A stretch of DNA of 64,000 bases from a bacterium. Lineage in GTDB: Bacteria; Patescibacteriota; Minisyncoccia; Phycocordibacterales; Phycocordibacteraceae. This document shows, piece after piece, positions 1 through 64,000 of the stretch (positions are counted from its first letter, which is position 1; each line of letters begins with the position of its first letter). The notes below the pieces were generated by a model. It ran no database searches, was not told the origin of the DNA, and worked only from the letters and a program-made list of their open reading frames with translations. Position numbers and translations under genes: made by a program. The stretch spans positions 704,001-768,000 of the forward strand of contig JBBCGK010000001.1 in assembly GCA_037200965.1 (NCBI GenBank). The letters run 5' to 3'.

Positions 1-139
1 GCTTCGTGTTCGGAATTTGTAGTTCTCCCGCGCGCATCGCGTCGATGTCCGCCGCGATAGCTCCCTGTTCTCCGGCGGCAAGCCCTTCGACATACGTTCT
101 TGCGGCTTCGAGAAAGTACACGTCGTACCGGTCGCTCAT
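1..139 (-). CDS. hypothetical protein, 5'-partial in window (N-terminus MSDRYDVYFLEAARTYVEGLAAGEQGAIAADIDAMRAGELQIPNTK...; possible RelE/HigB-like toxin fold)
   Basis: ATG at 139..137 on the minus strand. The frame stays open to the window edge. It sits divergently to the oxidoreductase gene. The toxin-like call is only a weak resemblance. Confidence 0.3.
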   Translation of the reverse strand, partial: MSDRYDVYFLEAARTYVEGLAAGEQGAIAADIDAMRAGELQIPNTK

Positions 140-247
140 ACGGAACGATTATCTTATAACGGCCTTCGGCAGCCAAGACAAATATAGCAGACTTGCTATA
201 GTCCCGTCAACCTTGGGGATAGCGGAAAAGAGGCTACCATATTCCGT

Positions 248-1396
248 ATGGAAGGCGTTTCATACTGGCTCGACCGGCCCTATAGCCCGCGACCCGCGCT
301 GTCTTCGGATACCCAGGCCGATGTCGTCGTTATCGGCGGCGGCATCACGGGCGTCTCCGCCGCGTATCACGCGGTTGAGAACGGCTTCAAGACGATTCTC
401 GTCGAGAAGGATGCAATCGCGTCGGGTTCCGCGGGGAAGAACGGCGGGATGGTGGTCGGAGAGCTGCACCTCGATCTCTGCGAGCTGGCGGATGCCTTTG
501 GTGAGCCGGAAGCCGTCGAGCTGTGGAAAGCCGCCCGCGGCACCCGCGACTATGTCTTCTCGCTCGTGCGGAAGCACCGTATCGACTGCGACCTGGAACA
601 ACCCGGGACCCTGTATCTCGGGATAGCTGCCGATAGCCGGAAGAAGTTAGAGCGCGAGCATGCGTACAGGACGCGAAACGGCTTCGACTGTGCGCTTGAA
701 GAACCCGGTACGCAGTTCAAAGAAAGCGCGATCGGCGAGGTCCTGTATATCCCGGAAGAGGGGACGCTCCATCCGGTGAAGTTCGTTCGGGGACTTGCGG
801 ATATCGCGGAAGCGCGGGGGCTTCGTATCTTTGAAGGCACGCCCGCGCTCCGTTATGACGCGCATTCCGTCGCGACGCCCCGCGGCACGATCAGCGCGGG
901 CAAAGTGATTCTCGCCACCGAAAGCGCGCTTCCCGATCTCCGGAAGGAAGAGGGACGGATTATCCGTGAGATAGCGCTCGTGACGGAGCCGCTCTCCGAA
1001 GAGGCGACAGTCCGGATGGACGTGAAGCGCAGGGCGATGTTCTGGGGAACGGACGACGAGATAAACGGCAGGTGGATCGGAGACAGATTGTTCCTCAACG
1101 GGGATACGGCGCTCGAGCCTTCGGCGGATGATTTCGAGCGCGATAAGCGGAAGATACTCGATACGTTTCTCGGATATTTCCCGCAACTCGACAGGAGCGA
1201 GCTTCGCTTCTCGCACGAATGGAGCGGCCTGCTGCTCTATCCGGCCCACTATCACCCGCTCATCCTCGAGCATAATGGCTATTACAAAGTCTTCGGACAG
1301 AACGGCAATGGCCTCACAAACGGCATCATGACCGGAAAAATGATCGCGGACTCGTTCCTCGGGAAGGAGATTCCGGAGGTATACCGGACGCTATAA
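248..1396 (+). CDS. FAD-dependent oxidoreductase (DadA/glycine-oxidase-like)
   Basis: N-terminal dinucleotide-binding motif VVVIGGGITGVSAAYHAVENGFKTILVEKD. Length 382 aa. High GC3 usage. Confidence 0.8.
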   Translation: MEGVSYWLDRPYSPRPALSSDTQADVVVIGGGITGVSAAYHAVENGFKTILVEKDAIASGSAGKNGGMVVGELHLDLCELADAFGEPEAVELWKAARGTRDYVFSLVRKHRIDCDLEQPGTLYLGIAADSRKKLEREHAYRTRNGFDCALEEPGTQFKESAIGEVLYIPEEGTLHPVKFVRGLADIAEARGLRIFEGTPALRYDAHSVATPRGTISAGKVILATESALPDLRKEEGRIIREIALVTEPLSEEATVRMDVKRRAMFWGTDDEINGRWIGDRLFLNGDTALEPSADDFERDKRKILDTFLGYFPQLDRSELRFSHEWSGLLLYPAHYHPLILEHNGYYKVFGQNGNGLTNGIMTGKMIADSFLGKEIPEVYRTL

Positions 1397-1430
1397 ACGG
1401 GAGACTTATTGCCAGGGTATACTTTCAGCC

Positions 1431-2648
1431 ATGGCTAGCCGGAAAACCAAAGTATTCATTTCCATGCCCTTCACTGGCAAGACGTTTGAGAATTTAAGCA
1501 GGGAGCGCGAGGATTTGCATGCGCTTGCGGCAACCTATGATTTGGAACTTCCGGAGCAGTTCATCGGGTATCAATTCGCAGAAGACTTTAAGACCAAGGA
1601 CTACGATCCGTCATTTGTTCTCGCCAAAGATAAAAAGTACATAAAAGAATCCGATATTGTTGTAGCCGATTTCTCGTCTCCTTCTATCGGCACCGATTGC
1701 GAAACTACTATCGCAAAGGAACTCTATGACAAAAAGATTATCGGCATCGTTCCGGACGTGAATAAGCGGAAGCACGCATGGCTACGCTTTTATTGCGACG
1801 ACTTCGTATCTTCGGTCGAGGAGGCGTTCGAGCTCATACGGGCGAAATACGCGAACCATAATCATCCGGAGCATGTCGACAAGCGCCAGTACGACTCTAT
1901 TGCCGTCGAGTACCAGCTTGTCGAAGCCACGCCTATCCAGAAGTACGTGTACGACCCGAACGCGCGGGAGCTTCTCGGGGAATACGGCACCGGCAAGAAA
2001 GTCGCCGTGTTCCATTGCGCGAGCGGGCATCGGGCGCGTATAGCCAAAGAAGCGGGCGCGAAGGAGGTTATCGGGATCGATACTTCCTTTAGGCAGATAA
2101 GTCTCGCTCGTGAGATAGAGCTTTCTAAGCCGCAGGGCATTGAATATCGGGTCCTGAATGCTTATTCGAAGGATTTCCCCGATGAATTTCCAAAGGAATA
2201 TAATGGAAGTCTTGACGTCGTACTCGGGTTTTTCCTCATAGATCACGCGCAGACGGAAACAGAGCTCCAAAAGCTTGCGGAAAACGTTTACTCGAGCCTT
2301 GCGCCCGGAGGAGTGTTTATAGCCATGCTCGACGACTCGGAGGCGCGTACCCCGACTGACCCGAAGTACGGTGTCGCGATAGAGCCTTTAGAAGGGAAGG
2401 GGGATGCGAGCCAGCGCCGCATAGTCATCTATCAGAACATGAAGGACGGCGAGGATCGGGCCGTACTCCATTTCTTCAATTTCGAATGGACACGAGCCAC
2501 GGTACAGAGGGTATTTTCCGAAGCCGGGTTCGCTGCCGAATTCAAGGACCCGTTCGTGGCACCGGAAGGGAAAGAGCGTCTGGGGGAGGACTTCTGGAGG
2601 AAATACGAGGAAGATCCGGACAACGTGCTGTTTATCTGCAGGAAATAA
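1431..2648 (+). CDS. two-domain protein: N-terminal DUF4062 / nucleoside 2-deoxyribosyltransferase-like (TIR/SLOG-fold) domain fused to a class I SAM-dependent methyltransferase
   Basis: The N-terminus KVFISMPFTGKTFENLSREREDL matches the DUF4062 signature (VFISSTFxDLxEER). A GTDCE stretch resembles the NDT catalytic Glu region. The C-terminal half carries a Rossmann MTase motif (KKVAVFHCASGHRARIAKEAGAKEVIGIDTS). Confidence 0.55.
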   Translation: MASRKTKVFISMPFTGKTFENLSREREDLHALAATYDLELPEQFIGYQFAEDFKTKDYDPSFVLAKDKKYIKESDIVVADFSSPSIGTDCETTIAKELYDKKIIGIVPDVNKRKHAWLRFYCDDFVSSVEEAFELIRAKYANHNHPEHVDKRQYDSIAVEYQLVEATPIQKYVYDPNARELLGEYGTGKKVAVFHCASGHRARIAKEAGAKEVIGIDTSFRQISLAREIELSKPQGIEYRVLNAYSKDFPDEFPKEYNGSLDVVLGFFLIDHAQTETELQKLAENVYSSLAPGGVFIAMLDDSEARTPTDPKYGVAIEPLEGKGDASQRRIVIYQNMKDGEDRAVLHFFNFEWTRATVQRVFSEAGFAAEFKDPFVAPEGKERLGEDFWRKYEEDPDNVLFICRK

Positions 2649-2684
2649 TTTCTTCGAGCAGGATTTGAAGTTCTTAAGACAGAT

Positions 2685-3191
2685 TTACTTCAAAATAAAT
2701 TCCTCCCGCAACAGCGCATAGCCGACAGCATCGACGTATTCTCCCGTCTCGCGGTTTTCCCATTCCTTCTTGTGTCGCGCTTCCTGTCGGAAGCCGAGGG
2801 ACTCGAATACTTTTCGCATAGCGGCGTTATCCTCCCTGGTCGTCGCGTATATCCTGCGGATTTTATCGTAGCGGCCGAAGATGTAGGCAATGCCTTCTTT
2901 AAGCAGCTTCGTTCCGACTCCTTTCCCGCGCGCGTCTTTGTCTACGCAGAGAGTAAACGAAGGCGCGTCGCTGCCGGAGTTCTTTATGTTATCGAAATGG
3001 ATGAATCCGAGCAGCTTGCTTTCGTCGTAGCATACGAGCGTCTGAGCCGTCTCGCTTGAGAAATAATTCTCATCCCGGATTGCAAGGCCCCGTTCGTCGA
3101 TTATCGGATCCAGAAAATACTCCCAGCGATTCGAAGTCAGGAGATGATGAATGGCAGGAAGATCTCCGGGTCTGAAAAGATGTATTTCCAT
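2685..3191 (-). CDS. GNAT family N-acetyltransferase
   Basis: Acetyl-CoA binding motif RGKGVGTKLLKEGIAYIF. Length 168 aa. Confidence 0.8.
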   Translation of the reverse strand: MEIHLFRPGDLPAIHHLLTSNRWEYFLDPIIDERGLAIRDENYFSSETAQTLVCYDESKLLGFIHFDNIKNSGSDAPSFTLCVDKDARGKGVGTKLLKEGIAYIFGRYDKIRRIYATTREDNAAMRKVFESLGFRQEARHKKEWENRETGEYVDAVGYALLREEFILK

Positions 3192-3364
3192 GGAATAAAT
3201 AGTACCACTTCCCGCTTCTAGAAAGCGCTACGCTTTTCTCCCTCGACGATCATTACACTTCTTGTCCATCGTGGACTCTTGGTGGGGAAGGCGTGAATAA
3301 AAACCAATCCCCCTCCTTAAGTGAGAGAGCTTTTCCTAATCTAAAGGCGAGATATACTAGACGC

Positions 3365-3820
3365 ATGACAACGCAACAGTATTCAATCCGCATCAACGCG
3401 CCGAAGGAAAAGGTTTGGAACACAATGCTCGGTCAGGACACGTATCGGGAATGGACGAGCGCCTTTAACGAAGGCGGACGTTTTGAGGGCAGCTGGGACC
3501 AGGGTTCCAAGATTCTTTTCCTTGGACCGGATCCTCTGACCGGAAAGGAGGGGGGTATGGTTTCCCGCATCAGGGAGAACAGACCGTATGAGTTCATCTC
3601 TATCGAGCACCTCGGTATTATGAAAGACGGTGTCGAAGATACGACGAGCGAAGAGGCAAAAAAGTGGGCTCCTGCATACGAAAACTATACTTTCACCGAA
3701 AAGGACGGTGTCACCGAAGTGTCCGTAGATATCGACATCGCTGAGGAGTTTGCCGATATGTTTAAAGAGGCGTGGCCGAAGGGTCTTGCAAAGCTTAAAG
3801 AAATCTCCGAAAAGCCCTAG
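3365..3820 (+). CDS. SRPBCC-superfamily protein (AHSA1/Activator-of-Hsp90-ATPase-like)
   Basis: MTTQQYSIRINAPKEKVWNTML...EW is the typical SRPBCC N-terminus. I placed the start at the internal ATG (3365) rather than the ORF-track start 3293, because 3293-3364 is AT-rich and promoter-like. Confidence 0.55.
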   Translation: MTTQQYSIRINAPKEKVWNTMLGQDTYREWTSAFNEGGRFEGSWDQGSKILFLGPDPLTGKEGGMVSRIRENRPYEFISIEHLGIMKDGVEDTTSEEAKKWAPAYENYTFTEKDGVTEVSVDIDIAEEFADMFKEAWPKGLAKLKEISEKP

Positions 3821-3837
3821 GTATGTATCTCTAAAAG

Positions 3838-3868
3838 AAAACAGCCCGCTTAGGTGGGCTGTTTTCTA
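3838..3868 (+). terminator. rho-independent terminator hairpin (CAGCCC-N8-GGGCTG then TTTTCT)
   Basis: GC stem followed by a T-run directly after the stop of the 3365..3820 CDS. Confidence 0.5.
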
Positions 3869-3880
3869 TCTAGCGGGATT

Positions 3881-4022
3881 GGTTATCCCAGGGTTAGAAC
3901 CTCGCTGATGCAAAGAAACTTCTATATTTCCTAAGTGGTAGGCATAATGAGTACACAAAAGCCAATACGTGCCTACAGGGTACCCAGAATTAGGTCGAGA
4001 GGTTAAAACCTCCTCCTACAGA
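3881..4022. repeat. intergenic repeat element, copy 1 (~80% identical to 6790..6990)
   Basis: Shared blocks with copy 2: tagcggg...gttagaacctcgctgat...tatatttcct...aaaagccaatacgtgcctacagggtacccagaattagg...gaggttaaaacctcc. Confidence 0.5.
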
Positions 4023-5309
4023 TTAGGATGCAATTACCTTGTAGATTCGGTTATCAGCCACTGTGTCCGTGTTCTCTAGGTCAACCATTTCAAATACATA
4101 GCCATACTCCTTGAGTGAGTCTTCGAGCAGTGCCAGCGCGTCTTTGTCCTTATTTGAGAAACCGATATAGACCACGCCGTTTGGCGCAAGATATTCCTTT
4201 GTATTCTTAAGAAACTTAACCAGTACGCTATCTTCGTTACTCTGCGTCTTGAATGCATGGGCAAGGCTTGTATCCGTCTTCTTAACCTTCTCATTATGGA
4301 AGGGCGGATTGAAGAAGATGATATCGAAGTGATTTTTATAGATTGAAGGTATTTTTTCGAATAGATTGCTCTCGAAAGCCACCCCCTTATCTTTTTGAGG
4401 AGAATTCTCAAGGTTGTATTTAGCGTTCTGAACGGCAGTTGAATTGATATCGCTCATCACCACTTCTTTTGCGCCTACATCAAGCGCCACGAGGCCCATC
4501 GCTCCATGACCACATGCAATATCGAGAACTTTCTTATCCTTCGATACTCCACGAACAAGCTTCGCGAACAGTTTTGAGGAACGGAATCGATTAGAAGGAT
4601 AGACGCCAGGGAAGACGGTCATTACGAGCTTCTCGAACAGGATTTTATAGTTGCTCGTGTTTTTGAGTACATGCTTATAGATCTCATTCGAGGTGAGAGC
4701 CGGATAGTATATCGGCGGGTAATAGTTTTTCTTTACAAGAGCGTCGAGGTACTTCAGCACGATGGAAGCCGCTTCCTCGCCATCCTTTGCATAGAAGAGG
4801 GGAGTGGAATCAGGATGCATCAAGCCTTCTGCGGCGAATGAGTCTATAAGCGCCTTGTATCGAGTGAAGTAATCACCCACAAGAACAATAGGCTTATTGA
4901 TTTCTCCAAGAATATTCAATATATGGATCTCTAGAATTTCGTGGAATGTACCTACTGCTCCCGGTAGCGCGATGAATGCATCCCCAAGCTCGATAAGTCT
5001 GCGCTGGCGCTCGTAGTGATCCGCATATCCTTCATAATCGGAGAAATAGGGACTTGGCTTAGAATCGCGATTTCCAAGGGCAACGCCAAACAGGTTGCCG
5101 CCTGCTTCCACCGTAGCCTTTGCTACCACGTCCATGAGGCCAGAAGGGCGTCCGCCGTTATTAATGCCGTATCCAGCCTCGCTTATAAGCCGAGCCACGG
5201 CCTTGGCGTCATGAAGATAAGACTCGTTCGTAGTTTCCATGCCGCTGGAGAATATGGTCACGCGAGGCGTATATCCCGCCTCGGTTTTCTTGCTCGGCAT
5301 ATTTGTCAT
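4023..5309 (-). CDS. two-domain protein: N-terminal LOG-family (lysine-decarboxylase-like / SLOG fold) domain fused to a small SAM methyltransferase (MTS, NPPFH-type amino-MTase)
   Basis: LOG motifs GGRPSGLMDVV (GGxxGLM) and LPGAVGTFHEILE (PGGxGTxxE). C-terminal MTase motif I LDIACGHGAMG and motif IV FDIIFFNPPFHNE, which is RsmC/HemK-like. Confidence 0.65.
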   Translation of the reverse strand: MTNMPSKKTEAGYTPRVTIFSSGMETTNESYLHDAKAVARLISEAGYGINNGGRPSGLMDVVAKATVEAGGNLFGVALGNRDSKPSPYFSDYEGYADHYERQRRLIELGDAFIALPGAVGTFHEILEIHILNILGEINKPIVLVGDYFTRYKALIDSFAAEGLMHPDSTPLFYAKDGEEAASIVLKYLDALVKKNYYPPIYYPALTSNEIYKHVLKNTSNYKILFEKLVMTVFPGVYPSNRFRSSKLFAKLVRGVSKDKKVLDIACGHGAMGLVALDVGAKEVVMSDINSTAVQNAKYNLENSPQKDKGVAFESNLFEKIPSIYKNHFDIIFFNPPFHNEKVKKTDTSLAHAFKTQSNEDSVLVKFLKNTKEYLAPNGVVYIGFSNKDKDALALLEDSLKEYGYVFEMVDLENTDTVADNRIYKVIAS

Positions 5310-5397
5310 ATGCGAGAAGTATTGTATAAATGCTATTCACTGTCAAGTGATGTCAGACAGTACTTGACAACAAGTCAGGCAGGAATATACTGACCAT

Positions 5398-6159
5398 ATG
5401 GAACTCAACAAATCCCTTGAAGCTTTGGGCTTCTCATCAAAGGAGATTCAGGTTTATTTGGCGGTGATAAAGCTCGGTAAGACTACTCCAGCCGAAGTGG
5501 CGAAGATTACGAAAATCGGCCGCCCCACGGTCTATAATCTTGTTAAGAGTCTTATATCGAAGGGTGTGATAGCGGAGGATAAGGCCGATGCTGTGCTGCA
5601 CATCGTCGCACTGCCTCCCGAAGGCCTCCGAGCTACTATCGAACGGTCCAAGGTCGAGCTTTCAAAGAAAGAAGAACTTGTTGATGCGGCTATCGAAGAG
5701 CTTGGACTCATCCACTCAGGCGAGACCTATCCGGTGCCGCGCCTCCGTTTCGTGGAGGAGAACGAGCTACACGATTACCTTTTTCAGAATGCGGTTAAGT
5801 GGAATGAAAGCGTCCTCTCTAAGGACGGAATCTGGTACGGCTTCCAAGACCATAGTTTCGTAGAGAATTATGGAGATTGGATTGATTGGACGGTAAAGAA
5901 ACTCAAGGGAACGAAGTACAAGGTTCAACTATTCAGCAACGCTTCGAAAATTGAGGAACAGTTAGAAGGGAAGATCCCAGAGCGCTCAATCAAGTTCCTA
6001 AAGAGCTCTCGCTTTACGGCAACTACCTGGGTGGTAGGGGATTACCTCGTGATGATCTCAACCTCGAAGGCCCCGTTCTATTTGGTGGAGATTCACGATG
6101 CTCTTATGGCAGAGAATATGCGCGAAGTGTTTAAGAATATGTGGGAGATAAATAAATAA
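5398..6159 (+). CDS. TrmB-family HTH transcriptional regulator
   Basis: N-terminal winged-helix EIQVYLAVIKLGKTTPAEVAKITKIGRPTVYNLVKSLISKGVI. Length 253 aa, typical of TrmB. Confidence 0.6.
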   Translation: MELNKSLEALGFSSKEIQVYLAVIKLGKTTPAEVAKITKIGRPTVYNLVKSLISKGVIAEDKADAVLHIVALPPEGLRATIERSKVELSKKEELVDAAIEELGLIHSGETYPVPRLRFVEENELHDYLFQNAVKWNESVLSKDGIWYGFQDHSFVENYGDWIDWTVKKLKGTKYKVQLFSNASKIEEQLEGKIPERSIKFLKSSRFTATTWVVGDYLVMISTSKAPFYLVEIHDALMAENMREVFKNMWEINK

Positions 6160-6164
6160 GAATT

Positions 6165-6725
6165 ATGGATCGATACCTTGATCAGTGGGCGCGAATTAAC
6201 CGCTGGCATAGAAAAGTCAATACTTTTTATGAAGGAGAGAGAAGTGTTCTTGAGGATAATGAAAGATTGGATATGGTCCGAACTTTTTTCATAGAATGCT
6301 TTCATTTAAAGGATTGGATCAAAGCTGACTTTCCGAATCTTTCAGTAGCTACCGAAAGAATATTTGATCGAGTAGAAGGCGAGGAATGTTTCAAAATTTG
6401 TGCAGACCTAGCGAATGCATCGAAACACGTGGATCTTAATAAGGCAGTCAGAAAAGATAAAGAAACTAAAATCGGTACTCAAGGAATTACAATCATGGTT
6501 GATCCTATTAAATGGGATTCAGACCCGAAGGATTATTTGCCGCCCGTGTGTAAATACCGATGGGACATCATAGCGTCAAGGAAGAAGTTTGATGTAAAAG
6601 AGCTAGCCGATGAGTGTATTGAGAGTTGGAAGAAGTTTATGCGCAAGAATGGACTATCTATAGAGATTGTTGCTCGATTGTCCATTCCAATAGATGGAAC
6701 ATCTTTTGATGCCAAAGCGTCTTAG
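6165..6725 (+). CDS. hypothetical protein
   Basis: 186-aa ORF starting 6 nt after the TrmB-like gene in an AT-rich island. No motif recognised. Confidence 0.45.
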   Translation: MDRYLDQWARINRWHRKVNTFYEGERSVLEDNERLDMVRTFFIECFHLKDWIKADFPNLSVATERIFDRVEGEECFKICADLANASKHVDLNKAVRKDKETKIGTQGITIMVDPIKWDSDPKDYLPPVCKYRWDIIASRKKFDVKELADECIESWKKFMRKNGLSIEIVARLSIPIDGTSFDAKAS

Positions 6726-6789
6726 TACCGAAAGTAACAGTGATACTCCAGTCGTTTAAGAGATTACGGGAGAGGTGGAGGAAAGTTCC

Positions 6790-6990
6790 TAGCGGGTGCT
6801 TTTATGAAACTAGGTGGAATTGGATATCCGAGATAAGAACCTCGCTGATACTAAACAGCTCCTCATATTTCCTTCGTGTAGTGGATGACTGGGTATCAAA
6901 ATGAGCATACAAAAGCCAATACGTGCTTATAGGGTGCCCAAAACTAGGCGGAGGGGTTAGAACCTCCCATATTTTGGTAGTATTATCTAC
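6790..6990. repeat. intergenic repeat element, copy 2 (see 3881..4022)
   Basis: ~80% identity to copy 1 over ~150 nt. Ends in the hairpin-capable GGAGGGGTTAGAACCTCCC. A third short fragment (gttagaaccccc) lies at ~8078-8095. Confidence 0.5.
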
Positions 6991-7497
6991 ATGAAGATCG
7001 AATGGCTCGGAAAACGAATAGCAGTGGTTGGAGTAAGCGCATCAGGAAAATCAACTTTTGCGCGCAGACTTGCTACTAAGACTGGTCTGCCCCTGACGCA
7101 CATTGATGCCGTGATGTGGAAGCCGGGATGGGATTATATTGGCGATGAAGAAACAGTCCGCCAGCTCAAAGAAATCAGCAAGCAGGATGAATGGATCATC
7201 GAAGGATTCATCGATAAGAATGCTCTCGAAGCAGTTCTGACTCGTGCCGAATCAATAATCTATCTCGACTATCCGCGATACATACCTGCGTGGAGATACA
7301 TAAAACGATGGTTTAAGCATCGAAAGAATCCGCGCCCAGAATTGGAGGGCAGTCCAGAGAAATTCAGCTTTGAATTTCTGAAGCGGGTATGGGATAAGAA
7401 GGAAGTCTATCGGCTAAACGAATTTATTAAGAAAATGCCTGATACAAGCAAGATTCTGAGGCTCAAGTTGCCGAAGGAAGCAAATACTTTTCTATGA
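6991..7497 (+). CDS. P-loop NTPase, adenylate-kinase-like 'DNA topology modulation protein' (FlaR-like) family
   Basis: Walker A GVSASGKST near the N-terminus. Size 168 aa. Confidence 0.55.
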   Translation: MKIEWLGKRIAVVGVSASGKSTFARRLATKTGLPLTHIDAVMWKPGWDYIGDEETVRQLKEISKQDEWIIEGFIDKNALEAVLTRAESIIYLDYPRYIPAWRYIKRWFKHRKNPRPELEGSPEKFSFEFLKRVWDKKEVYRLNEFIKKMPDTSKILRLKLPKEANTFL

Positions 7498-7509
7498 GAG
7501 TAGTTACAT

Positions 7510-8028
7510 ATGGCTAGACTTATTATTCTCAATGGACCTCCTGGTGTAGGCAAATCTACGATTGCTGCACGTCTGCATAAGGATATTTCAAATTCGATAC
7601 TTCTGGATATAGATGAGATTCGTCGCTCCATTCCAAATTATAAAGAGCAACGTAAGGAAAGTCTGATTCTGGCGTATCAGGAGGCAATGCGGACCATAGA
7701 AGACTGTTTAGCTAAAGATCAGACCGTTATTATAGATAAGGTTGTTTCGGACTCAGATACACTCGATTCTTTTGTTGAGGCAGGGAATAAACAGGGTGTC
7801 GTAATAAATGAGATTCTCCTATTTGCAGACAAGGAATCAGTACAGAAGCGAGCAGACGAGCGTGGTTACAAACCAGGAAGTTTACTTACCCGTGAGCGAG
7901 TAGGAGACATGTGGGATCAAGTGAGTGTACTCAGAAGAAGTAGGAATAACGCTGTTGTTATGGATACGACTCATTTAAATCTTGAAGAAGTGTACAAAAA
8001 TGTAAGAGGAATAATCGGGCAAGTATAA
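7510..8028 (+). CDS. P-loop kinase-like ATPase (AAA_33 / zeta-toxin / shikimate-kinase-like)
   Basis: Walker A NGPPGVGKST. Length 172 aa. Tandem to the previous kinase-like gene. Confidence 0.5.
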   Translation: MARLIILNGPPGVGKSTIAARLHKDISNSILLDIDEIRRSIPNYKEQRKESLILAYQEAMRTIEDCLAKDQTVIIDKVVSDSDTLDSFVEAGNKQGVVINEILLFADKESVQKRADERGYKPGSLLTRERVGDMWDQVSVLRRSRNNAVVMDTTHLNLEEVYKNVRGIIGQV

Positions 8029-8153
8029 CCCGCCGGTAGGGGTGGAAGAGAAGTCCGGAATTTCTGAGAAGTTTCTGCAGAAAGTTAGAACCCCCAATCT
8101 GTTAAGACGCGCCAACACGAATGGTTACTTAACTCGGCCTTTCGTGAAATGAT

Positions 8154-8566
8154 GTGGAGGTGGGGAGGTTGAACTCCCGTCCGACCTGCGCTTGAGAGCG
8201 AGTCTACGGCGCGTAGTTCCGATTAGGGTTTAAGAGAGGATGCGAGGAAACGGAACGAAACCATTCCCCTCCGATCCCGTTATCTAAGCCGCGGGCCGGG
8301 AGAGCCGCGAACCGATCGCACAGAAGATTCCGCCCGCTGGCCCGGCTGTGCGCACCCGGGACCAGGGACGTCGCTTAGGCGAGGTGAGCCGAAGCTCGAA
8401 CCTTATGCGTAAGCGAACGCGAAGTTCCCTGCGGTAAAGTAAGGAGACTTCACGCCTACAACAGTTTTGTTTGCAGGTAGAGTTTCCCGCCAGATTAAAG
8501 TGATGGGCGGGAGTGCACTGCGCCGCACGTCTCTCAAGGTACAGGCCGTCAAAGCCGGTCACCCCC
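8154..8566 (-). ncRNA. ssrA: tmRNA (ssrA), one-piece
   Basis: The minus-strand 5' end GGGGGUGACCGGCUUUGACGG matches the tmRNA 5' consensus (GGGGCUGAUUCUGGAUUCGACGG). The 3' end GGACGGGAGUUCAACCUCCCCACCUCCA is a tRNA-Ala-like T-arm plus acceptor. There is an internal ORF ending ...AGNFAFAYA-UAA. The gene sits adjacent to smpB. Confidence 0.7.
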
Positions 8567-8604
8567 GGGGAAGGAGAGACTCGAGTGTCTCGCGCTCTCC
8601 GGGA

Positions 8605-9048
8605 TTACCGATTCTTCAGTATACGTTCGGCGTCGCGTTTCGCGTCCTTTTTCTTGAGATCCTCCCGTTTGTCCTTCTTCCCCTTGCCGCGGACGATCGC
8701 AACGCGCGCCTTGATATACCGCTTACTACTATACACCGAAAGTGGCACTACTGTCAATCCCTTCTTCGATTCGGCATCGGCCAGTTGCGCTAGTTCGGGC
8801 TTCGTCATAAGAAGACGGCGGTTGCGTTCCGGATCGTAGCTCTCCGGAGTGTTCTTGGCCTGATAGGGAGGGATGGTTGCGCCGACCAGATAGGCTTCTC
8901 CGCCGCGGACGAGCACCCGCGCTCCTTCGAGGCTCCCGAGCTTCCCGCGAAGCGCCTTCGCCTCGCCGCCCGAGAGCTCGAGGCCCGCATCGAATGTCTC
9001 AATGATCTCGTATTTGAGGCCCGCTTTTTTGTTTTCGATAAGATTCAT
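8605..9048 (-). CDS. smpB: SsrA-binding protein SmpB
   Basis: MNLIENKKAGLKYEIIETFDAGLELSGGEAKALR... is a canonical SmpB. Confidence 0.9.
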   Translation of the reverse strand: MNLIENKKAGLKYEIIETFDAGLELSGGEAKALRGKLGSLEGARVLVRGGEAYLVGATIPPYQAKNTPESYDPERNRRLLMTKPELAQLADAESKKGLTVVPLSVYSSKRYIKARVAIVRGKGKKDKREDLKKKDAKRDAERILKNR

Positions 9049-9878
9049 GTCGTGAGAAGGTCGAGAATCTCTTCGCGCCTTGCCATGACGTCATCGTAGC
9101 CCATGTAGAACGCTTCGGCGACCTTATGCGGATCGCGCGTCGTAAGGCCGACGGGAAGCGGCCGCGAGGGCGAGAGGTGAAGTCCCCGCACGCTGTTCGG
9201 GAGAACGGGGGTGTCGATGCGGTCCGTGTAATCGAGAAGCACGCCTTCAAGCGGCTCGCGCTGCCAGTACGCGTAGAGCCGGAAGAGCAGCTTCGCCCAC
9301 CGTTTCTTCGGCGTGAGATTGGTGATGAGCAGAATGCGCGTCGCGCCTTCCGCAACAGCCTTCTCAATGAGGGCCTGGGTGCCAAGCCCGATGCCGCCGT
9401 CCATATATAGATGGCTCCCGAGAGCTATGTGCCGGTGATAAAACAGCGGAATCGCCATCGCGGCGCGGAGCACCTCGTGGGGATCGAGCCAAGTATCGTT
9501 TCCGATAAAGCGCGTCGCCCCGCTTGCCTCGTCGGTCACGGGGACGAAATAACGCGACGGCGAGCGCGCGAGGCGGTCCGTATCGAGCGGAATGTACTGC
9601 TTGATAACCGTGTCGACCAGATAGTCGACATTGAACCTCGGGAAAGGGAAGTAGCGGATAAAGTTAGGGGAAGGAATGAATTTTATCCATGCCCGCTCGC
9701 CCTCATCGTACTGGCCGGAGAGATAGTACATGAGGGATCCCGTGCTTCCCGAGGAAGCGAGCGCTATGTCTGGCGCGCCAAGTCCGAGTTCTTTCCCGAG
9801 TGCGGTCAGTGCGCCCGCGGCATACGCGCACTTCATGCCTCCGCCGGAGGCGATAACCGCGGTTTTCTCCTCGCGCAT
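9045..9878 (-). CDS. patatin-like phospholipase
   Basis: Oxyanion hole GGGMKCAYAAG and GxSxG serine motif (SSGSTGS). The 4-nt overlap with smpB suggests co-transcription. Confidence 0.75.
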   Translation of the reverse strand: MREEKTAVIASGGGMKCAYAAGALTALGKELGLGAPDIALASSGSTGSLMYYLSGQYDEGERAWIKFIPSPNFIRYFPFPRFNVDYLVDTVIKQYIPLDTDRLARSPSRYFVPVTDEASGATRFIGNDTWLDPHEVLRAAMAIPLFYHRHIALGSHLYMDGGIGLGTQALIEKAVAEGATRILLITNLTPKKRWAKLLFRLYAYWQREPLEGVLLDYTDRIDTPVLPNSVRGLHLSPSRPLPVGLTTRDPHKVAEAFYMGYDDVMARREEILDLLTT

Positions 9879-9918
9879 CCTTTCGAGATTAGCAGATTTT
9901 CGGTATACTGACAGTCTT

Positions 9919-11868
9919 ATGCCGCTTCCGTTTCAAACGCCGGGCAGGAATAAGAAAAACAGGAAACAGAAAACGCCCGTGAAGCGCTCGTATTTCGGCC
10001 TGCCTCCCACCTCCTTCACCGGCAATCTCGTCACGACCGTTCTCATCTTCCTGCTTCTCACGAGTGCGTACTCGCTCTTCGTGGGCCTGAGTTCGAGTCC
10101 CGAGAGCGTATCGCTCTCGCAGGTCGCGAAAGACGTCGAAGCGGGTTCTATAACCGCGATCAAGGTCGCAGGCGACAGCCTGAAGCTCACGTATACCGAC
10201 GAAAGCGAGAAAGTCTCGACCAAGGACCCCGCCGCGGGCCTTCCGGAGACGCTCGCGACCTACGGCGTAACGCCCGAGCAGCTGCGGAGCGTTGCTATTA
10301 CCGTCACGGGACAAAGCGGCTGGCGCTTCTGGCTCCTCACGCTCCTGCCGCTTCTCCTCCCGGTCATCTTCCTCGGGTTCCTGTTCTGGTTCCTTTCACG
10401 GCAGGTGAAAGGCGCGGGCATGCAGGCCTTCACGTTCGGGCAGAGCAAGGCGCGCATGACGGACCCGGCCGACATGAGCCAGCGCGTCACGTTCGCGGAT
10501 GTCGCCGGGGCGAAGGAAGCGAAGGAGGAGCTTATGGAAATCGTGGACTTCCTTAAGAATCCGAAGAAGTTCCTCGACATCGGCGCGAGAATTCCTAAGG
10601 GCATTCTTCTCATGGGCGCGCCGGGTACCGGGAAGACTCTCCTCGCCCGTGCCGTCGCGGGCGAGGCGGGCGTACCGTTCTTCTCGATTTCCGGCTCCGA
10701 GTTCGTCGAGATGTTCGTCGGCGTGGGCGCGTCCCGCGTGCGCGACCTTTTCCAGATGGCGAAGCGCGCGGCGCCCGCGATCATTTTCGTCGACGAGATC
10801 GACGCGGTCGGGCGCGTCCGCGGCACCGGAGTCGGAGGCGGAAATGACGAGCGTGAGCAGACCCTGAACCAGATTCTCGTCGAGATGGACGGTTTTGAGC
10901 CGACGGAAAAGGTGATCGTTATGGCGGCAAGCAACCGCCCCGACGTGCTTGATCCCGCGCTTCTTCGCCCGGGCCGTTTCGACCGACGCGTCACCATCGA
11001 TCTTCCGGACCGCAAGGATCGCGAAGAGATACTTAAGATCCACGCACGCAAGAAGCCGTTCGGTCCTGACGTAACCCTTCCGGTCATCGCCGAGCGCACG
11101 CCGGGCTTCTCCGGCGCCGAGCTCTACAGCCTCATGAACGAGGCGGCCATCCTCGCGGCCCGCGAGAACCGTACCGAAATCACCCAGTACGACCTCATCC
11201 GCTCGATCGAGAAGGTGATGCTCGGTCCCGAGCGCAAGTCCCATATTTTGAGTAACAAAGAAAAGAAGCTTACGGCATACCATGAGGCCGGGCACGCGCT
11301 TGTCTCATCGGTCCTCGAGCACGCCGACCCGGTGCACAAGATTTCCATCATCAGCCGCGGGCGGGCGGCGGGCTATACGCTCAAGCTTCCGTTCGAGGAC
11401 AAGAAGATGTACTCGAAGAAGGCGTTCCTCGACGATATCGCCGCGACCCTTGGCGGCTACGTGGCGGAAGAGATGATCTATGACGACGTGACCACGGGAC
11501 CCTCGAACGATCTCCAGGTTATCACCGCGCTTGCGCGCGACATGGTGTCCCGCTACGGCATGTCCGATTCCATCGGGCCCGTCGCATTCGCGTCCGACCG
11601 CGACATGCAGGGAGACCGGTATTCGCAGGAAATCGCCGCGAAGATAGACGGCGAAGTGTCGCGCATCATCGAGGAAGGGAAAGAGCGCGCGAAGAAAGTA
11701 CTCACCGAACACCGGAAGGCGCTCGACGCCATAACGGATCGCCTGGTCGAAGTCGAGACTATCGAGCGCGAGGAGTTCGAGAAAATACTTATCGCGAGCG
11801 GCATCACGCCGAAGAAGAAGGACGAGGAAGGGGTCGTCATCGCTCCAGTCGCGCCGCGCGTGGACTAG
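9919..11868 (+). CDS. ftsH: ATP-dependent zinc metalloprotease FtsH
   Basis: N-terminal TM, AAA Walker [12 protein letters not shown], and Zn-binding HEAGHAL. The start was moved to the internal ATG 9919 to avoid overlap with the patatin gene. Confidence 0.95.
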
Positions 11869-11920
11869 TGTTTTCATAGGAAAAGGAGAAGTTCCGGGCG
11901 CGCATGCGCGCTGGGCGCAA

Positions 11921-12376
11921 GTGCGCGTGCGTGCGGCGAAGGATATCGGCACGCTGAGCGCTCGGGACATGTTCATCGCGGGGCTGTTCCTGTATTGGGG
12001 AGAAGGCACGAAGACCTCGCCCACCGAGACATCCGTCTCGAACAATGACCCTGCCATGATTCGTTTCTTCATGGAGTGGCTTATCTTAGAAGGAGTGCCA
12101 AAGAACCGTCTGCGCGTCCATCTGCACTTCTATTCGGACATGGACATCAGAAAGGAATTACGCTACTGGTCAAAGCAGCTCGATCTGCCGTTGAGTGCGT
12201 TTCGCAACGCCTTACATCAAGGAAGCGAAACGCAGCGCTCTCTCATACCCGCAACGCTTCACACACGGCACCTGCAACCTCCTCTATCACAATCGCGACG
12301 TATCCGAATACGTCCACCAATCGCTCGATCACCTCCGGTTGAGGTTTGCCGATACCAAAGAGGTATGATTGCATAG
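11921..12376 (+). pseudogene. possible degraded LAGLIDADG-type homing endonuclease remnant
   Basis: ARDMFIAGLFLYWGEGTK resembles the LAGLIDADG motif context. The reading frame appears shifted downstream (continues in another frame as ...HGTCNLLYHNRDVSEYVHQSLDHLRLRFADTKEV). It lies immediately upstream of a tRNA. Confidence 0.3.
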
Positions 12377-12383
12377 TCATATA

Positions 12384-12455
12384 CCACCCATAGCTCAATG
12401 GTAGAGCGATCGACTTATATTCGATTGGCTCCAGGTTCGAGTCCTGGTGGGTGGA
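12384..12455 (+). tRNA. tRNA, anticodon read as UAU (Ile2-type); no encoded CCA
   Basis: Cloverleaf: acceptor CCACCCA/TGGGTGG, D-arm GCTC-AATGGTA-GAGC, anticodon arm ATCGA-CTTATAT-TCGAT, T-arm CCAGG-TTCGAGT-CCTGG, discriminator A. Confidence 0.7.
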
Positions 12456-13280
12456 CTACCGAGGGAATATATCAACGAGTTCGCCCGAACTATAAAAGTC
12501 CGCGGCAAGACCGCCGAAGCTATACGAAACACCGAGAATATCGATGGCCGCGCCGCCTACCTGCGGATTCGCGTTCGGGGTCGAATGCGCGAAGCCGATG
12601 TTGTAAAGCGTCGAGACGACCGCGGGGTTTCCTTCGATAGGGAAGCCCGCCTTCCTCCACTGCGCTTCCACCTCCTTTATATAGAGTCCCGCATAGAGAT
12701 AGCTCCAATAGTGGTCGTGCTGGTCGGTCATGCGCGCGAAGCGTTCGCTTTCTACGTCGGTCGTCCGGAAGTCGAGCGCGTGCCCGAACTCAGGCCCCGG
12801 ATAGTACGGCGAGGCCGGATCCTTCAGATTATTCTCCACTTGGATCGCCGTGTCTTCTTTCATCCCCATCACGCCCCAGGAAAACTGTGTCTGAGAACCC
12901 AGGATCTTGAGCGGATAGAAGAATTGCTTATAAAACTCCCGTTCCGTGAAGAAAAGCCGCAGCTGTTCGGCGACCAAATTCGCGGCGATGAGCCGCGCGG
13001 GAACGCCCGAGTCGGCAGCCGCCCGGTCGAGCGCCGCGGTATCTTTCCGAAGCGCCGCCTCGAGCACCTGCCATTCTTCGGTCTTCTGCCAGGGCGTGCC
13101 ACGCGGATCGCTAGGCGCGAAGTCGGTCGATGTCGCGGAACCGATGAACGCTTCGCGCTGGAGGTCGACGATGCCGCTCGTGTTGGTGAGTCCGAACCGG
13201 ACCGCGAAGTATCCGACGACGAGGAAGAAGCCGATCGCGGCGAATATATAAATGACGATCGAGACGACTTTCTTAAGCAT
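12456..13280 (-). CDS. hypothetical membrane-anchored protein
   Basis: N-terminal TM helix (VVSIVIYIFAAIGFFLVVGYFAV) and balanced composition. The opposite-strand ORF 12447..13316 is R-rich and was judged spurious. Confidence 0.5.
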   Translation of the reverse strand: MLKKVVSIVIYIFAAIGFFLVVGYFAVRFGLTNTSGIVDLQREAFIGSATSTDFAPSDPRGTPWQKTEEWQVLEAALRKDTAALDRAAADSGVPARLIAANLVAEQLRLFFTEREFYKQFFYPLKILGSQTQFSWGVMGMKEDTAIQVENNLKDPASPYYPGPEFGHALDFRTTDVESERFARMTDQHDHYWSYLYAGLYIKEVEAQWRKAGFPIEGNPAVVSTLYNIGFAHSTPNANPQVGGAAIDILGVSYSFGGLAADFYSSGELVDIFPR

Positions 13281-13786
13281 GTACGTGCAGCCTACCGTCC
13301 CCGTTCCGTTGTGTAAATGAAGGGGCGCTTGACAGGAGAGACGGGATGGTATGAGATACGGGCAGATGATTGTTTAAAGGAGGGAATTCGCCATGAACGA
13401 ACACTCGAATCTCTGTGTGTTCTTGGATTGCGTCGAAACGGTCCTCAGGGTTCCGTGTTCGCTTGGACGCCGTTTCACTATCGGCGAAACGGAAACGGGA
13501 TTGAGCGCCAGGCAGGATGTCGAACAGACGACGGGATACCGCGAAGGATGCAGCGTAGCTCTCGTCGGCATCCGGGAGAGGCTGAGCTTTCGCCGGTGGC
13601 CATACCTCACGTGCTTCGTGACGTTCGCCTTGTGGAGCGAAGGCACGTGCTACGCGCTGATCAGCCTCGCTCCGGACGAGGTTTCAAGCAAGGACGGACA
13701 TTCGTATACGCACGCGATCGGCGTATTCCCGCCAGAACGCGGAAACGCCGAACTGTATCTCCTGGTTTCCACGCCCACGTCGTAAA

Positions 13787-13815
13787 AGTCCCCGCTCGCG
13801 AACAGGCGCGACGCG
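13787..13815 (-). terminator. hairpin downstream of recG (CCCCGCGTCGCGC-N5-GCGCGAGCGGGG)
   Basis: GC-rich inverted repeat located 13-40 nt after the recG stop. The T-tract is weak. Confidence 0.3.
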
Positions 13816-13827
13816 GGGCTTGGTATT

Positions 13828-15993
13828 TCATTCCCGATGCACGTCTTCGCCTGCCTGCCTCGCAAGCGCCGCGAGAAGGGGATAGCGCCTGAGTTCGGGA
13901 TCTTTTTGTACCAGGAGCGCCGCTTCCTTTTTCGCGGCTTCGACCAATTTTATATTCTTAAGCGCTTCCATGGCGATGTCGGAGACGCCCCACTGTCTCC
14001 CGCCGATAAGTTCCCCGGCGCCGCGAAGCGCAAGATCGTACTCGGCGAGCTCGAAGCCGTTTTTTGCCGTCACGAGCGCCTTGAGGCGGTCGCGGGTCGC
14101 GGGGCCATAGCGCTCGGGAAGCGCGAAGCAATAGGCCTGATGCGTCGAACGGATCACGCGGCCGCGAAGCTGATGGAGCTGGGCAAGCCCGAAGCGCTCC
14201 GCGCCCTCGATGAGTATCACGGTCGCGTTCGGTACGTTCACGCCCACTTCGACCACGCTCGTCGCGACGAGGATGCCGGTCTCACCCCGCTCGAAGCTCC
14301 CCATCACCGTCTCTTTTTCCTTCGGCGTCATCTTGCTGTGGAGGACGCCGATACTCGCCTCGGGAAACACTTCCTTCTTGAGCCGCTCGGCTTCCGCCTT
14401 GACCGACTTGGCCTGGAGCGCCATTTCTTTTGCCGGATCGGGCTCGTGTATGCGCGGGCATATTACGTACGCTTGGCGGCCTGCCGCGAGTTCCTTTCGT
14501 ACGCGCTCGTATGCCTGCTCGCGCTTCTCGGGCCCGAGCACTTCGGTCGCGACGGGCTTTCTTCCAAGCGGCATCTGGTCAAGAAGCGAAAGGTCGAGGT
14601 CGCCGTATATGGTGAGGGCCAAAGTGCGAGGGATCGGGGTCGCGGTCATCGAAAGGAGATGTGGGGAGAGCCCGTCCTTGCGGGCCAGTCTTTGCCGGTG
14701 CACTTTCCCGAAGCGGTGCTGCTCGTCGATGATCGCGTACGCGAGCGTACTGAACTCAAGGGACTTCTGTATGATCGCGTGCGTGCCGATTACGATCGGT
14801 ATCTCGCCGTTCGCGACCCATTTGCGGAACTGCGCGCGCGAAATCGGCGTCGATTCTTCCTTGCGGATCTTCGAGGGAAACTTGCGGCACTCGCTTCCCG
14901 TCAGAAGCCCGATCGCGATCGGATGGTCTTTAAAGTATGAGATGAACGTGGAGAAATGCTGCTTCGCGAGGATTTCCGTGGGGCACATGTACGCGATCTG
15001 GAGCGTGCCCGCTTTTCTTCCCGGCGGGCGCGACGTCGCGACAAGATACGCGGTCGCCGCGGCGACCGCAGTCTTGCCGCTTCCGACGTCCCCTTCAAGA
15101 AGACGCATCATCGGATGCGGCTTCTCAAAGTCCGAAACGATGGTCTCGATGGCGGCAAGCTGCGCTTTGGTCGGGGGGAAGGGGAAGGAAGATACGAAGC
15201 CCGCGAGTTTTCCGCGGTCGACCGTGACCGGAAGCGCTTTCTCCCTTGAAGCCTCCGCCCTTCGCTTATACATCGCGAGCTGAAGCGCGAAGACTTCCTC
15301 GAAGGCGAAGCGCTTCCGCGCCGCTTCCGCGTTCGCGCGCGTCTTTGGCGCGTGCATCCATACGAGCGCCGTCCCGAGCGTCGGCAGGTTGTATCGCCTG
15401 AGCATCTCCCGCGGCAAGGGGTCTTCGATCGTCTCGTGTATGCCGGTTTCGAATACGCGCTTGAGGGAATGGAAGAACCAGAGCGAAGACACTCCCTTGC
15501 TCTCGGGATAGACGGGATAGAGCTGTTCGCCTTCGGGAAGTGCGCCGTTTGAGAACAGCGTGTCGTGTATTTCATCCGGACTTACGGGCGACCGGTCGAT
15601 GTCCGGATTCGCCACGTACGGCTTCTCATTGGTGCCCGCCGTGCGGCCCGTGACTTTCACGACCATGCCGTCGTGAAGCGTTTTCGCGATATAGGGCTGG
15701 GAAAACCACATGAGCTTGATGCGCCCCGACGCGTCCTCAAGCCACGCCTCCGCGATCGGCCTGCGGCTTTTCCATGTTTTCCGCACGTCGGGCTTCCGGA
15801 TCGTGCCATAGAGCGTAACGTCGGTCCCCGGAGCGACCGCGGTTACGGTGCCGGTCGGGCCCGCGGCTTCATAGCGCTGGGGGAAATGATAGAGCAGGTC
15901 GCGCACCGTGCGGATGCCGAGCTTCCCGAGCGCCTTCTTCTGGTCGGGCTTGAGGCGCGTGAAGTGCTTTTCTAGGGGGTCCTCCGGTGTCAT
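13828..15993 (-). CDS. recG: ATP-dependent DNA helicase RecG
   Basis: Walker A GDVGSGKT, DEQHRFG box, and an N-terminal wedge domain. Length 721 aa. Confidence 0.9.
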   Translation of the reverse strand: MTPEDPLEKHFTRLKPDQKKALGKLGIRTVRDLLYHFPQRYEAAGPTGTVTAVAPGTDVTLYGTIRKPDVRKTWKSRRPIAEAWLEDASGRIKLMWFSQPYIAKTLHDGMVVKVTGRTAGTNEKPYVANPDIDRSPVSPDEIHDTLFSNGALPEGEQLYPVYPESKGVSSLWFFHSLKRVFETGIHETIEDPLPREMLRRYNLPTLGTALVWMHAPKTRANAEAARKRFAFEEVFALQLAMYKRRAEASREKALPVTVDRGKLAGFVSSFPFPPTKAQLAAIETIVSDFEKPHPMMRLLEGDVGSGKTAVAAATAYLVATSRPPGRKAGTLQIAYMCPTEILAKQHFSTFISYFKDHPIAIGLLTGSECRKFPSKIRKEESTPISRAQFRKWVANGEIPIVIGTHAIIQKSLEFSTLAYAIIDEQHRFGKVHRQRLARKDGLSPHLLSMTATPIPRTLALTIYGDLDLSLLDQMPLGRKPVATEVLGPEKREQAYERVRKELAAGRQAYVICPRIHEPDPAKEMALQAKSVKAEAERLKKEVFPEASIGVLHSKMTPKEKETVMGSFERGETGILVATSVVEVGVNVPNATVILIEGAERFGLAQLHQLRGRVIRSTHQAYCFALPERYGPATRDRLKALVTAKNGFELAEYDLALRGAGELIGGRQWGVSDIAMEALKNIKLVEAAKKEAALLVQKDPELRRYPLLAALARQAGEDVHRE

Positions 15994-16045
15994 GCGTTTC
16001 CCAAGTATAGGTTATACTGCGCGCATTACACACTCATCCATTCCC

Positions 16046-16876
16046 ATGCCTTATTTTCTACGCCCCGTCCTTCTCGCGCTTGCGCTGGGGTTCATGCTGG
16101 CCCCATCGCTTACGCTTGCGGCGGCAAAACCCGCGGTATCGCTCACCGCGCCCCTCAAAGGCGCAAGCTATAGCCGTACCGAGAAGATGCCTGTTAGCTG
16201 GAGCGTTTCGAACGTTTCGCACGATGTCGTCGTCGTGGGTGAGGTGAAGCTCGTAAAGCAGGACAGGTCGGCGCCGTCGGCCGGGCTTGTCGGCGGCGGC
16301 ACGTTCATGCATGTCGTCCATCCTTCGGATACCGGAGGAACGCACGTCTGGGATTGGGGAGCGAACGACAGCATTCCCGGGAAGTATTCGGTGACGCTCC
16401 GCCTCTACGAATGCGCGGCGAAAGGATGCGACTATTTCCCGACGGGGAAAGCGGTATCGAAAAAGACGAAGACCGTTTCCTTCACGGTACTGAATACAGG
16501 CACGGGCGCGCCAGCCGCGTCCGCGACGCATGTCACGATCCTCTCGCCAAACGGCAACGAGCGGTATCAGGCAGGCTCGGGCAAAAAACTCACCATCCGC
16601 TGGACCGCGGACGGTGTTTTGAAAGGGAGCACTGTTTGTACCGAGCTCATCCAGCAGAGCACCCAGCGGTATTTCTCGTTTCCCGGCGATGATTCCTGCA
16701 AGCGCGTAAAGGACGGGAAAGGCTCGGTCGGCGGTCCGCTCATCCGCACTTCCGGCTACGATCTTTCCCCGGGAAAGTACTGGGCAAGCGTCAGGATCCT
16801 CGCCCCGAAGACGAGCGACGGCAAGGATTCGGCGACGCTCGCTTCGGATACGAGCGACGATACGTTTTCGCTCTAG
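16046..16876 (+). CDS. secreted hypothetical protein
   Basis: Signal peptide MPYFLRPVLLALALGFMLAPSLTLAAA. The start was moved to the internal ATG to avoid overlap with recG. Confidence 0.55.
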   Translation: MPYFLRPVLLALALGFMLAPSLTLAAAKPAVSLTAPLKGASYSRTEKMPVSWSVSNVSHDVVVVGEVKLVKQDRSAPSAGLVGGGTFMHVVHPSDTGGTHVWDWGANDSIPGKYSVTLRLYECAAKGCDYFPTGKAVSKKTKTVSFTVLNTGTGAPAASATHVTILSPNGNERYQAGSGKKLTIRWTADGVLKGSTVCTELIQQSTQRYFSFPGDDSCKRVKDGKGSVGGPLIRTSGYDLSPGKYWASVRILAPKTSDGKDSATLASDTSDDTFSL

Positions 16877-16961
16877 CGGGCCGTTCCCCACACCCTCTCT
16901 TGATTTAGGCCCCAAGCGTCGTATTATCAAGGCGTATTACCCGCTTATCCCATTCCATTCC

Positions 16962-17795
16962 ATGCCATCCCTCAAGAAACTCGCGCTCGGAGGCCTCGTG
17001 GCCGCGGTGCTCATCGTGCCTGTCAGCGTTTCCGCGCAATCCGCAAGCGATCTGCAGGCGCAGATAGCGTCGCTCCTTTCGCAGGTGCAGACGCTTCAGG
17101 CGCAGCTCTCCGCCATGCGTGGCGCGGCATCGAGCACGCCCGCATTCCCCGGCAGGCCGTTTCCTCCGTACTGCATTATGCTCAAGAACAGTCTTCGGCT
17201 CGGTGATACCGACGGGACGGCGGGAGGCGAAGTCTCGAAACTTCAACAGGCGCTCGCGGCTTCGGGCTTCTTTTCCGGAACGGTGACAGGGAGGTTTGAT
17301 ACTCTGACTGAGGGCGCGGTGCAGAGATTCCAAGCACAAAACGGCGTCGTCTCTTCAGGATCCGCCATGACGACCGGATACGGCGCGGTCGGTCCCGCGA
17401 CCCGCGCACGGCTCGCCGATTGGTGCAACCGTGTCGAACCGAAGCCGGAGCCGACGGCGACGAGCACTCCTCGCGCGACCAGTACGCCGCGCGTCCCCGC
17501 CATGCCCCAGCGTCCCGCATCGACAACCGAACCGAGTCGTCCGAGACCGGGTTCGAATCCCGTCGTATGCACCCAGGAGGTGAAGCTCTGCCCTGACGGA
17601 AGATATGTCTCGCGCACCGGCCCGAACTGCGAGTTTCGGGAATGCGAGGGATCGGCCGCCTCTTCGACAAGACCGAAGCTTAATCCCCGAAACGATACGT
17701 CCTCGGCAAATACCCTCAGCGCCGCCGCCATCGCTGCGGTACAAGCCGAAGTCGATGCGCTTGCCGCACAGGTCAAAGCATTCCTTGGCCGATAA
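16962..17795 (+). CDS. secreted protein with peptidoglycan-binding (PG_binding_1) domain
   Basis: Signal peptide. LRLGDTDGTAGGEVSKLQQALAASGFFSGTVTGRFDTLTEGAVQRFQAQNGV matches the PGBD repeat. Confidence 0.6.
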   Translation: MPSLKKLALGGLVAAVLIVPVSVSAQSASDLQAQIASLLSQVQTLQAQLSAMRGAASSTPAFPGRPFPPYCIMLKNSLRLGDTDGTAGGEVSKLQQALAASGFFSGTVTGRFDTLTEGAVQRFQAQNGVVSSGSAMTTGYGAVGPATRARLADWCNRVEPKPEPTATSTPRATSTPRVPAMPQRPASTTEPSRPRPGSNPVVCTQEVKLCPDGRYVSRTGPNCEFRECEGSAASSTRPKLNPRNDTSSANTLSAAAIAAVQAEVDALAAQVKAFLGR

Positions 17796-17843
17796 CAGAG
17801 AGAGAGCGCGAACGCGCGGCCCGGGAGGGCGGCGCGGTTTGCC

Positions 17844-19001
17844 GTGCGGTATACTGGCCGTCTGATGAAATCGAAAAGCGAAAAGATATTGAAGGCGTAC
17901 GCGAAGCAGGGTGCCCGGATAGAAACGAGGGGGAAAGTGCGCATGAGCGCGAAACAGGATTTCTCACTCTGGTATACGCCGGGAGTCGGCGCGGCTTCAA
18001 TGCATCTTGCCCGAAAGCCTTCCGACGCCCGGAAAATGAGCGTGAAGAAGAACTCGGTCGCGGTCATCTCGGACGGCTCGGCCGTGCTCGGGCTCGGCAA
18101 CATCGGCCCCTATGGCGCGCTTCCGGTGATGGAAGGGAAGGCGCTCATATTCAGGGAGCTCGGCGGCGTCGACGCCTGGCCGATCGTCCTTGATACGCAG
18201 GATCCGGACGAGATCGTGCGCACCGTGCTTAGGGTCGCGCCGGGCTTCGGCGGCATCAATCTCGAGGATATCGCGGCGCCCCAGTGCTTCGATATCGAGA
18301 AGCGGCTGGTCGAAGCGCTCGATATCCCGGTCATGCACGACGACCAGCACGGGACCGCGATCGTCGTGCTTGCGGGCCTCATAAACGCGGCGAAGGTCGT
18401 AAAGAAGGATTTTAAGAAGTTACAGGTTGTTATAAGCGGGGCAGGGGCAGCCGGGACCGGGGTAGCGAGACTGCTTCTTCTGGCGGGGATTCGCGATGTC
18501 ATCGTACTCGACCGCGCGGGAACGATCTACGCCGGACGCGGGGGCCTTACGCCGCACAAGGCGGAGCTCGCCGCGCTTACGAATCCGCGAAAGATCTCGG
18601 GCGATCTTGCCGCCGCGCTTTCCGGCGCGGATGCCTTCATCGGCGTATCGGGGAAGGGGGCGCTTCGTGCGGAGCATGTCCGGAGCATGGCGCCCAAAGC
18701 GATCGTCTTCGCGCTTGCGAATCCCGACCCCGAGATCATGCCGGAGGAGGCCAGGGCGGCCGGAGCCGCGGTCGTCGCGACGGGCCGCTCCGATTTCGAG
18801 AACCAGATAAACAACGCGCTTGTTTTCCCCGGGATTTTCCGGGGCGCGCTTGATAAAGGCGTGCGCAGGATCACCGACGCGACGAAGCTTCGTGCCGCGA
18901 AAGCGCTTGCGGCGCTCGTGCCGCGCCCGACCGCTTCCCGCATCATTCCCGATATTCTTGATAAGCGGGTGATGAAGGCAGTCGCCGGGGCGGTTCGTTA
19001 G
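17844..19001 (+). CDS. NAD(P)-dependent malic enzyme (small archaeal-type)
   Basis: Motifs YTPGVG, LGLGNIGP, NDDQHGTAIVVLAGL, and a second Rossmann VISGAGAAG. Confidence 0.85.
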   Translation: MRYTGRLMKSKSEKILKAYAKQGARIETRGKVRMSAKQDFSLWYTPGVGAASMHLARKPSDARKMSVKKNSVAVISDGSAVLGLGNIGPYGALPVMEGKALIFRELGGVDAWPIVLDTQDPDEIVRTVLRVAPGFGGINLEDIAAPQCFDIEKRLVEALDIPVMHDDQHGTAIVVLAGLINAAKVVKKDFKKLQVVISGAGAAGTGVARLLLLAGIRDVIVLDRAGTIYAGRGGLTPHKAELAALTNPRKISGDLAAALSGADAFIGVSGKGALRAEHVRSMAPKAIVFALANPDPEIMPEEARAAGAAVVATGRSDFENQINNALVFPGIFRGALDKGVRRITDATKLRAAKALAALVPRPTASRIIPDILDKRVMKAVAGAVR

Positions 19002-19738
19002 CCGGTTTTTTCTATAAGGGCGGTAAACGCGCAGTGGTCGCTCAGGCCGCATATCCTTTCCACGTCAGAAACACGGTATGCGTCGGTACTGAAGATACAG
19101 TCAACCATCAGCTCGAGGGGCCCTGCGCGGTGCAGGGTGCCGTCTATGCTCGTTGTGTATTGTTGCGGGATGTTGTCGGTGAAATGGGCGGCGATTCCCG
19201 CGAATATTTCCCCGCCGCGCGGCGCATTCAGATCGCCGCAGAGCACCATGTCCCCGGCGCGCTGAAGGGAGCTCAGAAGCACCGGAAGGTCCCGGCGCTG
19301 GAATTCGTCCGGTCGCCCGTCCGGGCTCCAGGTAAAGTGGGTCGTGCCGATGCGAAACGAAATGTCGTTCTTCTCGATGTCGCAGTAGGAAAGCGCGTAG
19401 CTTTGGGTCTCGTATTTCCTTTGCGCATTTGCGATATCGAACACGCTTTTCGGTACCTCTTTGCATCCTCCGTAGTGCACGACCGTCCGGTTTCGCACGG
19501 GATATTTCGAGAAAATGCCGTTGCCTTCGATATCCGGCCTGCCATCCGTTACTCGGCGCGTTGTCGGAACGAAAAAACACGGTCCCTCGCAGATCTCTTC
19601 CAAGAACGGAACGTTCGATTCGAGAAGTTCCTGAATACAGAGCACGTCGAACGGGTGGCTTGCGAGAAACGGTTTAACGAGATCGAGATGCTTGTCGAGC
19701 TCGATGTTAAGTTGCAGCAGCGCCAACGCTTGTCTCAT
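18998..19738 (-). CDS. endonuclease/exonuclease/phosphatase (EEP) family protein
   Basis: The N-terminal DVLCIQE motif and the C-terminal SDH motif are typical of the EEP fold. Confidence 0.7.
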   Translation of the reverse strand: MRQALALLQLNIELDKHLDLVKPFLASHPFDVLCIQELLESNVPFLEEICEGPCFFVPTTRRVTDGRPDIEGNGIFSKYPVRNRTVVHYGGCKEVPKSVFDIANAQRKYETQSYALSYCDIEKNDISFRIGTTHFTWSPDGRPDEFQRRDLPVLLSSLQRAGDMVLCGDLNAPRGGEIFAGIAAHFTDNIPQQYTTSIDGTLHRAGPLELMVDCIFSTDAYRVSDVERICGLSDHCAFTALIEKTG

Positions 19739-19785
19739 GGCTTGTTGCTACGATAGTACTTCGCCAGGCTGCGGACACGCAACCG

Positions 19786-20157
19786 TCAGTTTCCATCGAC
19801 CCTATTCTCTGTGCTCGGCCACAGCGCGATCGCGAGCGCCGCGGCGGCAATGGAGAGATCGCGGAAGAGCACTTCGAACTGGTTGAGGTTGAATGCAACG
19901 ATCGCAAGCAGCATGAGCGCCGCGAGAATCGCGGGGTACCGCACTTTCCAGCCGGAGATAAGCCAGAGGGCGATAACGACTTCGGCCGCGCCGAAGGCGT
20001 GAAGCAGCAGGGTCGTGTCGACCGGAAGGGCCTGGACGAACTGCGGAAAATAGCCGATCCATGAGAACGGATCGCCTATGGCCGCGAACGGCGGATACAG
20101 GAAGGAGAACGCGACGCCGAGGCGCAGTATGAGGTGTGCTGCCCGCTCGCGATCCAT
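19786..20157 (-). CDS. DoxX-like small membrane protein
   Basis: Three to four TM helices. LILRLGVAFSFLYPPFAAIGDP is DoxX-like. Confidence 0.5.
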   Translation of the reverse strand: MDRERAAHLILRLGVAFSFLYPPFAAIGDPFSWIGYFPQFVQALPVDTTLLLHAFGAAEVVIALWLISGWKVRYPAILAALMLLAIVAFNLNQFEVLFRDLSIAAAALAIALWPSTENRVDGN

Positions 20158-20163
20158 GCCGTT

Positions 20164-20733
20164 CTATTGCGCCTGCACTTGTACCTGGACTGTGGTCGCG
20201 GATACCGCCGGGACGACGGTGACCGAGCCGGTATCGTTCGCGCCCGTGTGGTTGTGGTATCCCCAGGTGCCGGTCTTGCCGAAGGTGAAGCTCCAGCTTC
20301 CTCCCTTGCCGATCGCGGTGCATTCGTCGAATACCGAGCTTGAGGACGGCGCGTTGTTCACACAATGGCTCGTGCGGCTCGTATTGTCATAGTCGGTATG
20401 CGACGGGTGCTCGTCGGAGCCGATCCACATCGTGTGGGAGCTGTTGTTGACCCAGGTGACTTTCGTCCCGGCGCCCACCGTCACGGTCTTCGGGGAGAAG
20501 CCGCTGTCGGTATAGGTGACGGTGACCGGCGTGGTCGGGGCGGTGACGTTCGTCGTGGTCGTCGAGGTGGTGGTCGTGACGGTCGTCGGCTGTCCTTGTT
20601 CCCCGCTCGTGTCCTGTACCGTTTCCTGAGCTGGCGCGGGAGCCTGTGTGCTCTTCGGAGCGAAGAGGTACCATGCGCCGCCGATGATAATAATCGCCGC
20701 GATAACGAGTCCTAGGGTCTGGTTGGTGGTCAT
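20164..20733 (-). CDS. membrane-anchored Thr-rich protein with cupredoxin-like C-terminal domain (tentative)
   Basis: N-terminal TM anchor, a poly-Thr linker, and a His/Cys-rich β-domain (HTMWIGSDEHPSH...C...GYHNH). Confidence 0.4.
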   Translation of the reverse strand: MTTNQTLGLVIAAIIIIGGAWYLFAPKSTQAPAPAQETVQDTSGEQGQPTTVTTTTSTTTTNVTAPTTPVTVTYTDSGFSPKTVTVGAGTKVTWVNNSSHTMWIGSDEHPSHTDYDNTSRTSHCVNNAPSSSSVFDECTAIGKGGSWSFTFGKTGTWGYHNHTGANDTGSVTVVPAVSATTVQVQVQAQ

Positions 20734-20767
20734 GAGATAGCTGGATAACTGCTTATAAATCCTCCCC

Positions 20768-21205
20768 TCAGTCTACTACACCCTGTCCCCGAAGCACCCG
20801 CACGATCGACATACGCATGCCGAGAAACCGGCCGAAGAGCGCGCCCGCAAGAAGGGCGAGGGTGAACGCTCCGAGCGCGGGCCCGTGAATGAAATGGCCG
20901 AAGATCCAGTTGCGAGAGAGCTCGGCCGCGATATAGAGCGCGATGCCGATGCCGCCCACGACATCGAGTTCCGATACGACGCGCTCCCTGGTCTCGTGCC
21001 AGCGGATCGTGAGAAGGCGGCCGAGGAGAACGCCGATGCCGGTTCCAAGCAGAAGGCCGAGCCCCGCAAGGGGAAGGCCGATATCGCCCTGCCATACGTC
21101 CTTGCCGATGAACGCGAGGATGATAAGGGAGATGAGAAGGAACAATCCGAGACGGATCCTGAGCCCCCGATCCACGAGCGCTCCGCTTAGCTTATGTTCC
21201 GCCAT
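20768..21205 (-). CDS. hypothetical integral membrane protein
   Basis: Four predicted TM helices. Length 145 aa. Confidence 0.45.
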   Translation of the reverse strand: MAEHKLSGALVDRGLRIRLGLFLLISLIILAFIGKDVWQGDIGLPLAGLGLLLGTGIGVLLGRLLTIRWHETRERVVSELDVVGGIGIALYIAAELSRNWIFGHFIHGPALGAFTLALLAGALFGRFLGMRMSIVRVLRGQGVVD

Positions 21206-21217
21206 CGCACCAGCATA

Positions 21218-21925
21218 CTACGCTGTCTTCCTGAAGGTTTGGTGAGGCCCTCCGTCCTCCACGCGGTATTCGTTCACCGCCTCGTGCGCAAGCCGCGTCG
21301 GTTCCGGGAGGCGGTGCTTTCGGACGCAGTTCCGTACGAGGTCGAGCGATTCCTCGAGCGTGATGAGGTGGCCGGGGGAGATGAACATCGGCTTCACCGC
21401 CCGCTTGGTGCGAAGCGCCGCGCCGATGATCTCGGCCGGGTCAGTCCGGTCGTGAAGGTATGAGACCGAGCCTGCTTCGGTGCCGGGCTCCTCATATACG
21501 CCCGTGAGGACGCTTTTGGCGCAGCCGACCGTGGGGAGGTTGAGCGCAAGGCCGAGGTGTGTCGCGATGCCGAGCCTTCTTGGGTGCGCGATGCCGACGC
21601 CGTCAACGAGTATCACGTCGGGCTTCGTATCCAGTTTCTCCCATGCCTTAAGGAGCATCGGAATCTCACGGAAGGAAAGAAGGCCCGGAATATAGGGGAA
21701 GGGAATCGTGTCCTTCACTACGCTGTGCGCGACCAGCCTTAGGCTCGGGTATTCGAGCACCACAAACCCGGCAAAGCCTTCCTTGGCGAAGCGGTTCATC
21801 GATACGTCGCAGCCGCCGATGAGCTTCACTTCTTTCGTTAAGGGTATAAGCCGCACTTCCTCGCGGAGCTTCTTCTGGAGCGTTATCGCGTCCTTGGGAG
21901 AGAGATTCCAGTCGTGGGCGATCAT
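21218..21925 (-). CDS. nfi: endonuclease V (deoxyinosine 3' endonuclease)
   Basis: GGCDVSM (catalytic Asp) and VDGVGIAHPRRLGIATHLG motifs. Length 235 aa. Confidence 0.85.
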   Translation of the reverse strand: MIAHDWNLSPKDAITLQKKLREEVRLIPLTKEVKLIGGCDVSMNRFAKEGFAGFVVLEYPSLRLVAHSVVKDTIPFPYIPGLLSFREIPMLLKAWEKLDTKPDVILVDGVGIAHPRRLGIATHLGLALNLPTVGCAKSVLTGVYEEPGTEAGSVSYLHDRTDPAEIIGAALRTKRAVKPMFISPGHLITLEESLDLVRNCVRKHRLPEPTRLAHEAVNEYRVEDGGPHQTFRKTA

Positions 21926-22011
21926 GAGGACACTATAGGCCGGGCAGATGGTATTTCAATGAGGGCGCTGTCTTCTGCCTTATAGGGGAATATGCTAAGG
22001 TTCTCCTCAAA

Positions 22012-22101
22012 GGAGACGTGGCTGAGTGGTCGAAAGTACCTCACTGCTAACGAGGCAGGGATTAACGTCCCTCGAGGGTTCGAATCCCTCCGTCTCCGCC
22101 A
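22012..22101 (+). tRNA. tRNA-Ser (anticodon GCU), CCA encoded
   Basis: GGAGACG acceptor, long variable arm GCAGGGATTAACGTCCCTC, anticodon loop CTGCTAA, T-loop GGTTCGAATCC, ...CGTCTCC-G-CCA. Confidence 0.85.
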
Positions 22102-22155
22102 GATGTCCAAATTCGAACCCAAGCAGAATAAGGGTATTTGGACTAAGATAATGAC

Positions 22156-23250
22156 ATGGCAACCAAAACGGCAAATTCAGGTCTTCATCAGGCCAAAACT
22201 GCCAAAAAGGACGAGTTTTATACCCAACTCGTTGATATTGAAAAAGAGCTGAAACACTACAAGGACCAATTTCGTGGCAAGGTGATTTTTCTGAATTGTG
22301 ACGATCCGTACGAAAGCAACTTCTTCAAGTATTTCGCTGGTAATTTCAATGCTCTCGGATTAAAGCAGCTTATTGCCACGAGCTACAAGCGATCGCCTAT
22401 TGCCAACACCCAATTAGGACTCTTTACCGATGGTGAGGTAGTGTCCGCAACTAAAGGCCGCCCAAAAGTGACTGCCAACAAATTCGTTATTAACGAAGTT
22501 GATGACATAAATGGTGACGGTTCTTTTGACTTGCGTGATATTGCGGAGCAGCTTAAAGCTAATAAAAATAACGAATGGACTCCATTAGACGGCGAAGGAG
22601 ATTTTCGGAGTCCGGAGAGCGTAGAACTGCTCAAGCAAGCTGATATTGTGGTGACAAACCCGCCCTTCTCGCTTTTCGGCGAGTATATTGATCAACTTGT
22701 TCAATACCAGAAAAAGTTTCTGATATTAGGAAATCAGAACGCTATTAAATATAAAAATGTCTTCAAGCTTATAAAGGAGAATAGGATGTGGCTAGGCTAT
22801 GACAATGGAGGAACGAAATGGTTCCAGGTGCCGGATGACTATGATATACAAACCGAATCAAGAATCAAAATAGAAAACGGTGTGAAATATTTTAGTATGG
22901 GCAGCATTGTGTGGTTTACAAATCTTGACACAACGAAGCGTCACATAGATTTCACAATGTACAAAAAATACAAACCCGAAGCATATTCAAAGTACGATAA
23001 TTACGACGCGATCGAGGTTTCTAGGGTGGTAGAAATACCAATGGACTATGGCGGCGAAATGGGAGTTCCGATTACCTTTTTAGATAAATATAATCCTGAC
23101 CAATTTGAGATTATTGATCTGCTAAACCGATACACCTTGTTTGACTCTCAGCAAACGAACGAAGATGTCAGACGAAGGCACTCCCACACTTGTAATATCA
23201 ATGGCAAGGCCGTATTTTCTCGAATTTTAATAAAGAACAAGCAAATTTGA
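22156..23250 (+). CDS. N6-adenine-type DNA methyltransferase (NPPF motif; EcoRI-methylase-like family)
   Basis: DEFYTQ...VIFLNCDDPYES followed by IVVTNPPFS (motif IV). AT-rich codon usage distinct from the host. Confidence 0.6.
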   Translation: MATKTANSGLHQAKTAKKDEFYTQLVDIEKELKHYKDQFRGKVIFLNCDDPYESNFFKYFAGNFNALGLKQLIATSYKRSPIANTQLGLFTDGEVVSATKGRPKVTANKFVINEVDDINGDGSFDLRDIAEQLKANKNNEWTPLDGEGDFRSPESVELLKQADIVVTNPPFSLFGEYIDQLVQYQKKFLILGNQNAIKYKNVFKLIKENRMWLGYDNGGTKWFQVPDDYDIQTESRIKIENGVKYFSMGSIVWFTNLDTTKRHIDFTMYKKYKPEAYSKYDNYDAIEVSRVVEIPMDYGGEMGVPITFLDKYNPDQFEIIDLLNRYTLFDSQQTNEDVRRRHSHTCNINGKAVFSRILIKNKQI

Positions 23251-23258
23251 AAATAATT

Positions 23259-24362
23259 ATGAAAATCGAGCTAAATAAGGTTTCGGTCCGTGAAGTGGTG
23301 GCAGAATATAAAGACAGCGCTGAGGAGGGTGTTGTGGCCTATGACGGTAAGCTCGATGTGCGCCCAAAGTATCAGCGAGAATTCGTATATAAAGACAAAC
23401 AACGCGATGCCGTTATTGATACTGTCAGAAAAGGGTTTCCACTTAACGTGATGTATTGGGTAAAGACCGACGAAGGAAATTTTGAAGTATTGGACGGGCA
23501 GCAGAGAACAATCAGTCTCGGTCAGTATGTAAACGGTGACTTCTCTGTTGATTTCAACGGTCGTCTGGCTATGTTCCACAACCTTACCAAAGAAGAGCAG
23601 GAGCAGATTCTGAACTATGAACTGATGATTTATTTCTGCGAAGGAAACGATAAGGAAAAGCTCGATTGGTTCAAGATCATCAATATTGGCGGTGAGCGTC
23701 TAACCGATCAGGAGTTACGCAATGCTGTCTATACCGGTCCGTGGCTTTCTGATGCCAAGCTCAAATTCAGTAAATCAAACTGTGCGGCATACCTCCTCGC
23801 AAACGATGGCGGTGCGCTGCTCAAGGGCTCTCCAATTCGGCAAGAATACTTGGAAACTGCGATCTCATGGATAAATAACGGGGATGTGGCGGGCTACATG
23901 GCAAAACACCAGCACGATGAGAATGCGGAAGAATTATGGAAGTACTTCCAAAGTGTTATTGAGTGGGTACGCAGGACCTTCCCAAACTACCGCAAAGAAA
24001 TGGCGAGCGTAAATTGGGGGGAACTATATAACGAATACAAAGACAAAAAACTCGACGACACAAAACTAGAAGAGGAAATCGCACGATTGATGCAAGACGA
24101 AGATGTAACGAAGAAATCCGGTATTTACCCTTATGTCCTTACGGGCGAGGAACATCACCTTTCAATCCGTGCGTTTAACGACAATATGAAGCGGGAGGCG
24201 TATGAGCGCCAGAAAGGTATCTGTGTGAAATGCGGGAAGAAGTTTGAGATCGAGGAAATGGAAGCCGACCACATTACACCGTGGCACCAGGGAGGAAAAA
24301 CAAAAGCCGAAAATTGCCAGATGCTATGTAAAGACGATAACCGGAGAAAATCTGGAAAATGA
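23259..24362 (+). CDS. DUF262 (ParB/GmrS-like, DGQQR) domain fused to C-terminal HNH endonuclease
   Basis: LDGQQRTISL (DUF262 signature). C-terminal CVKCGKKFEIEEMEADHITPWHQGGKTKAENCQMLCKDDN is a canonical HNH Cys4/His-Asn finger. The ORF-track start 23247 is a TTG; the ATG at 23259 lies 8 nt after the MTase stop. Confidence 0.7.
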   Translation: MKIELNKVSVREVVAEYKDSAEEGVVAYDGKLDVRPKYQREFVYKDKQRDAVIDTVRKGFPLNVMYWVKTDEGNFEVLDGQQRTISLGQYVNGDFSVDFNGRLAMFHNLTKEEQEQILNYELMIYFCEGNDKEKLDWFKIINIGGERLTDQELRNAVYTGPWLSDAKLKFSKSNCAAYLLANDGGALLKGSPIRQEYLETAISWINNGDVAGYMAKHQHDENAEELWKYFQSVIEWVRRTFPNYRKEMASVNWGELYNEYKDKKLDDTKLEEEIARLMQDEDVTKKSGIYPYVLTGEEHHLSIRAFNDNMKREAYERQKGICVKCGKKFEIEEMEADHITPWHQGGKTKAENCQMLCKDDNRRKSGK

Positions 24363-24997
24363 TAATGAAACAAGGAGATCTCCATATCTGGGTAAGAAAA
24401 TTACTCCAACAGCTTCGTACCCAAACCGATTCAAAAGAAGATTTATATACAAATATTCTTCTCTGGGCACACGATAAGCAAGAGTCTGGATTCTCATGGG
24501 AGGAAATGAGATCAAAGTTCTCACTGAATGCAGAACAAGAACATTGGGTTAGGAATATTTTCCTAACTACTTCAGATGGAGATAGGAAATTCTTTGAACA
24601 TTTACGGAACGATGATTCCGTATCACCGAATATTTATTACTACGCTTTAAATGAAAAAGGGATCACAGCGGCAATAAACTACAAGGGCTTGCGACATGCT
24701 GAAAAGAGCAGCACCCAAGCGTTATGGGTCGCAAGTATATCTATTTTTCTGGCAGCTATCGGTTTGTTTTTTACAGTTAAACAAACGAATTTGGCCGAGA
24801 CCCAAAGTATCTCGGAAAGGATAAATCAAGCAAGGAGTATACAATCAGCGCTTGAATTCTGTCAGCAGAATCCTGATTCTCAAGATTCTGGTCTCTATGA
24901 GATCTCGACTGGTAAATCTGCTTCATGTCCTCAAGTAGTGCGTAACTATTCCTCTACCTCCTCACTGTTGGATAGAATCAAAAGTCTGTTTAAGTAA
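24359..24997 (+). CDS. small protein with one central TM helix (unknown function), third gene of operon
   Basis: Its ATG overlaps the upstream stop (ATGA). The TM segment is ALWVASISIFLAAIGLFFTV. Confidence 0.5.
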   Translation: MIMKQGDLHIWVRKLLQQLRTQTDSKEDLYTNILLWAHDKQESGFSWEEMRSKFSLNAEQEHWVRNIFLTTSDGDRKFFEHLRNDDSVSPNIYYYALNEKGITAAINYKGLRHAEKSSTQALWVASISIFLAAIGLFFTVKQTNLAETQSISERINQARSIQSALEFCQQNPDSQDSGLYEISTGKSASCPQVVRNYSSTSSLLDRIKSLFK

Positions 24998-25405
24998 CTG
25001 GAGAATTCGGATTTATTCTATTGAATAATCGATCGCACTCTTTCTTTTAGACGATTTAGGCTGTGGCACCTCAAACCACTCCGGATGAGCTTTATATATA
25101 GCCCTCAATTCCTGTATACTTTTATCAAGTTTCCCGAAGGTAAGCCGTGTTTTTGGTTCGAATTTCGGGACACCGCCTCCGCATCTAACAGCTAGCACCA
25201 GGAACCTCGGGTCTAGCTGGTGTCTAAAAACATCCGGTACTTTCTCTTACTTGTTCAATATAAAAAGGACGGGCCGGAACTGTAGAAGTTCCGGCCCATG
25301 TACTGTGTTCCCGTATTGAGTTTTGTATATTGCTTGATCAGGTGGTCCTACCTGTTGCAGGCGTGAGGAGAGACTTACTCTCCTCACGTTTATAACCTGC
25401 AGGAC

Positions 25406-25807
25406 TTATAGGTCGTCCATACACCATGCGCACATCGACACATGGCTCAACGCTTCAGTCAGGCGTCCGACGGAAGGGGCATGAAACTCATAGGGAGTCA
25501 TATGCACGTCCTTCCATTGAAGTTTCGACGCTATTCCAAAACATTGGTAGCCGTCGCTTTCGCGGTCTGGGTCTTCGAGGTTCTGAACTTCAGAATCCCA
25601 ACTCTGGAAGCCGAGAGCTCCCGCGTCTTTATCTCTAAGATTGTCATCGACAACCTTAAAAATGCCCGCGGATAATTCTTCCACGAGTAGCCACGACCTT
25701 TGTGACAACCGTACGCCCGCAAGGGCGTTTATACGGCCTCCGAGAGAGGACGCATGGTCGGCATGGACGTATATCCGGTGCCGACGGACAAATAGCAATC
25801 TGAACAA
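25406..25807 (-). CDS. hypothetical protein (possible gene fragment)
   Basis: 133-aa ORF in a 52% GC patch between the island and IS30. No motif recognised. Confidence 0.3.
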   Translation of the reverse strand: MFRLLFVRRHRIYVHADHASSLGGRINALAGVRLSQRSWLLVEELSAGIFKVVDDNLRDKDAGALGFQSWDSEVQNLEDPDRESDGYQCFGIASKLQWKDVHMTPYEFHAPSVGRLTEALSHVSMCAWCMDDL

Positions 25808-25886
25808 CTGCTCAACTCCTCTGTTAGATTTTCAGGGAACACAGCGCCTAAAGTGTAACAGTGTACATAACATATGTCAATACCCG

Positions 25887-26876
25887 GGCTTGAATCCGCT
25901 CCTGAAACGCAACACCTGACGTAGGCTCGGTGGATGAGCCATCACCACCTTTCGCGCGGCGAGCGGGTCGCGCTTGCTGCGTTTCTCCGGACAGGAAAGA
26001 GCCGGGCCGAATGCGCCCGTCTTCTTGGCGTCCACCGCTCGACCATCTCGCGGGAACTGCGGCGCGGCGGTACCGAATACAAGGCGGTCGCCGCAGACAA
26101 GGAAGCCGCACGGCTGCGGAGAGAATCAAAACAACGAGCGCGGAAGATCGAGAACGACCATTCACTCGAACGAGAAATCGTTCGACTCCTGAAGAAGGGA
26201 CACTCTCCCGAACAGGTATCAGAAGAGGTGCGGTTCGTCTCGGACGACGCCATATACGATTGGATTGAACGTTCCCGAAAAGATCTCGCGGTACTCCTGC
26301 CCCAGCGCGGCAAGGTGCGCCGCCGGTACGGGAAGAATACGGGCGCGGTCCAAGGATGGACGAAATCCGTACGCAGTATCGCAGAGCGACCGAAGGCGGC
26401 GAACGACCGCTCCCGCATCGGCGACTGGGAAGGAGATACGGTCGCCGGACGGGATCGCGCCCGTCTGCTCGTGCATGTCGACCGGAAGAGCCGGTTCATC
26501 CTGGCCACGATCACGGCAAACGGGACTGCCGATACGATCCATGCCGCTGCGGGAGCCTCGTTCAAGGGACTTCCCGTTCGAACCATCACGTATGACCGCG
26601 GCAGCGAGTTCGCTCTCTGGCGCATGATTGAGCGCGATACCGGCGCAACCGTGTACTTCGCGAACGCGCATCATCCGTGGGAACGGGGCACGAGCGAGAA
26701 CTCGAACGGCCTCCTGCGGCGGTTCTTTCCGAAAGGAACGCCGATCGGCGAGAAGCTCCAGCGGGACGTTGACCGGGCCGTGCGGCTCATCAATCATCGG
26801 CCGAGGAAATGTCTCGGCTGGAAGACGCCCTGCCGCGTGTTTGGCCGCTGTTGCGTTTCAGGCTAGGATTCAAGCC
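25887..26876 (+). mobile_element. IS30-family insertion sequence
   Basis: Terminal inverted repeats: IRL GGCTTGAATCCGCTCCTGAAACGCAACA (25887-25914) and IRR, reverse-complemented, GGCTTGAATCCTAGCCTGAAACGCAACA (26849-26876). The single transposase ORF ends inside the IRR. Confidence 0.8.
25934..26866 (+). CDS. IS30-family DDE transposase
   Basis: N-terminal HTH (RAECARLLGVHRSTISRELRRG) and DDE core (DWEGDTV...TYDRGSEF...HPWERGTSEN). Confidence 0.85.
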   Translation: MSHHHLSRGERVALAAFLRTGKSRAECARLLGVHRSTISRELRRGGTEYKAVAADKEAARLRRESKQRARKIENDHSLEREIVRLLKKGHSPEQVSEEVRFVSDDAIYDWIERSRKDLAVLLPQRGKVRRRYGKNTGAVQGWTKSVRSIAERPKAANDRSRIGDWEGDTVAGRDRARLLVHVDRKSRFILATITANGTADTIHAAAGASFKGLPVRTITYDRGSEFALWRMIERDTGATVYFANAHHPWERGTSENSNGLLRRFFPKGTPIGEKLQRDVDRAVRLINHRPRKCLGWKTPCRVFGRCCVSG

Positions 26877-26943
26877 ACCCTGTCGTGCGTTTGAGCTTCC
26901 AGTCCCATCTCTCCTAGAGAGACCGGGACGAGGAAGCCTCGCT

Positions 26944-27597
26944 TCAACGAACAGGTACGGAGTTTGGAACCGTAATGGAAGGAAGCCCGTGCGCGGCGAG
27001 CCGGGCATTTTCGAGTTCGAGGAGTTTCGCTCCAAAAGCTGTCGATCGCGCTGAAAGGATAACGTGATAACGGCGACCGCCGTTACGGAGGTCGGCTTTG
27101 GCGCCTTGCCCGGTTCCTATGTACGCATCGAATATTTTATGGGCAATTTTCTCCTGCTCGGGGACAGGAAGCGCGGCTATACGCGCAAGGGATTCGGACG
27201 GCAATACGCCGTTATGCTTTGGTGACTCAAACTCGAGAACGATGGCATGTTCGACTACCGCAAGCTCACCGAGCTTTGCGAGTTCCTGAGAGAAAAGGGT
27301 ATGTTCAACGGCTTTTTGGAAAGCCGCGCCATTGGCACGACTGAAGAAACCTCCCGAGACCGGATAGAATTTATGCGCAAGCAGGAACTGCGCGTCTGTG
27401 TCCAAATCGGCAATTCGATCCGCAAGCTTTTGTATCTCGGACTCAGATACGATTGCGTGACTATGCAGCATCTCAAGCAATCCTGGCACGACATCTAATC
27501 CCTCACCAAAGGAGGGGCGATGGGGAGTCTTTTCAGAAGCCGTAACCGCGCCATGACGACCTGCTCCGGCAGGGAAAATTTCTTCAGGATGTCTCAT
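26944..27597 (-). CDS. hypothetical protein (uncertain)
   Basis: 217-aa ORF. However, a plus-strand 83-aa ORF (27247..27498) with higher GC3 overlaps it, so the strand assignment is unresolved. Confidence 0.3.
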   Translation of the reverse strand: MRHPEEIFPAGAGRHGAVTASEKTPHRPSFGEGLDVVPGLLEMLHSHAIVSESEIQKLADRIADLDTDAQFLLAHKFYPVSGGFFSRANGAAFQKAVEHTLFSQELAKLGELAVVEHAIVLEFESPKHNGVLPSESLARIAALPVPEQEKIAHKIFDAYIGTGQGAKADLRNGGRRYHVILSARSTAFGAKLLELENARLAAHGLPSITVPNSVPVR

Positions 27598-27930
27598 GAA
27601 GTCATGATATCACCATCTTGAATGAAGACCAATGCCAGGCCGGAGGAGTTGCGTAATCCTCCTTGAACTATTAATTCGGGGAGGATGCATTATGCAACAC
27701 AGGGCAAGAGCACGCAACTACGAATCTTGAATTAGACCCCGAAGTGCACCACTGACCCCAAATGACCTCCTCCCCGGGCTCCGCTTCGCTGCGCCCGGGG
27801 TTTCCTTTTGCGGCGCTTGCGCGTGACCGCTCCGCATTCATCCCCGCGCTTGCGGGGATGAGGGATATGCGCGGGGTTTCCTGCGAACACAAAAAAGCAC
27901 ATACCCGGCCGGGTATGTGCTTTTCAAGAA

Positions 27931-27957
27931 GTCAGTTGTTGCGTTTCAGGCTCGAAT
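27931..27957 (+). repeat. solo IS30 IRR-like remnant
   Basis: TGTTGCGTTTCAGGCTCGAATTTAAGG versus IRR TGTTGCGTTTCAGGCTAGGATTCAAGCC, in the same orientation. Confidence 0.5.
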
Positions 27958-28091
27958 TTAAGGGGAATAGTCGTCTGTCCGCCATCGTTTCGCCCAATCC
28001 CGAATTCGAGAGTAAATAATCGGTACTTAAGGAGGTTTTCACCGTCCAACTCAAAGTCCCACCCCCTCCTCAAACACGCTAGAATGCTCCC

Positions 28092-29021
28092 ATGCTCAAT
28101 AACGCCTTCATTCTCATCGTCGCCCTCTATCTGCTCGGGAAGGGCTCGACCATGGCGACCGCGTACGCCGGAAGGCTTGCGGAGAGCTTCCGTCTCTCGA
28201 GGTACACCGTCGGCTTCCTCGTTGTCGCCGTCATCTCGATACTTCCGGAGACGTTCGTTTCCATAAACGCGGCCATAAGCGGGATACCGTCGTTCGGCCT
28301 CGGCGTCCTGTTCGGCTCGAATATCGCCGACCTCACGCTCATCTTCGCGATCCTCATCTTTTGCGCGGGGAGAAGCCTTAAGGTCGAGAGCAAGATCCTG
28401 AAAAACCAGGCCGCATATCCGTTTCTCCTGCTGTTTCCGCTCATCCTCGGCCTTGACGGATATTTCTCGCGGCTCGAGGGAGCCGCCCTCATCGTCGCCG
28501 GTGCGGCGTTCTATTACCTCGTCTTGCGGGAAGGAATGGACAAGGCCGCGCCGGCGGCTAGCGATACCGGCCGCTACGCGAGTCTCGGGATGCTGCTTCT
28601 TGGCATGGCGGTGCTGCTTATCGGCGCGCACTTCGCCGTCACGTCGGCCGCGGCCCTTGCCGGCGGCCTGGGAATAAGCCCGATACTTGTCGGCATGCTT
28701 ATCGTGGGCCTCGGGACGACCATGCCCGAACTGTTCTTCTCGTTGCGCGCGGTCAGGAAGAAGGACGACCCGCTCGCGATCGGCGATCTGCTCGGGACGG
28801 TGCTCGCCGACGCCACGATCGTGGTCGGCATTCTCGCGCTTGCAAGCCCGTTCGCGTTCCCGCAGAAGATCATCTATATAACCGGCGCGTTCATGGTGGC
28901 CGCGGCATTCACGCTGTTCTATTTCATGCGCTCGGGGCGCTCTCTTACCCGGCGGGAAGCGTGCGTCCTTGTGGCTTTTTGGGTAACGTTCGTCGCGGTC
29001 GAGTTCTTCGCGAATACGTAG
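28092..29021 (+). CDS. Ca2+/Na+ antiporter (CaCA / YrbG-like) family membrane protein
   Basis: Two internal alpha-repeat motifs (GSNIADLTLIFAI / GTTMPELFFSL) and ~10 TM helices. Confidence 0.65.
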   Translation: MLNNAFILIVALYLLGKGSTMATAYAGRLAESFRLSRYTVGFLVVAVISILPETFVSINAAISGIPSFGLGVLFGSNIADLTLIFAILIFCAGRSLKVESKILKNQAAYPFLLLFPLILGLDGYFSRLEGAALIVAGAAFYYLVLREGMDKAAPAASDTGRYASLGMLLLGMAVLLIGAHFAVTSAAALAGGLGISPILVGMLIVGLGTTMPELFFSLRAVRKKDDPLAIGDLLGTVLADATIVVGILALASPFAFPQKIIYITGAFMVAAAFTLFYFMRSGRSLTRREACVLVAFWVTFVAVEFFANT

Positions 29022-29206
29022 GCCTGCTGGCACCAGGCGCGAAAATCGTTCCGGCGGCGCGTCATCTACTCCTTGGCTCGTACCTGTCCTAGCGGGGTAC
29101 GTGGCGTAAGCCGCGCGCGTAAAAACCAGGGGTATTTCCACGCTTTTTAAGCGTGGTACTCTGGTCACAATCCGGGCCGCACCGCATGAGCGTGGCCACT
29201 TAATTT

Positions 29207-30991
29207 ATGAGCAACGCTCCACGTCAAAAGAAAGAAGAATCACCGTCGACCGTCACGGTGTTCCGCTTCGTGGCCGGCTATTGGAAGCGGCAGCCGAAGA
29301 AGCTGGCGCTCATCCTGTTCCTCTTCGTTACCGCGACCTTTCTCGAAGCGAAGCTCCCCGACGCGCTTTCGTCGTTCCTCGAATCGATCCGCGTCTACGA
29401 CCACGACCCCGCTCCGATACTGTGGTACTTGGGACTGTTCCTCGGCACCTATTTTTCGTACGTCATCCTCCGGAACGTGGCGTCCTTCGTCTATAACTCG
29501 TTTGAGACGCGCATCTTCACCGAACTCGTCAACGACATATTCGTGCACGTGCAGTACTTATCGGAGCGCTTCTTCGTGAACACGTTCGCCGGAAGCATTA
29601 TCACGAAGGTCAAGCGCGGGAGGGATCGGATCGAGACGTTCGAGGATCAACTCATACTCCGCCTCCTTCCGACCGCGGTCATCCTCACGAGCAGCGCCGT
29701 CCTTTTGTATTTCCGGTTTCCGACCCTTGCCATCGCGCTCGCCGCGTATCTGGTTATCGTGATCGTCGTAAGCGTGGTGATGGTCTTGCGGTTCGCGGGG
29801 CCAGCCCAGGGGCTCTATGCGAGCACGGAAGACGTATTCGGCGCTCATCTGGCGGACAGTATTGCCAGCATCGCGACGACGAAGGCGTACGCCCAGGAAC
29901 GGAAGGAGATCGGCAGGTTTTTTTCCGTCACGGAACTGTTGCGCGCGAGAAACCTGAGCGCCTACTACCGCGGGAACGCCACCGGCTTCCTTCAGCAGGC
30001 CATGCTCGGAGGAATGCTCGCGCTCCTTCTTGGGGGAGGCACGTGGTATTTCCTCCATGGCCAGGCAAGTATCGAAGACATGGCCTATCTTGCGTTCGCC
30101 TATAACATCATGCAGTCATACGTGCGGGAGGTCGGCGAGAATATCAAAAACCTCCTCACGTCGTCGTACGACCTGCACGCGGTCGTCGAACTCATGCAGG
30201 AAGTCCCGCATGTGCGGGATGCCCCGAACGCTCCCGCGCTTAACGTAGCCGGCGGCGCGATAGCGTGGAACGACGTCAGCTTTACCTATCCCGGGAAAAA
30301 GACTCCTATCTTCGAGCATTTTTCCCTTTCGATACGGGCTGGCGAGCGCGTCGCGCTTGTGGGGCACTCCGGAAGCGGCAAGACGACCTTCGTGCGGCTC
30401 CTCCAGCGCCTCTATGACGTGCAGGGCGGCGATATTCACATAGACGGACAGAATCTCAAGGAGATCGCGCAAAGCTCGCTTCGTAACGCGATCGCGCTTG
30501 TTCCCCAGGATCCCGTCCTCTTCCACCGGAGCCTCAAGGATAATATCGCGTACGCGACCCCGAACGCGACGCTCGACGACGTCAGGAGTGCCGCTACAAA
30601 AGCCCATATCGACGAGTTCATCATGCAGCTCCCCGAGCAGTACGAGACCCTGGTCGGCGAACGGGGCATCAAGTTATCGGGCGGAGAGCGTCAGCGCGTC
30701 GCTATCGCGCGCGCCATTCTCTCTGACCGGCCCATACTCATACTCGACGAGGCTACGAGCTCCCTGGACTCCGCGAGCGAACGGGCCATACAGGACGCGC
30801 TGCAGGCGCTCACCCACGGGCGCACGTCCATCATGGTGGCCCACCGCCTCTCGACCATCCAAGACGCCGATCGGATACTCGTCTTTGACGGCGGGCGCAT
30901 AATCGAGGAGGGAACCCATGCCGAGCTCGTCAAAAGGGAAAACGGAGCATACGCGCAGTTCTTCAAGCTCCAGTCGGGAGGATATGTTTGA
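29207..30991 (+). CDS. ABC transporter, fused permease/ATP-binding (MsbA/exporter type)
   Basis: Six-TM N-terminal half, Walker A GHSGSGKTT, signature LSGGERQRVAIARAIL, Walker B ILILDEATSSLD. Confidence 0.9.
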   Translation: MSNAPRQKKEESPSTVTVFRFVAGYWKRQPKKLALILFLFVTATFLEAKLPDALSSFLESIRVYDHDPAPILWYLGLFLGTYFSYVILRNVASFVYNSFETRIFTELVNDIFVHVQYLSERFFVNTFAGSIITKVKRGRDRIETFEDQLILRLLPTAVILTSSAVLLYFRFPTLAIALAAYLVIVIVVSVVMVLRFAGPAQGLYASTEDVFGAHLADSIASIATTKAYAQERKEIGRFFSVTELLRARNLSAYYRGNATGFLQQAMLGGMLALLLGGGTWYFLHGQASIEDMAYLAFAYNIMQSYVREVGENIKNLLTSSYDLHAVVELMQEVPHVRDAPNAPALNVAGGAIAWNDVSFTYPGKKTPIFEHFSLSIRAGERVALVGHSGSGKTTFVRLLQRLYDVQGGDIHIDGQNLKEIAQSSLRNAIALVPQDPVLFHRSLKDNIAYATPNATLDDVRSAATKAHIDEFIMQLPEQYETLVGERGIKLSGGERQRVAIARAILSDRPILILDEATSSLDSASERAIQDALQALTHGRTSIMVAHRLSTIQDADRILVFDGGRIIEEGTHAELVKRENGAYAQFFKLQSGGYV

Positions 30992-31142
30992 GTGCGCGTA
31001 ATAGCGCCTGTCTCAATCAGTAGAGCTTTAACGCTCGGTATATCGTCGATTTAATCTGCGCTGCTTCAAAACAGGTCTCAATAAGCTCCGACGCAGTCAA
31101 GCAGCGGAACCGCCCGAGAGCGTGCCGTGCTAGAGTTTCCGG

Positions 31143-31880
31143 ATGTTTTCGACCGAACACCTTCTCGTTTACGGAGTGCTGGGCGTTACTACGTTCGTCA
31201 ATATCGTGGTGCCCATATCGGGCTCCGCGGTCGTAACTCCTCTTCTCGCGCTTTTCACCGACCCGCATCAGGCTATCGGGATTGCTTCGGCATTTTTCGT
31301 CATAAACGGCGTCGTCCGCGCGTTTATCTTCCGCGCCAGTATTCAATGGTCGGAGGTTCGCGTCCTGCTTCTTCCGTCGGTCATCGCCGCTGCCATCGGT
31401 GCGCTTGCGCTCGTCGCCGTTCCCGAAGCGTGGTTGTTGGTTATCATTTTCTTTTTCTCGCTATACTTTCTCCTTAAGAAGCTGCGGATCAGTCCCAAGC
31501 GCGGAAAGCCGTCCCCGATCCTAAATCATTCCGTTGGAGCGTTTTCGGGTTTCCTGCAAGGAACAGGGCTGGCGGGCAGCGACCTGCGCAATCAATACTT
31601 GTATGCGCAGAATCTGAACATCGCCGAAGTCCATGGCACGACATCGCTTGTCGGCGCAGCGAATTTCTTTGTAGCAACCGCTATCCGGTTGTATACGGGC
31701 CAGCTCACGTTGCCGACAATCGAGCCGCTCGTATATCTGCTTCCCATCGTTATTCTGGCGATATGGCTTGGAAAGCGCGCGCTCTACCACATCCCCCCAA
31801 AAGTCTCAGATCGTATTGTGCTTGGCATCATGGTCATCGTCGTACTTTCCCTCGGGTATGAAATCCTGACAAGATTCTAG
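31143..31880 (+). CDS. TSUP (TauE/SafE) family membrane transporter
   Basis: 245 aa, 7-8 TM helices with the internal duplication characteristic of DUF81. Confidence 0.6.
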   Translation: MFSTEHLLVYGVLGVTTFVNIVVPISGSAVVTPLLALFTDPHQAIGIASAFFVINGVVRAFIFRASIQWSEVRVLLLPSVIAAAIGALALVAVPEAWLLVIIFFFSLYFLLKKLRISPKRGKPSPILNHSVGAFSGFLQGTGLAGSDLRNQYLYAQNLNIAEVHGTTSLVGAANFFVATAIRLYTGQLTLPTIEPLVYLLPIVILAIWLGKRALYHIPPKVSDRIVLGIMVIVVLSLGYEILTRF

Positions 31881-31944
31881 CGATCAATATATTTATACAA
31901 TTCGTGTTCCCCTAAGCGTCCCAGTCCCGTGGTACCGTAAGCAT

Positions 31945-32940
31945 ATGAAAGCCCGCGAACAGGGAGAACACTTCTTCTATACATTGCTCGGGCTCGTGGC
32001 GCTCCTGTGCCTCGCGATCTTCTGGCCGTACGCGGGCGTGATCACGGTCTCCGCGGCGCTTGCGGTCGCGCTCTCGCCGGTATTCCGCTGGTTCGACAGG
32101 CGCGTGACCCGCGGCATCCGCTGGCTCTCCTCGCTCCTTACCGTCCTCGCGTTTGCCCTGATCCTCGGCGTCCCGCTCGTGTTTCTCGGCACGATGATAT
32201 TTGCGCAGGCCGAAGGCCTTTTCACCGCCCTCGTCCACGGCGGTTCCCCGGCCTGGCTCGATTCGCTCATCCCGGCGCTCAAGGGCCTTAACATCGGGGA
32301 TTATGTCGGCGAGATCGCGTCATTTCTTCTGGGACACGCGGTGAGCATATCGGCATCGACCCTGGGCCTCCTATTCTCGCTCCTCCTTGCGCTCCTTTCG
32401 CTTTTCTTCTTCCTCAAGGACGGCAGGGCCTTTATCGAATATCTCTCCGTGCTCTCCCCGCTTACGGAAGTCCAAAGCCGCAAGATATTCGACCAGCTTG
32501 CCGCATCGATCGACGGCGTAATGCGGGGCTATATCATCATCGGCCTCGTGCAGGGAATCCTCGCGGGCGTCGGGCTGTGGCTGTTCGGGGTGCCAAACGC
32601 GCTGTTGTGGGGATTCGTGGCGGCCTTCGCTTCGATGATACCGACGATCGGCACGGCGACGATATCCGTACCGGCCATTCTCTATCTCTTCGCGGTGGGG
32701 GAGACGGTGTCGGCCATCGGCCTTGCGGCCTGGGCGGTCGTGGTCGTCGGGACGGTGGATAATTTCCTCAATCCCCTCATCGTCGGGAACCGGCTCGCCC
32801 TTCCGCCGCTTGCCGTGCTCTTCGCGGTACTTGGCGGCATCGCGCTCCTCGGTCCCGTCGGGATACTCGAGGGGCCGATCGTCGTGAGCCTCCTCCATAC
32901 CCTCGTCGTGATTTATAAGGAGGACTTCAAGCCCGCATGA
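31945..32940 (+). CDS. AI-2E family transporter (PerM/UPF0118)
   Basis: 331 aa multi-TM protein with the typical AI-2E layout. Confidence 0.65.
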   Translation: MKAREQGEHFFYTLLGLVALLCLAIFWPYAGVITVSAALAVALSPVFRWFDRRVTRGIRWLSSLLTVLAFALILGVPLVFLGTMIFAQAEGLFTALVHGGSPAWLDSLIPALKGLNIGDYVGEIASFLLGHAVSISASTLGLLFSLLLALLSLFFFLKDGRAFIEYLSVLSPLTEVQSRKIFDQLAASIDGVMRGYIIIGLVQGILAGVGLWLFGVPNALLWGFVAAFASMIPTIGTATISVPAILYLFAVGETVSAIGLAAWAVVVVGTVDNFLNPLIVGNRLALPPLAVLFAVLGGIALLGPVGILEGPIVVSLLHTLVVIYKEDFKPA

Positions 32941-33455
32941 AGAAGATACGCCTCAAGATAGCGTCGCTTGACGCCGTATTCGACCCGCTTGATCCGGAAG
33001 CGATACCGAACCGAAGGCTCTCCGCCGACTGGCTCGAATATGTGTTCGAGATGATGGAAGAGCGCGACCGCGAGTTCGGCGGCCTCTCGCTCGTCATCCC
33101 GCCGGACGTGCTCGGTCCGCGCGCTCCGCAGGAGATCGTCGACGACATGAAGCGCCAGCTCATCGCGCACGACGAGTCGCTCCGGGTGAAGCTCAAGAAG
33201 AATTTCCGCACCGGAAGGGTGACGCTCCTCCTTGCGCTCGTCGTGCTCGCGGTATTCGAAAGCCTCTCGGTCCTTTCGGGCGACTTCAATCTGGGACCGT
33301 TCCAGCAGACCTTCTCCGAAGGGTTTCTCATCATCGGCTGGGTCGCGCTCTGGCGGCCCGTCGAAATACTCCTCTACGATTGGTGGCCGATCGTCGACGA
33401 GCGCCGGAAAGTCCGCAAGCTTCTTAACGGGAAGATCGAGGTCGTAAGCCCGTAG
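32937..33455 (+). CDS. hypothetical membrane protein
   Basis: ATGA overlap with the upstream gene. Two TM helices in the C-terminal half. Confidence 0.5.
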   Translation: MKKIRLKIASLDAVFDPLDPEAIPNRRLSADWLEYVFEMMEERDREFGGLSLVIPPDVLGPRAPQEIVDDMKRQLIAHDESLRVKLKKNFRTGRVTLLLALVVLAVFESLSVLSGDFNLGPFQQTFSEGFLIIGWVALWRPVEILLYDWWPIVDERRKVRKLLNGKIEVVSP

Positions 33456-33861
33456 GGTCGCACTTTTCGCACCGGCAGCCGTGCGGCTTGATGTGCTCGT
33501 CCCAGTATTCTTTTCCATAGTCGTACGTGAGTTCCTCGCCTTCGCGTATCGCGCGTATCGATTCGATGAACACATGCCCGCGGACCGTATGCGGCTCGCA
33601 GTTCGGGCGGCAGGAGTGGTTTATGTATCCGGCCGTATTGACGCGCGGCTTTCCGTCTATCGTCTTGCGTTTGTTCACCTCGAAGAGATATTTGCTCCGG
33701 CTCGTATAGGTTTCCGCTTCCGAAAGGGTGCGGCCGACGTATTCGATGATGCGCTCTCCTTTTTTGAACGGGCGAAGGGCGAAGAGCCCGAGGCCCGCGC
33801 TTGAGCGCCGGACTGCGAGACCGTCCGAAGGGTGTTTCTTATCCCGCTTCCTGGATTTCAT
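33424..33861 (-). CDS. SET-domain protein (putative protein lysine methyltransferase)
   Basis: SET signature motifs GYINHSCRPNCE and ELTYDYG, plus a post-SET Cys cluster CRCEKC. Confidence 0.75.
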   Translation of the reverse strand: MKSRKRDKKHPSDGLAVRRSSAGLGLFALRPFKKGERIIEYVGRTLSEAETYTSRSKYLFEVNKRKTIDGKPRVNTAGYINHSCRPNCEPHTVRGHVFIESIRAIREGEELTYDYGKEYWDEHIKPHGCRCEKCDPTGLRPRSSR

Positions 33862-33885
33862 CCCGTTCTTTATACCGCACGCCGC

Positions 33886-34380
33886 TCAGTTGAGCATCCA
33901 GATCGCGTAGTTGAGGTATGCGGCGAAACTTACCCACAGCACATACGGGAGGAGAAGATACGCGGCACCCTTCGAAACTTTGCAGAACGCGGCGACGGTC
34001 GCGAGGATCGCGAGCCAGAGGAGGACGATCTCGATAAGCGCCCCGGCGGGATTATGGAAGCCGAAGAATATGACGGACCACAGCGTATTGAGGACAAGCT
34101 GGACTGCGAAAATAGAAAGCGTGGTGCGTACGCGTCTTCGGGCGAGCCCTTCGTTCCATATGAGAAACGCGGCGACGCCCATGAGCGCGAACAGGATGGT
34201 CCAGACCGGAGCGAAGATCCAAGAAGGCGGCGCGAACGCGGGCAGGACAAGCGTTGCATACCAGGTCGGGATCGCGGGGATGGTGAACAGGGAACCGATA
34301 ACGCCCGCGAGTTCGGAGACGGCAATTGCGATGACGAGCTTAAGCCAAGATGAGATGTTCATGCGGATAGTGTAGCGCAT
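33886..34380 (-). CDS. tspO: TspO/MBR (tryptophan-rich sensory protein) family
   Basis: Five TM helices, Trp-rich, 164 aa. Confidence 0.8.
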   Translation of the reverse strand: MRYTIRMNISSWLKLVIAIAVSELAGVIGSLFTIPAIPTWYATLVLPAFAPPSWIFAPVWTILFALMGVAAFLIWNEGLARRRVRTTLSIFAVQLVLNTLWSVIFFGFHNPAGALIEIVLLWLAILATVAAFCKVSKGAAYLLLPYVLWVSFAAYLNYAIWMLN

Positions 34381-34512
34381 CGTTATCAGCTAGTTTCACT
34401 GCACGCCGCGTGCGGAGAGTCTTCTTGCAAAATTCATACGCCTGCGGTTATAGTCTATTGGTGCCTGTGGGCGCAAGCCCCGTTCGGCGATGGTACACCC
34501 AAGCTGAAGAGC

Positions 34513-34553
34513 AGGCACAACAAAGGAGCCGCCTCGCGCGGCTTTTTTGTTGT
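34513..34553. terminator. long palindromic hairpin / bidirectional terminator (GGCACAACAAAGGAGCCGCC...GGCTTTTTTGTTGTGCC)
   Basis: A perfect extended inverted repeat with an internal GC stem followed by a T6 run. Confidence 0.5.
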
Positions 34554-34555
34554 GC

Positions 34556-35017
34556 CTATTCGGGATCGGCTTTTGCCAAATAGTCCGGGGCCCTGAACGG
34601 CATCACGCTGTAGAAATTAAGGGCGCCGTTTCCGATTTTCCGTACGACGACTTTAAGCTCGATGTTGACTCCCGGACGAGAAGCAATGAGTGCGACGAAA
34701 CACCAGTCCTCGATTACCTTGGCTATCCTGAAGCCGTCACCTTTGGGTCTTCCGATCGGCCCAAAATATCTCCGATGCTGTTGTACGGTTCCGGCTTTCT
34801 TGAGCACGTACGGAGCAAGCGGAAATGTCCTGTATCTTCTGATCTGGGCTTTTTTCGAACGTTCCGAACCCGCGGTGTTGTATTGGAAGTGATGGAAACC
34901 GTCCGAATTGAAACCGACATCCTGGTTAAAGTACGGACAAAATACTTTCTTGGTGCTTTCATACAGGGCCCTGGTCTGCGCTTTAAGCTGAGCACAGCAT
35001 TCGTTTTCCGTAGCCAT
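34556..35017 (-). CDS. hypothetical Cys-containing protein in a ~50% GC patch
   Basis: 153 aa (MATENECCAQL...VFCPYF...). Local GC is ~10 points below the flanks. Confidence 0.4.
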   Translation of the reverse strand: MATENECCAQLKAQTRALYESTKKVFCPYFNQDVGFNSDGFHHFQYNTAGSERSKKAQIRRYRTFPLAPYVLKKAGTVQQHRRYFGPIGRPKGDGFRIAKVIEDWCFVALIASRPGVNIELKVVVRKIGNGALNFYSVMPFRAPDYLAKADPE

Positions 35018-35077
35018 AGCGACATGGTACGTATGAAGTATAAGAAGTTTATAAAATTACGTATCGGTAGTTAGCGG

Positions 35078-35701
35078 TCAATGCGCGAGCGCGACGGGAA
35101 GAACGCGCTTCGCGCCCGCATCAAGAAGTGCGTCCGCGGCGGAGCCAAGCGTTGCTCCCGTCGTCACGACATCGTCAAGGAGGATATAGGTATAGGAAGG
35201 ATCGATAGGATTTGTTGCCGCGAAAGCCCCGCGAAGATTCTCCCTGCGTCCGGCTCCCGTAAGGGTGGTCTGCGGCGCAGTATCGCGGGTACGCGCGAGG
35301 ATATCGGCGCGAACCTCAATTCCGGCATGTTTCGCGGCCCGAAGCGCGATTGCTTCGGCCTGATTGTAGCCGCGGGAGCGAAGGCGCTCGCGCGAAAGGG
35401 GGATAGGAACGAGAACGGCCTTGCCAAAGCTCTCCTCGCTTCCCAGGTCAAGAAGATACTCGCCAAGCACTTCGCCAAGAAGCCCGAAGGCCCTCCGTCT
35501 CCCGTGATATTTCGCTTCGTGCACGAGTGCCCGGACGCGCTCGTTACCAAACGGAAGGAGTCCCGTCACAACGGGCTTGGTGCCGGGAACAAGCACTGGC
35601 TTTACAAGCCCTGCCAACAGCTCCTCGGAAACCCCGCGCACCACCCGTTCGTCGACGCGGGGAGGGAAAAGAAGATCAAGGAGCGAAGCGAACACCGGCA
35701 T
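35078..35701 (-). CDS. comF: ComF family protein (phosphoribosyltransferase domain)
   Basis: PRPP-binding motif YILLDDVVTTGATLGSA at the C-terminus. This is the C-terminal part of the long R-rich ORF 35078..36844. The start is set at the first internal ATG, but the true start may be further upstream. Confidence 0.7.
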   Translation of the reverse strand: MPVFASLLDLLFPPRVDERVVRGVSEELLAGLVKPVLVPGTKPVVTGLLPFGNERVRALVHEAKYHGRRRAFGLLGEVLGEYLLDLGSEESFGKAVLVPIPLSRERLRSRGYNQAEAIALRAAKHAGIEVRADILARTRDTAPQTTLTGAGRRENLRGAFAATNPIDPSYTYILLDDVVTTGATLGSAADALLDAGAKRVLPVALAH

Positions 35702-35734
35702 GTTCCACAGGATAGCGCATGCTAAAATGAGCCC

Positions 35735-36823
35735 ATGAGTTTCTGGAGTTCGCTTTTCGGCGGAAAGAAAGGCACGAGCGTGCTTGGCGTCGACATCGGC
35801 TCGTCTTCGCTCAAGGTCGTGCAGCTGCGCTCCGATAACGGCGTCGCCGTGCTTGAGACCTATGGCGAACTCGCGCTTGGCCCGTACGGCGGGTTCGAAG
35901 TCGGTCAGGCGACCAACCTCCCGGCGGATAAGATCGCGGAGACGCTCCGGGATCTCCTTCGCGAAGCGAACGTAACGACGAAAGACTGCGGCGTCTCGAT
36001 CCCGTTCTCCCGCTCGCTTCTCACGCTCGTCACGCTCCCCAAGCGCGAGGATCAGGCCGAGCAAAAGACGGTCATCGAGCTCGAAGCCCGCAAATACATT
36101 CCCGTGCCGGTTTCCGAAGTGCAGCTTGACTGGTTCATCGTTCCCGAAAACGACCCGGCGGGTTCCGCGAACAAGACGCAGGTGGACGTGCTTCTGGTCG
36201 CCGTGCATAACGATGAGCTCAAACTGCTTGAAGCGGTCGTTAAGGGCGCGGAACTTGCCGCGTCGTTTTATGAGATAGAGATATTCAGCACGATACGTTC
36301 CGTCGTCGACGAGCCCGTAAAGCCGATTCTCGTGCTCGACATCGGCGCGTCCGCTACCAAAGCATATGTGGTCGAGCACGGCATCGTCGCGTTCTCGCAC
36401 AACATCACGAACGGCGGACAGGATGTCACCCAGGCCATCGCGAGCGCGCACGATCTTCCGATAGCGAAAGCGGAGGAGCTTAAGAAAGCGCACGGTTTCA
36501 CCCCGAGCACGGATGCCAAATACGGGCGCGAGTCGATCGAGCTCGTCTTCTCCCGTATTTTCTCCGAAGCGCGCCGCGTCCTGGTGCAGTATGAAACCGC
36601 GCACGAGAAATCCGTTTCCGCGATCGTCCTTACCGGCGGCGGGGGAGTCACCAAAGAGCTCGGCGCGTACGCGGGCACCTTCTTCTCGATGCCGGTGCGC
36701 GTGGCCGACCCGTTCGCGAAAACGGAAGCGCCGCAATTCATGCGGCCTATCCTCGAGGCCATAGGGCCGGAGTTCGCGGTCGCGGTCGGCGTGGCGATGA
36801 GGAAACTCGAGGAACTGCGCTGA
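35735..36823 (+). CDS. pilM: type IV pilus assembly protein PilM (actin-like ATPase)
   Basis: LGVDIGSSSLKVV, and later ILVLDIGASATKAYVV (two actin-fold phosphate loops). Confidence 0.8.
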   Translation: MSFWSSLFGGKKGTSVLGVDIGSSSLKVVQLRSDNGVAVLETYGELALGPYGGFEVGQATNLPADKIAETLRDLLREANVTTKDCGVSIPFSRSLLTLVTLPKREDQAEQKTVIELEARKYIPVPVSEVQLDWFIVPENDPAGSANKTQVDVLLVAVHNDELKLLEAVVKGAELAASFYEIEIFSTIRSVVDEPVKPILVLDIGASATKAYVVEHGIVAFSHNITNGGQDVTQAIASAHDLPIAKAEELKKAHGFTPSTDAKYGRESIELVFSRIFSEARRVLVQYETAHEKSVSAIVLTGGGGVTKELGAYAGTFFSMPVRVADPFAKTEAPQFMRPILEAIGPEFAVAVGVAMRKLEELR

Positions 36824-36888
36824 TGCGCCGTCCGTTATACACACGAACGCAAGGGATGGCGAGCGCGTAGGCTATACTCAAGACAGCG

Positions 36889-37560
36889 ATGCCTCCAACG
36901 ATTCCAACCTCATTCGTTCCCAAGCAGCCGGTACGCTCCGGCAGCAGCCGACCGACCGGATTCAACCTCCAGGGGCTTTTTCTCCTCGTCTCGCTCGTGC
37001 TTCTTGGCCTGTCGCTTGCGGCGTCCGCGGGCGTCTTCGCCTACGGGCGCTATCTTGAGGGTCAGGCGAGCGCCAAGTCCGAAGAGCTCGCCCGTGCCCG
37101 GGCAAGCACGAGCGAGAGTACGGTCGAGGAATTCCTTCGGCTCCGGAACCGCCTCTCCGCAAGCGAAGGCCTTCTTGACCGGCACGTGACCCTCTCCTCT
37201 TTCTTTTCGCTCTTCGAGAGCCTTACCATAGAACGGGTCCGCTTCACGGCTCTCAACCTCGCCGTGAAGGACGACCAGACGGCGATGCTCCAGGCGAACG
37301 GCCAGGCGGCGAACTTCAACGCGCTCGCCGCCGAGTCGCATGAATTCTCGGGAAGCCCGCACGTGAAGAACGCCATTTTCGGCAACTTTACCAATGAGAA
37401 GAACGGCGCCGTTAATTTCGCGCTCACGGCGACGATACTTCCGGGAGCGATCGCCGCGTTTTCGGCGGCGTCTTTCGCTGCTCCGGTTCAGGAAACCCCC
37501 GTTGCGGCCACTTCGACGGCAAGCACGACGCCAAGGGCGGCCACAACCACTTCGCTATGA
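36889..37560 (+). CDS. pilN: PilN-like pilus assembly protein
   Basis: Single N-terminal TM, coiled region, position after pilM. Confidence 0.5.
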   Translation: MPPTIPTSFVPKQPVRSGSSRPTGFNLQGLFLLVSLVLLGLSLAASAGVFAYGRYLEGQASAKSEELARARASTSESTVEEFLRLRNRLSASEGLLDRHVTLSSFFSLFESLTIERVRFTALNLAVKDDQTAMLQANGQAANFNALAAESHEFSGSPHVKNAIFGNFTNEKNGAVNFALTATILPGAIAAFSAASFAAPVQETPVAATSTASTTPRAATTTSL

Positions 37561-38096
37561 CCAGAAGCCCGCTCGTACCCATAGCGCTCATCCTCATCGC
37601 GACGGGGATATTTTTCCTGTATGTCCGCCCGACCTATAACGGTTCGGTTGCCGCGATGCAGGCTCAGATCGCCGGGTACGACGACGCGCTTACCGCCGCC
37701 GCGGCATACTCGGCCAAAGCGAACGAGCTTGCCGCCGCGAGAAACTCCATTCCTCCCGAAAACCTCAAGCGGCTCGAGACATTCCTTCCCGACGGCGCGG
37801 ATAATGTCCAGATCATCCTCGATCTCGACGCGCTCGCGGCGCGCTCGGGCCTTTCGCTCGCGGACTTCACGACGAGCGCGCCCCGGGCCGAAGACGCGAA
37901 CGCGCCCACGGGGAACCAGATCGAACCCGTGGACCTTACGGTAACCGCGACCGGAACGTACGGGGCGCTGCGCACCTTCATGGCCGGGGTCGAGAAGAGC
38001 CTCCGGCTTATCGACATCATGAACCTGACCGTAAAGCAGGCCGATTCCGGCGTGTACACGTACCAGCTGGGACTGCGCTTCTATTCCCTCCACTGA
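37557..38096 (+). CDS. pilO: PilO-like pilus assembly protein
   Basis: ATGA overlap with pilN, N-terminal TM, length 179 aa. Confidence 0.5.
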   Translation: MTRSPLVPIALILIATGIFFLYVRPTYNGSVAAMQAQIAGYDDALTAAAAYSAKANELAAARNSIPPENLKRLETFLPDGADNVQIILDLDALAARSGLSLADFTTSAPRAEDANAPTGNQIEPVDLTVTATGTYGALRTFMAGVEKSLRLIDIMNLTVKQADSGVYTYQLGLRFYSLH

Positions 38097-38097
38097 T

Positions 38098-38421
38098 ATG
38101 AACCTCAAACTTCCAAACAACGGAGCCGCGATCATAGGATTCATCGTCGTACTCGTGCTTGGCGGCGGGTATCTGTTCTTTTTCAGTACTCCCGCGGATG
38201 CGCCGCTCTCCGAGACGAACGTCGCTGGAAACGAAGCAGAGCAGCGCTTCGCTTCGCTTGTCACGCAACTCACCTCCATCAGTTTCGATACGCGTATTTT
38301 CTCCGACCCGCGTTTCGGCGCGCTCACCGACATGACGACGCCGGTAACCCCGGAAGCGGCCGGGCGGGCCGACCCGTTCGCCCCGTTCCCGGGAGCTTCC
38401 CGCACGACGACGGGACCGTAG
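38098..38421 (+). CDS. small membrane-anchored pilus-cluster protein (PilP-like?)
   Basis: Single N-terminal TM, 107 aa, embedded in the pilus operon. Confidence 0.4.
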   Translation: MNLKLPNNGAAIIGFIVVLVLGGGYLFFFSTPADAPLSETNVAGNEAEQRFASLVTQLTSISFDTRIFSDPRFGALTDMTTPVTPEAAGRADPFAPFPGASRTTTGP

Positions 38422-38425
38422 CCGC

Positions 38426-40189
38426 ATGAATCTCGTACCGCTTCTCGTCGAGAAGGGACTTCTGAAGCCGGGCGACAGCGCGGCGGTACTCGAAGAATCC
38501 AAGGACGGCACTCCCATCGAGCGCGTGCTTGAAAAGCACGGCGTTCAGACCTCGGACGTCCTTAAGGCGCTCGGCGAGCACTACGAGCTCCCGGTGCGCA
38601 CCTTTTCGGAAGCGCCGCTTGACCAGTCGGCGCTCGCCTATATTCCCGAAGAATCGGCCAGGCACTACGGATTCGCGCCGCTTGGCGTTGCCGACGGAGC
38701 GCTCGAAGTCGGCGTCGTCGACCCCGACAATATCGAGGCCCTCGACGCGCTTCATTTCATTTCGACCAAGATCGGGATGCCGTACAAGCTGTTCGTCATC
38801 TCCCAAAACGATTTCGACCAGGTGATGCAGGAATACCGTAACCTCACCGGAGAAGTCGGGCAGGCGCTCTCCGAACTCGACGACGCGCCCGTCGGAAGGA
38901 AGCGCGGCGTGCCCGAAACCCCGCTCTCGGCGCCCGAGGAAGCGGTGCCGACCGAAGAGAACGGAGCGATCAAGGCTGACGCGCCGGTGACGAAGATCGT
39001 CGCGACGATACTCCGGTATGCGGTCGAGGGCGGCGCTTCCGATATCCATATCGAGCCGACACGGGAGAAAACGCGGGTGCGCTTCCGCATGGACGGCGAT
39101 CTCCACACGTCGCTCGAGCTTCCGCTCAAAGTGCACCCGTCGGTCGTCGCGCGCATCAAAATACTTTCGTCCTTGCGGCTTGACGAGAAGAGGAAGCCCC
39201 AGGACGGGCGCTTCTCGGCGAAAGTCGAAAAGCGGCAGATCGACTTCCGCGTGTCGACCTTCCCGACGGAATACGGCGAAAAGGTCGTGATGCGTATTCT
39301 CGACCGCTCGAAATCGACCGCGACCCTCGACACCGTGGGCCTTTCTCCCGACCATCTCGCGTCGATCCGCGAAATGCTCAAGACCCCATACGGCATCATC
39401 CTCCTCTCGGGCCCGACGGGCTCCGGAAAATCGACGACTCTCTTCGCCATGCTCTCGGAAGTCGACCGCGAGACGCAGAACGTCGTGTCGCTTGAAGATC
39501 CGGTCGAGTACGAGATCGCGGGCGTCGCGCAGTCGCAGGTGAAGGAGGATATCGGCTACACCTTCGCTTCGGGGCTCCGCTCGATACTCCGCCAGGACCC
39601 GGACGTGATCATGGTGGGAGAGATCCGCGACAAGGAGACCGCGCAGCTCGCGATCCAGGCCGCGCTCACGGGACACCTGGTGCTCTCGACGATCCACACC
39701 AATACCGCTTCGGGCGTCGTCCCGCGCCTCATCGACATGGGCGTCGATCCGTATCTCATCGCGCCGACGCTTATCGCCGCCGTGGGGCAGCGCCTGGTGA
39801 GGAAGCTCTGCCCCGGGGCAGGAGAGCCGATGCCTATTTCCGAAAGCATCCAGGGCCTTCTCACCCGGGAATTCGCGGACCTTCCGGAGCAGTTCCGGTC
39901 GAAGATACCGGAATTCAGGCAGTTCTATAAGGCGGTGCCGACGCCGGACTGTCCGAACGGAACGCGGGGCCGCACCGCCGTGTTCGAGATCCTCAAGATG
40001 GACAAGGACCTTGAGCACGTCGTCCTCACCGAGCCCGTCGAGGAGAAAGTGTATGCCGCCGCGCGCGCGAAAGGGCTCATCACCATGCGCGAGGATGGTA
40101 TACTCAAAGCGCTTGCCGGAGAGATCCCGTTCGAGGAGGTGAACACGCTCGGGGGAGAACTCTTTTTCGATAGCGAAGCCGAAACCTAA
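38426..40189 (+). CDS. pilB: type IV pilus assembly ATPase PilB (GspE family)
   Basis: N-terminal GSPII_E_N domain, Walker A GPTGSGKSTT, Asp box, His box, and a tetracysteine-like CPGAGEP...CPNGTRG. Confidence 0.9.
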   Translation: MNLVPLLVEKGLLKPGDSAAVLEESKDGTPIERVLEKHGVQTSDVLKALGEHYELPVRTFSEAPLDQSALAYIPEESARHYGFAPLGVADGALEVGVVDPDNIEALDALHFISTKIGMPYKLFVISQNDFDQVMQEYRNLTGEVGQALSELDDAPVGRKRGVPETPLSAPEEAVPTEENGAIKADAPVTKIVATILRYAVEGGASDIHIEPTREKTRVRFRMDGDLHTSLELPLKVHPSVVARIKILSSLRLDEKRKPQDGRFSAKVEKRQIDFRVSTFPTEYGEKVVMRILDRSKSTATLDTVGLSPDHLASIREMLKTPYGIILLSGPTGSGKSTTLFAMLSEVDRETQNVVSLEDPVEYEIAGVAQSQVKEDIGYTFASGLRSILRQDPDVIMVGEIRDKETAQLAIQAALTGHLVLSTIHTNTASGVVPRLIDMGVDPYLIAPTLIAAVGQRLVRKLCPGAGEPMPISESIQGLLTREFADLPEQFRSKIPEFRQFYKAVPTPDCPNGTRGRTAVFEILKMDKDLEHVVLTEPVEEKVYAAARAKGLITMREDGILKALAGEIPFEEVNTLGGELFFDSEAET

Positions 40190-40195
40190 CACACT

Positions 40196-40579
40196 ATGGC
40201 GAAAACGTACCGAATCTATCTCACCGACGACGACCGCTTCCTGCTTGATATGTATGCGGTCAAGTTCAAAGGCGCGGGACACGATGTAAGCGCGTTTCAG
40301 GGCGGCGAGCCGCTGCTCGGGCAGCTGCGCTCCGCTCCTCCTCCCGACGCGATCCTCCTCGACATCGTCATGCCCGGCATGGACGGCTTTCAGGTGCTTG
40401 AGGCCATCAAGAAGGAGAATCTCGCGCCGGGGGCGAAAGTGATCATCCTTTCGAACCAGGGGCAGGACAGCGATATCGAGCGCGCGAAGGCGCTCGGGGC
40501 CGCGGGCTATATCGTGAAAGCTTCGGCTATCCCGTCCGAAGTTCTCGCGGAGACGATCGCGATACTCGAGAAACAATAA
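40196..40579 (+). CDS. single-domain response regulator (CheY-like receiver)
   Basis: Receiver motifs: acidic pocket DDD, phospho-acceptor in ILLDIVMPGMDG, and conserved K in YIVKA. Confidence 0.8.
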   Translation: MAKTYRIYLTDDDRFLLDMYAVKFKGAGHDVSAFQGGEPLLGQLRSAPPPDAILLDIVMPGMDGFQVLEAIKKENLAPGAKVIILSNQGQDSDIERAKALGAAGYIVKASAIPSEVLAETIAILEKQ

Positions 40580-40586
40580 CGCCGCC

Positions 40587-41645
40587 ATGCCTACCACTCA
40601 CATGAAGGAATTGCTCGACACCGTCATCGACGAAGGCGGTTCCGACCTGCACATCTCGGCGGGGAACCATCCGGTGCTCCGGATCGCGGGCGCGCTCGTT
40701 CCCCTGATGCAGCGGCCGGTCCTTACGGCCGCGGACACCGACGCCCTGCTTGCGGAAATACTTCCTCCCGAGCGCCTCGCGGCTTTCAAGGAGCATCAGA
40801 GCATCGACTTTTCATACGCGCACGGGACCAAGGGACGCTTCCGCGTGAACGGCTACGTCGTCGCGGGGACGACCGCTATCGCACTCCGGCTTATTCCGCA
40901 CACGATCCGCACCTTCACGGAACTTAACCTGCCGCCCATCCTCGAGGTGTTCGCGCAGCGCCAGCAGGGCTTCTTCCTCGTCGTCGGACCCGTGGGGCAG
41001 GGGAAGTCGACCACGCTCGCGGCCATGATCGAGCGCATCAACGAGACGCGCGCCGAGCACATCGTCACGATCGAGGATCCGGTCGAGTACATTTTCGAAC
41101 CGAAGAAATCGCTTATCCACCAAAGAGAGGTGCGCGTCGACACGCCGAATTTTCCGACCGCGCTCACGGCCGCCTTCCGCGAGGACGTGAACGTGCTCAT
41201 GGTGGGGGAGATGCGCGGGCACGAGACCATTTCCGCCGCCGTCACCGCCGCCGAGACCGGGCACCTCGTCTTCTCGACGCTCCATACGAACGACGCGGCC
41301 CAGACGGTCGACCGCATCATCGACATGTTCCCGGCGAACCAGCAGGGGCAGGTGCGCGTGCAGCTTGCGGGATCCCTCGCGGGCATCTTTTCCCAGCGCC
41401 TCGTGCCGCGGATCTCCGGGGGCCTCGTCCCAGCCTTCGAGCTTCTCATAAACAACAGCGCGGTTTCGAACCTGATCCGCGACGGGCGTACCCACGAGAT
41501 CAGCACCGTGATCCAGACTTCTTCCCAGGAGGGAATGATCGACATGGACCGCTCGCTCGCCGAACTCGTCCGCAAGGGCGAAGTCACCGTCGAGCATGCG
41601 TACGAGCGCGCGCTCGATCCGAAGACGTTCGAACGGTATCTCTAA
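40587..41645 (+). CDS. pilT: twitching motility ATPase PilT
   Basis: Walker A GPVGQGKSTT, 352 aa, PilT-type C-terminus. Confidence 0.9.
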   Translation: MPTTHMKELLDTVIDEGGSDLHISAGNHPVLRIAGALVPLMQRPVLTAADTDALLAEILPPERLAAFKEHQSIDFSYAHGTKGRFRVNGYVVAGTTAIALRLIPHTIRTFTELNLPPILEVFAQRQQGFFLVVGPVGQGKSTTLAAMIERINETRAEHIVTIEDPVEYIFEPKKSLIHQREVRVDTPNFPTALTAAFREDVNVLMVGEMRGHETISAAVTAAETGHLVFSTLHTNDAAQTVDRIIDMFPANQQGQVRVQLAGSLAGIFSQRLVPRISGGLVPAFELLINNSAVSNLIRDGRTHEISTVIQTSSQEGMIDMDRSLAELVRKGEVTVEHAYERALDPKTFERYL

Positions 41646-41648
41646 ACC

Positions 41649-42854
41649 ATGCTTTTTAACTACCACGCACTCGACAAGGACGGGCACGAACGGGAGGGGA
41701 CCATCGAAGCCCTCTCGATGGATGTCGCGGTTTCCGCGCTCCAGCGCCGGAGCCTTATCGTCTCCTCGATAGCCCCCATAGAGAACAAAGGGATCCTCGG
41801 TGTCGAGATATCTTTTTTCAAGGGCGTCTCGAACAAGGATGTCGTGATTCTCTCGCGGCAGATCGCGACCTTGTTTGAGGCGCAGGTATCGGCGCTCCGC
41901 GTTTTCCGGCTCATCGCTTCCGAGGTCGATAACAAATATCTCGGCGAGGTGCTGACCCAGGTCGCGGACGATCTGCAGGGCGGAAGCCCGATCTCCCGGG
42001 CGCTCGCGCGCCATCCGAAGGTCTTCAGTCTTTTCTACGTGAACATGGTGCGCGCGGGCGAGGAGTCCGGGAAGCTCTCCGACACGTTCGTGTATCTCGC
42101 CGACTACCTCGACCGCAACTACGCCGTCGTCTCGAAGGCGAAGAACGCCCTTATCTATCCGGCGTTCGTCATCGCGACCTTCATCGCGGTGATGTCGCTC
42201 ATGCTCACGCTCGTGATCCCGAAAATCAGCGCCATTCTCGTCGATTCGGGGCAGCCGATCCCTATCTATACGAAGATCGTGATCGGGCTCTCGGACGCGA
42301 TCACGCACTACGGCATCATCCTGCTTCTTATAATCGCGGCCGCCGTATTTTTCGCATACCGCTCGATCCAGACGCCGGAAGGGCGGTTGTTCTTCAACCA
42401 GCTGCTCCTCTCGGTTCCGTATCTCGGCGGGCTCTATAAGAAGCTCTATCTCTCGCGCATCGCGGACAACCTCTCGACCATGCTTCTCTCGGGCGTTCCC
42501 ATCATCGAGGTGGTCGAGATCACGGGCTCGGTCGTCGGAAGCGCCGTGTACGAGGATATCCTCAAGCAAGTTGCGACCGACGTGAAGGGCGGAGCCTCGC
42601 TTTCTGAAGCGCTCGGAAAGCACCCGGAGATCCCGGGCATCATGATCGCCATGATCCGGGTCGGCGAGGAGACGGGCGAGCTCGGCAATATCCTCACGAC
42701 TCTCGCCAAATTCTACGAGCGCGAGGTGACGACCGCGGTCGATACGCTCGTCGATCTCATCGAACCGATCATGATCGTGATGCTCGGCCTTGGCGTCGGA
42801 ACGCTTTTGGCCGCCGTGCTCATCCCGATCTATAATCTCGCGGGCAGCTACTAG
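41649..42854 (+). CDS. pilC: type IV pilus inner-membrane platform protein PilC (GspF family)
   Basis: Two T2SSF repeats, 401 aa, three TM segments. Confidence 0.85.
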   Translation: MLFNYHALDKDGHEREGTIEALSMDVAVSALQRRSLIVSSIAPIENKGILGVEISFFKGVSNKDVVILSRQIATLFEAQVSALRVFRLIASEVDNKYLGEVLTQVADDLQGGSPISRALARHPKVFSLFYVNMVRAGEESGKLSDTFVYLADYLDRNYAVVSKAKNALIYPAFVIATFIAVMSLMLTLVIPKISAILVDSGQPIPIYTKIVIGLSDAITHYGIILLLIIAAAVFFAYRSIQTPEGRLFFNQLLLSVPYLGGLYKKLYLSRIADNLSTMLLSGVPIIEVVEITGSVVGSAVYEDILKQVATDVKGGASLSEALGKHPEIPGIMIAMIRVGEETGELGNILTTLAKFYEREVTTAVDTLVDLIEPIMIVMLGLGVGTLLAAVLIPIYNLAGSY

Positions 42855-42953
42855 GCTTTTTATCCACAGGGTGCTTACTTATTTGCGCCGCGCTCTGTAC
42901 AATGATGGGAACGGCCATTCTTATTACTAAGCCGCATATCCATTTTTATCACC

Positions 42954-43430
42954 ATGACCAATTCCCGTACACTCGCGCTCCGGGGCTTCACCCTCATCGA
43001 GCTTCTCGTCGTGATCGCCATCATCGGCATTCTCTCTGCGGTGGTGCTCGCTTCCCTTAACACCGCGAGAAGCAAGGGGAACGATGCGGCGGTGAAATCG
43101 AACCTGGTGACCGTCCAAACCCAGGCCGAGCTCTTCTACGACAGCAACGGCAGCAAATACAATACGGACGGCTCGACCGGCGTTGCGGTTGCGACCTGTC
43201 CGACAACCGGCGCGACGATGTTCGCCGCGGACCCGACTATAAAGGCGGCAATCGCGGCCGCGACAAGCGCAGGCGGCACGGCGGTCTGCTATATGAAAAC
43301 GGACGGCCAGGCGTATGCGATCCAGGTTCCACTTAAGGCAGTCGCGAACACGTATTGGTGCGTCGACAGCACGGGCCAGGGCAAGCAGGAGGGCGCGGCG
43401 ATGGCAACCGGTGCGACCGCCTGTCTCTAG
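42954..43430 (+). CDS. type IV major pilin (prepilin, N-methylation motif)
   Basis: Leader MTNSRTLALRG|FTLIELLVVIAIIGIL with Glu at +5. Confidence 0.85.
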   Translation: MTNSRTLALRGFTLIELLVVIAIIGILSAVVLASLNTARSKGNDAAVKSNLVTVQTQAELFYDSNGSKYNTDGSTGVAVATCPTTGATMFAADPTIKAAIAAATSAGGTAVCYMKTDGQAYAIQVPLKAVANTYWCVDSTGQGKQEGAAMATGATACL

Positions 43431-43475
43431 CATTTCTTAAAGAAAAGAGCAGCAAACGGCCTCAAGAGAGGCCGT

Positions 43476-44267
43476 TTGCGCGTTATACTTGACTCCGTGG
43501 AAGTTCTTCTCCCCATCTTTTTCTTCTGTCTCGGCGCGATCATCGCGAGCTTTATGGGCGTTGTCGTCGAGCGGATCAATACCGGGGGATCGTGGGTCGG
43601 CGGCCGTTCCCGCTGCGATGCGTGCGGGAAAACGCTTCGTGCGTTCGATATCGTTCCGGTTCTTTCGTACGCTGCGGCGCGCGGGCGCTGCCGGATGTGC
43701 GGCACGCGCGTTTCCTGGTACGGAAGCGCATCCGAAATAGTTCTCGGAACGCTGTTCGTTCTCGCATATCTCAAGCTCGGCCTCTCAAACGGACTTCCGG
43801 TCTTCCTGTTCCTTCTTTCGTCCCTGCTCGCGACCGTGCTCTATGACCTCCGTCATATGTTCGTCCCGCGGCCGTTTTTCCTCGCGGTAGCGGGAAGCGC
43901 GCTCGTATTCGCCGTACTGGTTGCGCCTTCAGCCATGATGCTTGGCGCATGGCTTCTTGGCGCGACCGCCATCGGTCTCGCGTTCTTCCTCCTGTTCTTC
44001 CTTTCCGGCGGGCGCGCCATGGGGCTCGGGGACGCACCGATAGCGCTTTCGCTCTCGCTTGCGGCCGGTTCCGCAGCGCTTTCCGGCCTCATCTTTTCCT
44101 TCTGGATCGGCGCGGTTGTCGGCATAGGGCTCTTGGTGCTTGTGCCGCGTACGCGTAGAATGGGGGTCGAGGTGCCTTTCGTCCCGTTTCTCGCCGCCGG
44201 CTTCCTCCTCGCCTACTTCACCACATGGGAACCCTTTTCGATCATCGCGTCGTTGCTCGGTACGTAA
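43476..44267 (+). CDS. pilD: prepilin peptidase PilD (A24 family)
   Basis: Zn-ribbon CDACG...CRMCG, eight TM helices, catalytic Asp in GLGDAP. Confidence 0.85.
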   Translation: MRVILDSVEVLLPIFFFCLGAIIASFMGVVVERINTGGSWVGGRSRCDACGKTLRAFDIVPVLSYAAARGRCRMCGTRVSWYGSASEIVLGTLFVLAYLKLGLSNGLPVFLFLLSSLLATVLYDLRHMFVPRPFFLAVAGSALVFAVLVAPSAMMLGAWLLGATAIGLAFFLLFFLSGGRAMGLGDAPIALSLSLAAGSAALSGLIFSFWIGAVVGIGLLVLVPRTRRMGVEVPFVPFLAAGFLLAYFTTWEPFSIIASLLGT

Positions 44268-44950
44268 CCGGCATAGCCCGTGCCCGCGGCTTCACGCTGA
44301 TCGAGATGCTCGCGGTGCTCGCGATCATCGTCATCATCACCGCGATCGCGTTTACCGGCCAGAGCATCTTCAACCGGACGCTTACGCTCGCGAACACCGC
44401 TTATAACGTCGCGCTTTCGATACGCCAGGCGGAAAACTACGGCATCGCGAGCCGCACGTTCGGGTCGGTGCGAAACGCGGGGTACGGCGTGCGCTTTGAG
44501 GCGGCGGTCAAAAACGCGTACTATTTCTATGCCGACGTGAATCCGGTCCCGGGCATCTCCGGCAACTGCCACTGCGCGGACACGAATTGCGCCGCGCTCC
44601 CGGACGCGAAGCCCGGGAACTGCGTCTATGACGCGTCGTACGGGACGCCCGTAAGAAGCGAACTCGTGAGCCAGTATACCTTCGGTTCCGGCATCAGCGT
44701 CAAGGACTTCTGCGGCACGGCCGCAAGCGGCGGCGCAACACACTGCGCGGCGGCGGCTCCAAACGACCTCCGGGCGCTCGATATCGTCTTCGTGCGGCCG
44801 AACACGCAGGTGACGCTTACCGCGACCCAGAATAACGGCACCCGCCTGCCGCTCTCGCAGGCAACCGTTTACCTTGGCGCCGGTACCGGGCAGCGCTGCG
44901 TGACCGTGAGCGCGATCGGCCAGGTGTCGGTGCCTCTTGCCTGCCCATGA
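44225..44950 (+). CDS. minor pilin / pseudopilin
   Basis: GFTLIEMLAVLAIIVII prepilin motif. There is a long leader from ATG 44225, so the true start is uncertain. Confidence 0.6.
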   Translation: MGTLFDHRVVARYVTGIARARGFTLIEMLAVLAIIVIITAIAFTGQSIFNRTLTLANTAYNVALSIRQAENYGIASRTFGSVRNAGYGVRFEAAVKNAYYFYADVNPVPGISGNCHCADTNCAALPDAKPGNCVYDASYGTPVRSELVSQYTFGSGISVKDFCGTAASGGATHCAAAAPNDLRALDIVFVRPNTQVTLTATQNNGTRLPLSQATVYLGAGTGQRCVTVSAIGQVSVPLACP

Positions 44951-45471
44951 TGACTTCCCGCACCCGGGGCTACACGCTCCTTGAAATGATCGTCGCCGTC
45001 GCGATTTTCGCGGTGGTGATGCTTCTTGCAAGCGGCGCGTACTACACCCTTATCGCGCTCGCGCGCGACGCGCGCGCGACCACGAACGCCGTCAACACGC
45101 TCTATTTCGCGGTCGAGGACATGACCCGCTCGATACGCACGGGCACCCAGTACTGCACGACGGGCTGCTTTCCCTCCTCCTTTTCTTTCGTCGACGACGA
45201 GAACCGGACCGTCACGTACAGCAAGAACGGGACGACCTTGTACCGGAGCGTCGCGGGAGCGGGCGGGACGGCGCTCACCGGCGTACTTACCGATCCCAAC
45301 GTGACGATTACCAAACTCGATTTCAGCCTTGCGAACCTGGGCGCGTTCCCGCAGCCGAGAGTCCGCATCATCATCCAGGGATCGGTCGAGACGGGTCCGG
45401 GAAAGACGCAGTCCTTTTCGCTTGAGACAAGCGCGACCCAGCGCACGCTTGAGGCCGGCAGCGGACTATAG
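44947..45471 (+). CDS. minor pilin / pseudopilin
   Basis: MMTSRTRGYTLLEMIVAVAIFAVV. Confidence 0.65.
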   Translation: MMTSRTRGYTLLEMIVAVAIFAVVMLLASGAYYTLIALARDARATTNAVNTLYFAVEDMTRSIRTGTQYCTTGCFPSSFSFVDDENRTVTYSKNGTTLYRSVAGAGGTALTGVLTDPNVTITKLDFSLANLGAFPQPRVRIIIQGSVETGPGKTQSFSLETSATQRTLEAGSGL

Positions 45472-45473
45472 CC

Positions 45474-45964
45474 ATGAAAGCCTTCACGCTCGTCGAAACC
45501 CTGGTCGCCGTCACCATTCTCACGATCGCCATCGTGGGCCCGTACTCGTCCGCCCAGCATTCGCTCATCGCCGCGCTTGCCGCGCGGGATCAACTGACGG
45601 GCTCGACGCTCGCGGAAGAGGGGGTCGAATACGTGCGCAGCGTCCGCGACAGCAACTATTTCCTCGGCGAGCCGTGGCTTGAAAACCTCGACGCCTGCAC
45701 GCCGGGGCCCTGCGTGATCGATCCCACCGACAACACGGAAAGCGGGGTCATAAAGCCTTTGACACTTGACGCGAACGGCGTCTACAGCCAGCGTGCGGTC
45801 TCGGCGGCGAACAAGGCGACGATCTTCACGCGGACCGTGAGCCTTACGCCGATACCCGACGACGCCGAGAATCCGACGGAGGTGCTCGTCACGGTTACGG
45901 TAAGCTGGAAGGAGCACGGCACGCCCTTTAGTGCGAAGATATTCGCGCACCTCACGAACTGGCA

Positions 45965-45968
<4 letters not shown>
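45474..45968 (+). CDS. minor pilin / pseudopilin
   Basis: MKAFTLVETLVAVTILTIAIVG. Confidence 0.65.
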
Positions 45969-48500
<2,532 letters not shown>

Positions 48501-48576
48501 TACTGTTTTGACGAACCTTTCCCGAAAGGGCATACTGCCTGCGGGTTGAATATCGGCGCAACAGAGGGAGTTACCG

Positions 48577-49089
48577 ATGAATATCGCTACCATCATCCGC
48601 GTTAGCGGGGTCGTGCTTCCGGATGTCGTCGACCTGATCGGTCGCGGCACGGATTTCTGGAAAGGACCGCTCGATGGCGACGGCCGCGACGGGGACTACG
48701 TCCGCGACCTGATCGCGTGCGACCTCGCCGAGATCGATACGCTTAAGCTTACCCATGACACGTTCTTGGTCGCCCGCGAAACGGCGATGACGGGTCTCGA
48801 GCGCTTGCAGCGTCTCGAAGCGCTCCGGCACAAGGGCTGGTTCATTCCCGGCGCGGCGCTCGCTCTCGCGTTCAAAGAGCGCCCATCGCTGTATCCGTCG
48901 CTCTGGAAAGAACCCGTGCACGGATCCGCGCTGGTCATTTCCTTCGACGGGCAGGTGTTCCGGAGCGTCACGGGCAAGCCTTGCACGATCCATTCGCACT
49001 GGGACGGAAGGCGCGTCAATCTCCATTATTCCTCCCTTCTCGCGGAACGCGGCAGGCGCAATCCTTCCGCGCTTCTCAAGGCCTCGTGA
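48577..49089 (+). CDS. hypothetical protein (uncertain)
   Basis: 170-aa ORF. It competes with an R-rich antisense ORF. No motif recognised. Confidence 0.3.
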   Translation: MNIATIIRVSGVVLPDVVDLIGRGTDFWKGPLDGDGRDGDYVRDLIACDLAEIDTLKLTHDTFLVARETAMTGLERLQRLEALRHKGWFIPGAALALAFKERPSLYPSLWKEPVHGSALVISFDGQVFRSVTGKPCTIHSHWDGRRVNLHYSSLLAERGRRNPSALLKAS

Positions 49090-49176
49090 TCCCGAAACAT
49101 CGTTATGGGCCTCGTACCGGCAGCGGTGCGGGGCTCATAATCTTTACCCGCACCGGACACGTGATAGAGTGGCGCT

Positions 49177-49470
49177 ATGGCGACGAAGGAAGACGTGCAA
49201 AAGCTCGCAAGCCTTGCCCGCATCAGGGTGGTCGAGGAGGAACTTCAGAAATTCACCGAAGAATTCGACTCCATTCTCGCGTACGTGGGGAAGCTCGAGG
49301 AGCTTGCGATCGATACGAAAGGGGCGCAGGGGCTTCCGGCGCTCCGGAACGTATTTCGCGAAGACGGCGAACCGCACGAGTCCGGGGCGTACACCGGAAA
49401 GCTTGTCGAGGCATTTCCCGGGAAGGAGGGCAATCTGCTTTCCGTAAAGCAGATCATCACGCATGACTAA
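49177..49470 (+). CDS. gatC: Asp-tRNA(Asn)/Glu-tRNA(Gln) amidotransferase subunit C
   Basis: MATKEDVQKLASLARIRVVEEELQKFTEEFDSILAYVGKLEEL. Length 97 aa. Overlaps gatA. Confidence 0.85.
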   Translation: MATKEDVQKLASLARIRVVEEELQKFTEEFDSILAYVGKLEELAIDTKGAQGLPALRNVFREDGEPHESGAYTGKLVEAFPGKEGNLLSVKQIITHD

Positions 49471-50884
49471 GCCGAACGAACTTTCGATAACGGAAGCCGC
49501 GCGCGCTTTGCGCGCCGGGGAATTCTCCGTGCGCGAACTCTGGGATGCGTGCGCCTTAGCCGCGCGCGAAAGGAACCCGGAGCTCAATGCCTATCTCGAA
49601 TTGTTTGAAGCGGACGAGGAAGCGATAGCGTCCGCGCAAAAGCGCATCGACGAAGAAGGGGATGGGGCGCCCATGCTCTGCGGCATTCCGCTTGCGATCA
49701 AAGACAACATCATGATCGAGGGCAGGGTCGCGAGCGCCGCCTCGAAGATGCTTGAGAATCACCGGGCGGCGTATGACGCGACTGTTATCAAAAAGCTTAA
49801 GGAGGCGGGCGCGCTCTTCGTCGGCCGCACGAACCTCGATGAATTCGCGATGGGAAGCTCGACCGAGAGTTCCGCATTCGGCCCTTCAAGAAATCCCTAT
49901 GACACCTCGAGAGTTCCCGGCGGTTCTTCCGGCGGCTCGGCGAGCGCAGTCGCCGCGCATATGGCGCTCGGCGCGCTTGGGACCGACACTGGCGGATCCA
50001 TCCGGCAACCCGCGGCGCACACGGGCCTTGTCGGCCTCAAGCCGACTTACGGTGCCGTTTCCCGTTCCGGCCTCATCGCGCTCGGCAGCAGCCTCGACCA
50101 GGCCGGGCCTCTTGCGAAAACCGTTGCCGACGCGAAAGCGATCTTTGACGCGATTCGCGGCGCGGATCCGCTTGATGCGACCAGTGTCCCGAACGGACTG
50201 TATGCGCCGCGAGCGCTTAGCCAAACGCTTCGCATCGGCGTGCCGCGCCATCTGCTTGAATCGGGCATCGACGAAGACGTAAAGGCTTCTTTTGAGGCCG
50301 CCCTTGCCGTTCTCCAGAAAGCCGGGCATCAAATCGTCGACGTGTCGCTTCCGACGAGCTCCTATGCGCTTCCCGTGTATTACGTCATCATGCCAGCTGA
50401 GGCGTCGACCAATCTCGCCCGCTACGACGGCATACGGTACGGTCTTGCGAAACGCGGCGAGACGCTGCTTTCGGACTATATCGAAAGCCGGTCAAAAGGG
50501 TTCGGTCCCGAAACGCGCCGCCGCATTCTTCTTGGCACCTTCGTACTTTCTTCCGGTTATATCGACGCGTATTACCGCAAGGCGCATGCGGCACGCACGC
50601 TTCTGACTTCCGAATACGGCGCGGCGTTCGAGGCGTGCGATGTGATCGCGTTTCCGACGACGCCATCCCCGGCATTCAAATTCGGCGAGAAGAGCGATCC
50701 GGTTTCCATGTACCTTGAAGATATCTTTACGGTCACGGCGAACCTTACAGGCATGCCGGCAATTTCCGTCCCTATGGGGACCGTGGAGCGGGATGGAAAG
50801 GCCCTTCCGGTCGGCATCCAGTTCACCGCACCCAAGGGCGGGGAAGACTCCTTGTTTACAATCGGCGCGGCTGTGACCACATAG
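49463..50884 (+). CDS. gatA: Asp-tRNA(Asn)/Glu-tRNA(Gln) amidotransferase subunit A (amidase)
   Basis: Amidase signature GGSSGGSASAVAA and catalytic Ser/Lys context. Confidence 0.9.
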   Translation: MTKPNELSITEAARALRAGEFSVRELWDACALAARERNPELNAYLELFEADEEAIASAQKRIDEEGDGAPMLCGIPLAIKDNIMIEGRVASAASKMLENHRAAYDATVIKKLKEAGALFVGRTNLDEFAMGSSTESSAFGPSRNPYDTSRVPGGSSGGSASAVAAHMALGALGTDTGGSIRQPAAHTGLVGLKPTYGAVSRSGLIALGSSLDQAGPLAKTVADAKAIFDAIRGADPLDATSVPNGLYAPRALSQTLRIGVPRHLLESGIDEDVKASFEAALAVLQKAGHQIVDVSLPTSSYALPVYYVIMPAEASTNLARYDGIRYGLAKRGETLLSDYIESRSKGFGPETRRRILLGTFVLSSGYIDAYYRKAHAARTLLTSEYGAAFEACDVIAFPTTPSPAFKFGEKSDPVSMYLEDIFTVTANLTGMPAISVPMGTVERDGKALPVGIQFTAPKGGEDSLFTIGAAVTT

Positions 50885-50900
50885 CGGTTATACTTAGGGA

Positions 50901-51482
50901 ATGCAAACCACGGGCGACGTCAACTTTCTCAACCTCGAGTGGTGGTTCCGCCTCATCTACGAACTTGCGTTCGGCTCCCATTCCTTCTCGTCCGCCGGTT
51001 TCGGCGCCTTCCTTTCGCGGGTGTGGCTGTGGGTGACGGTCGTCGGCTCGATCGTCGCGGTTCTCTCGCTCGTCGTAATCGCGTATTGCATCATGCGGCT
51101 CTTCGAACTCCGGAAGAAGGAATCCGAAGCGCTCGGGCCCGTTATCCATCTCGCAAAAGATAACGGTGCGAATCCTCGCTGGGTCCATATACAGTCGCTC
51201 ATGGACGGCGCGAATCCGAGCCAGTGGAGAGAAGCGATACTCGAAGCCGACATCCTGCTTGAGGATATGCTTAAGGAGCAGCGCTATACGGGCGCCGGAG
51301 TGGGGGAGATGCTTAAACAGGTTGAGCGCTCGGATTTCAATACGCTCGACGCGGCGTGGGAGGCACACCGGGTCAGAAACGACATCGCGCACCGCGGCTC
51401 TACGATCGAGCTCACCGAACAGCTCGCCCGGCGTACCATCGCCAAGTATGAATCCGTATTCAGGGAGTTCGACATGATTTAG
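50901..51482 (+). CDS. hypothetical membrane protein
   Basis: N-terminal TM pair. The C-terminal helical region contains an R-x4-H (RNDIAH), a HEPN-like motif, but the call is weak. Confidence 0.45.
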   Translation: MQTTGDVNFLNLEWWFRLIYELAFGSHSFSSAGFGAFLSRVWLWVTVVGSIVAVLSLVVIAYCIMRLFELRKKESEALGPVIHLAKDNGANPRWVHIQSLMDGANPSQWREAILEADILLEDMLKEQRYTGAGVGEMLKQVERSDFNTLDAAWEAHRVRNDIAHRGSTIELTEQLARRTIAKYESVFREFDMI

Positions 51483-51590
51483 GGCGGCGGGTTGCAAAGC
51501 CCATTTTAGAGGTGTAGTCTTGGTGTATAGCGGAACAGATGAGTAGCTATTCCGTGGGGAAGAAATCAGCGTGTGCCTACTCAAAAAGAC

Positions 51591-51882
51591 AGCGGGGTAG
51601 AGGAGTGGTACCTCGGGAGGCTTGAATTATTCGGGCGTGCGCGCGAGCAATTGCGCGTAAGATCATCTGCCAAATTCGGTGAAACCCTCCTGCGCGAAAG
51701 CACAGACGGCAACGCCGAGCCAAGCCCTAAGAGCAATCGAAGGGAAGGTGTAGAGACTAGACGGTAGACATCCCGCAGGGGATGAAGGCATAGTCCAGAC
51801 CACAAATCATTCGTGCGAGAGCGGCGAAAGCCGTAGTGGTAGGCATAACCTCCAGACTCGGGTTCGAATCCCGACCCCGCAA
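51591..51882 (+). tRNA. tRNA(CAU) (Met/fMet/Ile2-type) interrupted by a ~221-nt group I intron in the anticodon loop
   Basis: 5' exon AGCGGGG-TA-GAGG-AGTGGTA-CCTC-G-GGAGG-CT (51591-51622). 3' exon CATAA-CCTCC-AGAC-TCGGG-TTCGAAT-CCCGA-CCCCGCA-A (51844-51882). The exons join to a normal cloverleaf with anticodon loop CUCAUAA. Confidence 0.65.
51623..51843 (+). ncRNA. group I intron (self-splicing ribozyme) within tRNA(CAU)
   Basis: The 5' exon ends in U and the intron ends in G. Core elements: P-like CAATTGCGCGTAAG; R-like GTGTAGAGACTAGAC (consensus GUUCAGAGACUA); S-like AAGGCATAGTCC (consensus AAGAUAUAGUCC). The P7 pairing is GACUA/UAGUC. Confidence 0.6.
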
Positions 51883-51949
51883 CAAGCTTGTGATAGTGGA
51901 ACCCAGACCGGTGCGCCTGCAAAAGCAGTTCAGTATCGGTCCGGATCAA

Positions 51950-51978
51950 AAACAGAAAAGACGCCCACGGGCGTCTTT
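51950..51978 (+). terminator. rho-independent terminator after the tRNA (AGACGCCC-ACGG-GGCGTCT + TTTTCTGTT)
   Basis: Perfect 8-bp GC stem with a T-run. Confidence 0.6.
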
Positions 51979-52054
51979 TCTGTTGGAATATAAATAAAAG
52001 GAGCATATAAACGACAAGGCCCCGATATACATCGGAGCCTCTAGGCGTCGCACT

Positions 52055-52471
52055 TTATGCAGACTTTCGTCTACGATACGCTGGAATATTCAATCCGCCA
52101 TACATCTTGCGGTACTCGGCTGTATCCACTTCGGGATCGCGGTCAAGTCGCTCGTAAATAACGGACGAGAGAAAATACGCCACTACTTTGCGGAGACACT
52201 CCACAGGCGAACTCCAAGTCTTCGCAAACTCAATCATTTCCTGTGGAAGAACCATAAACGCTTCGTCTTGTTCGAGCGCTCCCATGATTTTGCCCAGGGT
52301 TTCCGGGCTCATCTTGGCAACGTCACCTGCGAGCAGGCCAGGAAAAATCTGGTGGAGAAACAAATGGCGCTTGCCAAGCTGATAATCCTCCGGGTAAGGC
52401 TGATCGTAGACTTGGTCGAAGCGATTGCGACGAATCAGGTCGTTGGTGAGGTCTTCAATGTACTTCCTCAT
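52055..52471 (-). CDS. hypothetical protein
   Basis: 138 aa, balanced composition. No motif recognised. Confidence 0.4.
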   Translation of the reverse strand: MRKYIEDLTNDLIRRNRFDQVYDQPYPEDYQLGKRHLFLHQIFPGLLAGDVAKMSPETLGKIMGALEQDEAFMVLPQEMIEFAKTWSSPVECLRKVVAYFLSSVIYERLDRDPEVDTAEYRKMYGGLNIPAYRRRKSA

Positions 52472-52640
52472 TTTTATCTCCTTTCAGAGATTTCCCGCGC
52501 CCGAAAATTCGGTTCGCACTAGCCGGAAATCCGGCACAGCGAAGGGAAGCAGAGGGGCTTCCTGGGCGGTCCGACGGGTCATGCCTGTCGATATTTACTA
52601 TATACCATGCCATGACACTATAGTCAATAGCCGATGGTGG

Positions 52641-53482
52641 GGCATTCAGACTCAGTTGGCACAGCTCCCATACCATGGAAGCTATGTACACTCTCAAACA
52701 GATACCGAGCGAAGCGCAGATTCGGAAGTTCTTGCGCCGTACGCTCTTCGGCAAGAACGTGTTCTGTCCTTCGTGCCGGTCACGAAGGATCGAAAAGCAA
52801 CAGGAGCGGTATCGGTGCCGCACGTGCCGCATCCGCTTCTCCCTCACCTCGCACACCTGGCTCTCGAATCTGAAGCTCCCCCTCGAGCAGTGGTGGGTGC
52901 TGCTCTGGTGCTGGACCATACAAGAGCCGGTACGCCAAGCCGTCACGCTCTCTGGCCTTCCGGAACGCACGGTCAGGCGTTGGTATGCCACCTTCAGGCT
53001 CCATTTGCCCCAGGAAACCCATGTGCTCGAACGTATCGTCCAAATGGACGAAGCGTACTTCAAAAACGCCGCGCTCGTCATGGCCAAGCAGAAAGGTACG
53101 AGAAAGCTCGCCTTCGAGGTATTCCACGGCAGGTACCCAACCAAGACTGATGCCGTCTCATTCCTGTTCGAGCATGTGGCGCCGGGAAGCGAGCTCTGGA
53201 CCGATGGCGGGTCGATATACAAGAACATCAGCCAACGCTGGCCGGTGTCGCACCAGCGAGATATTCACTCCAAATTCGAGTTCGAGCACACCTCTGAGAT
53301 CGAGGGAATGTTCGGGGTATACCGCACCTTCGTGCGCAGGATGTATCATCATCACTGGAGCGAGAACTTGGAGGAATACGTGAGGGAATTCTGCTTCAGA
53401 TTTTCCTCGCCGGAAATCTTCAATTCGCCCCGTATTTACTTAACGAAATCACTCACGCTTGTGCCAACTTGTTCTTAATACC
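52641..53482 (+). mobile_element. IS1595-family insertion sequence (approximate ends)
   Basis: Imperfect terminal inverted repeats containing AGTTGGCACA / TGTGCCAACT. Flanked by the direct repeat CCGATGGTGG (52631-52640 and 53483-53492). Confidence 0.55.
52675..53478 (+). CDS. IS1595-family (ISXO2-like) transposase
   Basis: N-terminal Zn-ribbon CPSC...CRTC, then the DDE region (DEAYF... / ...ELWTDGGSIY...). Length 267 aa. Confidence 0.75.
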   Translation: MEAMYTLKQIPSEAQIRKFLRRTLFGKNVFCPSCRSRRIEKQQERYRCRTCRIRFSLTSHTWLSNLKLPLEQWWVLLWCWTIQEPVRQAVTLSGLPERTVRRWYATFRLHLPQETHVLERIVQMDEAYFKNAALVMAKQKGTRKLAFEVFHGRYPTKTDAVSFLFEHVAPGSELWTDGGSIYKNISQRWPVSHQRDIHSKFEFEHTSEIEGMFGVYRTFVRRMYHHHWSENLEEYVREFCFRFSSPEIFNSPRIYLTKSLTLVPTCS

Positions 53483-53830
53483 CCGATGGTGGTTCCATAC
53501 CGGCCCGTCTCGGTCGTCTGCAAAGAGATCGAAGGTCTTCTGGAAGGCAGGTAGCTTCATATGTTGAACAGTGGGCGGAAGAGCGGCACACAGAGTGCCG
53601 CTCTTTTCCTTTGCATGTCGTCACTAAGCCAGGGGACATGACATCAAGGGGAGCCCCTCTCTCGTTTTTCGAGCATCCTGTGCGTTGGCACAGAACAGAG
53701 CATCAAGACAGGGCATTCCTGAAAAGGGTATCTGTGGCGTATACTGTGGCTACTTAATGCGGGTGCGTTAAGGGCCGGGTTGCGACGGCGTGGAAGCCGT
53801 TATTCACGTTAGCAACTTACCTTCTGCACT

Positions 53831-54289
53831 ATGAACGATTCCATGGGGATGATGGTCGGCGGCGCCATGATGCTGCCCTCCAAGAATATCGTCGAGAATG
53901 CGATGATGGCGAACAACGTCACGACGCTCGTCGCCGCCGTCAAAGCGGCGGGGCTCGCCGAGACGCTTTCCGGTGCCGGGCCCTTTACCGTCTTTGCTCC
54001 CACAAACGATGCGTTCGCGAAACTGCCCGCGGGTACCGTCGAAACGCTGCTCATGCCGGAAAACAAGGAACGGCTGGTTGGCATTCTAACGTACCATGTC
54101 GTGCCGGGCTCCTGGATGGCGGGCTCCCTTGCCGAAGGGGAACAGAAAGTCAAAACGGTGAACGGCAAGGAGCTCACGATCACCAAAAAGGGCGGGACAG
54201 TGTGGGTAAACGAAGCGATGGTAGAGATGGCGGACATCGTTTCTTCAAACGGCGTTACCCACCTTATCGACACGGTTCTGATGCCGTAA
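53831..54289 (+). CDS. fasciclin (FAS1) domain protein
   Basis: FAS1 motifs TVFAPTNDAFAKL and YHVVPG. Length 152 aa. Confidence 0.8.
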   Translation: MNDSMGMMVGGAMMLPSKNIVENAMMANNVTTLVAAVKAAGLAETLSGAGPFTVFAPTNDAFAKLPAGTVETLLMPENKERLVGILTYHVVPGSWMAGSLAEGEQKVKTVNGKELTITKKGGTVWVNEAMVEMADIVSSNGVTHLIDTVLMP

Positions 54290-54433
54290 CTTTCCGGCTC
54301 GTCCTCCGGATACCGCGAAACCGCCGTCAGGCGGTTTCGTCGCGTTACGAAAGAGCCGCTATCGCTTTCACTGCAATCCCGTACGGATATGCCCCGTACC
54401 AGGCATCTGTCTGATAGATGGTCATACGCATAT

Positions 54434-56401
54434 TTACTTTCGATCAGGGAACCGTATCCGCATTCTCGTGCCTTCGCCGAGCTCGCTTTCGACGGCGATC
54501 GATCCGCCCTGCTGTTCGATGATGCGCTTCGCGAACGCGAGACCGAGGCCGGTGCCTCGCGCGTCATAGGGTGTGTTCTTGCCGCGGTAAAAGCGCTCGA
54601 AAACGCGTTCCCGGTCCTCCGGCAGGATGCCGATGCCCGTATCGGATATGGAGAGCTCGGTTCCGCCGTCTGCCCGCGCGAGCGCGATCCGTATTTCTTT
54701 ACGGCCTTCGGCGCGCATGTACTTGACCGCGTTGCTCGCGATGTTCATGACCGCCTCGCGCAGCCGTTTTGCGTTTCCGCGGACGACGATGCCGGGCTCG
54801 ATGGCGCTCGTGACCTCTATGCCGCGCGGCGCGGCGATGATAACGAGTTCCTCCGCGATCTCCGCGCACAACTGCGTAAGCGGGACGTCTTCCGTCCCCT
54901 CGCTTGCGGCCTGGTCGAGGTTCGCGAGCGACAGGAGGTCGTAGATGAAGTTCGAGAGCGCCGAGAGCGACTGCTCGAAGCCCGCAACCTCGCCGTCGTT
55001 CACGAGAATGCGCTTCAGCCGTTCGATCTTGGTCTGGAAAATGGCGAGCGGGGTCTGGAGATTATGGGAAATATCGTTAAGCATCTGCCGCTGGCTTTCC
55101 TGCGCCCGGCGCAGTTCCTCGGTACGCTCCGCGACTTTTTGCTCGAGCTCTTCGGCATGCCGCTTGACCTGCTCGTACAGGCGGGCGCGCGAAAGCGCGG
55201 TCGCGGCCTGGTACGCGAACGTGGCGAGCAGTTTGGCGTCCTCGCTCGTGTACGCGTCTCCCGATCGTTTCTCGCCGATGCGTATGGCGCCGACGGTCGC
55301 GCCTTCGAACGCTATCGGCACGTACATCGTTCTTCCGCTCGGGTCTTCTTCATCCGCGTCCGAATCGGGAACGGAGATGCGGACGGACGATGCGCGGAAG
55401 ATGGTAATAAGCGCGGCCTCGGCCCTGGCGGTGAGTTCGCCGAAGTCGACGCTCGTGTAGAGCACCTCGCTCAGGTTCCGGAGCGCCTCGGCATAGTCGT
55501 AGGTGTCCTTGAAGAAAATCCTGTCGGTCATCCTGCGGAAGCAGCGCTCAATGAGGGGAGCGCTGAAGATGCCGACCGCGGCCGTGACGGTGCCGCCAAG
55601 GAATGCGGCGGTACCCGACTGCGCCCCGAGCGAGCCGAATGCGGTGATGGCCACGAGATAGAACCCGGTGATAAGACCGAGAAGCGCGCTGTAGATAAGA
55701 CCGCGCTGGATGACGACGCGGATATCCATGAGCTGATGCCGGACGATGGCGTAGGCCGTAAGGGCGACGAACGCGATCGAGGAGGCCGGTCCAAGCAGGT
55801 TGAGCTGGTACATGCCGAGATACGGGAAAATGAGATCGAACACGATGAAGCTTCCGGCAAAAATGAATATGCCGACCGCGAGGTAGAGGATCTGCATCCG
55901 CTGCTTCCCGCGCGCAACGGAGAGATTCCGGCTCAAAAACCACAGCGTCGCGGACACGTGTCCGATATTGGCGAGCGCGTAGACGGGAAAGAGGGGCCCG
56001 AGAATCGCGTGGATGATACCGTTTTCGTCGACGACGATGCCGAGTATGTAGAGGCCGAACGGCAGAAGGAGCGCCGTACACGCAAGCGGAAGGAAGAACC
56101 AGGCGAATCGGAATGATACGGGTTCCCGGGAAGCGAAGGTCCGCGCGAAGAGCGTCATGCCAAAGAGCATCACGATCCCGCCGCCAAGCGCCATCTTGTC
56201 GAACGCGAAGTTGTGCGTGACATAGAGAAGCGAAATACCGGACATCCAGAGCGCCGTGCCAAGCACGAACGCGAAGAAGGACATGTTCACGACGTTTTTC
56301 GGGTTCTTGGAGAGCACGAGCGCGCCGATAGAGAGATTGACCGCGGCGATGGCGAACAGGATCGCCTGTTCAAGACCGAGCGTAATCACGGGCAGATGCA
56401 T
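54434..56401 (-). CDS. sensor histidine kinase with large multi-TM N-terminal sensor domain
   Basis: About 8 TM helices, H-box ISHNLQTPL, N/G boxes (ASNAVKY, GTGLGLAF). The start was moved to the internal ATG 56401, behind an AT-rich promoter-like stretch. Confidence 0.8.
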   Translation of the reverse strand: MHLPVITLGLEQAILFAIAAVNLSIGALVLSKNPKNVVNMSFFAFVLGTALWMSGISLLYVTHNFAFDKMALGGGIVMLFGMTLFARTFASREPVSFRFAWFFLPLACTALLLPFGLYILGIVVDENGIIHAILGPLFPVYALANIGHVSATLWFLSRNLSVARGKQRMQILYLAVGIFIFAGSFIVFDLIFPYLGMYQLNLLGPASSIAFVALTAYAIVRHQLMDIRVVIQRGLIYSALLGLITGFYLVAITAFGSLGAQSGTAAFLGGTVTAAVGIFSAPLIERCFRRMTDRIFFKDTYDYAEALRNLSEVLYTSVDFGELTARAEAALITIFRASSVRISVPDSDADEEDPSGRTMYVPIAFEGATVGAIRIGEKRSGDAYTSEDAKLLATFAYQAATALSRARLYEQVKRHAEELEQKVAERTEELRRAQESQRQMLNDISHNLQTPLAIFQTKIERLKRILVNDGEVAGFEQSLSALSNFIYDLLSLANLDQAASEGTEDVPLTQLCAEIAEELVIIAAPRGIEVTSAIEPGIVVRGNAKRLREAVMNIASNAVKYMRAEGRKEIRIALARADGGTELSISDTGIGILPEDRERVFERFYRGKNTPYDARGTGLGLAFAKRIIEQQGGSIAVESELGEGTRMRIRFPDRK

Positions 56402-56479
56402 ATGGTTCTTATATATTCGCACGCTTTGAGGCAAAAAAATGCGCCCCGGGAATCTCCGTGGGCGCAAGTACGCATGTGG

Positions 56480-57034
56480 TTATTCCCCGAACGCCTGCCG
56501 GAGTTCCATGAGATAGAGCGTCGGCACGGGAGGCTCGGTGAAGTAGAGCATCCCCGCTTCGCCGACCATGGCAAGCACTTCGTCCGCGCGGAGCCGGGCA
56601 TTCCCGATTTCCCGGCAGACGATGCCAAGTTCGCCAAGACGCTTGACGCTGTACGGCTTCGCTTCGATGAGCATGTGCCGCTTGCCAAGCTCGTACGCGA
56701 CGCGCATGGCCGTACGGACCAGGAGATTCGATACTCCCGGCGCCGTCGCGATCCATCTCGTCCCCTGCACGATGTACGGACGGTCGAAGGGATACGGCGC
56801 GTCCTTCGGATCGAATGCGTAACGGCCTTCGATAGGGAAGGGAGAAGCGTCGGCCATTCCTTCAAGCACGATACTTCCGACGATCGCGCCCTTGGCGCGG
56901 GCAATGAAGATAAGCCCGCGCGTCGGGGGAGGCTCGCATTTAAAGCGCTCGCGCATCACCGGCTCGATATAGCCGATCGCTTCGAGGCGCTCCGTTTCGG
57001 AAAGGGCGAGGGAGACTTCAGCGCCGGACTGCAC
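56480..57034 (-). CDS. hypothetical protein (possible GNAT-fold acyltransferase)
   Basis: 184 aa. Overlaps the upstream E1-like gene by 17 nt, so it is probably co-transcribed. The fold assignment is weak. Confidence 0.4.
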   Translation of the reverse strand: MQSGAEVSLALSETERLEAIGYIEPVMRERFKCEPPPTRGLIFIARAKGAIVGSIVLEGMADASPFPIEGRYAFDPKDAPYPFDRPYIVQGTRWIATAPGVSNLLVRTAMRVAYELGKRHMLIEAKPYSVKRLGELGIVCREIGNARLRADEVLAMVGEAGMLYFTEPPVPTLYLMELRQAFGE

Positions 57035-58058
57035 GGGGCACCCACCCTTCCGAGACGACCTTCGCCTGCATGGTTGCGGCGTCGAACTGCATATATCCGG
57101 CCATCGGAGGTACGTGCGCGATGTTGCGCCTGACGCCCGAATTCCGGAGCAAATGCAGGAGGACGCGGTTCGCGAGAAAACCCGCCGCCATTATCGGATT
57201 CGTAGCGATGATCGGCGCTTTCCCTTCCTCGAAGATCCGGCGGTAGAAGGCCGCGGCGTTCGCTTCCGCTGTCTCCGGGCTGTATTCCGGAAGATCCGGA
57301 ACCACCGCTCCGAGAATCGCTTCCGCGATCATGCGCCCCGCCTCCGTATCGCCCGCGCCAGCGCTCGCGCGCAGCCGCTTCGCTTCTTCGTAGCCGAATC
57401 CGACCGCTTCTTCCATCGTCATGCTCTGCGGCGTGTAGAGGAAGAGGTTAGTGCAGAATCCGACCGTGTTGCAGTTGAAGAGCGGTACACCCTCCGCCCT
57501 TCCCCGCTCATGGAGCAGGATGCGCGCGTCAAGCGTGAGGAGCTCGATCTCGTCGAGCACCACGTCGCAGCCCGCAAGGAAGTGATCGACGGTCGTCTCG
57601 TCGATTCCCTGCGGATAGACGACGACCGTCGTGTCGTCGGTGACTTCGCGCGCATCGCGCGCGGTCGTGAGCGCCTTCGACATGCCGACCGTCCGGCGCT
57701 TCGCGCCGAACTGCCGGTTGATATTCGAGACATCGAACGTCTCGCAATCGGCCGTACGCACTTCGCCGACGCCCGCCCGCAGGAAGGCTGGCAGAAGCAG
57801 CCCTCCCATCCCCCCGCAGCCGGCGATGCCGACGACGGCGTCCTGGAGCATGGCCTGCTCGTTTCTCGTGATCCAACCCCAGTTCCGGTCGGTGCGGTTG
57901 CGGTAGTACTCTTCGTCTGCGTCTTTCGGAAGCAGCCGAAGCACGCTTGCTTGCGGCAGATCTTCCGGGATGTCCATCCCCTCGATAACCGTAAGCGAAT
58001 TGTGTTGCCCAGACATCAGATAGCTCCTTAGGTTTGCGATACGGCCCTGACAGAACAA
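57018..58058 (-). CDS. ThiF/MoeB/E1-like adenylyltransferase with ~75-aa N-terminal extension (MccB-like architecture)
   Basis: Rossmann motif VVGIAGCGGMGG and a downstream D-x-x-NINRQ motif. An AAGGAG ribosome-binding site lies 7 nt before the second ATG (58016), so the true start may be there. Confidence 0.7.
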   Translation of the reverse strand: MFCQGRIANLRSYLMSGQHNSLTVIEGMDIPEDLPQASVLRLLPKDADEEYYRNRTDRNWGWITRNEQAMLQDAVVGIAGCGGMGGLLLPAFLRAGVGEVRTADCETFDVSNINRQFGAKRRTVGMSKALTTARDAREVTDDTTVVVYPQGIDETTVDHFLAGCDVVLDEIELLTLDARILLHERGRAEGVPLFNCNTVGFCTNLFLYTPQSMTMEEAVGFGYEEAKRLRASAGAGDTEAGRMIAEAILGAVVPDLPEYSPETAEANAAAFYRRIFEEGKAPIIATNPIMAAGFLANRVLLHLLRNSGVRRNIAHVPPMAGYMQFDAATMQAKVVSEGWVPRAVRR

Positions 58059-58154
58059 GACCGCTCCCGATCATAGGAAGCGCGCGCTTCACGCCCGTTC
58101 AAGCGCCGCTCACGTTCCGCTTCGCTTGAAGTGAACGGTGGATGATTCGTGCAT

Positions 58155-58185
58155 AAAAATGCGTCCCGCCGAAGCGGGACGCAAA
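58155..58185 (-). terminator. rho-independent terminator after the methyltransferase gene (GCGTCCCGC-TTCG-GCGGGACGC + ATTTTTAT)
   Basis: 9-bp GC stem with a T-run on the minus strand, directly after the stop at 58201. Confidence 0.6.
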
Positions 58186-58200
58186 GAAGGGCGTATGCGG

Positions 58201-58896
58201 TCATTTCGTTCCGGTAACGATAAGCGCATACGGCTGGACGCTTGCCATCCGCAGAATCGCGACTTCGTCCTCGTCGCGTGCGGTTTCGAGCAGGCTGGTG
58301 AGCGCGCTTCGCGGCGCGGTTACGGGAAGAGCGCGTGCGTTTAAGAAGCCGCATGCGCCGAAGAGTTTTTCAAGACTCTCTTTCGGACGCGGGTAAAGCC
58401 GAAACGCTTCCCCGAGCGTCGAGAACGTTAGCCCGCCCGGCACTTCGTTCAAAGCGAAGAAGCATGCGGCAAGGACCGTACCTCCGGGGCGTAGCACGCG
58501 CCACTGCTCCGCAACCGCGGCTCCTTGTTCCTCGTACGGCAGGTAGTTGAGCGAATGGAAAGAAACCGCCGCATCGAAGGACTGGTCGGCATAGGGAAGC
58601 GCGAGCATCGAACCTTCCATAAGCGGGAGCCCGCGCGCCGTTCCGCGCGCGATGAAGCTTGGCGAGAGGTCGATGCCGCGGCAGATGGCCCCCGTTTTTT
58701 CGAGCGCCTCGACGAGACCGCCCGAACCGCAGCCGACATCGAGCAACGTTTTTCCGGCAAGCGAACCGAGCCGTTCCGTAAGCATGGCCGCGATATCCGG
58801 ATACGCGATCCTGTCCTTGAACGCCGCGGTCTGCCGGTCGTAGCGTTCTCCCGCGCGCTCGTAGGCATCAAGCGCGTCTTGTTCATATGCACGCAT
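58201..58896 (-). CDS. class I SAM-dependent methyltransferase
   Basis: Motif I LLDVGCGSGGL and post-I acidic residue GIDLS. Length 231 aa. Confidence 0.8.
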   Translation of the reverse strand: MRAYEQDALDAYERAGERYDRQTAAFKDRIAYPDIAAMLTERLGSLAGKTLLDVGCGSGGLVEALEKTGAICRGIDLSPSFIARGTARGLPLMEGSMLALPYADQSFDAAVSFHSLNYLPYEEQGAAVAEQWRVLRPGGTVLAACFFALNEVPGGLTFSTLGEAFRLYPRPKESLEKLFGACGFLNARALPVTAPRSALTSLLETARDEDEVAILRMASVQPYALIVTGTK

Positions 58897-59007
58897 CGCA
58901 CATCACTCCTCAGGTTTGGATGGTGAACAATCTGCTCCAAGCCTATGCAGTGCGGCATGAAGAAAACGTGCGCTTCGAATGAGGCGTGCGTAAAGTTCCG
59001 TTCAATA

Positions 59008-59679
59008 TCAGCGCGCTTCGATCTTGTAGCCTCTGCCGGGCACGGTGCGGATGAGCCGGTCCTTTCCGGTGTCGCCGATTTTCTTCCGGAGGCTCAGGAT
59101 GTGCGATTCGATGGTGTTCGAGAAGATGTCGATATTCATGTCCCAGACATGCTCGAGGATCATGCCGCGGGAGAGCACGATGCCTTCGTTTTTCATGAGG
59201 TATTCGAGCAGCATAAACTCCTTGCGCGTGAGGGTGATCGATTTCTTCCCGCGCGTCACCGTGCAGCCCTTGGTGTCGAGCGTCAGGTCTTCCACCCTGA
59301 GGACTTCCTTTTCGATGGCCGCCGGACGCCGCAGAAGCGCGCGGATACGGGCTAGAAGTTCCTCGAGCGCGAAAGGCTTTGCGAGATAATCGTCCGCCCC
59401 GGCATTCAGAAGGGCGATTTTCCGGGTCGTGTCGGTTTTGACCGAGACCACGAGTATCGGCATGGTCTTGCCGCTCGCGCGTATCTCGGTGCATACCTGG
59501 AGCCCTTCCTTCTTCGGCAGCATGTTGTCGAGCACGACGAGATCGTAGTCGTTTATCCGGCCGAGATACGAACCTTTCTCGCCGTCTTCGGCGATGTCGA
59601 CCGCGAAATACTCGGACTCGAGCGAGTCCTTGAGAAAGCGGGCTATTTTCGGTTCATCTTCGACAACGAGTATTCTCAT
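59008..59679 (-). CDS. OmpR-family two-component response regulator
   Basis: Receiver (MRILVVEDE...DLVVLDNMLP) plus a C-terminal winged-helix trans_reg_C (LTRKEFMLLEYL...GYKI). Confidence 0.9.
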   Translation of the reverse strand: MRILVVEDEPKIARFLKDSLESEYFAVDIAEDGEKGSYLGRINDYDLVVLDNMLPKKEGLQVCTEIRASGKTMPILVVSVKTDTTRKIALLNAGADDYLAKPFALEELLARIRALLRRPAAIEKEVLRVEDLTLDTKGCTVTRGKKSITLTRKEFMLLEYLMKNEGIVLSRGMILEHVWDMNIDIFSNTIESHILSLRKKIGDTGKDRLIRTVPGRGYKIEAR

Positions 59680-60025
59680 GCCAGGAGGTAGTTAGGTCCC
59701 GTCTTCCTCTTTATCTCGCCATCATCAGACATTGGATAGTATTTTATCACGGCGACGGTACGCTTCATATCGCCCGCTGCGTTTACGCCTCGTTTATGCG
59801 CTGATACCGGGCTCGCTCGCGCAACACCTGCCTCGAAAGAGGACGGATAGAAGCGAGCCCGATATCACCGCGCAAGCGACGCATACTCGTACCATATAGT
59901 CCGCGTTCTCCTATGGCAACTCTTAATGGTGTGGACTCGCGTATTCGCGCTCGCCGTCCTGCTATACTGAAAACCGTTCTGGTGTTGCGTACCAGCTCTA
60001 TTCCGGAGAACGGCATCCGTCGTTC

Positions 60026-63000
60026 ATGCTCTTCCTCCTTGTACGCACACTCATAAGACCGCATACGTCCCTTCGCGCCTTTCCTTCCTTGGCAGGGAAG
60101 GGCTTCCTGTTCTTGTTCGTGCTTTGGTCCTGTTCGATAAGCGCGCTGCCTGCATACGCGGCATGGGACGGACAGCCCTATGCGCCGGGCGCAACGCTTG
60201 ACCCGGAGTGCGGGCCGAGCGACTCTAATTGCAAGACGCTTGCGAGCGCGGACGCGACGACGCTTGAAGGCAGGTCCGGAAGCTATTACCTTGCCAACTC
60301 CTTCTCGACGACCTCGGCCGCGTATTTCCTTTCTGACAATCCGGGGCTCTCGTTCGCGACCACCAGTTCTGACTATTGGCTCGCGCATCGGTCCACGTCC
60401 GACCTTCCGGAAGGCTCGCGCCTCTACTACACCGATGCCCGCGCGGACGCGCGCATTCTTGCGACAACTACTCTTGCGAATATCATCTCGCTTCCGGGCT
60501 TGTCTTTGTCCGCGTCGCAGCTTACTGGCTTCGGTATTCCTTTCTACAATTTCTTTCACGCGACGACGACCGATGCGCTCGCGGAAGGTTCCCTGCATCG
60601 CTACTACAGCGACGTGCTCGCCCGCGGAGCGCTTGGCGTATCTGCCGGGGCTCTCGCGTATGACAGCGGCACGGGAATCCTTTCGGTTGCGGGCGGATAT
60701 ACGATTCCTTTATCAGCGTCCACGACGGAGTGGGGCGAGGCATATGACAACCGCATCACGTCGGCCTCGGCGCCTCTCACGATCGCGAACCGCGAGATAA
60801 GCCTCGGCATTGTTGATGCGGGGCACGGCGGCACCGGCCTCGCCTCGTACAATCCGGGCGCACTTCTGTATGCCGATGCCGACGGAAACCTCACGACGCT
60901 TTCGCCCGGTTCTTCCGGTACCGTGCTTAAGATCGCGGGCGGCGTCCCGACCTGGGGCACGGATCTTTCAAGCGGCGGCGGGGGAGGAGCCGTAGCCTGG
61001 GCGACGACATCCGACAGCCTCGCGATCTATCCGATGGACAGCACGAACGTCGTCATCGTGGGCGCAAGCGCGACATCGTCGGCGACGAGCGTCTTTGAAG
61101 TGCACGGGAGGTCGTATTTCACGACCAATGTCGGCATCGGCACGACTTCTCCGCTCTCGGCGCTTTCCGTCGCGGGGAGCGGCTTCTTCACCGGCAACCT
61201 GACTTCGGCCAATATCACCGCCACCGGAACGCTTTCAGTCTCGGGTGCTGGCACGTCGACGTTTGCCGGGCCGTTCTTAGCAGGGAATCTTGCGGTCGCC
61301 GGACTTCCCGCGGGCCTTATAAAGGCCGGGGCGGGCGGGTATCTCCGGGGCGCCGTCGCGGGAACGGATTATTTCGATCCTGCCGCGTTCGGTTCAACTT
61401 TCTATTCTTTTTTTCACGCGACGACGACCGATGCGCTTGCCGAAGGTTCGGTGCATAAGTATTGGAGCGATACGCTCTTCGACAACCGCCTCTCCGCGAC
61501 CACGTCGCTTCCGGGCCTCTCTTCCATCGGTTCGTATACCGGGCTCATCGGCGCGAACAACGGTTCCATGTACCAAATCGCCACTTCGACCAACTTCGTG
61601 ACATCGATCGCGGCCGCATACCCGCTCTCCGTTTCCGGACCAGCCGGGGCGGTGACAATCTCGACCGCGCTCGCTACCACCACATTCCAGCACTCATACG
61701 GTTCCGCGCAGATCGGACAAATCATCCTTGCCACTTCAAGCGCGGCAACGAGTAACGGCATCACGGTGGGGCAGACCATCACGAACTCCGGCGGCGTCTT
61801 CACGTTCGCTCCGGCGGTATCCGTATCGAACATCCCCAATGCCGCCCTGCAGAATTCCGCCGTCACCGTCAACGGCACCCTGATCCCGCTTGGCGGCTCG
61901 GGTACTGTCGCCGCCGCTTCTTCCACGCTCCTTGGAGATAACAATACTTTCTCGGGCGGCAATACGTTTTTGAGCACCATCACCGGCTCCGTTTCTGGCA
62001 ATGCCGGCACCGTTACGAACGGCGTATACACGACTACTTTCGGCGGCCTTTTCGACAACCGCCTCTCCGCGACCACGTCGCTTCCGGGCCTTACGGCGGT
62101 TTCGTCCGGCCTCACGGGCGTCCTTAAGGCGGCGGCGGGCTCTCTCTCGGCGGCGGCACCGGGGATCGATTTCGAAAATCCGCTTTCGTTCCTCTATCCG
62201 CTCGCGCGCACCGCAAACAGCGTAAGCCTTGCCTTCGGGACGACAACTTCAAACACTTGGGGAGGAACCCAGACTTTCACCAACAACCCGATACTCGGCA
62301 CTCTCACCGGTCTCTTCTACGGAAACAACGGATCGCTTGCGGCGACGGCGACATCCTCCGTCACCAGCGGCACCGGCATCGGCTTTTCAGGCACGCCGGG
62401 AGCGCTTGTCGGCGGTACTCCGCTTACGATTACGAATACCGGCGTGACGTCGAATATTGCCGGGACCGGCATCAGCGTCTCGGGCGCGACCGGCGCCGTT
62501 ACGATAAGCGCGGCGAACGTGCCGAACAGCGCGCTTGAGAACTCGACGATCGGGCTTGCTTCGGGCGACTCCTCCCTTACGGTTTCCGGCTCGCCCGCCT
62601 CTCTTGGAGGCTCGCTTTCCGCCTCCCTTAACACCGCGCATCCGAATACGTTCACCGCGCTTCAGCAATTCAGCGCAAATGCGTCGACGACGGGAATCTC
62701 TTCTTCGTATGCGTCCTCGACCAAAGCCTTCCTTGGAAGCCTGTCGATAGGGAATCTGACCGGCATCCTGCGCGCGGCCGGGGGTGCCGTATCGGCCTCG
62801 CTCGTGTCCCTCGCTTCCGACGTGACCGGAGTGCTCGGCGTTATAAACGGCGGGACGGGATGGGATTCGATACAGTCCGGCAGCATCCCGTACGGAAACG
62901 GCGCCGGGGCGCTCGCCACCACGAGCCCGGGAACCAACGGGCAGACGCTCGCGCTTGTCGCCGGAGTTCCGGCCTGGATCGCGACGACAACCGCGGGCAC

Positions 63001-64000
63001 CGGCCTTACGTATTCCGGCGGCAGCTTCAATGTGAATACGGCGCAGAATGTCGCGAAGCTTTCGAACCTCACGGGGAACGGATTCGTCAAAACTATAAAC
63101 GGCGACGGCACGCTTTCGGTCGATACCAATACCTACCTCGCCTCCATTGGTCCCGCAGGACAAAGCCAGAGCGGTCCTGCGGTCGCCATTGCCTCCTCGA
63201 CCGATTCTGCGACCGGCCTTATCTCGGGCGTCGTGATAACCGGAAGCGCGAATACGCTTACCTGGAAGGCCGTGCTCTCCGGCGTCTTGAGTGCCGCAAA
63301 CGGCGGCACCGGATCGACGACGCTTTCGGGAATCCTCAAAGGAAACGGCACGGGAGTGCTTATGACCGCGGTTCCGGGAACCGACTATCAGGCGGCGGGG
63401 AACTATCTCACCGCGCTTACCGGTGACATCTCCGCGTCGGGTCCGGGTTCCGCCGCCGCGACGCTCGCGACCGTGAACGCGGATACGGGGTCGTTCGGGG
63501 GTTCGACCGCCATCCCGACTTTTGTCGTAAACGGGAAAGGGCTCGTCACATCCGCGGGCACCGCGGCGGTTATCGCGCCCGCGGGAACGCTCACCGGAAC
63601 CGTACTTGCTTCGAACATCCTCGCTTCTTCGCTTACATCCGTCGGAACGCTCGGCACGCTCTCCGTTTCCGGCCAGGCTTCGCTTGCGGGCGCGAGCTCG
63701 ACCGCCTTTTCCTCGTCCTATGCGTCTTCGACCAGTGCGTTCTTCGGAAACCTGTCCGTCGGAAGTCTTTCGGGAATACTGCGCGCGACCGCCGGAGCGG
63801 TCTCCGCGGGCGCGGTGAATCTTGCCTCGGAAATATCCGGGATGCTCGGCGTCGCAAACGGCGGCACGGGCGCGGGCTCGTTTGCGGCAGGCTCCCTCAT
63901 CTACGGAAACGGTACGGGCCCGCTTCAGAGCGCCGCGACCTCGTCCGTTTCAAACGGCGCTGGCATCTCGGTCTCGGGCGCCGCCGCCGTGGTCGGGAGC
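60026..64000 (+). CDS. giant (>1,320 aa) secreted Gly/Thr/Ser/Ala-rich repetitive surface protein, 3'-partial (runs off window)
   Basis: The open frame runs from the in-frame stop at 59924-59926 to the window end. First ATG is 60026, with a signal-peptide-like N-terminus (…FLFLFVLWSCSISALPAYA|AWDG). Internal protein repeats: FFHATTTDALAEGS(L/V)H(R/K)Y(Y/W)SD x2, FDNRLSATTSLPGL x2, ...SSSYASST.AF.G.LS.G.L.GILRA..GAVSA....LAS...G.LGV.NGGTG x2. It is missing from the ORF track because no stop lies within the window. Confidence 0.75.
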   Translation, partial: MLFLLVRTLIRPHTSLRAFPSLAGKGFLFLFVLWSCSISALPAYAAWDGQPYAPGATLDPECGPSDSNCKTLASADATTLEGRSGSYYLANSFSTTSAAYFLSDNPGLSFATTSSDYWLAHRSTSDLPEGSRLYYTDARADARILATTTLANIISLPGLSLSASQLTGFGIPFYNFFHATTTDALAEGSLHRYYSDVLARGALGVSAGALAYDSGTGILSVAGGYTIPLSASTTEWGEAYDNRITSASAPLTIANREISLGIVDAGHGGTGLASYNPGALLYADADGNLTTLSPGSSGTVLKIAGGVPTWGTDLSSGGGGGAVAWATTSDSLAIYPMDSTNVVIVGASATSSATSVFEVHGRSYFTTNVGIGTTSPLSALSVAGSGFFTGNLTSANITATGTLSVSGAGTSTFAGPFLAGNLAVAGLPAGLIKAGAGGYLRGAVAGTDYFDPAAFGSTFYSFFHATTTDALAEGSVHKYWSDTLFDNRLSATTSLPGLSSIGSYTGLIGANNGSMYQIATSTNFVTSIAAAYPLSVSGPAGAVTISTALATTTFQHSYGSAQIGQIILATSSAATSNGITVGQTITNSGGVFTFAPAVSVSNIPNAALQNSAVTVNGTLIPLGGSGTVAAASSTLLGDNNTFSGGNTFLSTITGSVSGNAGTVTNGVYTTTFGGLFDNRLSATTSLPGLTAVSSGLTGVLKAAAGSLSAAAPGIDFENPLSFLYPLARTANSVSLAFGTTTSNTWGGTQTFTNNPILGTLTGLFYGNNGSLAATATSSVTSGTGIGFSGTPGALVGGTPLTITNTGVTSNIAGTGISVSGATGAVTISAANVPNSALENSTIGLASGDSSLTVSGSPASLGGSLSASLNTAHPNTFTALQQFSANASTTGISSSYASSTKAFLGSLSIGNLTGILRAAGGAVSASLVSLASDVTGVLGVINGGTGWDSIQSGSIPYGNGAGALATTSPGTNGQTLALVAGVPAWIATTTAGTGLTYSGGSFNVNTAQNVAKLSNLTGNGFVKTINGDGTLSVDTNTYLASIGPAGQSQSGPAVAIASSTDSATGLISGVVITGSANTLTWKAVLSGVLSAANGGTGSTTLSGILKGNGTGVLMTAVPGTDYQAAGNYLTALTGDISASGPGSAAATLATVNADTGSFGGSTAIPTFVVNGKGLVTSAGTAAVIAPAGTLTGTVLASNILASSLTSVGTLGTLSVSGQASLAGASSTAFSSSYASSTSAFFGNLSVGSLSGILRATAGAVSAGAVNLASEISGMLGVANGGTGAGSFAAGSLIYGNGTGPLQSAATSSVSNGAGISVSGAAAVVGS

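Follow-up and report, generated by a model that had tools for sequence, protein, structure and literature searches.

Pathways that join an N-acyl amino acid synthase (NAS) to a ThiF-like enzyme offer the closest described parallels to the locus analysed here. In OxzAB (Pseudoalteromonas rubra), TyzACB and TrzAS (Mycobacterium tuberculosis), the synthase acts first and a ThiF-like cyclase that depends on ATP acts second (bioRxiv 10.1101/2020.06.11.147165; PMC10404671; PMC12856293). The ThiF step of TrzAS needs ATP, an Asp-to-Ala substitution in its adenylation motif abolishes activity, and disabling the desaturase causes the saturated cyclised intermediate to accumulate (PMC12856293). The stieleriacine, thalassotalic acid and kyonggic acid clusters combine NAS, methyltransferase, ThiF and nitroreductase (PMC12479983). 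Bernard et al. 2020 listed 18 CPR LuxI homologues beside a sensory kinase, in an article in which the term 'ThiF' does not occur (0 occurrences; PMC7567580). TcdA, the tRNA t6A cyclodehydratase, is a further relative that adenylates the carboxylate of an N-acylated amino acid, which then cyclises, and it uses neither a ubiquitin-like protein (Ubl) nor a catalytic cysteine. In the autoinducer systems LuxM/LuxN, AinS/AinR, CqsA/CqsS and LqsA-LqsR-LqsS, the signal-synthase gene adjoins that of a polytopic membrane histidine kinase.

The locus lies within a 64,000-nucleotide stretch of a Patescibacteria contig (the window). All five minus-strand open reading frames of a preliminary description were recovered, and the features are as follows.

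59008..59679, minus strand: response regulator (RR) of the OmpR/PhoB type, receiver plus winged-helix DNA-binding domain (Pfam Response_reg 1e-26, Trans_reg_C 2e-25)
58201..58896, minus strand: class I SAM-dependent methyltransferase (Pfam Methyltransf_11, E 2e-20)
58160..58183, minus strand: intrinsic-terminator-like hairpin and T-run 3' of the methyltransferase gene (10-bp stem, 8 GC pairs, tail TTTTTAT)
57018..58016, minus strand: ThiF/E1-superfamily adenylating enzyme (E1), 332 aa (PF00899, E 4e-27)
56480..57034, minus strand: LuxI/FeeM-fold N-acyltransferase, 184 aa (orphan family, no Pfam model)
about 56433..56466, minus strand: hairpin and U7 tract in the spacer that separates the acyltransferase and kinase genes (RNA fold)
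54434..56401, minus strand: polytopic sensor histidine kinase (HK; cytoplasmic GAF, HisKA and HATPase_c by Pfam; hydropathy)

The separate terminator ascribed to the methyltransferase gene is present, as is the 17-nt overlap of the 184-aa frame with the end of the E1 gene (57018-57034), and hydropathy confirms a multi-pass kinase with about 7-8 hydrophobic segments in its first 285 aa. The E1 gene had been started at a TTG at 58058; we replace this with the ATG at 58016, which lies 7 nt past an AAGGAG box and agrees with the 332-aa NCBI model (P0006), so that the gap between the methyltransferase and E1 genes becomes 184 nt. The proposed N-terminal extension of ~75 aa accordingly shrinks to about 30-35 aa ahead of the canonical core. 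The hairpin and U7 in the spacer before the kinase gene (-24.2 kcal/mol, z -2.2 against shuffles) form a possible terminator or attenuator, and their position speaks for a kinase start at the ATG at 56401. A consensus terminator scan overlooked this hairpin, which we attribute to its interrupted stem.

The E1-like enzyme falls outside the housekeeping ThiF, MoeB and TcdA clades. Among NCBIfam families, PRK08223 matches it best (136 bits), and next comes PRK14851 (116 bits), a ThiF-nitroreductase di-domain family on which the protein P0271 scores 749 bits; the Rv1355c (TrzS) family follows at 75 bits, with ThiF at 66, MoeB at 50 and TcdA at 40. BLAST gives 97-132 bits to ThiF-nitroreductase, FeeM-ThiF and acyltransferase-adjacent ThiF proteins, whereas the E. 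coli proteins ThiF, MoeB and TcdA reach 42-52 bits, and a neighbour-joining tree groups the enzyme with the former set, away from the latter. Sequence comparison places it among ThiF-type cyclases from the N-acyl-amino-acid/oxazolone pathways, a group which the preliminary description had not considered. It scores below the curated cut-offs of both PRK08223 and PRK14851 and, in a placement made without TyzB, OxzB and TrzS themselves, is a sister clade of these families and not a member.

In the structure model of the enzyme (pLDDT 94.1), the N-terminal extension is a ~30-aa two-strand beta-hairpin, and an inserted helical segment spans about aa 200-265. In the family alignment, the first conserved core motif is R41-x-D43-R44-N45, and the adenylation residues G66xG68G69xG71, D90, S97-N98-x-N100-R101-Q102, K114 and D155 are invariant; the alignment contains neither an invariant Cys nor CxxC pairs. 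These features are consistent with the role predicted for the enzyme, the ATP-dependent activation and cyclisation of an N-acyl amino acid.

The 184-aa protein, which had been tentatively given a GNAT fold, has no Pfam or NCBIfam match, and no sequence-level match of its family to characterised enzymes was found. Its confident structure model (pLDDT 95.8) and structure searches nonetheless assign it to the GNAT superfamily, and specifically to the LuxI/FeeM (acyl-amino-acid/AHL synthase) type, with AHL synthases as its top structural matches. These coincide with the reported structural neighbours of TyzA (PMC10404671), and we predict that the protein is an N-acyl amino acid synthase. Two invariant motifs, C-x-P-P-P and E-x-K-P, are particular to the family, and it has no Autoind_synth match, whereas sister cassettes carry acyltransferase domains that do match Pfam Autoind_synth. 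Bernard et al. 2020 probably saw this Autoind_synth-positive flavour of the cassette.

The arrangement is no chance juxtaposition, and it is found in dozens of species, many of them Patescibacteria. Of the 45 species-representative loci that have sufficient sequence on either side, 31 carry RR, E1, acyltransferase and 7TM kinase in this complete order and 14 lack some part of it. An RR orthologue lies directly upstream of the E1 gene at 33 of the 48 related loci with enough flank, a kinase lies downstream at 41 of 49, and the acyltransferase is downstream of or fused to E1 at 47 of 53. The order is unchanged whichever acyltransferase type is present, and E1::acyltransferase fusions are known for both flavours. 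Co-conservation of the E1 and GNAT genes is strong and extends at times to fusion, and a FeeM::ThiF fusion, P0249, also exists. Among more distant ThiF loci (Firmicutes and others), 15 of 26 have an Acetyltransf_5-like gene directly upstream. Relatives in Legionella and the gammaproteobacteria encode the two enzymes but no two-component system; the Legionella relative combines them with a MarR regulator and an exporter of the MFS type, suggesting a secreted product.

In the cassette, the methyltransferase recurs as an accessory, tailoring enzyme. Methyltransferases at the same position between RR and E1 at two related loci (L017 and L056) share 41-44% identity with it, and the methyltransferase half of P0206, an acyltransferase::methyltransferase fusion, shares 32% over 251 aa (E 1e-37); P0258 and P0259 are ThiF::methyltransferase fusions. 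The earlier view that the E1, the 184-aa protein and the methyltransferase form one functional module within a two-component system is supported.

The N-terminal 300 aa of the kinase are 41-51% identical to those of kinases in the same position at four related loci (L003, L004, L050 and L056), and precomputed PF16927 HisKA_7TM matches exist for the kinases of L003, L004 and the P0100 contig. This kinase is a candidate receptor for the cassette product. The spacers between RR and E1 genes are enriched in 7-mer direct repeats at 11-bp spacing (15.1 per kb, compared with 5.1 in control spacers and 0.6-4.7 at other spacings), and the top enriched words are GTTTAG and TTTAGA, by k-mer P values uncorrected for multiple testing. 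The window itself has its clearest 11-bp repeat ahead of the RR gene and not ahead of the E1 gene.

With the characterised N-acyl-oxazolone pathways the cassette shares a FeeM/LuxI-fold synthase that adjoins or fuses with a ThiF-superfamily enzyme, the adenylation-motif Asp, which the window E1 keeps, and, as predicted, ATP-dependent activation and cyclisation of a small-molecule carboxylate. Unlike OxzAB, TyzACB and TrzAS, the cassette has no detectable flavin desaturase domain or gene, its E1 lies under the family cut-offs and carries the conserved hairpin and helical insertion, its acyltransferase is a separate orphan family encoded after E1, and the genes of a two-component system, in a Patescibacteria host, surround the enzyme pair. 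The stieleriacine-type clusters resemble it in gene content, with NAS, class I methyltransferase and ThiF-family protein at one locus, but include a nitroreductase and no two-component system. TcdA differs in acting on a tRNA nucleoside, in having no acyltransferase partner and in its clade. Like the autoinducer pairs, the cassette sets a synthase beside a polytopic kinase, with a regulator in addition and an acyltransferase of LuxI's fold; it differs from them in its obligatory ThiF-like partner and its HisKA_7TM/GAF-type kinase sensor.

We favour, by a little over an even chance, a signal synthase composed of the acyltransferase and the ThiF-like enzyme, wired to a receptor kinase and producing a cyclised N-acyl amino acid signal. 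The 184-aa protein would N-acylate an amino acid with an acyl-thioester as donor, and the ThiF-like enzyme would adenylate the product's free carboxylate at the expense of ATP. The acyl-adenylate would then be resolved intramolecularly, as in TyzB, TrzS, OxzB and TcdA, giving, for example, a 5(4H)-oxazolone, with the adjacent methyltransferase as an optional tailoring step. No flavin desaturase (nitroreductase/FDO) was detected in the window or at 85 loci by tblastn with one FDO domain, and so the cyclised product would stay saturated. Because the synthase genes are almost always flanked by an OmpR-type regulator on one side and a 7TM/GAF kinase on the other, this product is most likely the kinase's lipophilic signal, although adjacency is no proof that the kinase senses it. 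The cassette may thus act as an autoinducer-type synthase/receptor unit, and the 11-bp-phased repeats upstream of the relatives' E1 genes suggest feedback control of synthase expression by the regulator. Several points count against this proposal. The missing desaturase rules out the known stable conjugated oxazolones as product, and a saturated azlactone is hydrolytically labile and hence awkward as a diffusible signal. Terminator-like hairpins in the window split RR-methyltransferase, E1-acyltransferase and kinase into separate parts. The incomplete cassettes at 14 loci, the relatives that have the enzyme pair alone and the place of the window's clearest 11-bp repeat weigh on the same side, as do the E1's scores under the PRK08223 and PRK14851 cut-offs and the missing sequence match of the acyltransferase family to characterised enzymes. 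Fatty-acid synthesis is generally considered to be missing in Patescibacteria, which bears on the acyl donor.

A lipoamino acid, or its cyclised form, might instead stay in the membrane and remodel the envelope, with the kinase and regulator sensing the envelope and controlling production only. We give this about half the weight of a signalling role. Tyrazolones and tryptazolones of Mycobacterium and Rhodococcus are mainly found in the cell fraction and have been suggested to act in the membrane or under stress (PMC10404671, PMC12856293); the large polytopic domain of the kinase could sense bilayer properties, and the enzymology speaks equally for either role. The order of regulator, synthase and polytopic kinase, with phased repeats before the synthase, is however the layout of an autoinducer circuit, and the Legionella exporter and MarR regulator suggest secretion. 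The evidence does not firmly discriminate between signalling and envelope remodelling. A non-canonical route to AHLs, in which a homoserine-like amino acid is N-acylated and ThiF-adenylated and its side-chain hydroxyl closes the lactone without SAM, is rather improbable. The structural matches to AHL synthases and the Autoind_synth domains of sister cassettes point that way, Bernard et al. took the kinase-adjacent CPR LuxI homologues as AHL systems (PMC7567580), and TcdA, TyzB and TrzS are precedents for ThiF-type adenylation followed by intramolecular attack. ThiF-dependent lactonisation has no known example, however; the window's acyltransferase family, with its distinctive motifs, does not match Autoind_synth, and the nearest characterised pathway logic leads from NAS and ThiF cyclase to an oxazolone.

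The two roles offered by the preliminary description both appear very improbable, and one of the refuting outcomes that it named, homologue neighbourhoods with neither precursor nor Ubl gene, speaks against both. A microcin-C-type pathway, in which a clamped MccB-like E1 turns an Asn-ending ribosomal peptide into a peptidyl-nucleotide with the help of MccD- and MccE-like partners, would account for E1, class I methyltransferase and GNAT superfamilies side by side, and MccB is within the significant E1 matches. It is nevertheless a distant relative: the E1 family profile scores 63 bits against TcdA (best) and 58 against ThiF among solved structures but 40 against MccB, among the weakest of the profile matches listed, and MccB ranks about 31st in a Foldseek search with the E1 model. 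The short two-stranded extension is no counterpart of the ~100-aa clamp domain, the GNAT is of another subfamily, and the cassette has no exporter or immunity gene. No MccA-like precursor emerged either: between the genes of the window and of 54 related loci, no small ORF is conserved. The 14-codon ORF MHESSTVHFKRSGT is present at 58154-58110 as described; it begins inside the T-tail of the methyltransferase terminator, which it runs over, and has no conserved counterpart in related loci. Ubl conjugation or sulfur-carrier activation of the ThiF/MoeB/Uba type is just as remote, even though ThiF and MoeB are the best Foldseek matches (E 2e-15, TM about 0.8 on target) and the ATP-binding residues are conserved. 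Genes for ThiS/MoaD/Ubl, JAB peptidase, E2 or rhodanese are absent from the neighbourhoods whose genes were listed, a screen that covered small ORFs only across all 54 loci and other partner genes in a subset. The family has no invariant Cys or CxxC zinc motifs, its constant partner is an acyltransferase, and NCBIfam ThiF, MoeB and SAMP-E1 reach about half the scores of the acyltransferase-linked clade.

The cassette is best read as a variant of the known NAS and ThiF-cyclase enzyme logic embedded in a two-component system, and its gene context suggests a dedicated small-molecule signalling cassette, not a microcin-C-like antibiotic pathway.

The E1, a ThiF-superfamily adenylating enzyme, and the 184-aa protein encoded after it are a functionally coupled pair of ThiF-type adenylating enzyme and LuxI/FeeM-fold acyltransferase, most closely related to the N-acyl amino acid synthase (NAS)/ThiF pairs of acyl-amino-acid metabolite pathways. 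With a methyltransferase (MTase) as an accessory member, these enzymes sit within a conserved two-component system whose kinase is polytopic. All five minus-strand reading frames lie where the preliminary description had placed them:

59008-59679, minus strand: OmpR-type response regulator (Pfam)
58201-58896, minus strand: class I methyltransferase, Methyltransf_11 (Pfam)
57018-58058 (start revised to 58016), minus strand: E1, ThiF family (Pfam)
56480-57034, minus strand: 184-aa acyltransferase, no Pfam or NCBIfam match
54434-56467 (start favoured at 56401), minus strand: histidine kinase with GAF, HisKA and HATPase_c domains (Pfam)

The outer genes encode a receiver and winged-helix regulator and a HisKA and HATPase_c kinase, as is typical of OmpR/PhoB-type two-component systems (Pfam, NCBIfam). 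A strong terminator-like hairpin directly follows the MTase gene (58183-58160), in keeping with the separate terminator ascribed to it, and a 14-codon ORF at 58154-58110 falls inside the tail of this terminator. The 17-nt overlap noted between the E1 and 184-aa genes is also present. An AAGGAG box precedes the ATG at 58016, almost certainly the E1 start, which also agrees with a 332-aa database model of the protein. Because of this start, some 30-35 residues precede the conserved core, and not an extension of ~75 aa as first described. A second hairpin with a U7 tract separates the 184-aa gene from the kinase gene, supporting ATG 56401 as the kinase start.

Close homologues of the E1 come nearly all from Patescibacteria. 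One scan of GTDB species representatives yielded 80 loci, in which ORFs were called and searched with the window proteins and family profiles. Within the 54 loci of the close E1 family, the acyltransferase is downstream of, or fused to, the E1 in 47 of 53, so the pair is indeed co-conserved; a homologous kinase lies downstream in 41 of 49 and a homologous regulator upstream in 33 of 48. Of the 45 loci with enough flank on either side, 31 retain the full order of regulator, E1, acyltransferase and kinase, which likewise occurs on metagenomic contigs. The enzymes are also joined in single proteins. E1-acyltransferase fusions exist with either of two acyltransferase flavours, and further database proteins combine FeeM with ThiF (P0249), ThiF with an MTase (P0258 and P0259), or the acyltransferase with an MTase that is 32% identical to the window MTase over 251 aa (P0206). 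Four of the 54 loci have an MTase next to the cassette, and in two of them, L017 and L056, it shares the window position between regulator and E1 and has 41-44% identity with the window MTase. The MTase is a genuine accessory of the cassette and not a passenger.

In 26 loci of more distant ThiF proteins, from Firmicutes and other groups, no two-component system was found beside the ThiF gene; in 15 of these loci the gene just before it is Acetyltransf_5-like. In Paenibacillus sp. J2TS4 (L067, 5071-7768), as in other Firmicutes loci (L062-L085), the gene of an Acetyltransf_5-like acyltransferase directly precedes that of a 252-aa ThiF, and these loci have no detectable nitroreductase. The Paenibacillus pair adjoins an HD_5 (HD-GYP-like) gene, a neighbour that resembles the c-di-GMP genes beside trzAS in M. 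tuberculosis. The cultured Legionella norrlandica (L038, 4617-11224) encodes an E1 that is 43% identical to that of the window and an acyltransferase of the window type. Downstream lie genes for an alpha/beta-hydrolase, an MFS transporter and a MarR regulator, and a haem-oxygenase-like iron enzyme and a cupin are encoded divergently upstream. This species offers a tractable organism for finding the product of the pathway.

Among NCBIfam models, the window E1 scores highest with PRK08223 (136 bits) and PRK14851 (116 bits), followed by PRK14852 (80 bits), the Rv1355c family (75 bits), ThiF (66 bits), MoeB (50 bits) and TcdA (40 bits). The curated cut-offs are higher than these scores (266 against 136 bits), and the E1 appears to be a sister clade and not a member, in comparisons that covered these models, ThiF fusion and acyltransferase-adjacent proteins, and E. 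coli ThiF, MoeB and TcdA. One ThiF-nitroreductase fusion of the representative library, P0271, matches PRK14851 across its whole length with 749 bits and PRK08223 with 372 bits, so these 'hypothetical' families correspond to the ThiF-nitroreductase architecture. BLAST scores of the window E1 reach 97-132 bits against ThiF-nitroreductase, ThiF-MTase, FeeM-ThiF and acyltransferase-adjacent ThiF proteins, but only 42-52 bits against E. coli ThiF, MoeB and TcdA. A neighbour-joining tree splits the same two groups, placing the window E1 with the ThiF-nitroreductase and FeeM-ThiF proteins and apart from the three E. coli enzymes. Labelling the E1 as a molybdopterin or thiamine enzyme would be inappropriate. 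Every ATP and adenylation residue is kept in the family and the adenylation motif of the E1 is intact; G66xG68G69xG71, D90, N100-R101-Q102, K114 and D155 are invariant in an alignment of 31 members. Judging from the shared E1 motif, D155 is the probable counterpart of TrzS D217, whose replacement by alanine abolishes cyclisation (PMC12856293).

The preliminary description had likened the genes to a microcin-C-type pathway or, alternatively, to a ubiquitin-like (Ubl) conjugation or sulfur-transfer module. The predicted E1 structure (pLDDT 94.1) adds an N-terminal hairpin of two strands and a helical insertion to a canonical E1 core. The ~100-aa peptide clamp of MccB is absent from this model, in which the first helix of the core comes after only ~30 aa that form two short strands (9-13 and 24-28). 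A fold search with the E1 ranks ThiF and MoeB at the top and MccB about 31st. Against PDB sequences, the E1 family profile scores 63 bits with TcdA, 60 with AclA and 58 with ThiF versus 42 with PaaA and 40 with MccB, and MccB/PaaA was rejected as the closest clade. A microcin-C-type locus would also have an adjacent short precursor gene ending in Asn. All-against-all comparison of 10-90-codon ORFs outside known genes, which were masked, in the 54 loci and the window returned just alternative-frame shadows and low-complexity clusters; no conserved small ORF, and hence no conserved precursor, emerged. With no clamp, no conserved precursor and a distant MccB, the microcin-C-type pathway is unsupported. 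The Ubl or sulfur-transfer module fares no better. The neighbourhoods listed for E1 homologues contain no ThiS, MoaD or other Ubl carrier and no rhodanese, and the small ORFs of all 54 loci include no conserved candidate carrier. The E1 family alignment has no invariant cysteine (C150 and C182 are merely at least 90% conserved) and no zinc CxxC pairs. AclA of Tenacibaculum discolor, which is among the highest-scoring PDB sequences, is a 265-aa ThiF-type protein solved 'in complex with substrate' (PDB 9egb, 9egc and 9egd), and it may serve as a structural template for small-molecule ThiF enzymes.

The 184-aa protein was correctly suspected of a GNAT fold. Fold comparison, with matches that include the N-acyl amino acid synthase FeeM (13.0), assigns it more exactly to the LuxI/FeeM branch. 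The window protein has no Pfam match at E <= 0.01, including Autoind_synth (PF00765), and members of its family give weak FeeM or T_hemolysin matches only; the family sequence profile finds no meaningful match in the PDB, leaving fold comparison alone as informative. Membership of the LuxI-type AHL synthases was rejected, since the protein has no Autoind_synth match even though its fold is LuxI-like. A word-indexed search recovered only five relatives, and many more came from a profile search of a 1.84-billion-protein representative library. The hits of the latter mixed E1 and acyltransferase families, as the profile retained the E1 columns of two fusion proteins, and the acyltransferase alignment was deepened only with hits at profile positions ~320-525. 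Some homologous cassettes carry, in the same position, the alternative flavour of acyltransferase, which matches Acetyltransf_5, Autoind_synth and FeeM (Pfam); matches to PF00765 or PF13444 are limited to this flavour of the sister cassettes. The two flavours are weakly linked by hhalign (E 0.004), which pairs [QE]-G-[ST]-R-W of one with the E-V-S-R-G block of the other. LuxI/FeeM-fold acyltransferase is a suitable annotation for the 184-aa family, which is now labelled 'hypothetical protein' and lacks a Pfam model.

N-acyl-oxazolones are made by OxzA/OxzB in Pseudoalteromonas rubra (bioRxiv 10.1101/2020.06.11.147165), by TyzA/TyzB/TyzC in M. tuberculosis (PMC10404671) and by TrzA/TrzS, which are Rv1356c/Rv1355c (PMC12856293). 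The core of this biosynthesis is a FeeM/LuxI-fold NAS, which N-acylates Tyr, Phe or Trp from acyl-CoA, and a ThiF-like enzyme, which performs an ATP-dependent cyclisation; a nitroreductase-superfamily flavin oxidase then desaturates (bioRxiv 10.1101/2020.06.11.147165; PMC10404671; PMC12856293). TrzS cyclises before the oxidation step, and disabling the oxidase reveals a saturated cyclised intermediate (PMC12856293). Planctomycete stieleriacine clusters combine NAS, ThiF and nitroreductase with a methyltransferase (PMC12479983). The cassettes described here share with OxzAB, TyzACB and TrzAS a FeeM/LuxI-fold protein encoded beside, or fused to, a ThiF-like enzyme. Unlike those pathways, in which the flavin oxidase that yields the conjugated oxazolone is fused or adjacent, the window cassette has no detectable one: the flavin desaturase half of P0271, used as a single tblastn query, found nothing below E = 7 in the 64-kb window and nothing at E <= 1e-3 in 85 loci, and no nitroreductase Pfam family occurs in the neighbourhoods listed for E1 homologues. 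A highly divergent oxidase, or one encoded at another place in the genome, could have escaped this search. The module fits best into the NAS plus ThiF-cyclase pathway class, as a form that lacks the desaturase and is embedded in a two-component system.

The N-terminal 334 aa of the window kinase have no Pfam match. Homologous kinases are 41-51% identical to its transmembrane region, and HisKA_7TM matches were obtained for two of those examined and for the kinase on the P0100 contig; the putative HisKA_7TM assignment of the window kinase rests on these homologues. In relatives, 7-mer direct repeats spaced by exactly 11 bp reach a density of 15.1 per kb between the regulator and E1 genes; control spacers contain 5.1 per kb, repeats with other spacings number 0.6-4.7 per kb, and the most enriched words are GTTTAG and TTTAGA (spacing and k-mer tests, statistics uncorrected). 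Direct repeats spaced by 11 bp are the pattern expected of OmpR/PhoB-type binding sites, and this phasing hints at feedback control by the regulator. The clearest 11-bp-phased direct repeat of the window, GCATAAACGAG/GCGTAAACGCA (~59799-59778, minus-strand reading), lies ~100-120 nt upstream of the regulator ATG, in the 346-nt spacer between the regulator and a giant ORF. As TAAAC/GTTTA, it resembles the GTTTAG/TTTAGA repeats enriched upstream of the E1 genes of relatives.

The giant ORF runs on the plus strand from 60026 to beyond 64000 (>1,320 codons, with no stop before the window end). This surface-protein gene encodes a product rich in S, T, G and A with a signal-peptide-like N-terminus, and is internally repetitive, with paired copies of 90 nt (60530/61388) and 44 nt (61475/62048); short ORFs within the region are frame shadows. 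Divergent from the response-regulator gene, it could be a target of the two-component system. On the other side of the cassette, ~1 kb beyond the kinase gene, an IS1595-family transposase gene (DDE_Tnp_IS1595 plus zinc ribbon; 52675-53478, plus strand) adjoins a fasciclin-domain gene (53831-54289). A lower-GC patch at 51614-51815 (plus strand) matches an Rfam group I intron at 58.8 bits, above the gathering score; ARAGORN calls no tRNA in it, and no host gene is obvious. A tmRNA gene lies at 8152-8566 on the minus strand (Rfam, 95 bits), for which ARAGORN proposes the tag peptide GPAGGIFCAIGSRLSRPAA.

In the pathway we envisage, the 184-aa acyltransferase would form an N-acyl amino acid, the E1 would adenylate its carboxylate, and the adenylate would then cyclise. 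Because no desaturase is detectable, the product would be saturated, a 5(4H)-oxazolone or other cyclised or activated derivative that may optionally be methylated; such a desaturase-free pathway implies either a reactive, saturated azlactone or some other product of cyclisation or activation. Synteny suggests that this product may be the ligand of the adjacent kinase, and synteny does not prove ligand-receptor pairing. A role in envelope lipids under two-component control is a serious rival to such signalling. Patescibacteria are generally considered to lack fatty-acid synthesis, which bears on the acyl donor.

The physiological role of oxazolones is described in the Trz study as a major unresolved question, and signalling is raised there as a possibility solely from their structural resemblance to AHLs (PMC12856293). 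Bernard et al. reported 18 CPR LuxI homologues beside a sensory kinase as candidate quorum-sensing systems, with no mention of a ThiF partner (PMC7567580). A tentative proposal, about which we are more doubtful than confident, is that Patescibacteria and a few Legionella/Rickettsiales-like lineages share a lineage-wide autoinducer system that belongs to a new chemical class. In this system the E1/acyltransferase pair would make an N-acyl-amino-acid-derived, ThiF-activated signal (azlactone or related), which the neighbouring 7TM kinase would sense directly, with positive feedback via the regulator. Dozens of species have NAS/ThiF enzyme logic placed between a response-regulator gene and that of a polytopic sensor kinase, an arrangement that provides a concrete, testable synthase/receptor pair. 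If the proposal is true, it would give the oxazolone/NAS-ThiF metabolite class its first physiological role. Patescibacteria have reduced genomes and live as ultrasmall epibionts on other cells; the cassette would be their first dedicated cell-cell or cell-host signalling circuit, and such conserved production and perception of a signal would bear on how they sense kin or host.

Follow-up and report, generated by a model that had tools for sequence, protein, structure and literature searches.

A giant modular gene on a Paceibacterota chromosome encodes a protein with export-signal features and modules in common with phage tail proteins

The giant gene and its chromosomal context

The window analysed here (a 64,000-nucleotide stretch of DNA) is part of a 960-kb contig from the chromosome of a Paceibacterota/Parcubacteria bacterium, a placement based on GatA and on the relatives of the protein described below, and one that agrees with the first-pass annotation of a CPR cell. 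The window ends inside a giant gene, and the features at its 5′ side are as follows.

54434..56467, minus strand: GAF histidine kinase, cognate-looking to the OmpR-family regulator (from context)
59008..59679, minus strand: OmpR-family response regulator, divergent neighbour of the giant gene (from context; a synteny hint)
59680..60025, no strand: divergent intergenic region of 346 bp between the OmpR-type regulator (minus) and the giant gene (plus)
59924..59926, plus strand: in-frame TAA bounding the giant frame upstream (from sequence)
60026..64000, plus strand: 5′ part of the giant gene, 1,325 codons, open to the window edge with its stop codon outside the window (from sequence and homologues)
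60026..60160, plus strand: predicted Sec-type signal peptide, aa 1–45, with n-region R7/R11/R17/K25 and h-region aa 26–42 (from reading of the sequence)
60161..60235, plus strand: conserved mature N-terminus with a Cys-x6-Cys loop (AWDGQPYAPGATLDPECGPSDSNCK) (from alignment of relatives)

The giant gene is a real protein-coding gene. Its frame is free of stops for 1,358 codons between the TAA and base 64000, as anticipated by an earlier description of ~4 kb of open frame following a stop at 59924, and its absence from the ORF list, also remarked then, is due solely to its running past the window edge. The chance probability of such a frame was ~2e-16 given the base composition of the region, and the remaining five frames contained 11–57 stops each. 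The start was placed at ATG 60026, with no ATG, GTG or TTG between the TAA and this codon and with alternative starts at TTG 60089, TTG 60113 and GTG 60119. GC content by codon position was 0.54/0.61/0.725, the last value being of coding type and bearing out the high GC3 first noticed by eye. Antisense ORFs, likewise reported at first pass, do exist but have non-coding GC3 (0.52 for 59783–60598 on the minus strand versus 0.70–0.80 in neighbouring genes). L004, a short-read assembly made independently from the same organism, matched window positions 53344–60314 at 99.986% (6,971 nt, a single mismatch), ending ~290 nt into the giant gene.

The context of the gene is chromosomal and non-phage. 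Its neighbours include a response regulator, a methyltransferase, ThiF, a histidine kinase, GatA, LigA and type IV pilus genes. The 20 kb upstream contain an IS1595 transposase, at a distance of 6.5 kb from the gene, and yielded no phage genes. The 346-bp intergenic region presumably holds the promoters of both flanking genes (its plus strand showed no convincing sigma-70 site), and it is possible that the OmpR-family regulator controls the giant gene.

The encoded protein is acidic (pI 4.6), is rich in G (14.3%), S (14.0%), A (14.0%) and T (12.7%), and bears the sequence features of an export signal. Residues 26–42 are the sole hydrophobic segment in its 1,325 aa, lying behind a positively charged n-region and followed by a c-region (P-A-Y-A) with a predicted cleavage before A46 (A-Y-A↓A-W, AXA motif), in keeping with the signal-peptide-like start originally proposed at 60026. 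Translation could, however, begin at TTG 60089 (MAGKGFLF...) instead. The motif P-Y-x-P-G-x-T-L-D-P-x-C-x-P-x-x-x-x-C recurs, conserved, right after the signal peptide in four relatives (P0026, P0027, P0040 and P0047), and P54, T57, L58, P60, C62, P64 and C69 are invariant across five family members. Apart from C62 and C69, the visible part of the mature protein contains no cysteine. The export-signal features and this shared post-signal motif both favour the earlier view of a secreted protein, whose signal peptide is predicted to be cleaved; no cell-retention feature is visible in the 1,325 aa that would explain how a cleaved protein is held at the surface.

Modules and internal repeats

The giant protein consists of ~13 modules of 40–120 aa, several of them duplicated. 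The principal ones, all on the plus strand, are listed below; module and domain counts here and later were taken over 230 retrieved relatives.

60242..60529, plus strand: module A, aa 73–168, with LEGxSGSYYL, FSTTSAxYFL/ATTSSDYWL and T-D-L-x-EGS-x-LYYTDARADARI units
60530..60805, plus strand: module B copy 1, aa 169–260, with FFHATTTDALAEGS at aa 176 (from repeat comparison)
60806..61000, plus strand: module C copy 1, aa 261–325, GGTG...GxLLYAD...G.VLK..GG.P.W
61001..61345, plus strand: module D, aa 326–440, G5 linker and AWATTSDSLAIYP...VFEVHGRSYF..NVGIGTTSP block
61388..61591, plus strand: module B copy 2, aa 455–522, with FFHATTTDALAEGS at aa 462 and FDNRLSATTSLPGL at aa 485
62048..62091, plus strand: second FDNRLSATTSLPGL unit, aa 676, 44 nt, 98% identical to 61475–61518
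62096..62335, plus strand: module H, aa 691–770, ...ENPLSFLYPLARTANSVSLAFGTTTSNTWGGTQTF, 99 copies in 41 relatives
62666..63025, plus strand: module J copy 1, aa 881–1000, the ~65-aa unit of the first-pass annotation (SSSYASSTKAFLG...NGGTG) followed by a C-type module
63296..63685, plus strand: modules L and M, aa 1091–1220, ...LKGNGTG...GTDYQAAGNY / LTGD...ATLATVN...GSFG...P.F.VNGKGLVT...
63686..64000, plus strand: module J copy 2, aa 1221–1325, cut by the window edge

Each repeat motif quoted in the first-pass annotation occurs twice where stated (the third, SSSYASST..., at aa 892 and 1229), and the long internal repeats were statistically significant and more extensive than reported there. 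The strongest pair was aa 884–987 versus 1221–1325 (E 7e-23), followed by aa 169–233 versus 455–522 (E 4e-15), aa 261–319 versus 935–999 (E 8e-13) and aa 484–557 versus 675–754 (E 1e-12), with ~20 further, weaker pairs. Copies were 42–57% identical in protein and 50–61% in DNA, and different codons were used at about half of the residues conserved between them; apart from the pair 62048–62091 and 61475–61518, the gene contains no near-identical DNA repeat. Given this low identity and differing codon use, the repeats are read as old duplications under protein-level constraint, and assembly collapse is ruled out as their origin.

Module C is the most widespread (367 copies in 156 of the 230 relatives), and module J occurs in 328 copies in 124 relatives. 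Only aa 771–880 lack recurrence in many relatives, having almost no counterpart. The giant protein itself gave no match in Pfam, NCBIfam or PDB sequences (best PHROGs E-value 0.085), nor did the module profiles match solved structures. AlphaFold2 (AF2) monomer models were poor (mean pLDDT 64 and 55), module C being the only part folded with moderate confidence (four beta strands, pLDDT 77–80), and Foldseek searches with these models returned no match, so the fibrous or trimeric fold stays a predicted one.

A mosaic family and its links to phage tail fibres

HMMER recovered 3,312 representative homologues (clustered at 50%), 223 of them below 1e-30, and a word-index search recovered 205. The relatives are almost all from Patescibacteria and span 1,000–7,275 aa, placing the giant protein in a very large mosaic family of putative Patescibacteria surface proteins. 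The closest, HVX90324.1 (P0121, 4,289 aa, Ca. Paceibacterota), carries the NCBI name 'tail fiber domain-containing protein', and others annotated in this way or as 'helix-turn-helix domain-containing' include ABA06_04590 (P0001, Parcubacteria bacterium C7867-001) and MBI5456882.1 (Ca. Kaiserbacteria, 4,629 aa). These giants resemble our protein in module set (43–64% identity over blocks of 100–400 aa, with whole-protein E-values down to 1e-181), composition, phylum and chromosomal location, and contigs often break at their genes. None is a collinear orthologue, module order and copy number varying between relatives. Many, unlike the giant protein, begin with a cytoplasmic HTH_17 domain and one transmembrane helix and have no signal peptide; an N-terminal HTH and transmembrane anchor are fused to fibre modules in 59 of the 230 relatives. 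In 53 of the 230, a Peptidase_S74 domain lies 16–452 residues from the C-terminus, many of the others being truncated sequences, and its bearers include P0026, P0027 and P0040, which share the N-terminal Cys-loop motif. Some relatives carry Pectate_lyase_3 (PF12708), Peptidase_G2 (PF11962), Gly_rich_2 or DUF5011. At least one relative (at L011) adjoins a second giant gene, and relatives at seven loci besides that of the window sit among housekeeping genes without phage genes.

The giant protein also shares sequence modules with phage tail proteins. On phage contig L007, a 1,348-aa ORF that adjoins virion structural genes and matches the PHROG categories 'tail protein' and 'tail fiber protein' aligned to aa 1126–1320 (E 8e-22); modules from aa 1095–1317 recur there, with L and M ~60% identical over their core. 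On a second phage contig (L009), the matching ORF comes after a tail-fibre gene. Similarity to cultured phages was weak (E 1e-5 to 5e-3): modules L and M matched Pelagibacter phage HTVC008M and Limnohabitans phage DC31, and aa 106–224 and 1131–1190 matched proteins of Pelagibacter phages (a tail fibre and a baseplate protein) and a structural protein of a Synechococcus phage, module A itself matching the tail fibre and the structural protein. Modules C, D and J were absent from the cultured-phage collection searched. The earlier comparison to tail fibres thus gains from the closest relative's name, the S74 domains of relatives, the modules in the L007 protein and the weak cultured-phage matches.

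Fibres that fold with the help of a C-terminal intramolecular chaperone include the coliphage K1F endosialidase and the T5 L-shaped tail fibre pb1. The S74 chaperone domain, as reportedly shown for the endosialidase CIMCD (Schulz et al. 2010), directs how trimeric beta-helical fibres and spikes of phages fold, and then cleaves itself off. Like S74-type phage fibres (Peptidase_S74, PF13884), the giant protein is a mosaic of G/S/T-rich modules, some of them in common with tail proteins of phage contigs, and its relatives have S74 at the equivalent C-terminal position. In contrast to such fibres, it has a predicted Sec signal peptide, is encoded on a cellular chromosome without virion genes and is far longer than most phage tail fibres, with any S74 domain of its own not visible within the window and with no sequence match to any solved phage fibre. 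Trimeric autotransporter adhesins (YadA/BadA) are alike in concept only, as long, modular, likely trimeric fibres whose length varies with repeat number. Pfam searches found no YadA head, stalk or anchor in the giant protein, which is not a member of that class; these adhesins need an outer membrane, which CPR bacteria are not generally known to have.

Predicted function and alternatives

We consider it reasonably probable, judging from sequence, that the giant protein is a Sec-exported, probably trimeric, tail-fibre-like surface fibre for attachment. Sec would export the protein, and its Cys-loop N-terminus, or an uncleaved signal anchor, would hold it at the cell envelope. Three chains would then form a long tail-fibre-like rod, aided by a C-terminal Peptidase_S74-type chaperone beyond the window, and the distal end would bind a ligand on the surface of a partner cell or of a substrate, with module shuffling giving variation in reach and specificity. 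The chaperone is extrapolated from relatives, as the C-terminus lies outside the window. We infer trimerisation, fibre formation, surface display and adhesion, with an adhesin role in what may be an episymbiotic lifestyle.

The visible repeats could alternatively form just the stalk of a protein resembling a tailspike or a polymorphic toxin, whose unseen C-terminal part degrades or intoxicates the partner envelope, and whose main function is attack or feeding, beyond adhesion. The family reaches 7,275 aa, so most of the giant protein may be unseen; some relatives carry Pectate_lyase_3 or Peptidase_G2, typical of phage tailspike depolymerases, and others Gly_rich_2 or DUF5011. In predatory bacteria, a link has been drawn between giant proteins and cell-wall degradation (bioRxiv 10.1101/2023.11.21.568195). 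However, no enzymatic or toxin domain occurs in the 1,325 visible residues and such domains are confined to a small minority of relatives, which makes this role unlikely; it would in any case be compatible with the attachment reading, as the stalk would still be a fibre.

Slightly less likely again is a role in building the envelope, as a subunit of an S-layer or sheath whose two-dimensional lattice would enclose the cell, with no projecting fibre. S-layer proteins are commonly acidic, Cys-poor, beta-prone and rich in G/S/T/A, with a signal peptide, all of which fits the giant protein, and CPR cells reportedly have S-layer-like envelopes (Luef et al. 2015). Yet neither an SLH domain nor any other domain for S-layer anchoring or lattice formation was found in it, and the length spread and module shuffling of the family suit variable-length fibres better than a lattice. 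The S74 chaperones of relatives point to trimeric fibres, and the paired giant genes at L011 suggest variable multi-copy genes and not one lattice subunit.

Modules common to the tail proteins of L007 and L009, the S74 chaperones of relatives, the nearby IS1595 transposase and a downstream side outside the window would suit a tail fibre of a prophage or phage-tail-like particle (tailocin), acting there and not on the cell. This is improbable: virion tail fibres assemble in the cytoplasm and are not expected to carry a Sec signal peptide, phage genes are lacking both in the 20 kb upstream and around relatives at seven other loci, and the HTH and transmembrane anchor of 59 of the 230 relatives imply a cellular membrane topology. 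That there is no gene at all has a negligible probability, since the long spurious ORFs of high-GC DNA (one antisense frame in this region runs 520 codons without a stop) and the breaking of short-read assemblies at this locus, which might suggest a chance frame or mis-assembled repeat, are outweighed by the open-frame probability, thousands of protein-level homologues, divergent repeats with synonymous differences and the agreement with L004 into the first 290 nt of the gene, which effectively refute it.

Giant1–5 of Apilactobacillus kunkeei are giant extracellular proteins of a small-genome symbiont (PMC12863079), a similar case of a reduced genome devoting much DNA to multi-thousand-residue secreted surface proteins; their repeat types differ, and a sequence relation is not expected. 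Closer to hand, OD1 genomes were found to encode large (>1500 aa) beta-sheet proteins with internal repeats, indicative of adhesins (Nelson & Stegen 2015, PMC4508563), which belong to the same class as the giant protein and come from its phylum, and the top word-index match (P0001) derives from a genome of that study; they are described there in a single sentence that neither defines the family nor maps its modules, and that mentions no phage link and no N-terminal variants. The giant protein is therefore a typical member of a big uncharacterised family and not a new kind of object, adding one member to the large repeat proteins of OD1 genomes already noted in 2015.

Coding status and chromosomal context of the giant gene

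The open frame at the edge of the window follows an in-frame TAA at 59924-59926, from which 1,358 codons run without a stop to base 64000. With the base composition of this region, a frame of that length would stay open by chance with a probability of ~2e-16, and the remaining five frames carry 11-57 stops each. The first-pass annotation had reported this stop, a start at 60026, more than 1,320 codons of high GC3 and absence of the gene from the ORF list, and all of these hold: the ATG at 60026 is the first in the frame, no start codon lies between it and the TAA, and the 1,325 codons that follow have GC1/2/3 values of 0.54/0.61/0.725. Later candidate starts are TTG 60089, TTG 60113 and GTG 60119. 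The gene is missing from the ORF list only because that list omits ORFs running off the window. The encoded protein is at least 1,325 aa long, with the frame still open at the edge, and G, S, A and T make up 55% of it. Antisense ORFs are present as described, with non-coding GC3 (0.52 for 59783-60598 on the minus strand, vs 0.70-0.80 in real neighbours). The probability that the frame is an artefact and not a gene is negligible.

A CPR origin, also claimed at first pass, is borne out by GatA, which occurs at 100% identity on a 960,259-bp contig and whose next-best matches (79-81%) are Candidatus Paceibacterota, Patescibacteria group and Parcubacteria C7867. The giant gene has housekeeping genes as neighbours on a Patescibacteria chromosome (neighbouring proteins on the 960,259-bp contig: MEJ0053945.1 and MEJ0053946.1); no phage genes were found in the 20 kb upstream of it, and no paralogues elsewhere in the 64-kb window.

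Genes upstream of the giant gene
40587-44267: type II/IV secretion ATPase (PilB/PilT-type), platform protein PilC and prepilin peptidase PilD
upstream: LigA and GatA (GatA at 49463-50884)
52675-53478, plus strand: IS1595-family transposase (DDE_Tnp_IS1595 and zinc ribbon)
54434-56467, minus strand: GAF histidine kinase
upstream: ThiF and methyltransferase
59008-59679, minus strand: OmpR-type response regulator, divergent from the giant gene, with 346 bp between
60026-64000, plus strand: giant gene, open to the window edge

The secretion genes belong to a type IV pilus-type block (38426-46450, plus strand) located 14 kb upstream of the giant gene. Pfam confirmed its T2SSE ATPase (40587), T2SSF PilC (41649) and prepilin peptidase (43476), while a 587-aa ORF at 38426 and small ORFs at 42954 and 44225-46450 may encode a second ATPase and pilins. 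Elsewhere in the window, a tRNA gene (51591-51880, plus strand) is split by a group I intron (Rfam RF00028, 51614-51815), and ARAGORN called this tRNA only after in-silico removal of the intron, as Ser, Leu or Cys depending on the exact splice site. ARAGORN also called a tRNA-Ile with anticodon TAT (UAU) at 12384-12456 (plus strand); in most bacteria, AUA is read by a lysidine-modified CAU tRNA. Two islands of low GC (0.42-0.47 vs ~0.60 elsewhere) were observed. One (4001-8000) ends ~150 bp ahead of the tmRNA gene (8152-8566). The other (22001-26000) begins right past a tRNA-Ser (22012-22101), and its three ORFs (22156-24997) all run in one direction, features suggestive of acquisition.

Contig L004, assembled independently from short reads of the same organism, equals window 53344-60314 at 99.986%; one end breaks off inside the IS element and the other after ~290 nt of the giant gene. 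A break inside the gene is typical where modules recur elsewhere in the genome, and the break inside the IS1595 element suggests several genomic copies of it. The exact 44-nt sequence from the window end had no match in genome contigs or metagenome contigs, and the adjacent response regulator and methyltransferase led only to the short contigs L004 and L005, both ending inside the giant gene. On these two (L004 2-532 and L005 3-542, equivalent to window 59783-60313, minus strand), the gene caller annotated an antisense ORF of 176-179 aa covering the beginning of the giant gene and the intergenic stretch before it; a GC3 of 0.52 marks this ORF as not coding, and the mis-call stems from the assembly break. 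Going by its relatives, the complete protein may exceed 1,325 aa two- to fivefold.

Export signal and internal repeats

The sole hydrophobic stretch in the 1,325 aa is aa 26-42 (GFLFLFVLWSCSISALP), preceded by R7, R11, R17 and K25 and followed by A-Y-A|A-W. By the -3/-1 rule, we read this N-terminus as a canonical Sec signal peptide, a prediction from residues. The TTG at 60089, taken as start, would give a shorter but equally valid N-terminus (MAGKGFLF...). Directly past the predicted cut, AWDGQPYAPGATLDPECGPSDSNC aligns with the first mature residues of four relatives (P0026, P0027, P0040 and P0047) that carry ordinary signal peptides, with P54, T57, L58, P60, C62, P64 and C69 invariant; the mature window protein has no cysteines besides C62 and C69. 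The alignment settles where the N-terminus lies and reveals a small, conserved Cys-loop head. The signal-peptide-like start proposed earlier is sustained by the h-region, the AYA|A site and the conserved post-signal motif.

The repeat motifs singled out at first pass each occur twice, FFHATTTDALAEGS at aa 176 and 462, FDNRLSATTSLPGL at aa 485 and 676, and the motif beginning SSSYASST at aa 892 and 1229. Windowed self-comparison uncovered a denser network than these motifs, with four strong pairs and ~20 further weaker ones.

Strongest internal repeat pairs of the window protein
aa 884-987 and aa 1221-1325: E 7e-23
aa 169-233 and aa 455-522: E 4e-15
aa 261-319 and aa 935-999: E 8e-13
aa 484-557 and aa 675-754: E 1e-12

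Repeat copies share 42-57% of their residues and 50-61% of their nucleotides, the codon differs at 43-64% of the positions conserved between them, and near-identical DNA is limited to one 44-nt stretch. Such divergence at all three levels points to old duplications kept by protein-level selection and not to assembly collapse or duplication; collapse as the source of the repeats was rejected on these grounds.

A family of giant mosaic proteins in Patescibacteria

Homologues of the window protein are numerous (205 by word index; 3,312 representatives at 50% clustering, 223 of them with E < 1e-30), are 1,000-7,275 aa long, and come nearly all from Parcubacteria, Paceibacterota, Kaiserbacteria and other Patescibacteria, with a few labelled Hyphomicrobium or Methylocystis. 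The best relative, HVX90324.1 (P0121; 4,289 aa, E 1.9e-275), is named 'tail fiber domain-containing protein' by NCBI, and P0001, from Parcubacteria bacterium C7867-001, matches at E 1.3e-181; between 14 and 39 stretches were matched per relative. NCBI names across the family are either that of the best relative or 'helix-turn-helix domain-containing protein'. The window protein itself had no hits in Pfam, PHROGs (best E 0.085), NCBIfam or PDB sequences. It shares with the family its multi-module similarity, a length of >1,000 aa with repeats and G/S/T/A-rich composition, location on a Patescibacteria chromosome, and an N-terminal export or anchor element, here of the signal-peptide type. No collinear orthologue was found, and the best relatives (P0121, P0001, P0002 and P0122) differ in block order and copy number.

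To map this mosaic, the window protein was cut into 13 modules, which were counted over 230 relatives. All are widely recurrent except aa 771-880: module C (aa 261-325), for example, was counted 367 times, in 156 of the 230 proteins, and module J (aa 881-1000) 328 times, in 124. The exception (window 62336-62665) has 2 matches in 2 proteins among the relatives, and may represent an insert specific to the lineage or a rapidly evolving segment that sets specificity.

Two types of N-terminus prevail among the 230, a signal-peptide-like start (84) or a cytoplasmic HTH_17 domain followed by a basic linker and one transmembrane helix (59). At the opposite end, which not all of the sequences reach, 53 of the 230 relatives carry a Peptidase_S74 domain 16-452 residues before the terminus, including three (P0026, P0027 and P0040) that have the Cys-loop head of the window protein. 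Pfam found no Peptidase_S74 in the visible 1,325 aa, the C-terminus lying beyond base 64000. Housekeeping genes surround the fibre genes of the relatives, with no phage genes at seven of their loci. On one contig (L011), two giant genes stand in tandem (1-6364 and 7001-13663, encoding >3,325 aa and 2,220 aa), so in genomes of this size such genes can take up considerable space. The literature was found to hold only a one-sentence mention of this kind of protein (PMC4508563), and the top word-index match is from one of the genomes of that study. The window gene thus adds to a known but uncharacterised kind whose relatives are already named tail-fibre-domain proteins by NCBI, and, taken singly, is typical of a family that can already be seen in public annotations.

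Relatives of the HTH_17-transmembrane type include P0001, P0002, P0005, P0123 and P0128. HTH_17-transmembrane proteins are also encoded separately, by a 132-aa gene overlapping the start of a signal-peptide-type fibre gene (L002 7606-8004) and by a 286-aa gene just upstream of another fibre gene (L001 8739-9599); tblastn at E<0.3 detected no anchor gene of this type in the 64-kb window. Here, the OmpR-type response regulator (59008-59679, minus strand) and the histidine kinase (54434-56467, minus strand) adjoin the fibre gene. At two relatives' loci (L006 3250-7799 and L012 267-4792), the gene order is NUDIX, response regulator, histidine kinase, 455-aa protein, PAS protein and fibre gene, and the relatives encoded there have the same N-terminal motif as the window protein. 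The arrangement is absent at the other four loci examined, and its presence beside the fibre gene could reflect regulation or chance.

Phage tail modules and a probable role as surface fibre

Relatives of the window protein are also encoded on three IMG/VR contigs. On phage contig L007, a 1,348-aa ORF beside virion structural and minor tail genes matches the PHROG families 'tail protein' and 'tail fiber protein' and aligns to aa 1126-1320 of the window protein (E 8e-22); identity is ~60% in the core of module M (within aa 1091-1220). On L009, another phage contig, the ORF matching aa 1095-1152 comes after a gene with a tail-fibre N-terminal domain. Matches to cultured phages were weak: aa 106-224 with the tail fibre of a Pelagibacter phage and with a structural protein of a Synechococcus phage (E ~5e-4), and module M with the 'baseplate wedge initiator' of Pelagibacter phage HTVC008M (E 1e-5). 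Some module M copies gave weak PHROG tail-fibre hits, and module J had no match among cultured phages. Modules are therefore common to the window protein and annotated phage tail proteins. The window gene is not part of a phage or prophage tail-gene cluster, its surroundings over the 20 kb upstream being cellular. The earlier comparison with tail fibres stands in part, favoured by the shared modules and the C-terminal chaperone of the family, although the window protein itself matches no curated tail-fibre model.

Structure models were of low confidence. AF2 monomers of aa 255-445 (27-sequence family alignment) and aa 70-262 (22 sequences) had mean pLDDT values of 64 and 55, respectively, and within the former the ~50-residue C module formed a small four-stranded beta unit at pLDDT 77-80. 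Foldseek of the AF2 model against PDB gave no match (best E 3), profiles of aa 255-445, 70-262 and 1120-1215 had no real match in PDB, and members of the aa 255-445 alignment scanned singly against Pfam gave nothing significant. Beta-lactamase matches of module profiles were discarded as noise (E 0.2). Poor monomer models would be expected of intertwined trimers, yet provide no evidence for trimers.

The window gene is real and encodes a giant mosaic protein with export features in a CPR bacterium; members of its family have modules in common with phage tail proteins and often end in a tail-fibre chaperone. By analogy with phage fibres, we consider the protein probably a trimeric, S74-chaperoned, tail-fibre-like surface fibre with its N-terminus at the envelope and its distal end on a partner cell. 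The proposed trimer assembly draws on the established role of S74 intramolecular chaperones, which reportedly fold trimeric phage fibres (work attributed to Schulz et al. in 2010). Three chains would assemble from the C-terminus into a long rod, whose N-terminal end would remain at the envelope, here via an uncleaved signal anchor or docking of the Cys-loop head, a topology made explicit by the relatives with HTH and transmembrane helix. The distal end would bind a ligand on the partner cell.

Alternatives assign the visible sequence to other surface or phage structures. That the fibre carries an effector or depolymerase is improbable. An S-layer-type lattice protein is quite improbable and was rejected, as its defining domains (SLH or another known anchoring or lattice domain) were not found in the visible part by Pfam or NCBIfam. 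A prophage or tailocin fibre would account for the modules common to phage tail proteins, but the signal peptide and the cellular context of the gene led to its rejection and leave it very improbable. Among adhesin classes, a trimeric autotransporter was rejected (no YadA-type head or stalk and no Pfam match at E<=1 in the visible part, beyond which a C-terminal beta-barrel anchor would lie), as was a two-partner-secretion FHA/CdiA protein (no TPS domain or FHA repeats by Pfam, the N-terminus being a plain signal peptide and Cys-loop). For LPXTG-type adhesins, Pfam found no known repeat domain (Ig-like, Cna-B or similar) in the visible part, and the C-terminus, where an LPXTG sorting signal would sit, lies outside the window.

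CPR bacteria (Patescibacteria) account for much of bacterial diversity, and cultivated members live attached to other cells; to our knowledge, their recognition molecules are almost unknown beyond type IV pili in Saccharibacteria. At least 4 kb of a ~1-Mb genome in one exported fibre gene (up to 22 kb in relatives) is a large surface investment. Fibre genes break short-read assemblies, and the antisense frame was mis-called in the truncated contigs L004 and L005, so databases contain too few members of the family, most of them labelled 'partial'. Testable pieces are now defined, namely the conserved Cys-loop N-terminus, the widespread 50-120-aa modules and the likely S74-chaperoned C-terminus. 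About one relative in four joins the fibre and a cytoplasmic HTH_17 DNA-binding domain in one polypeptide. A more far-reaching scenario, which we hold to be unlikely as a whole, is that these are domesticated phage receptor-binding fibres in CPR membranes, trimeric and S74-folded, which swap modules with the tail fibres of CPR phages, with HTH_17 (fused or of the L002 type) relaying attachment to transcription; here, the divergent OmpR-type two-component system could regulate the fibre. If true, domesticated fibres would decide which host cell the episymbiont docks to.
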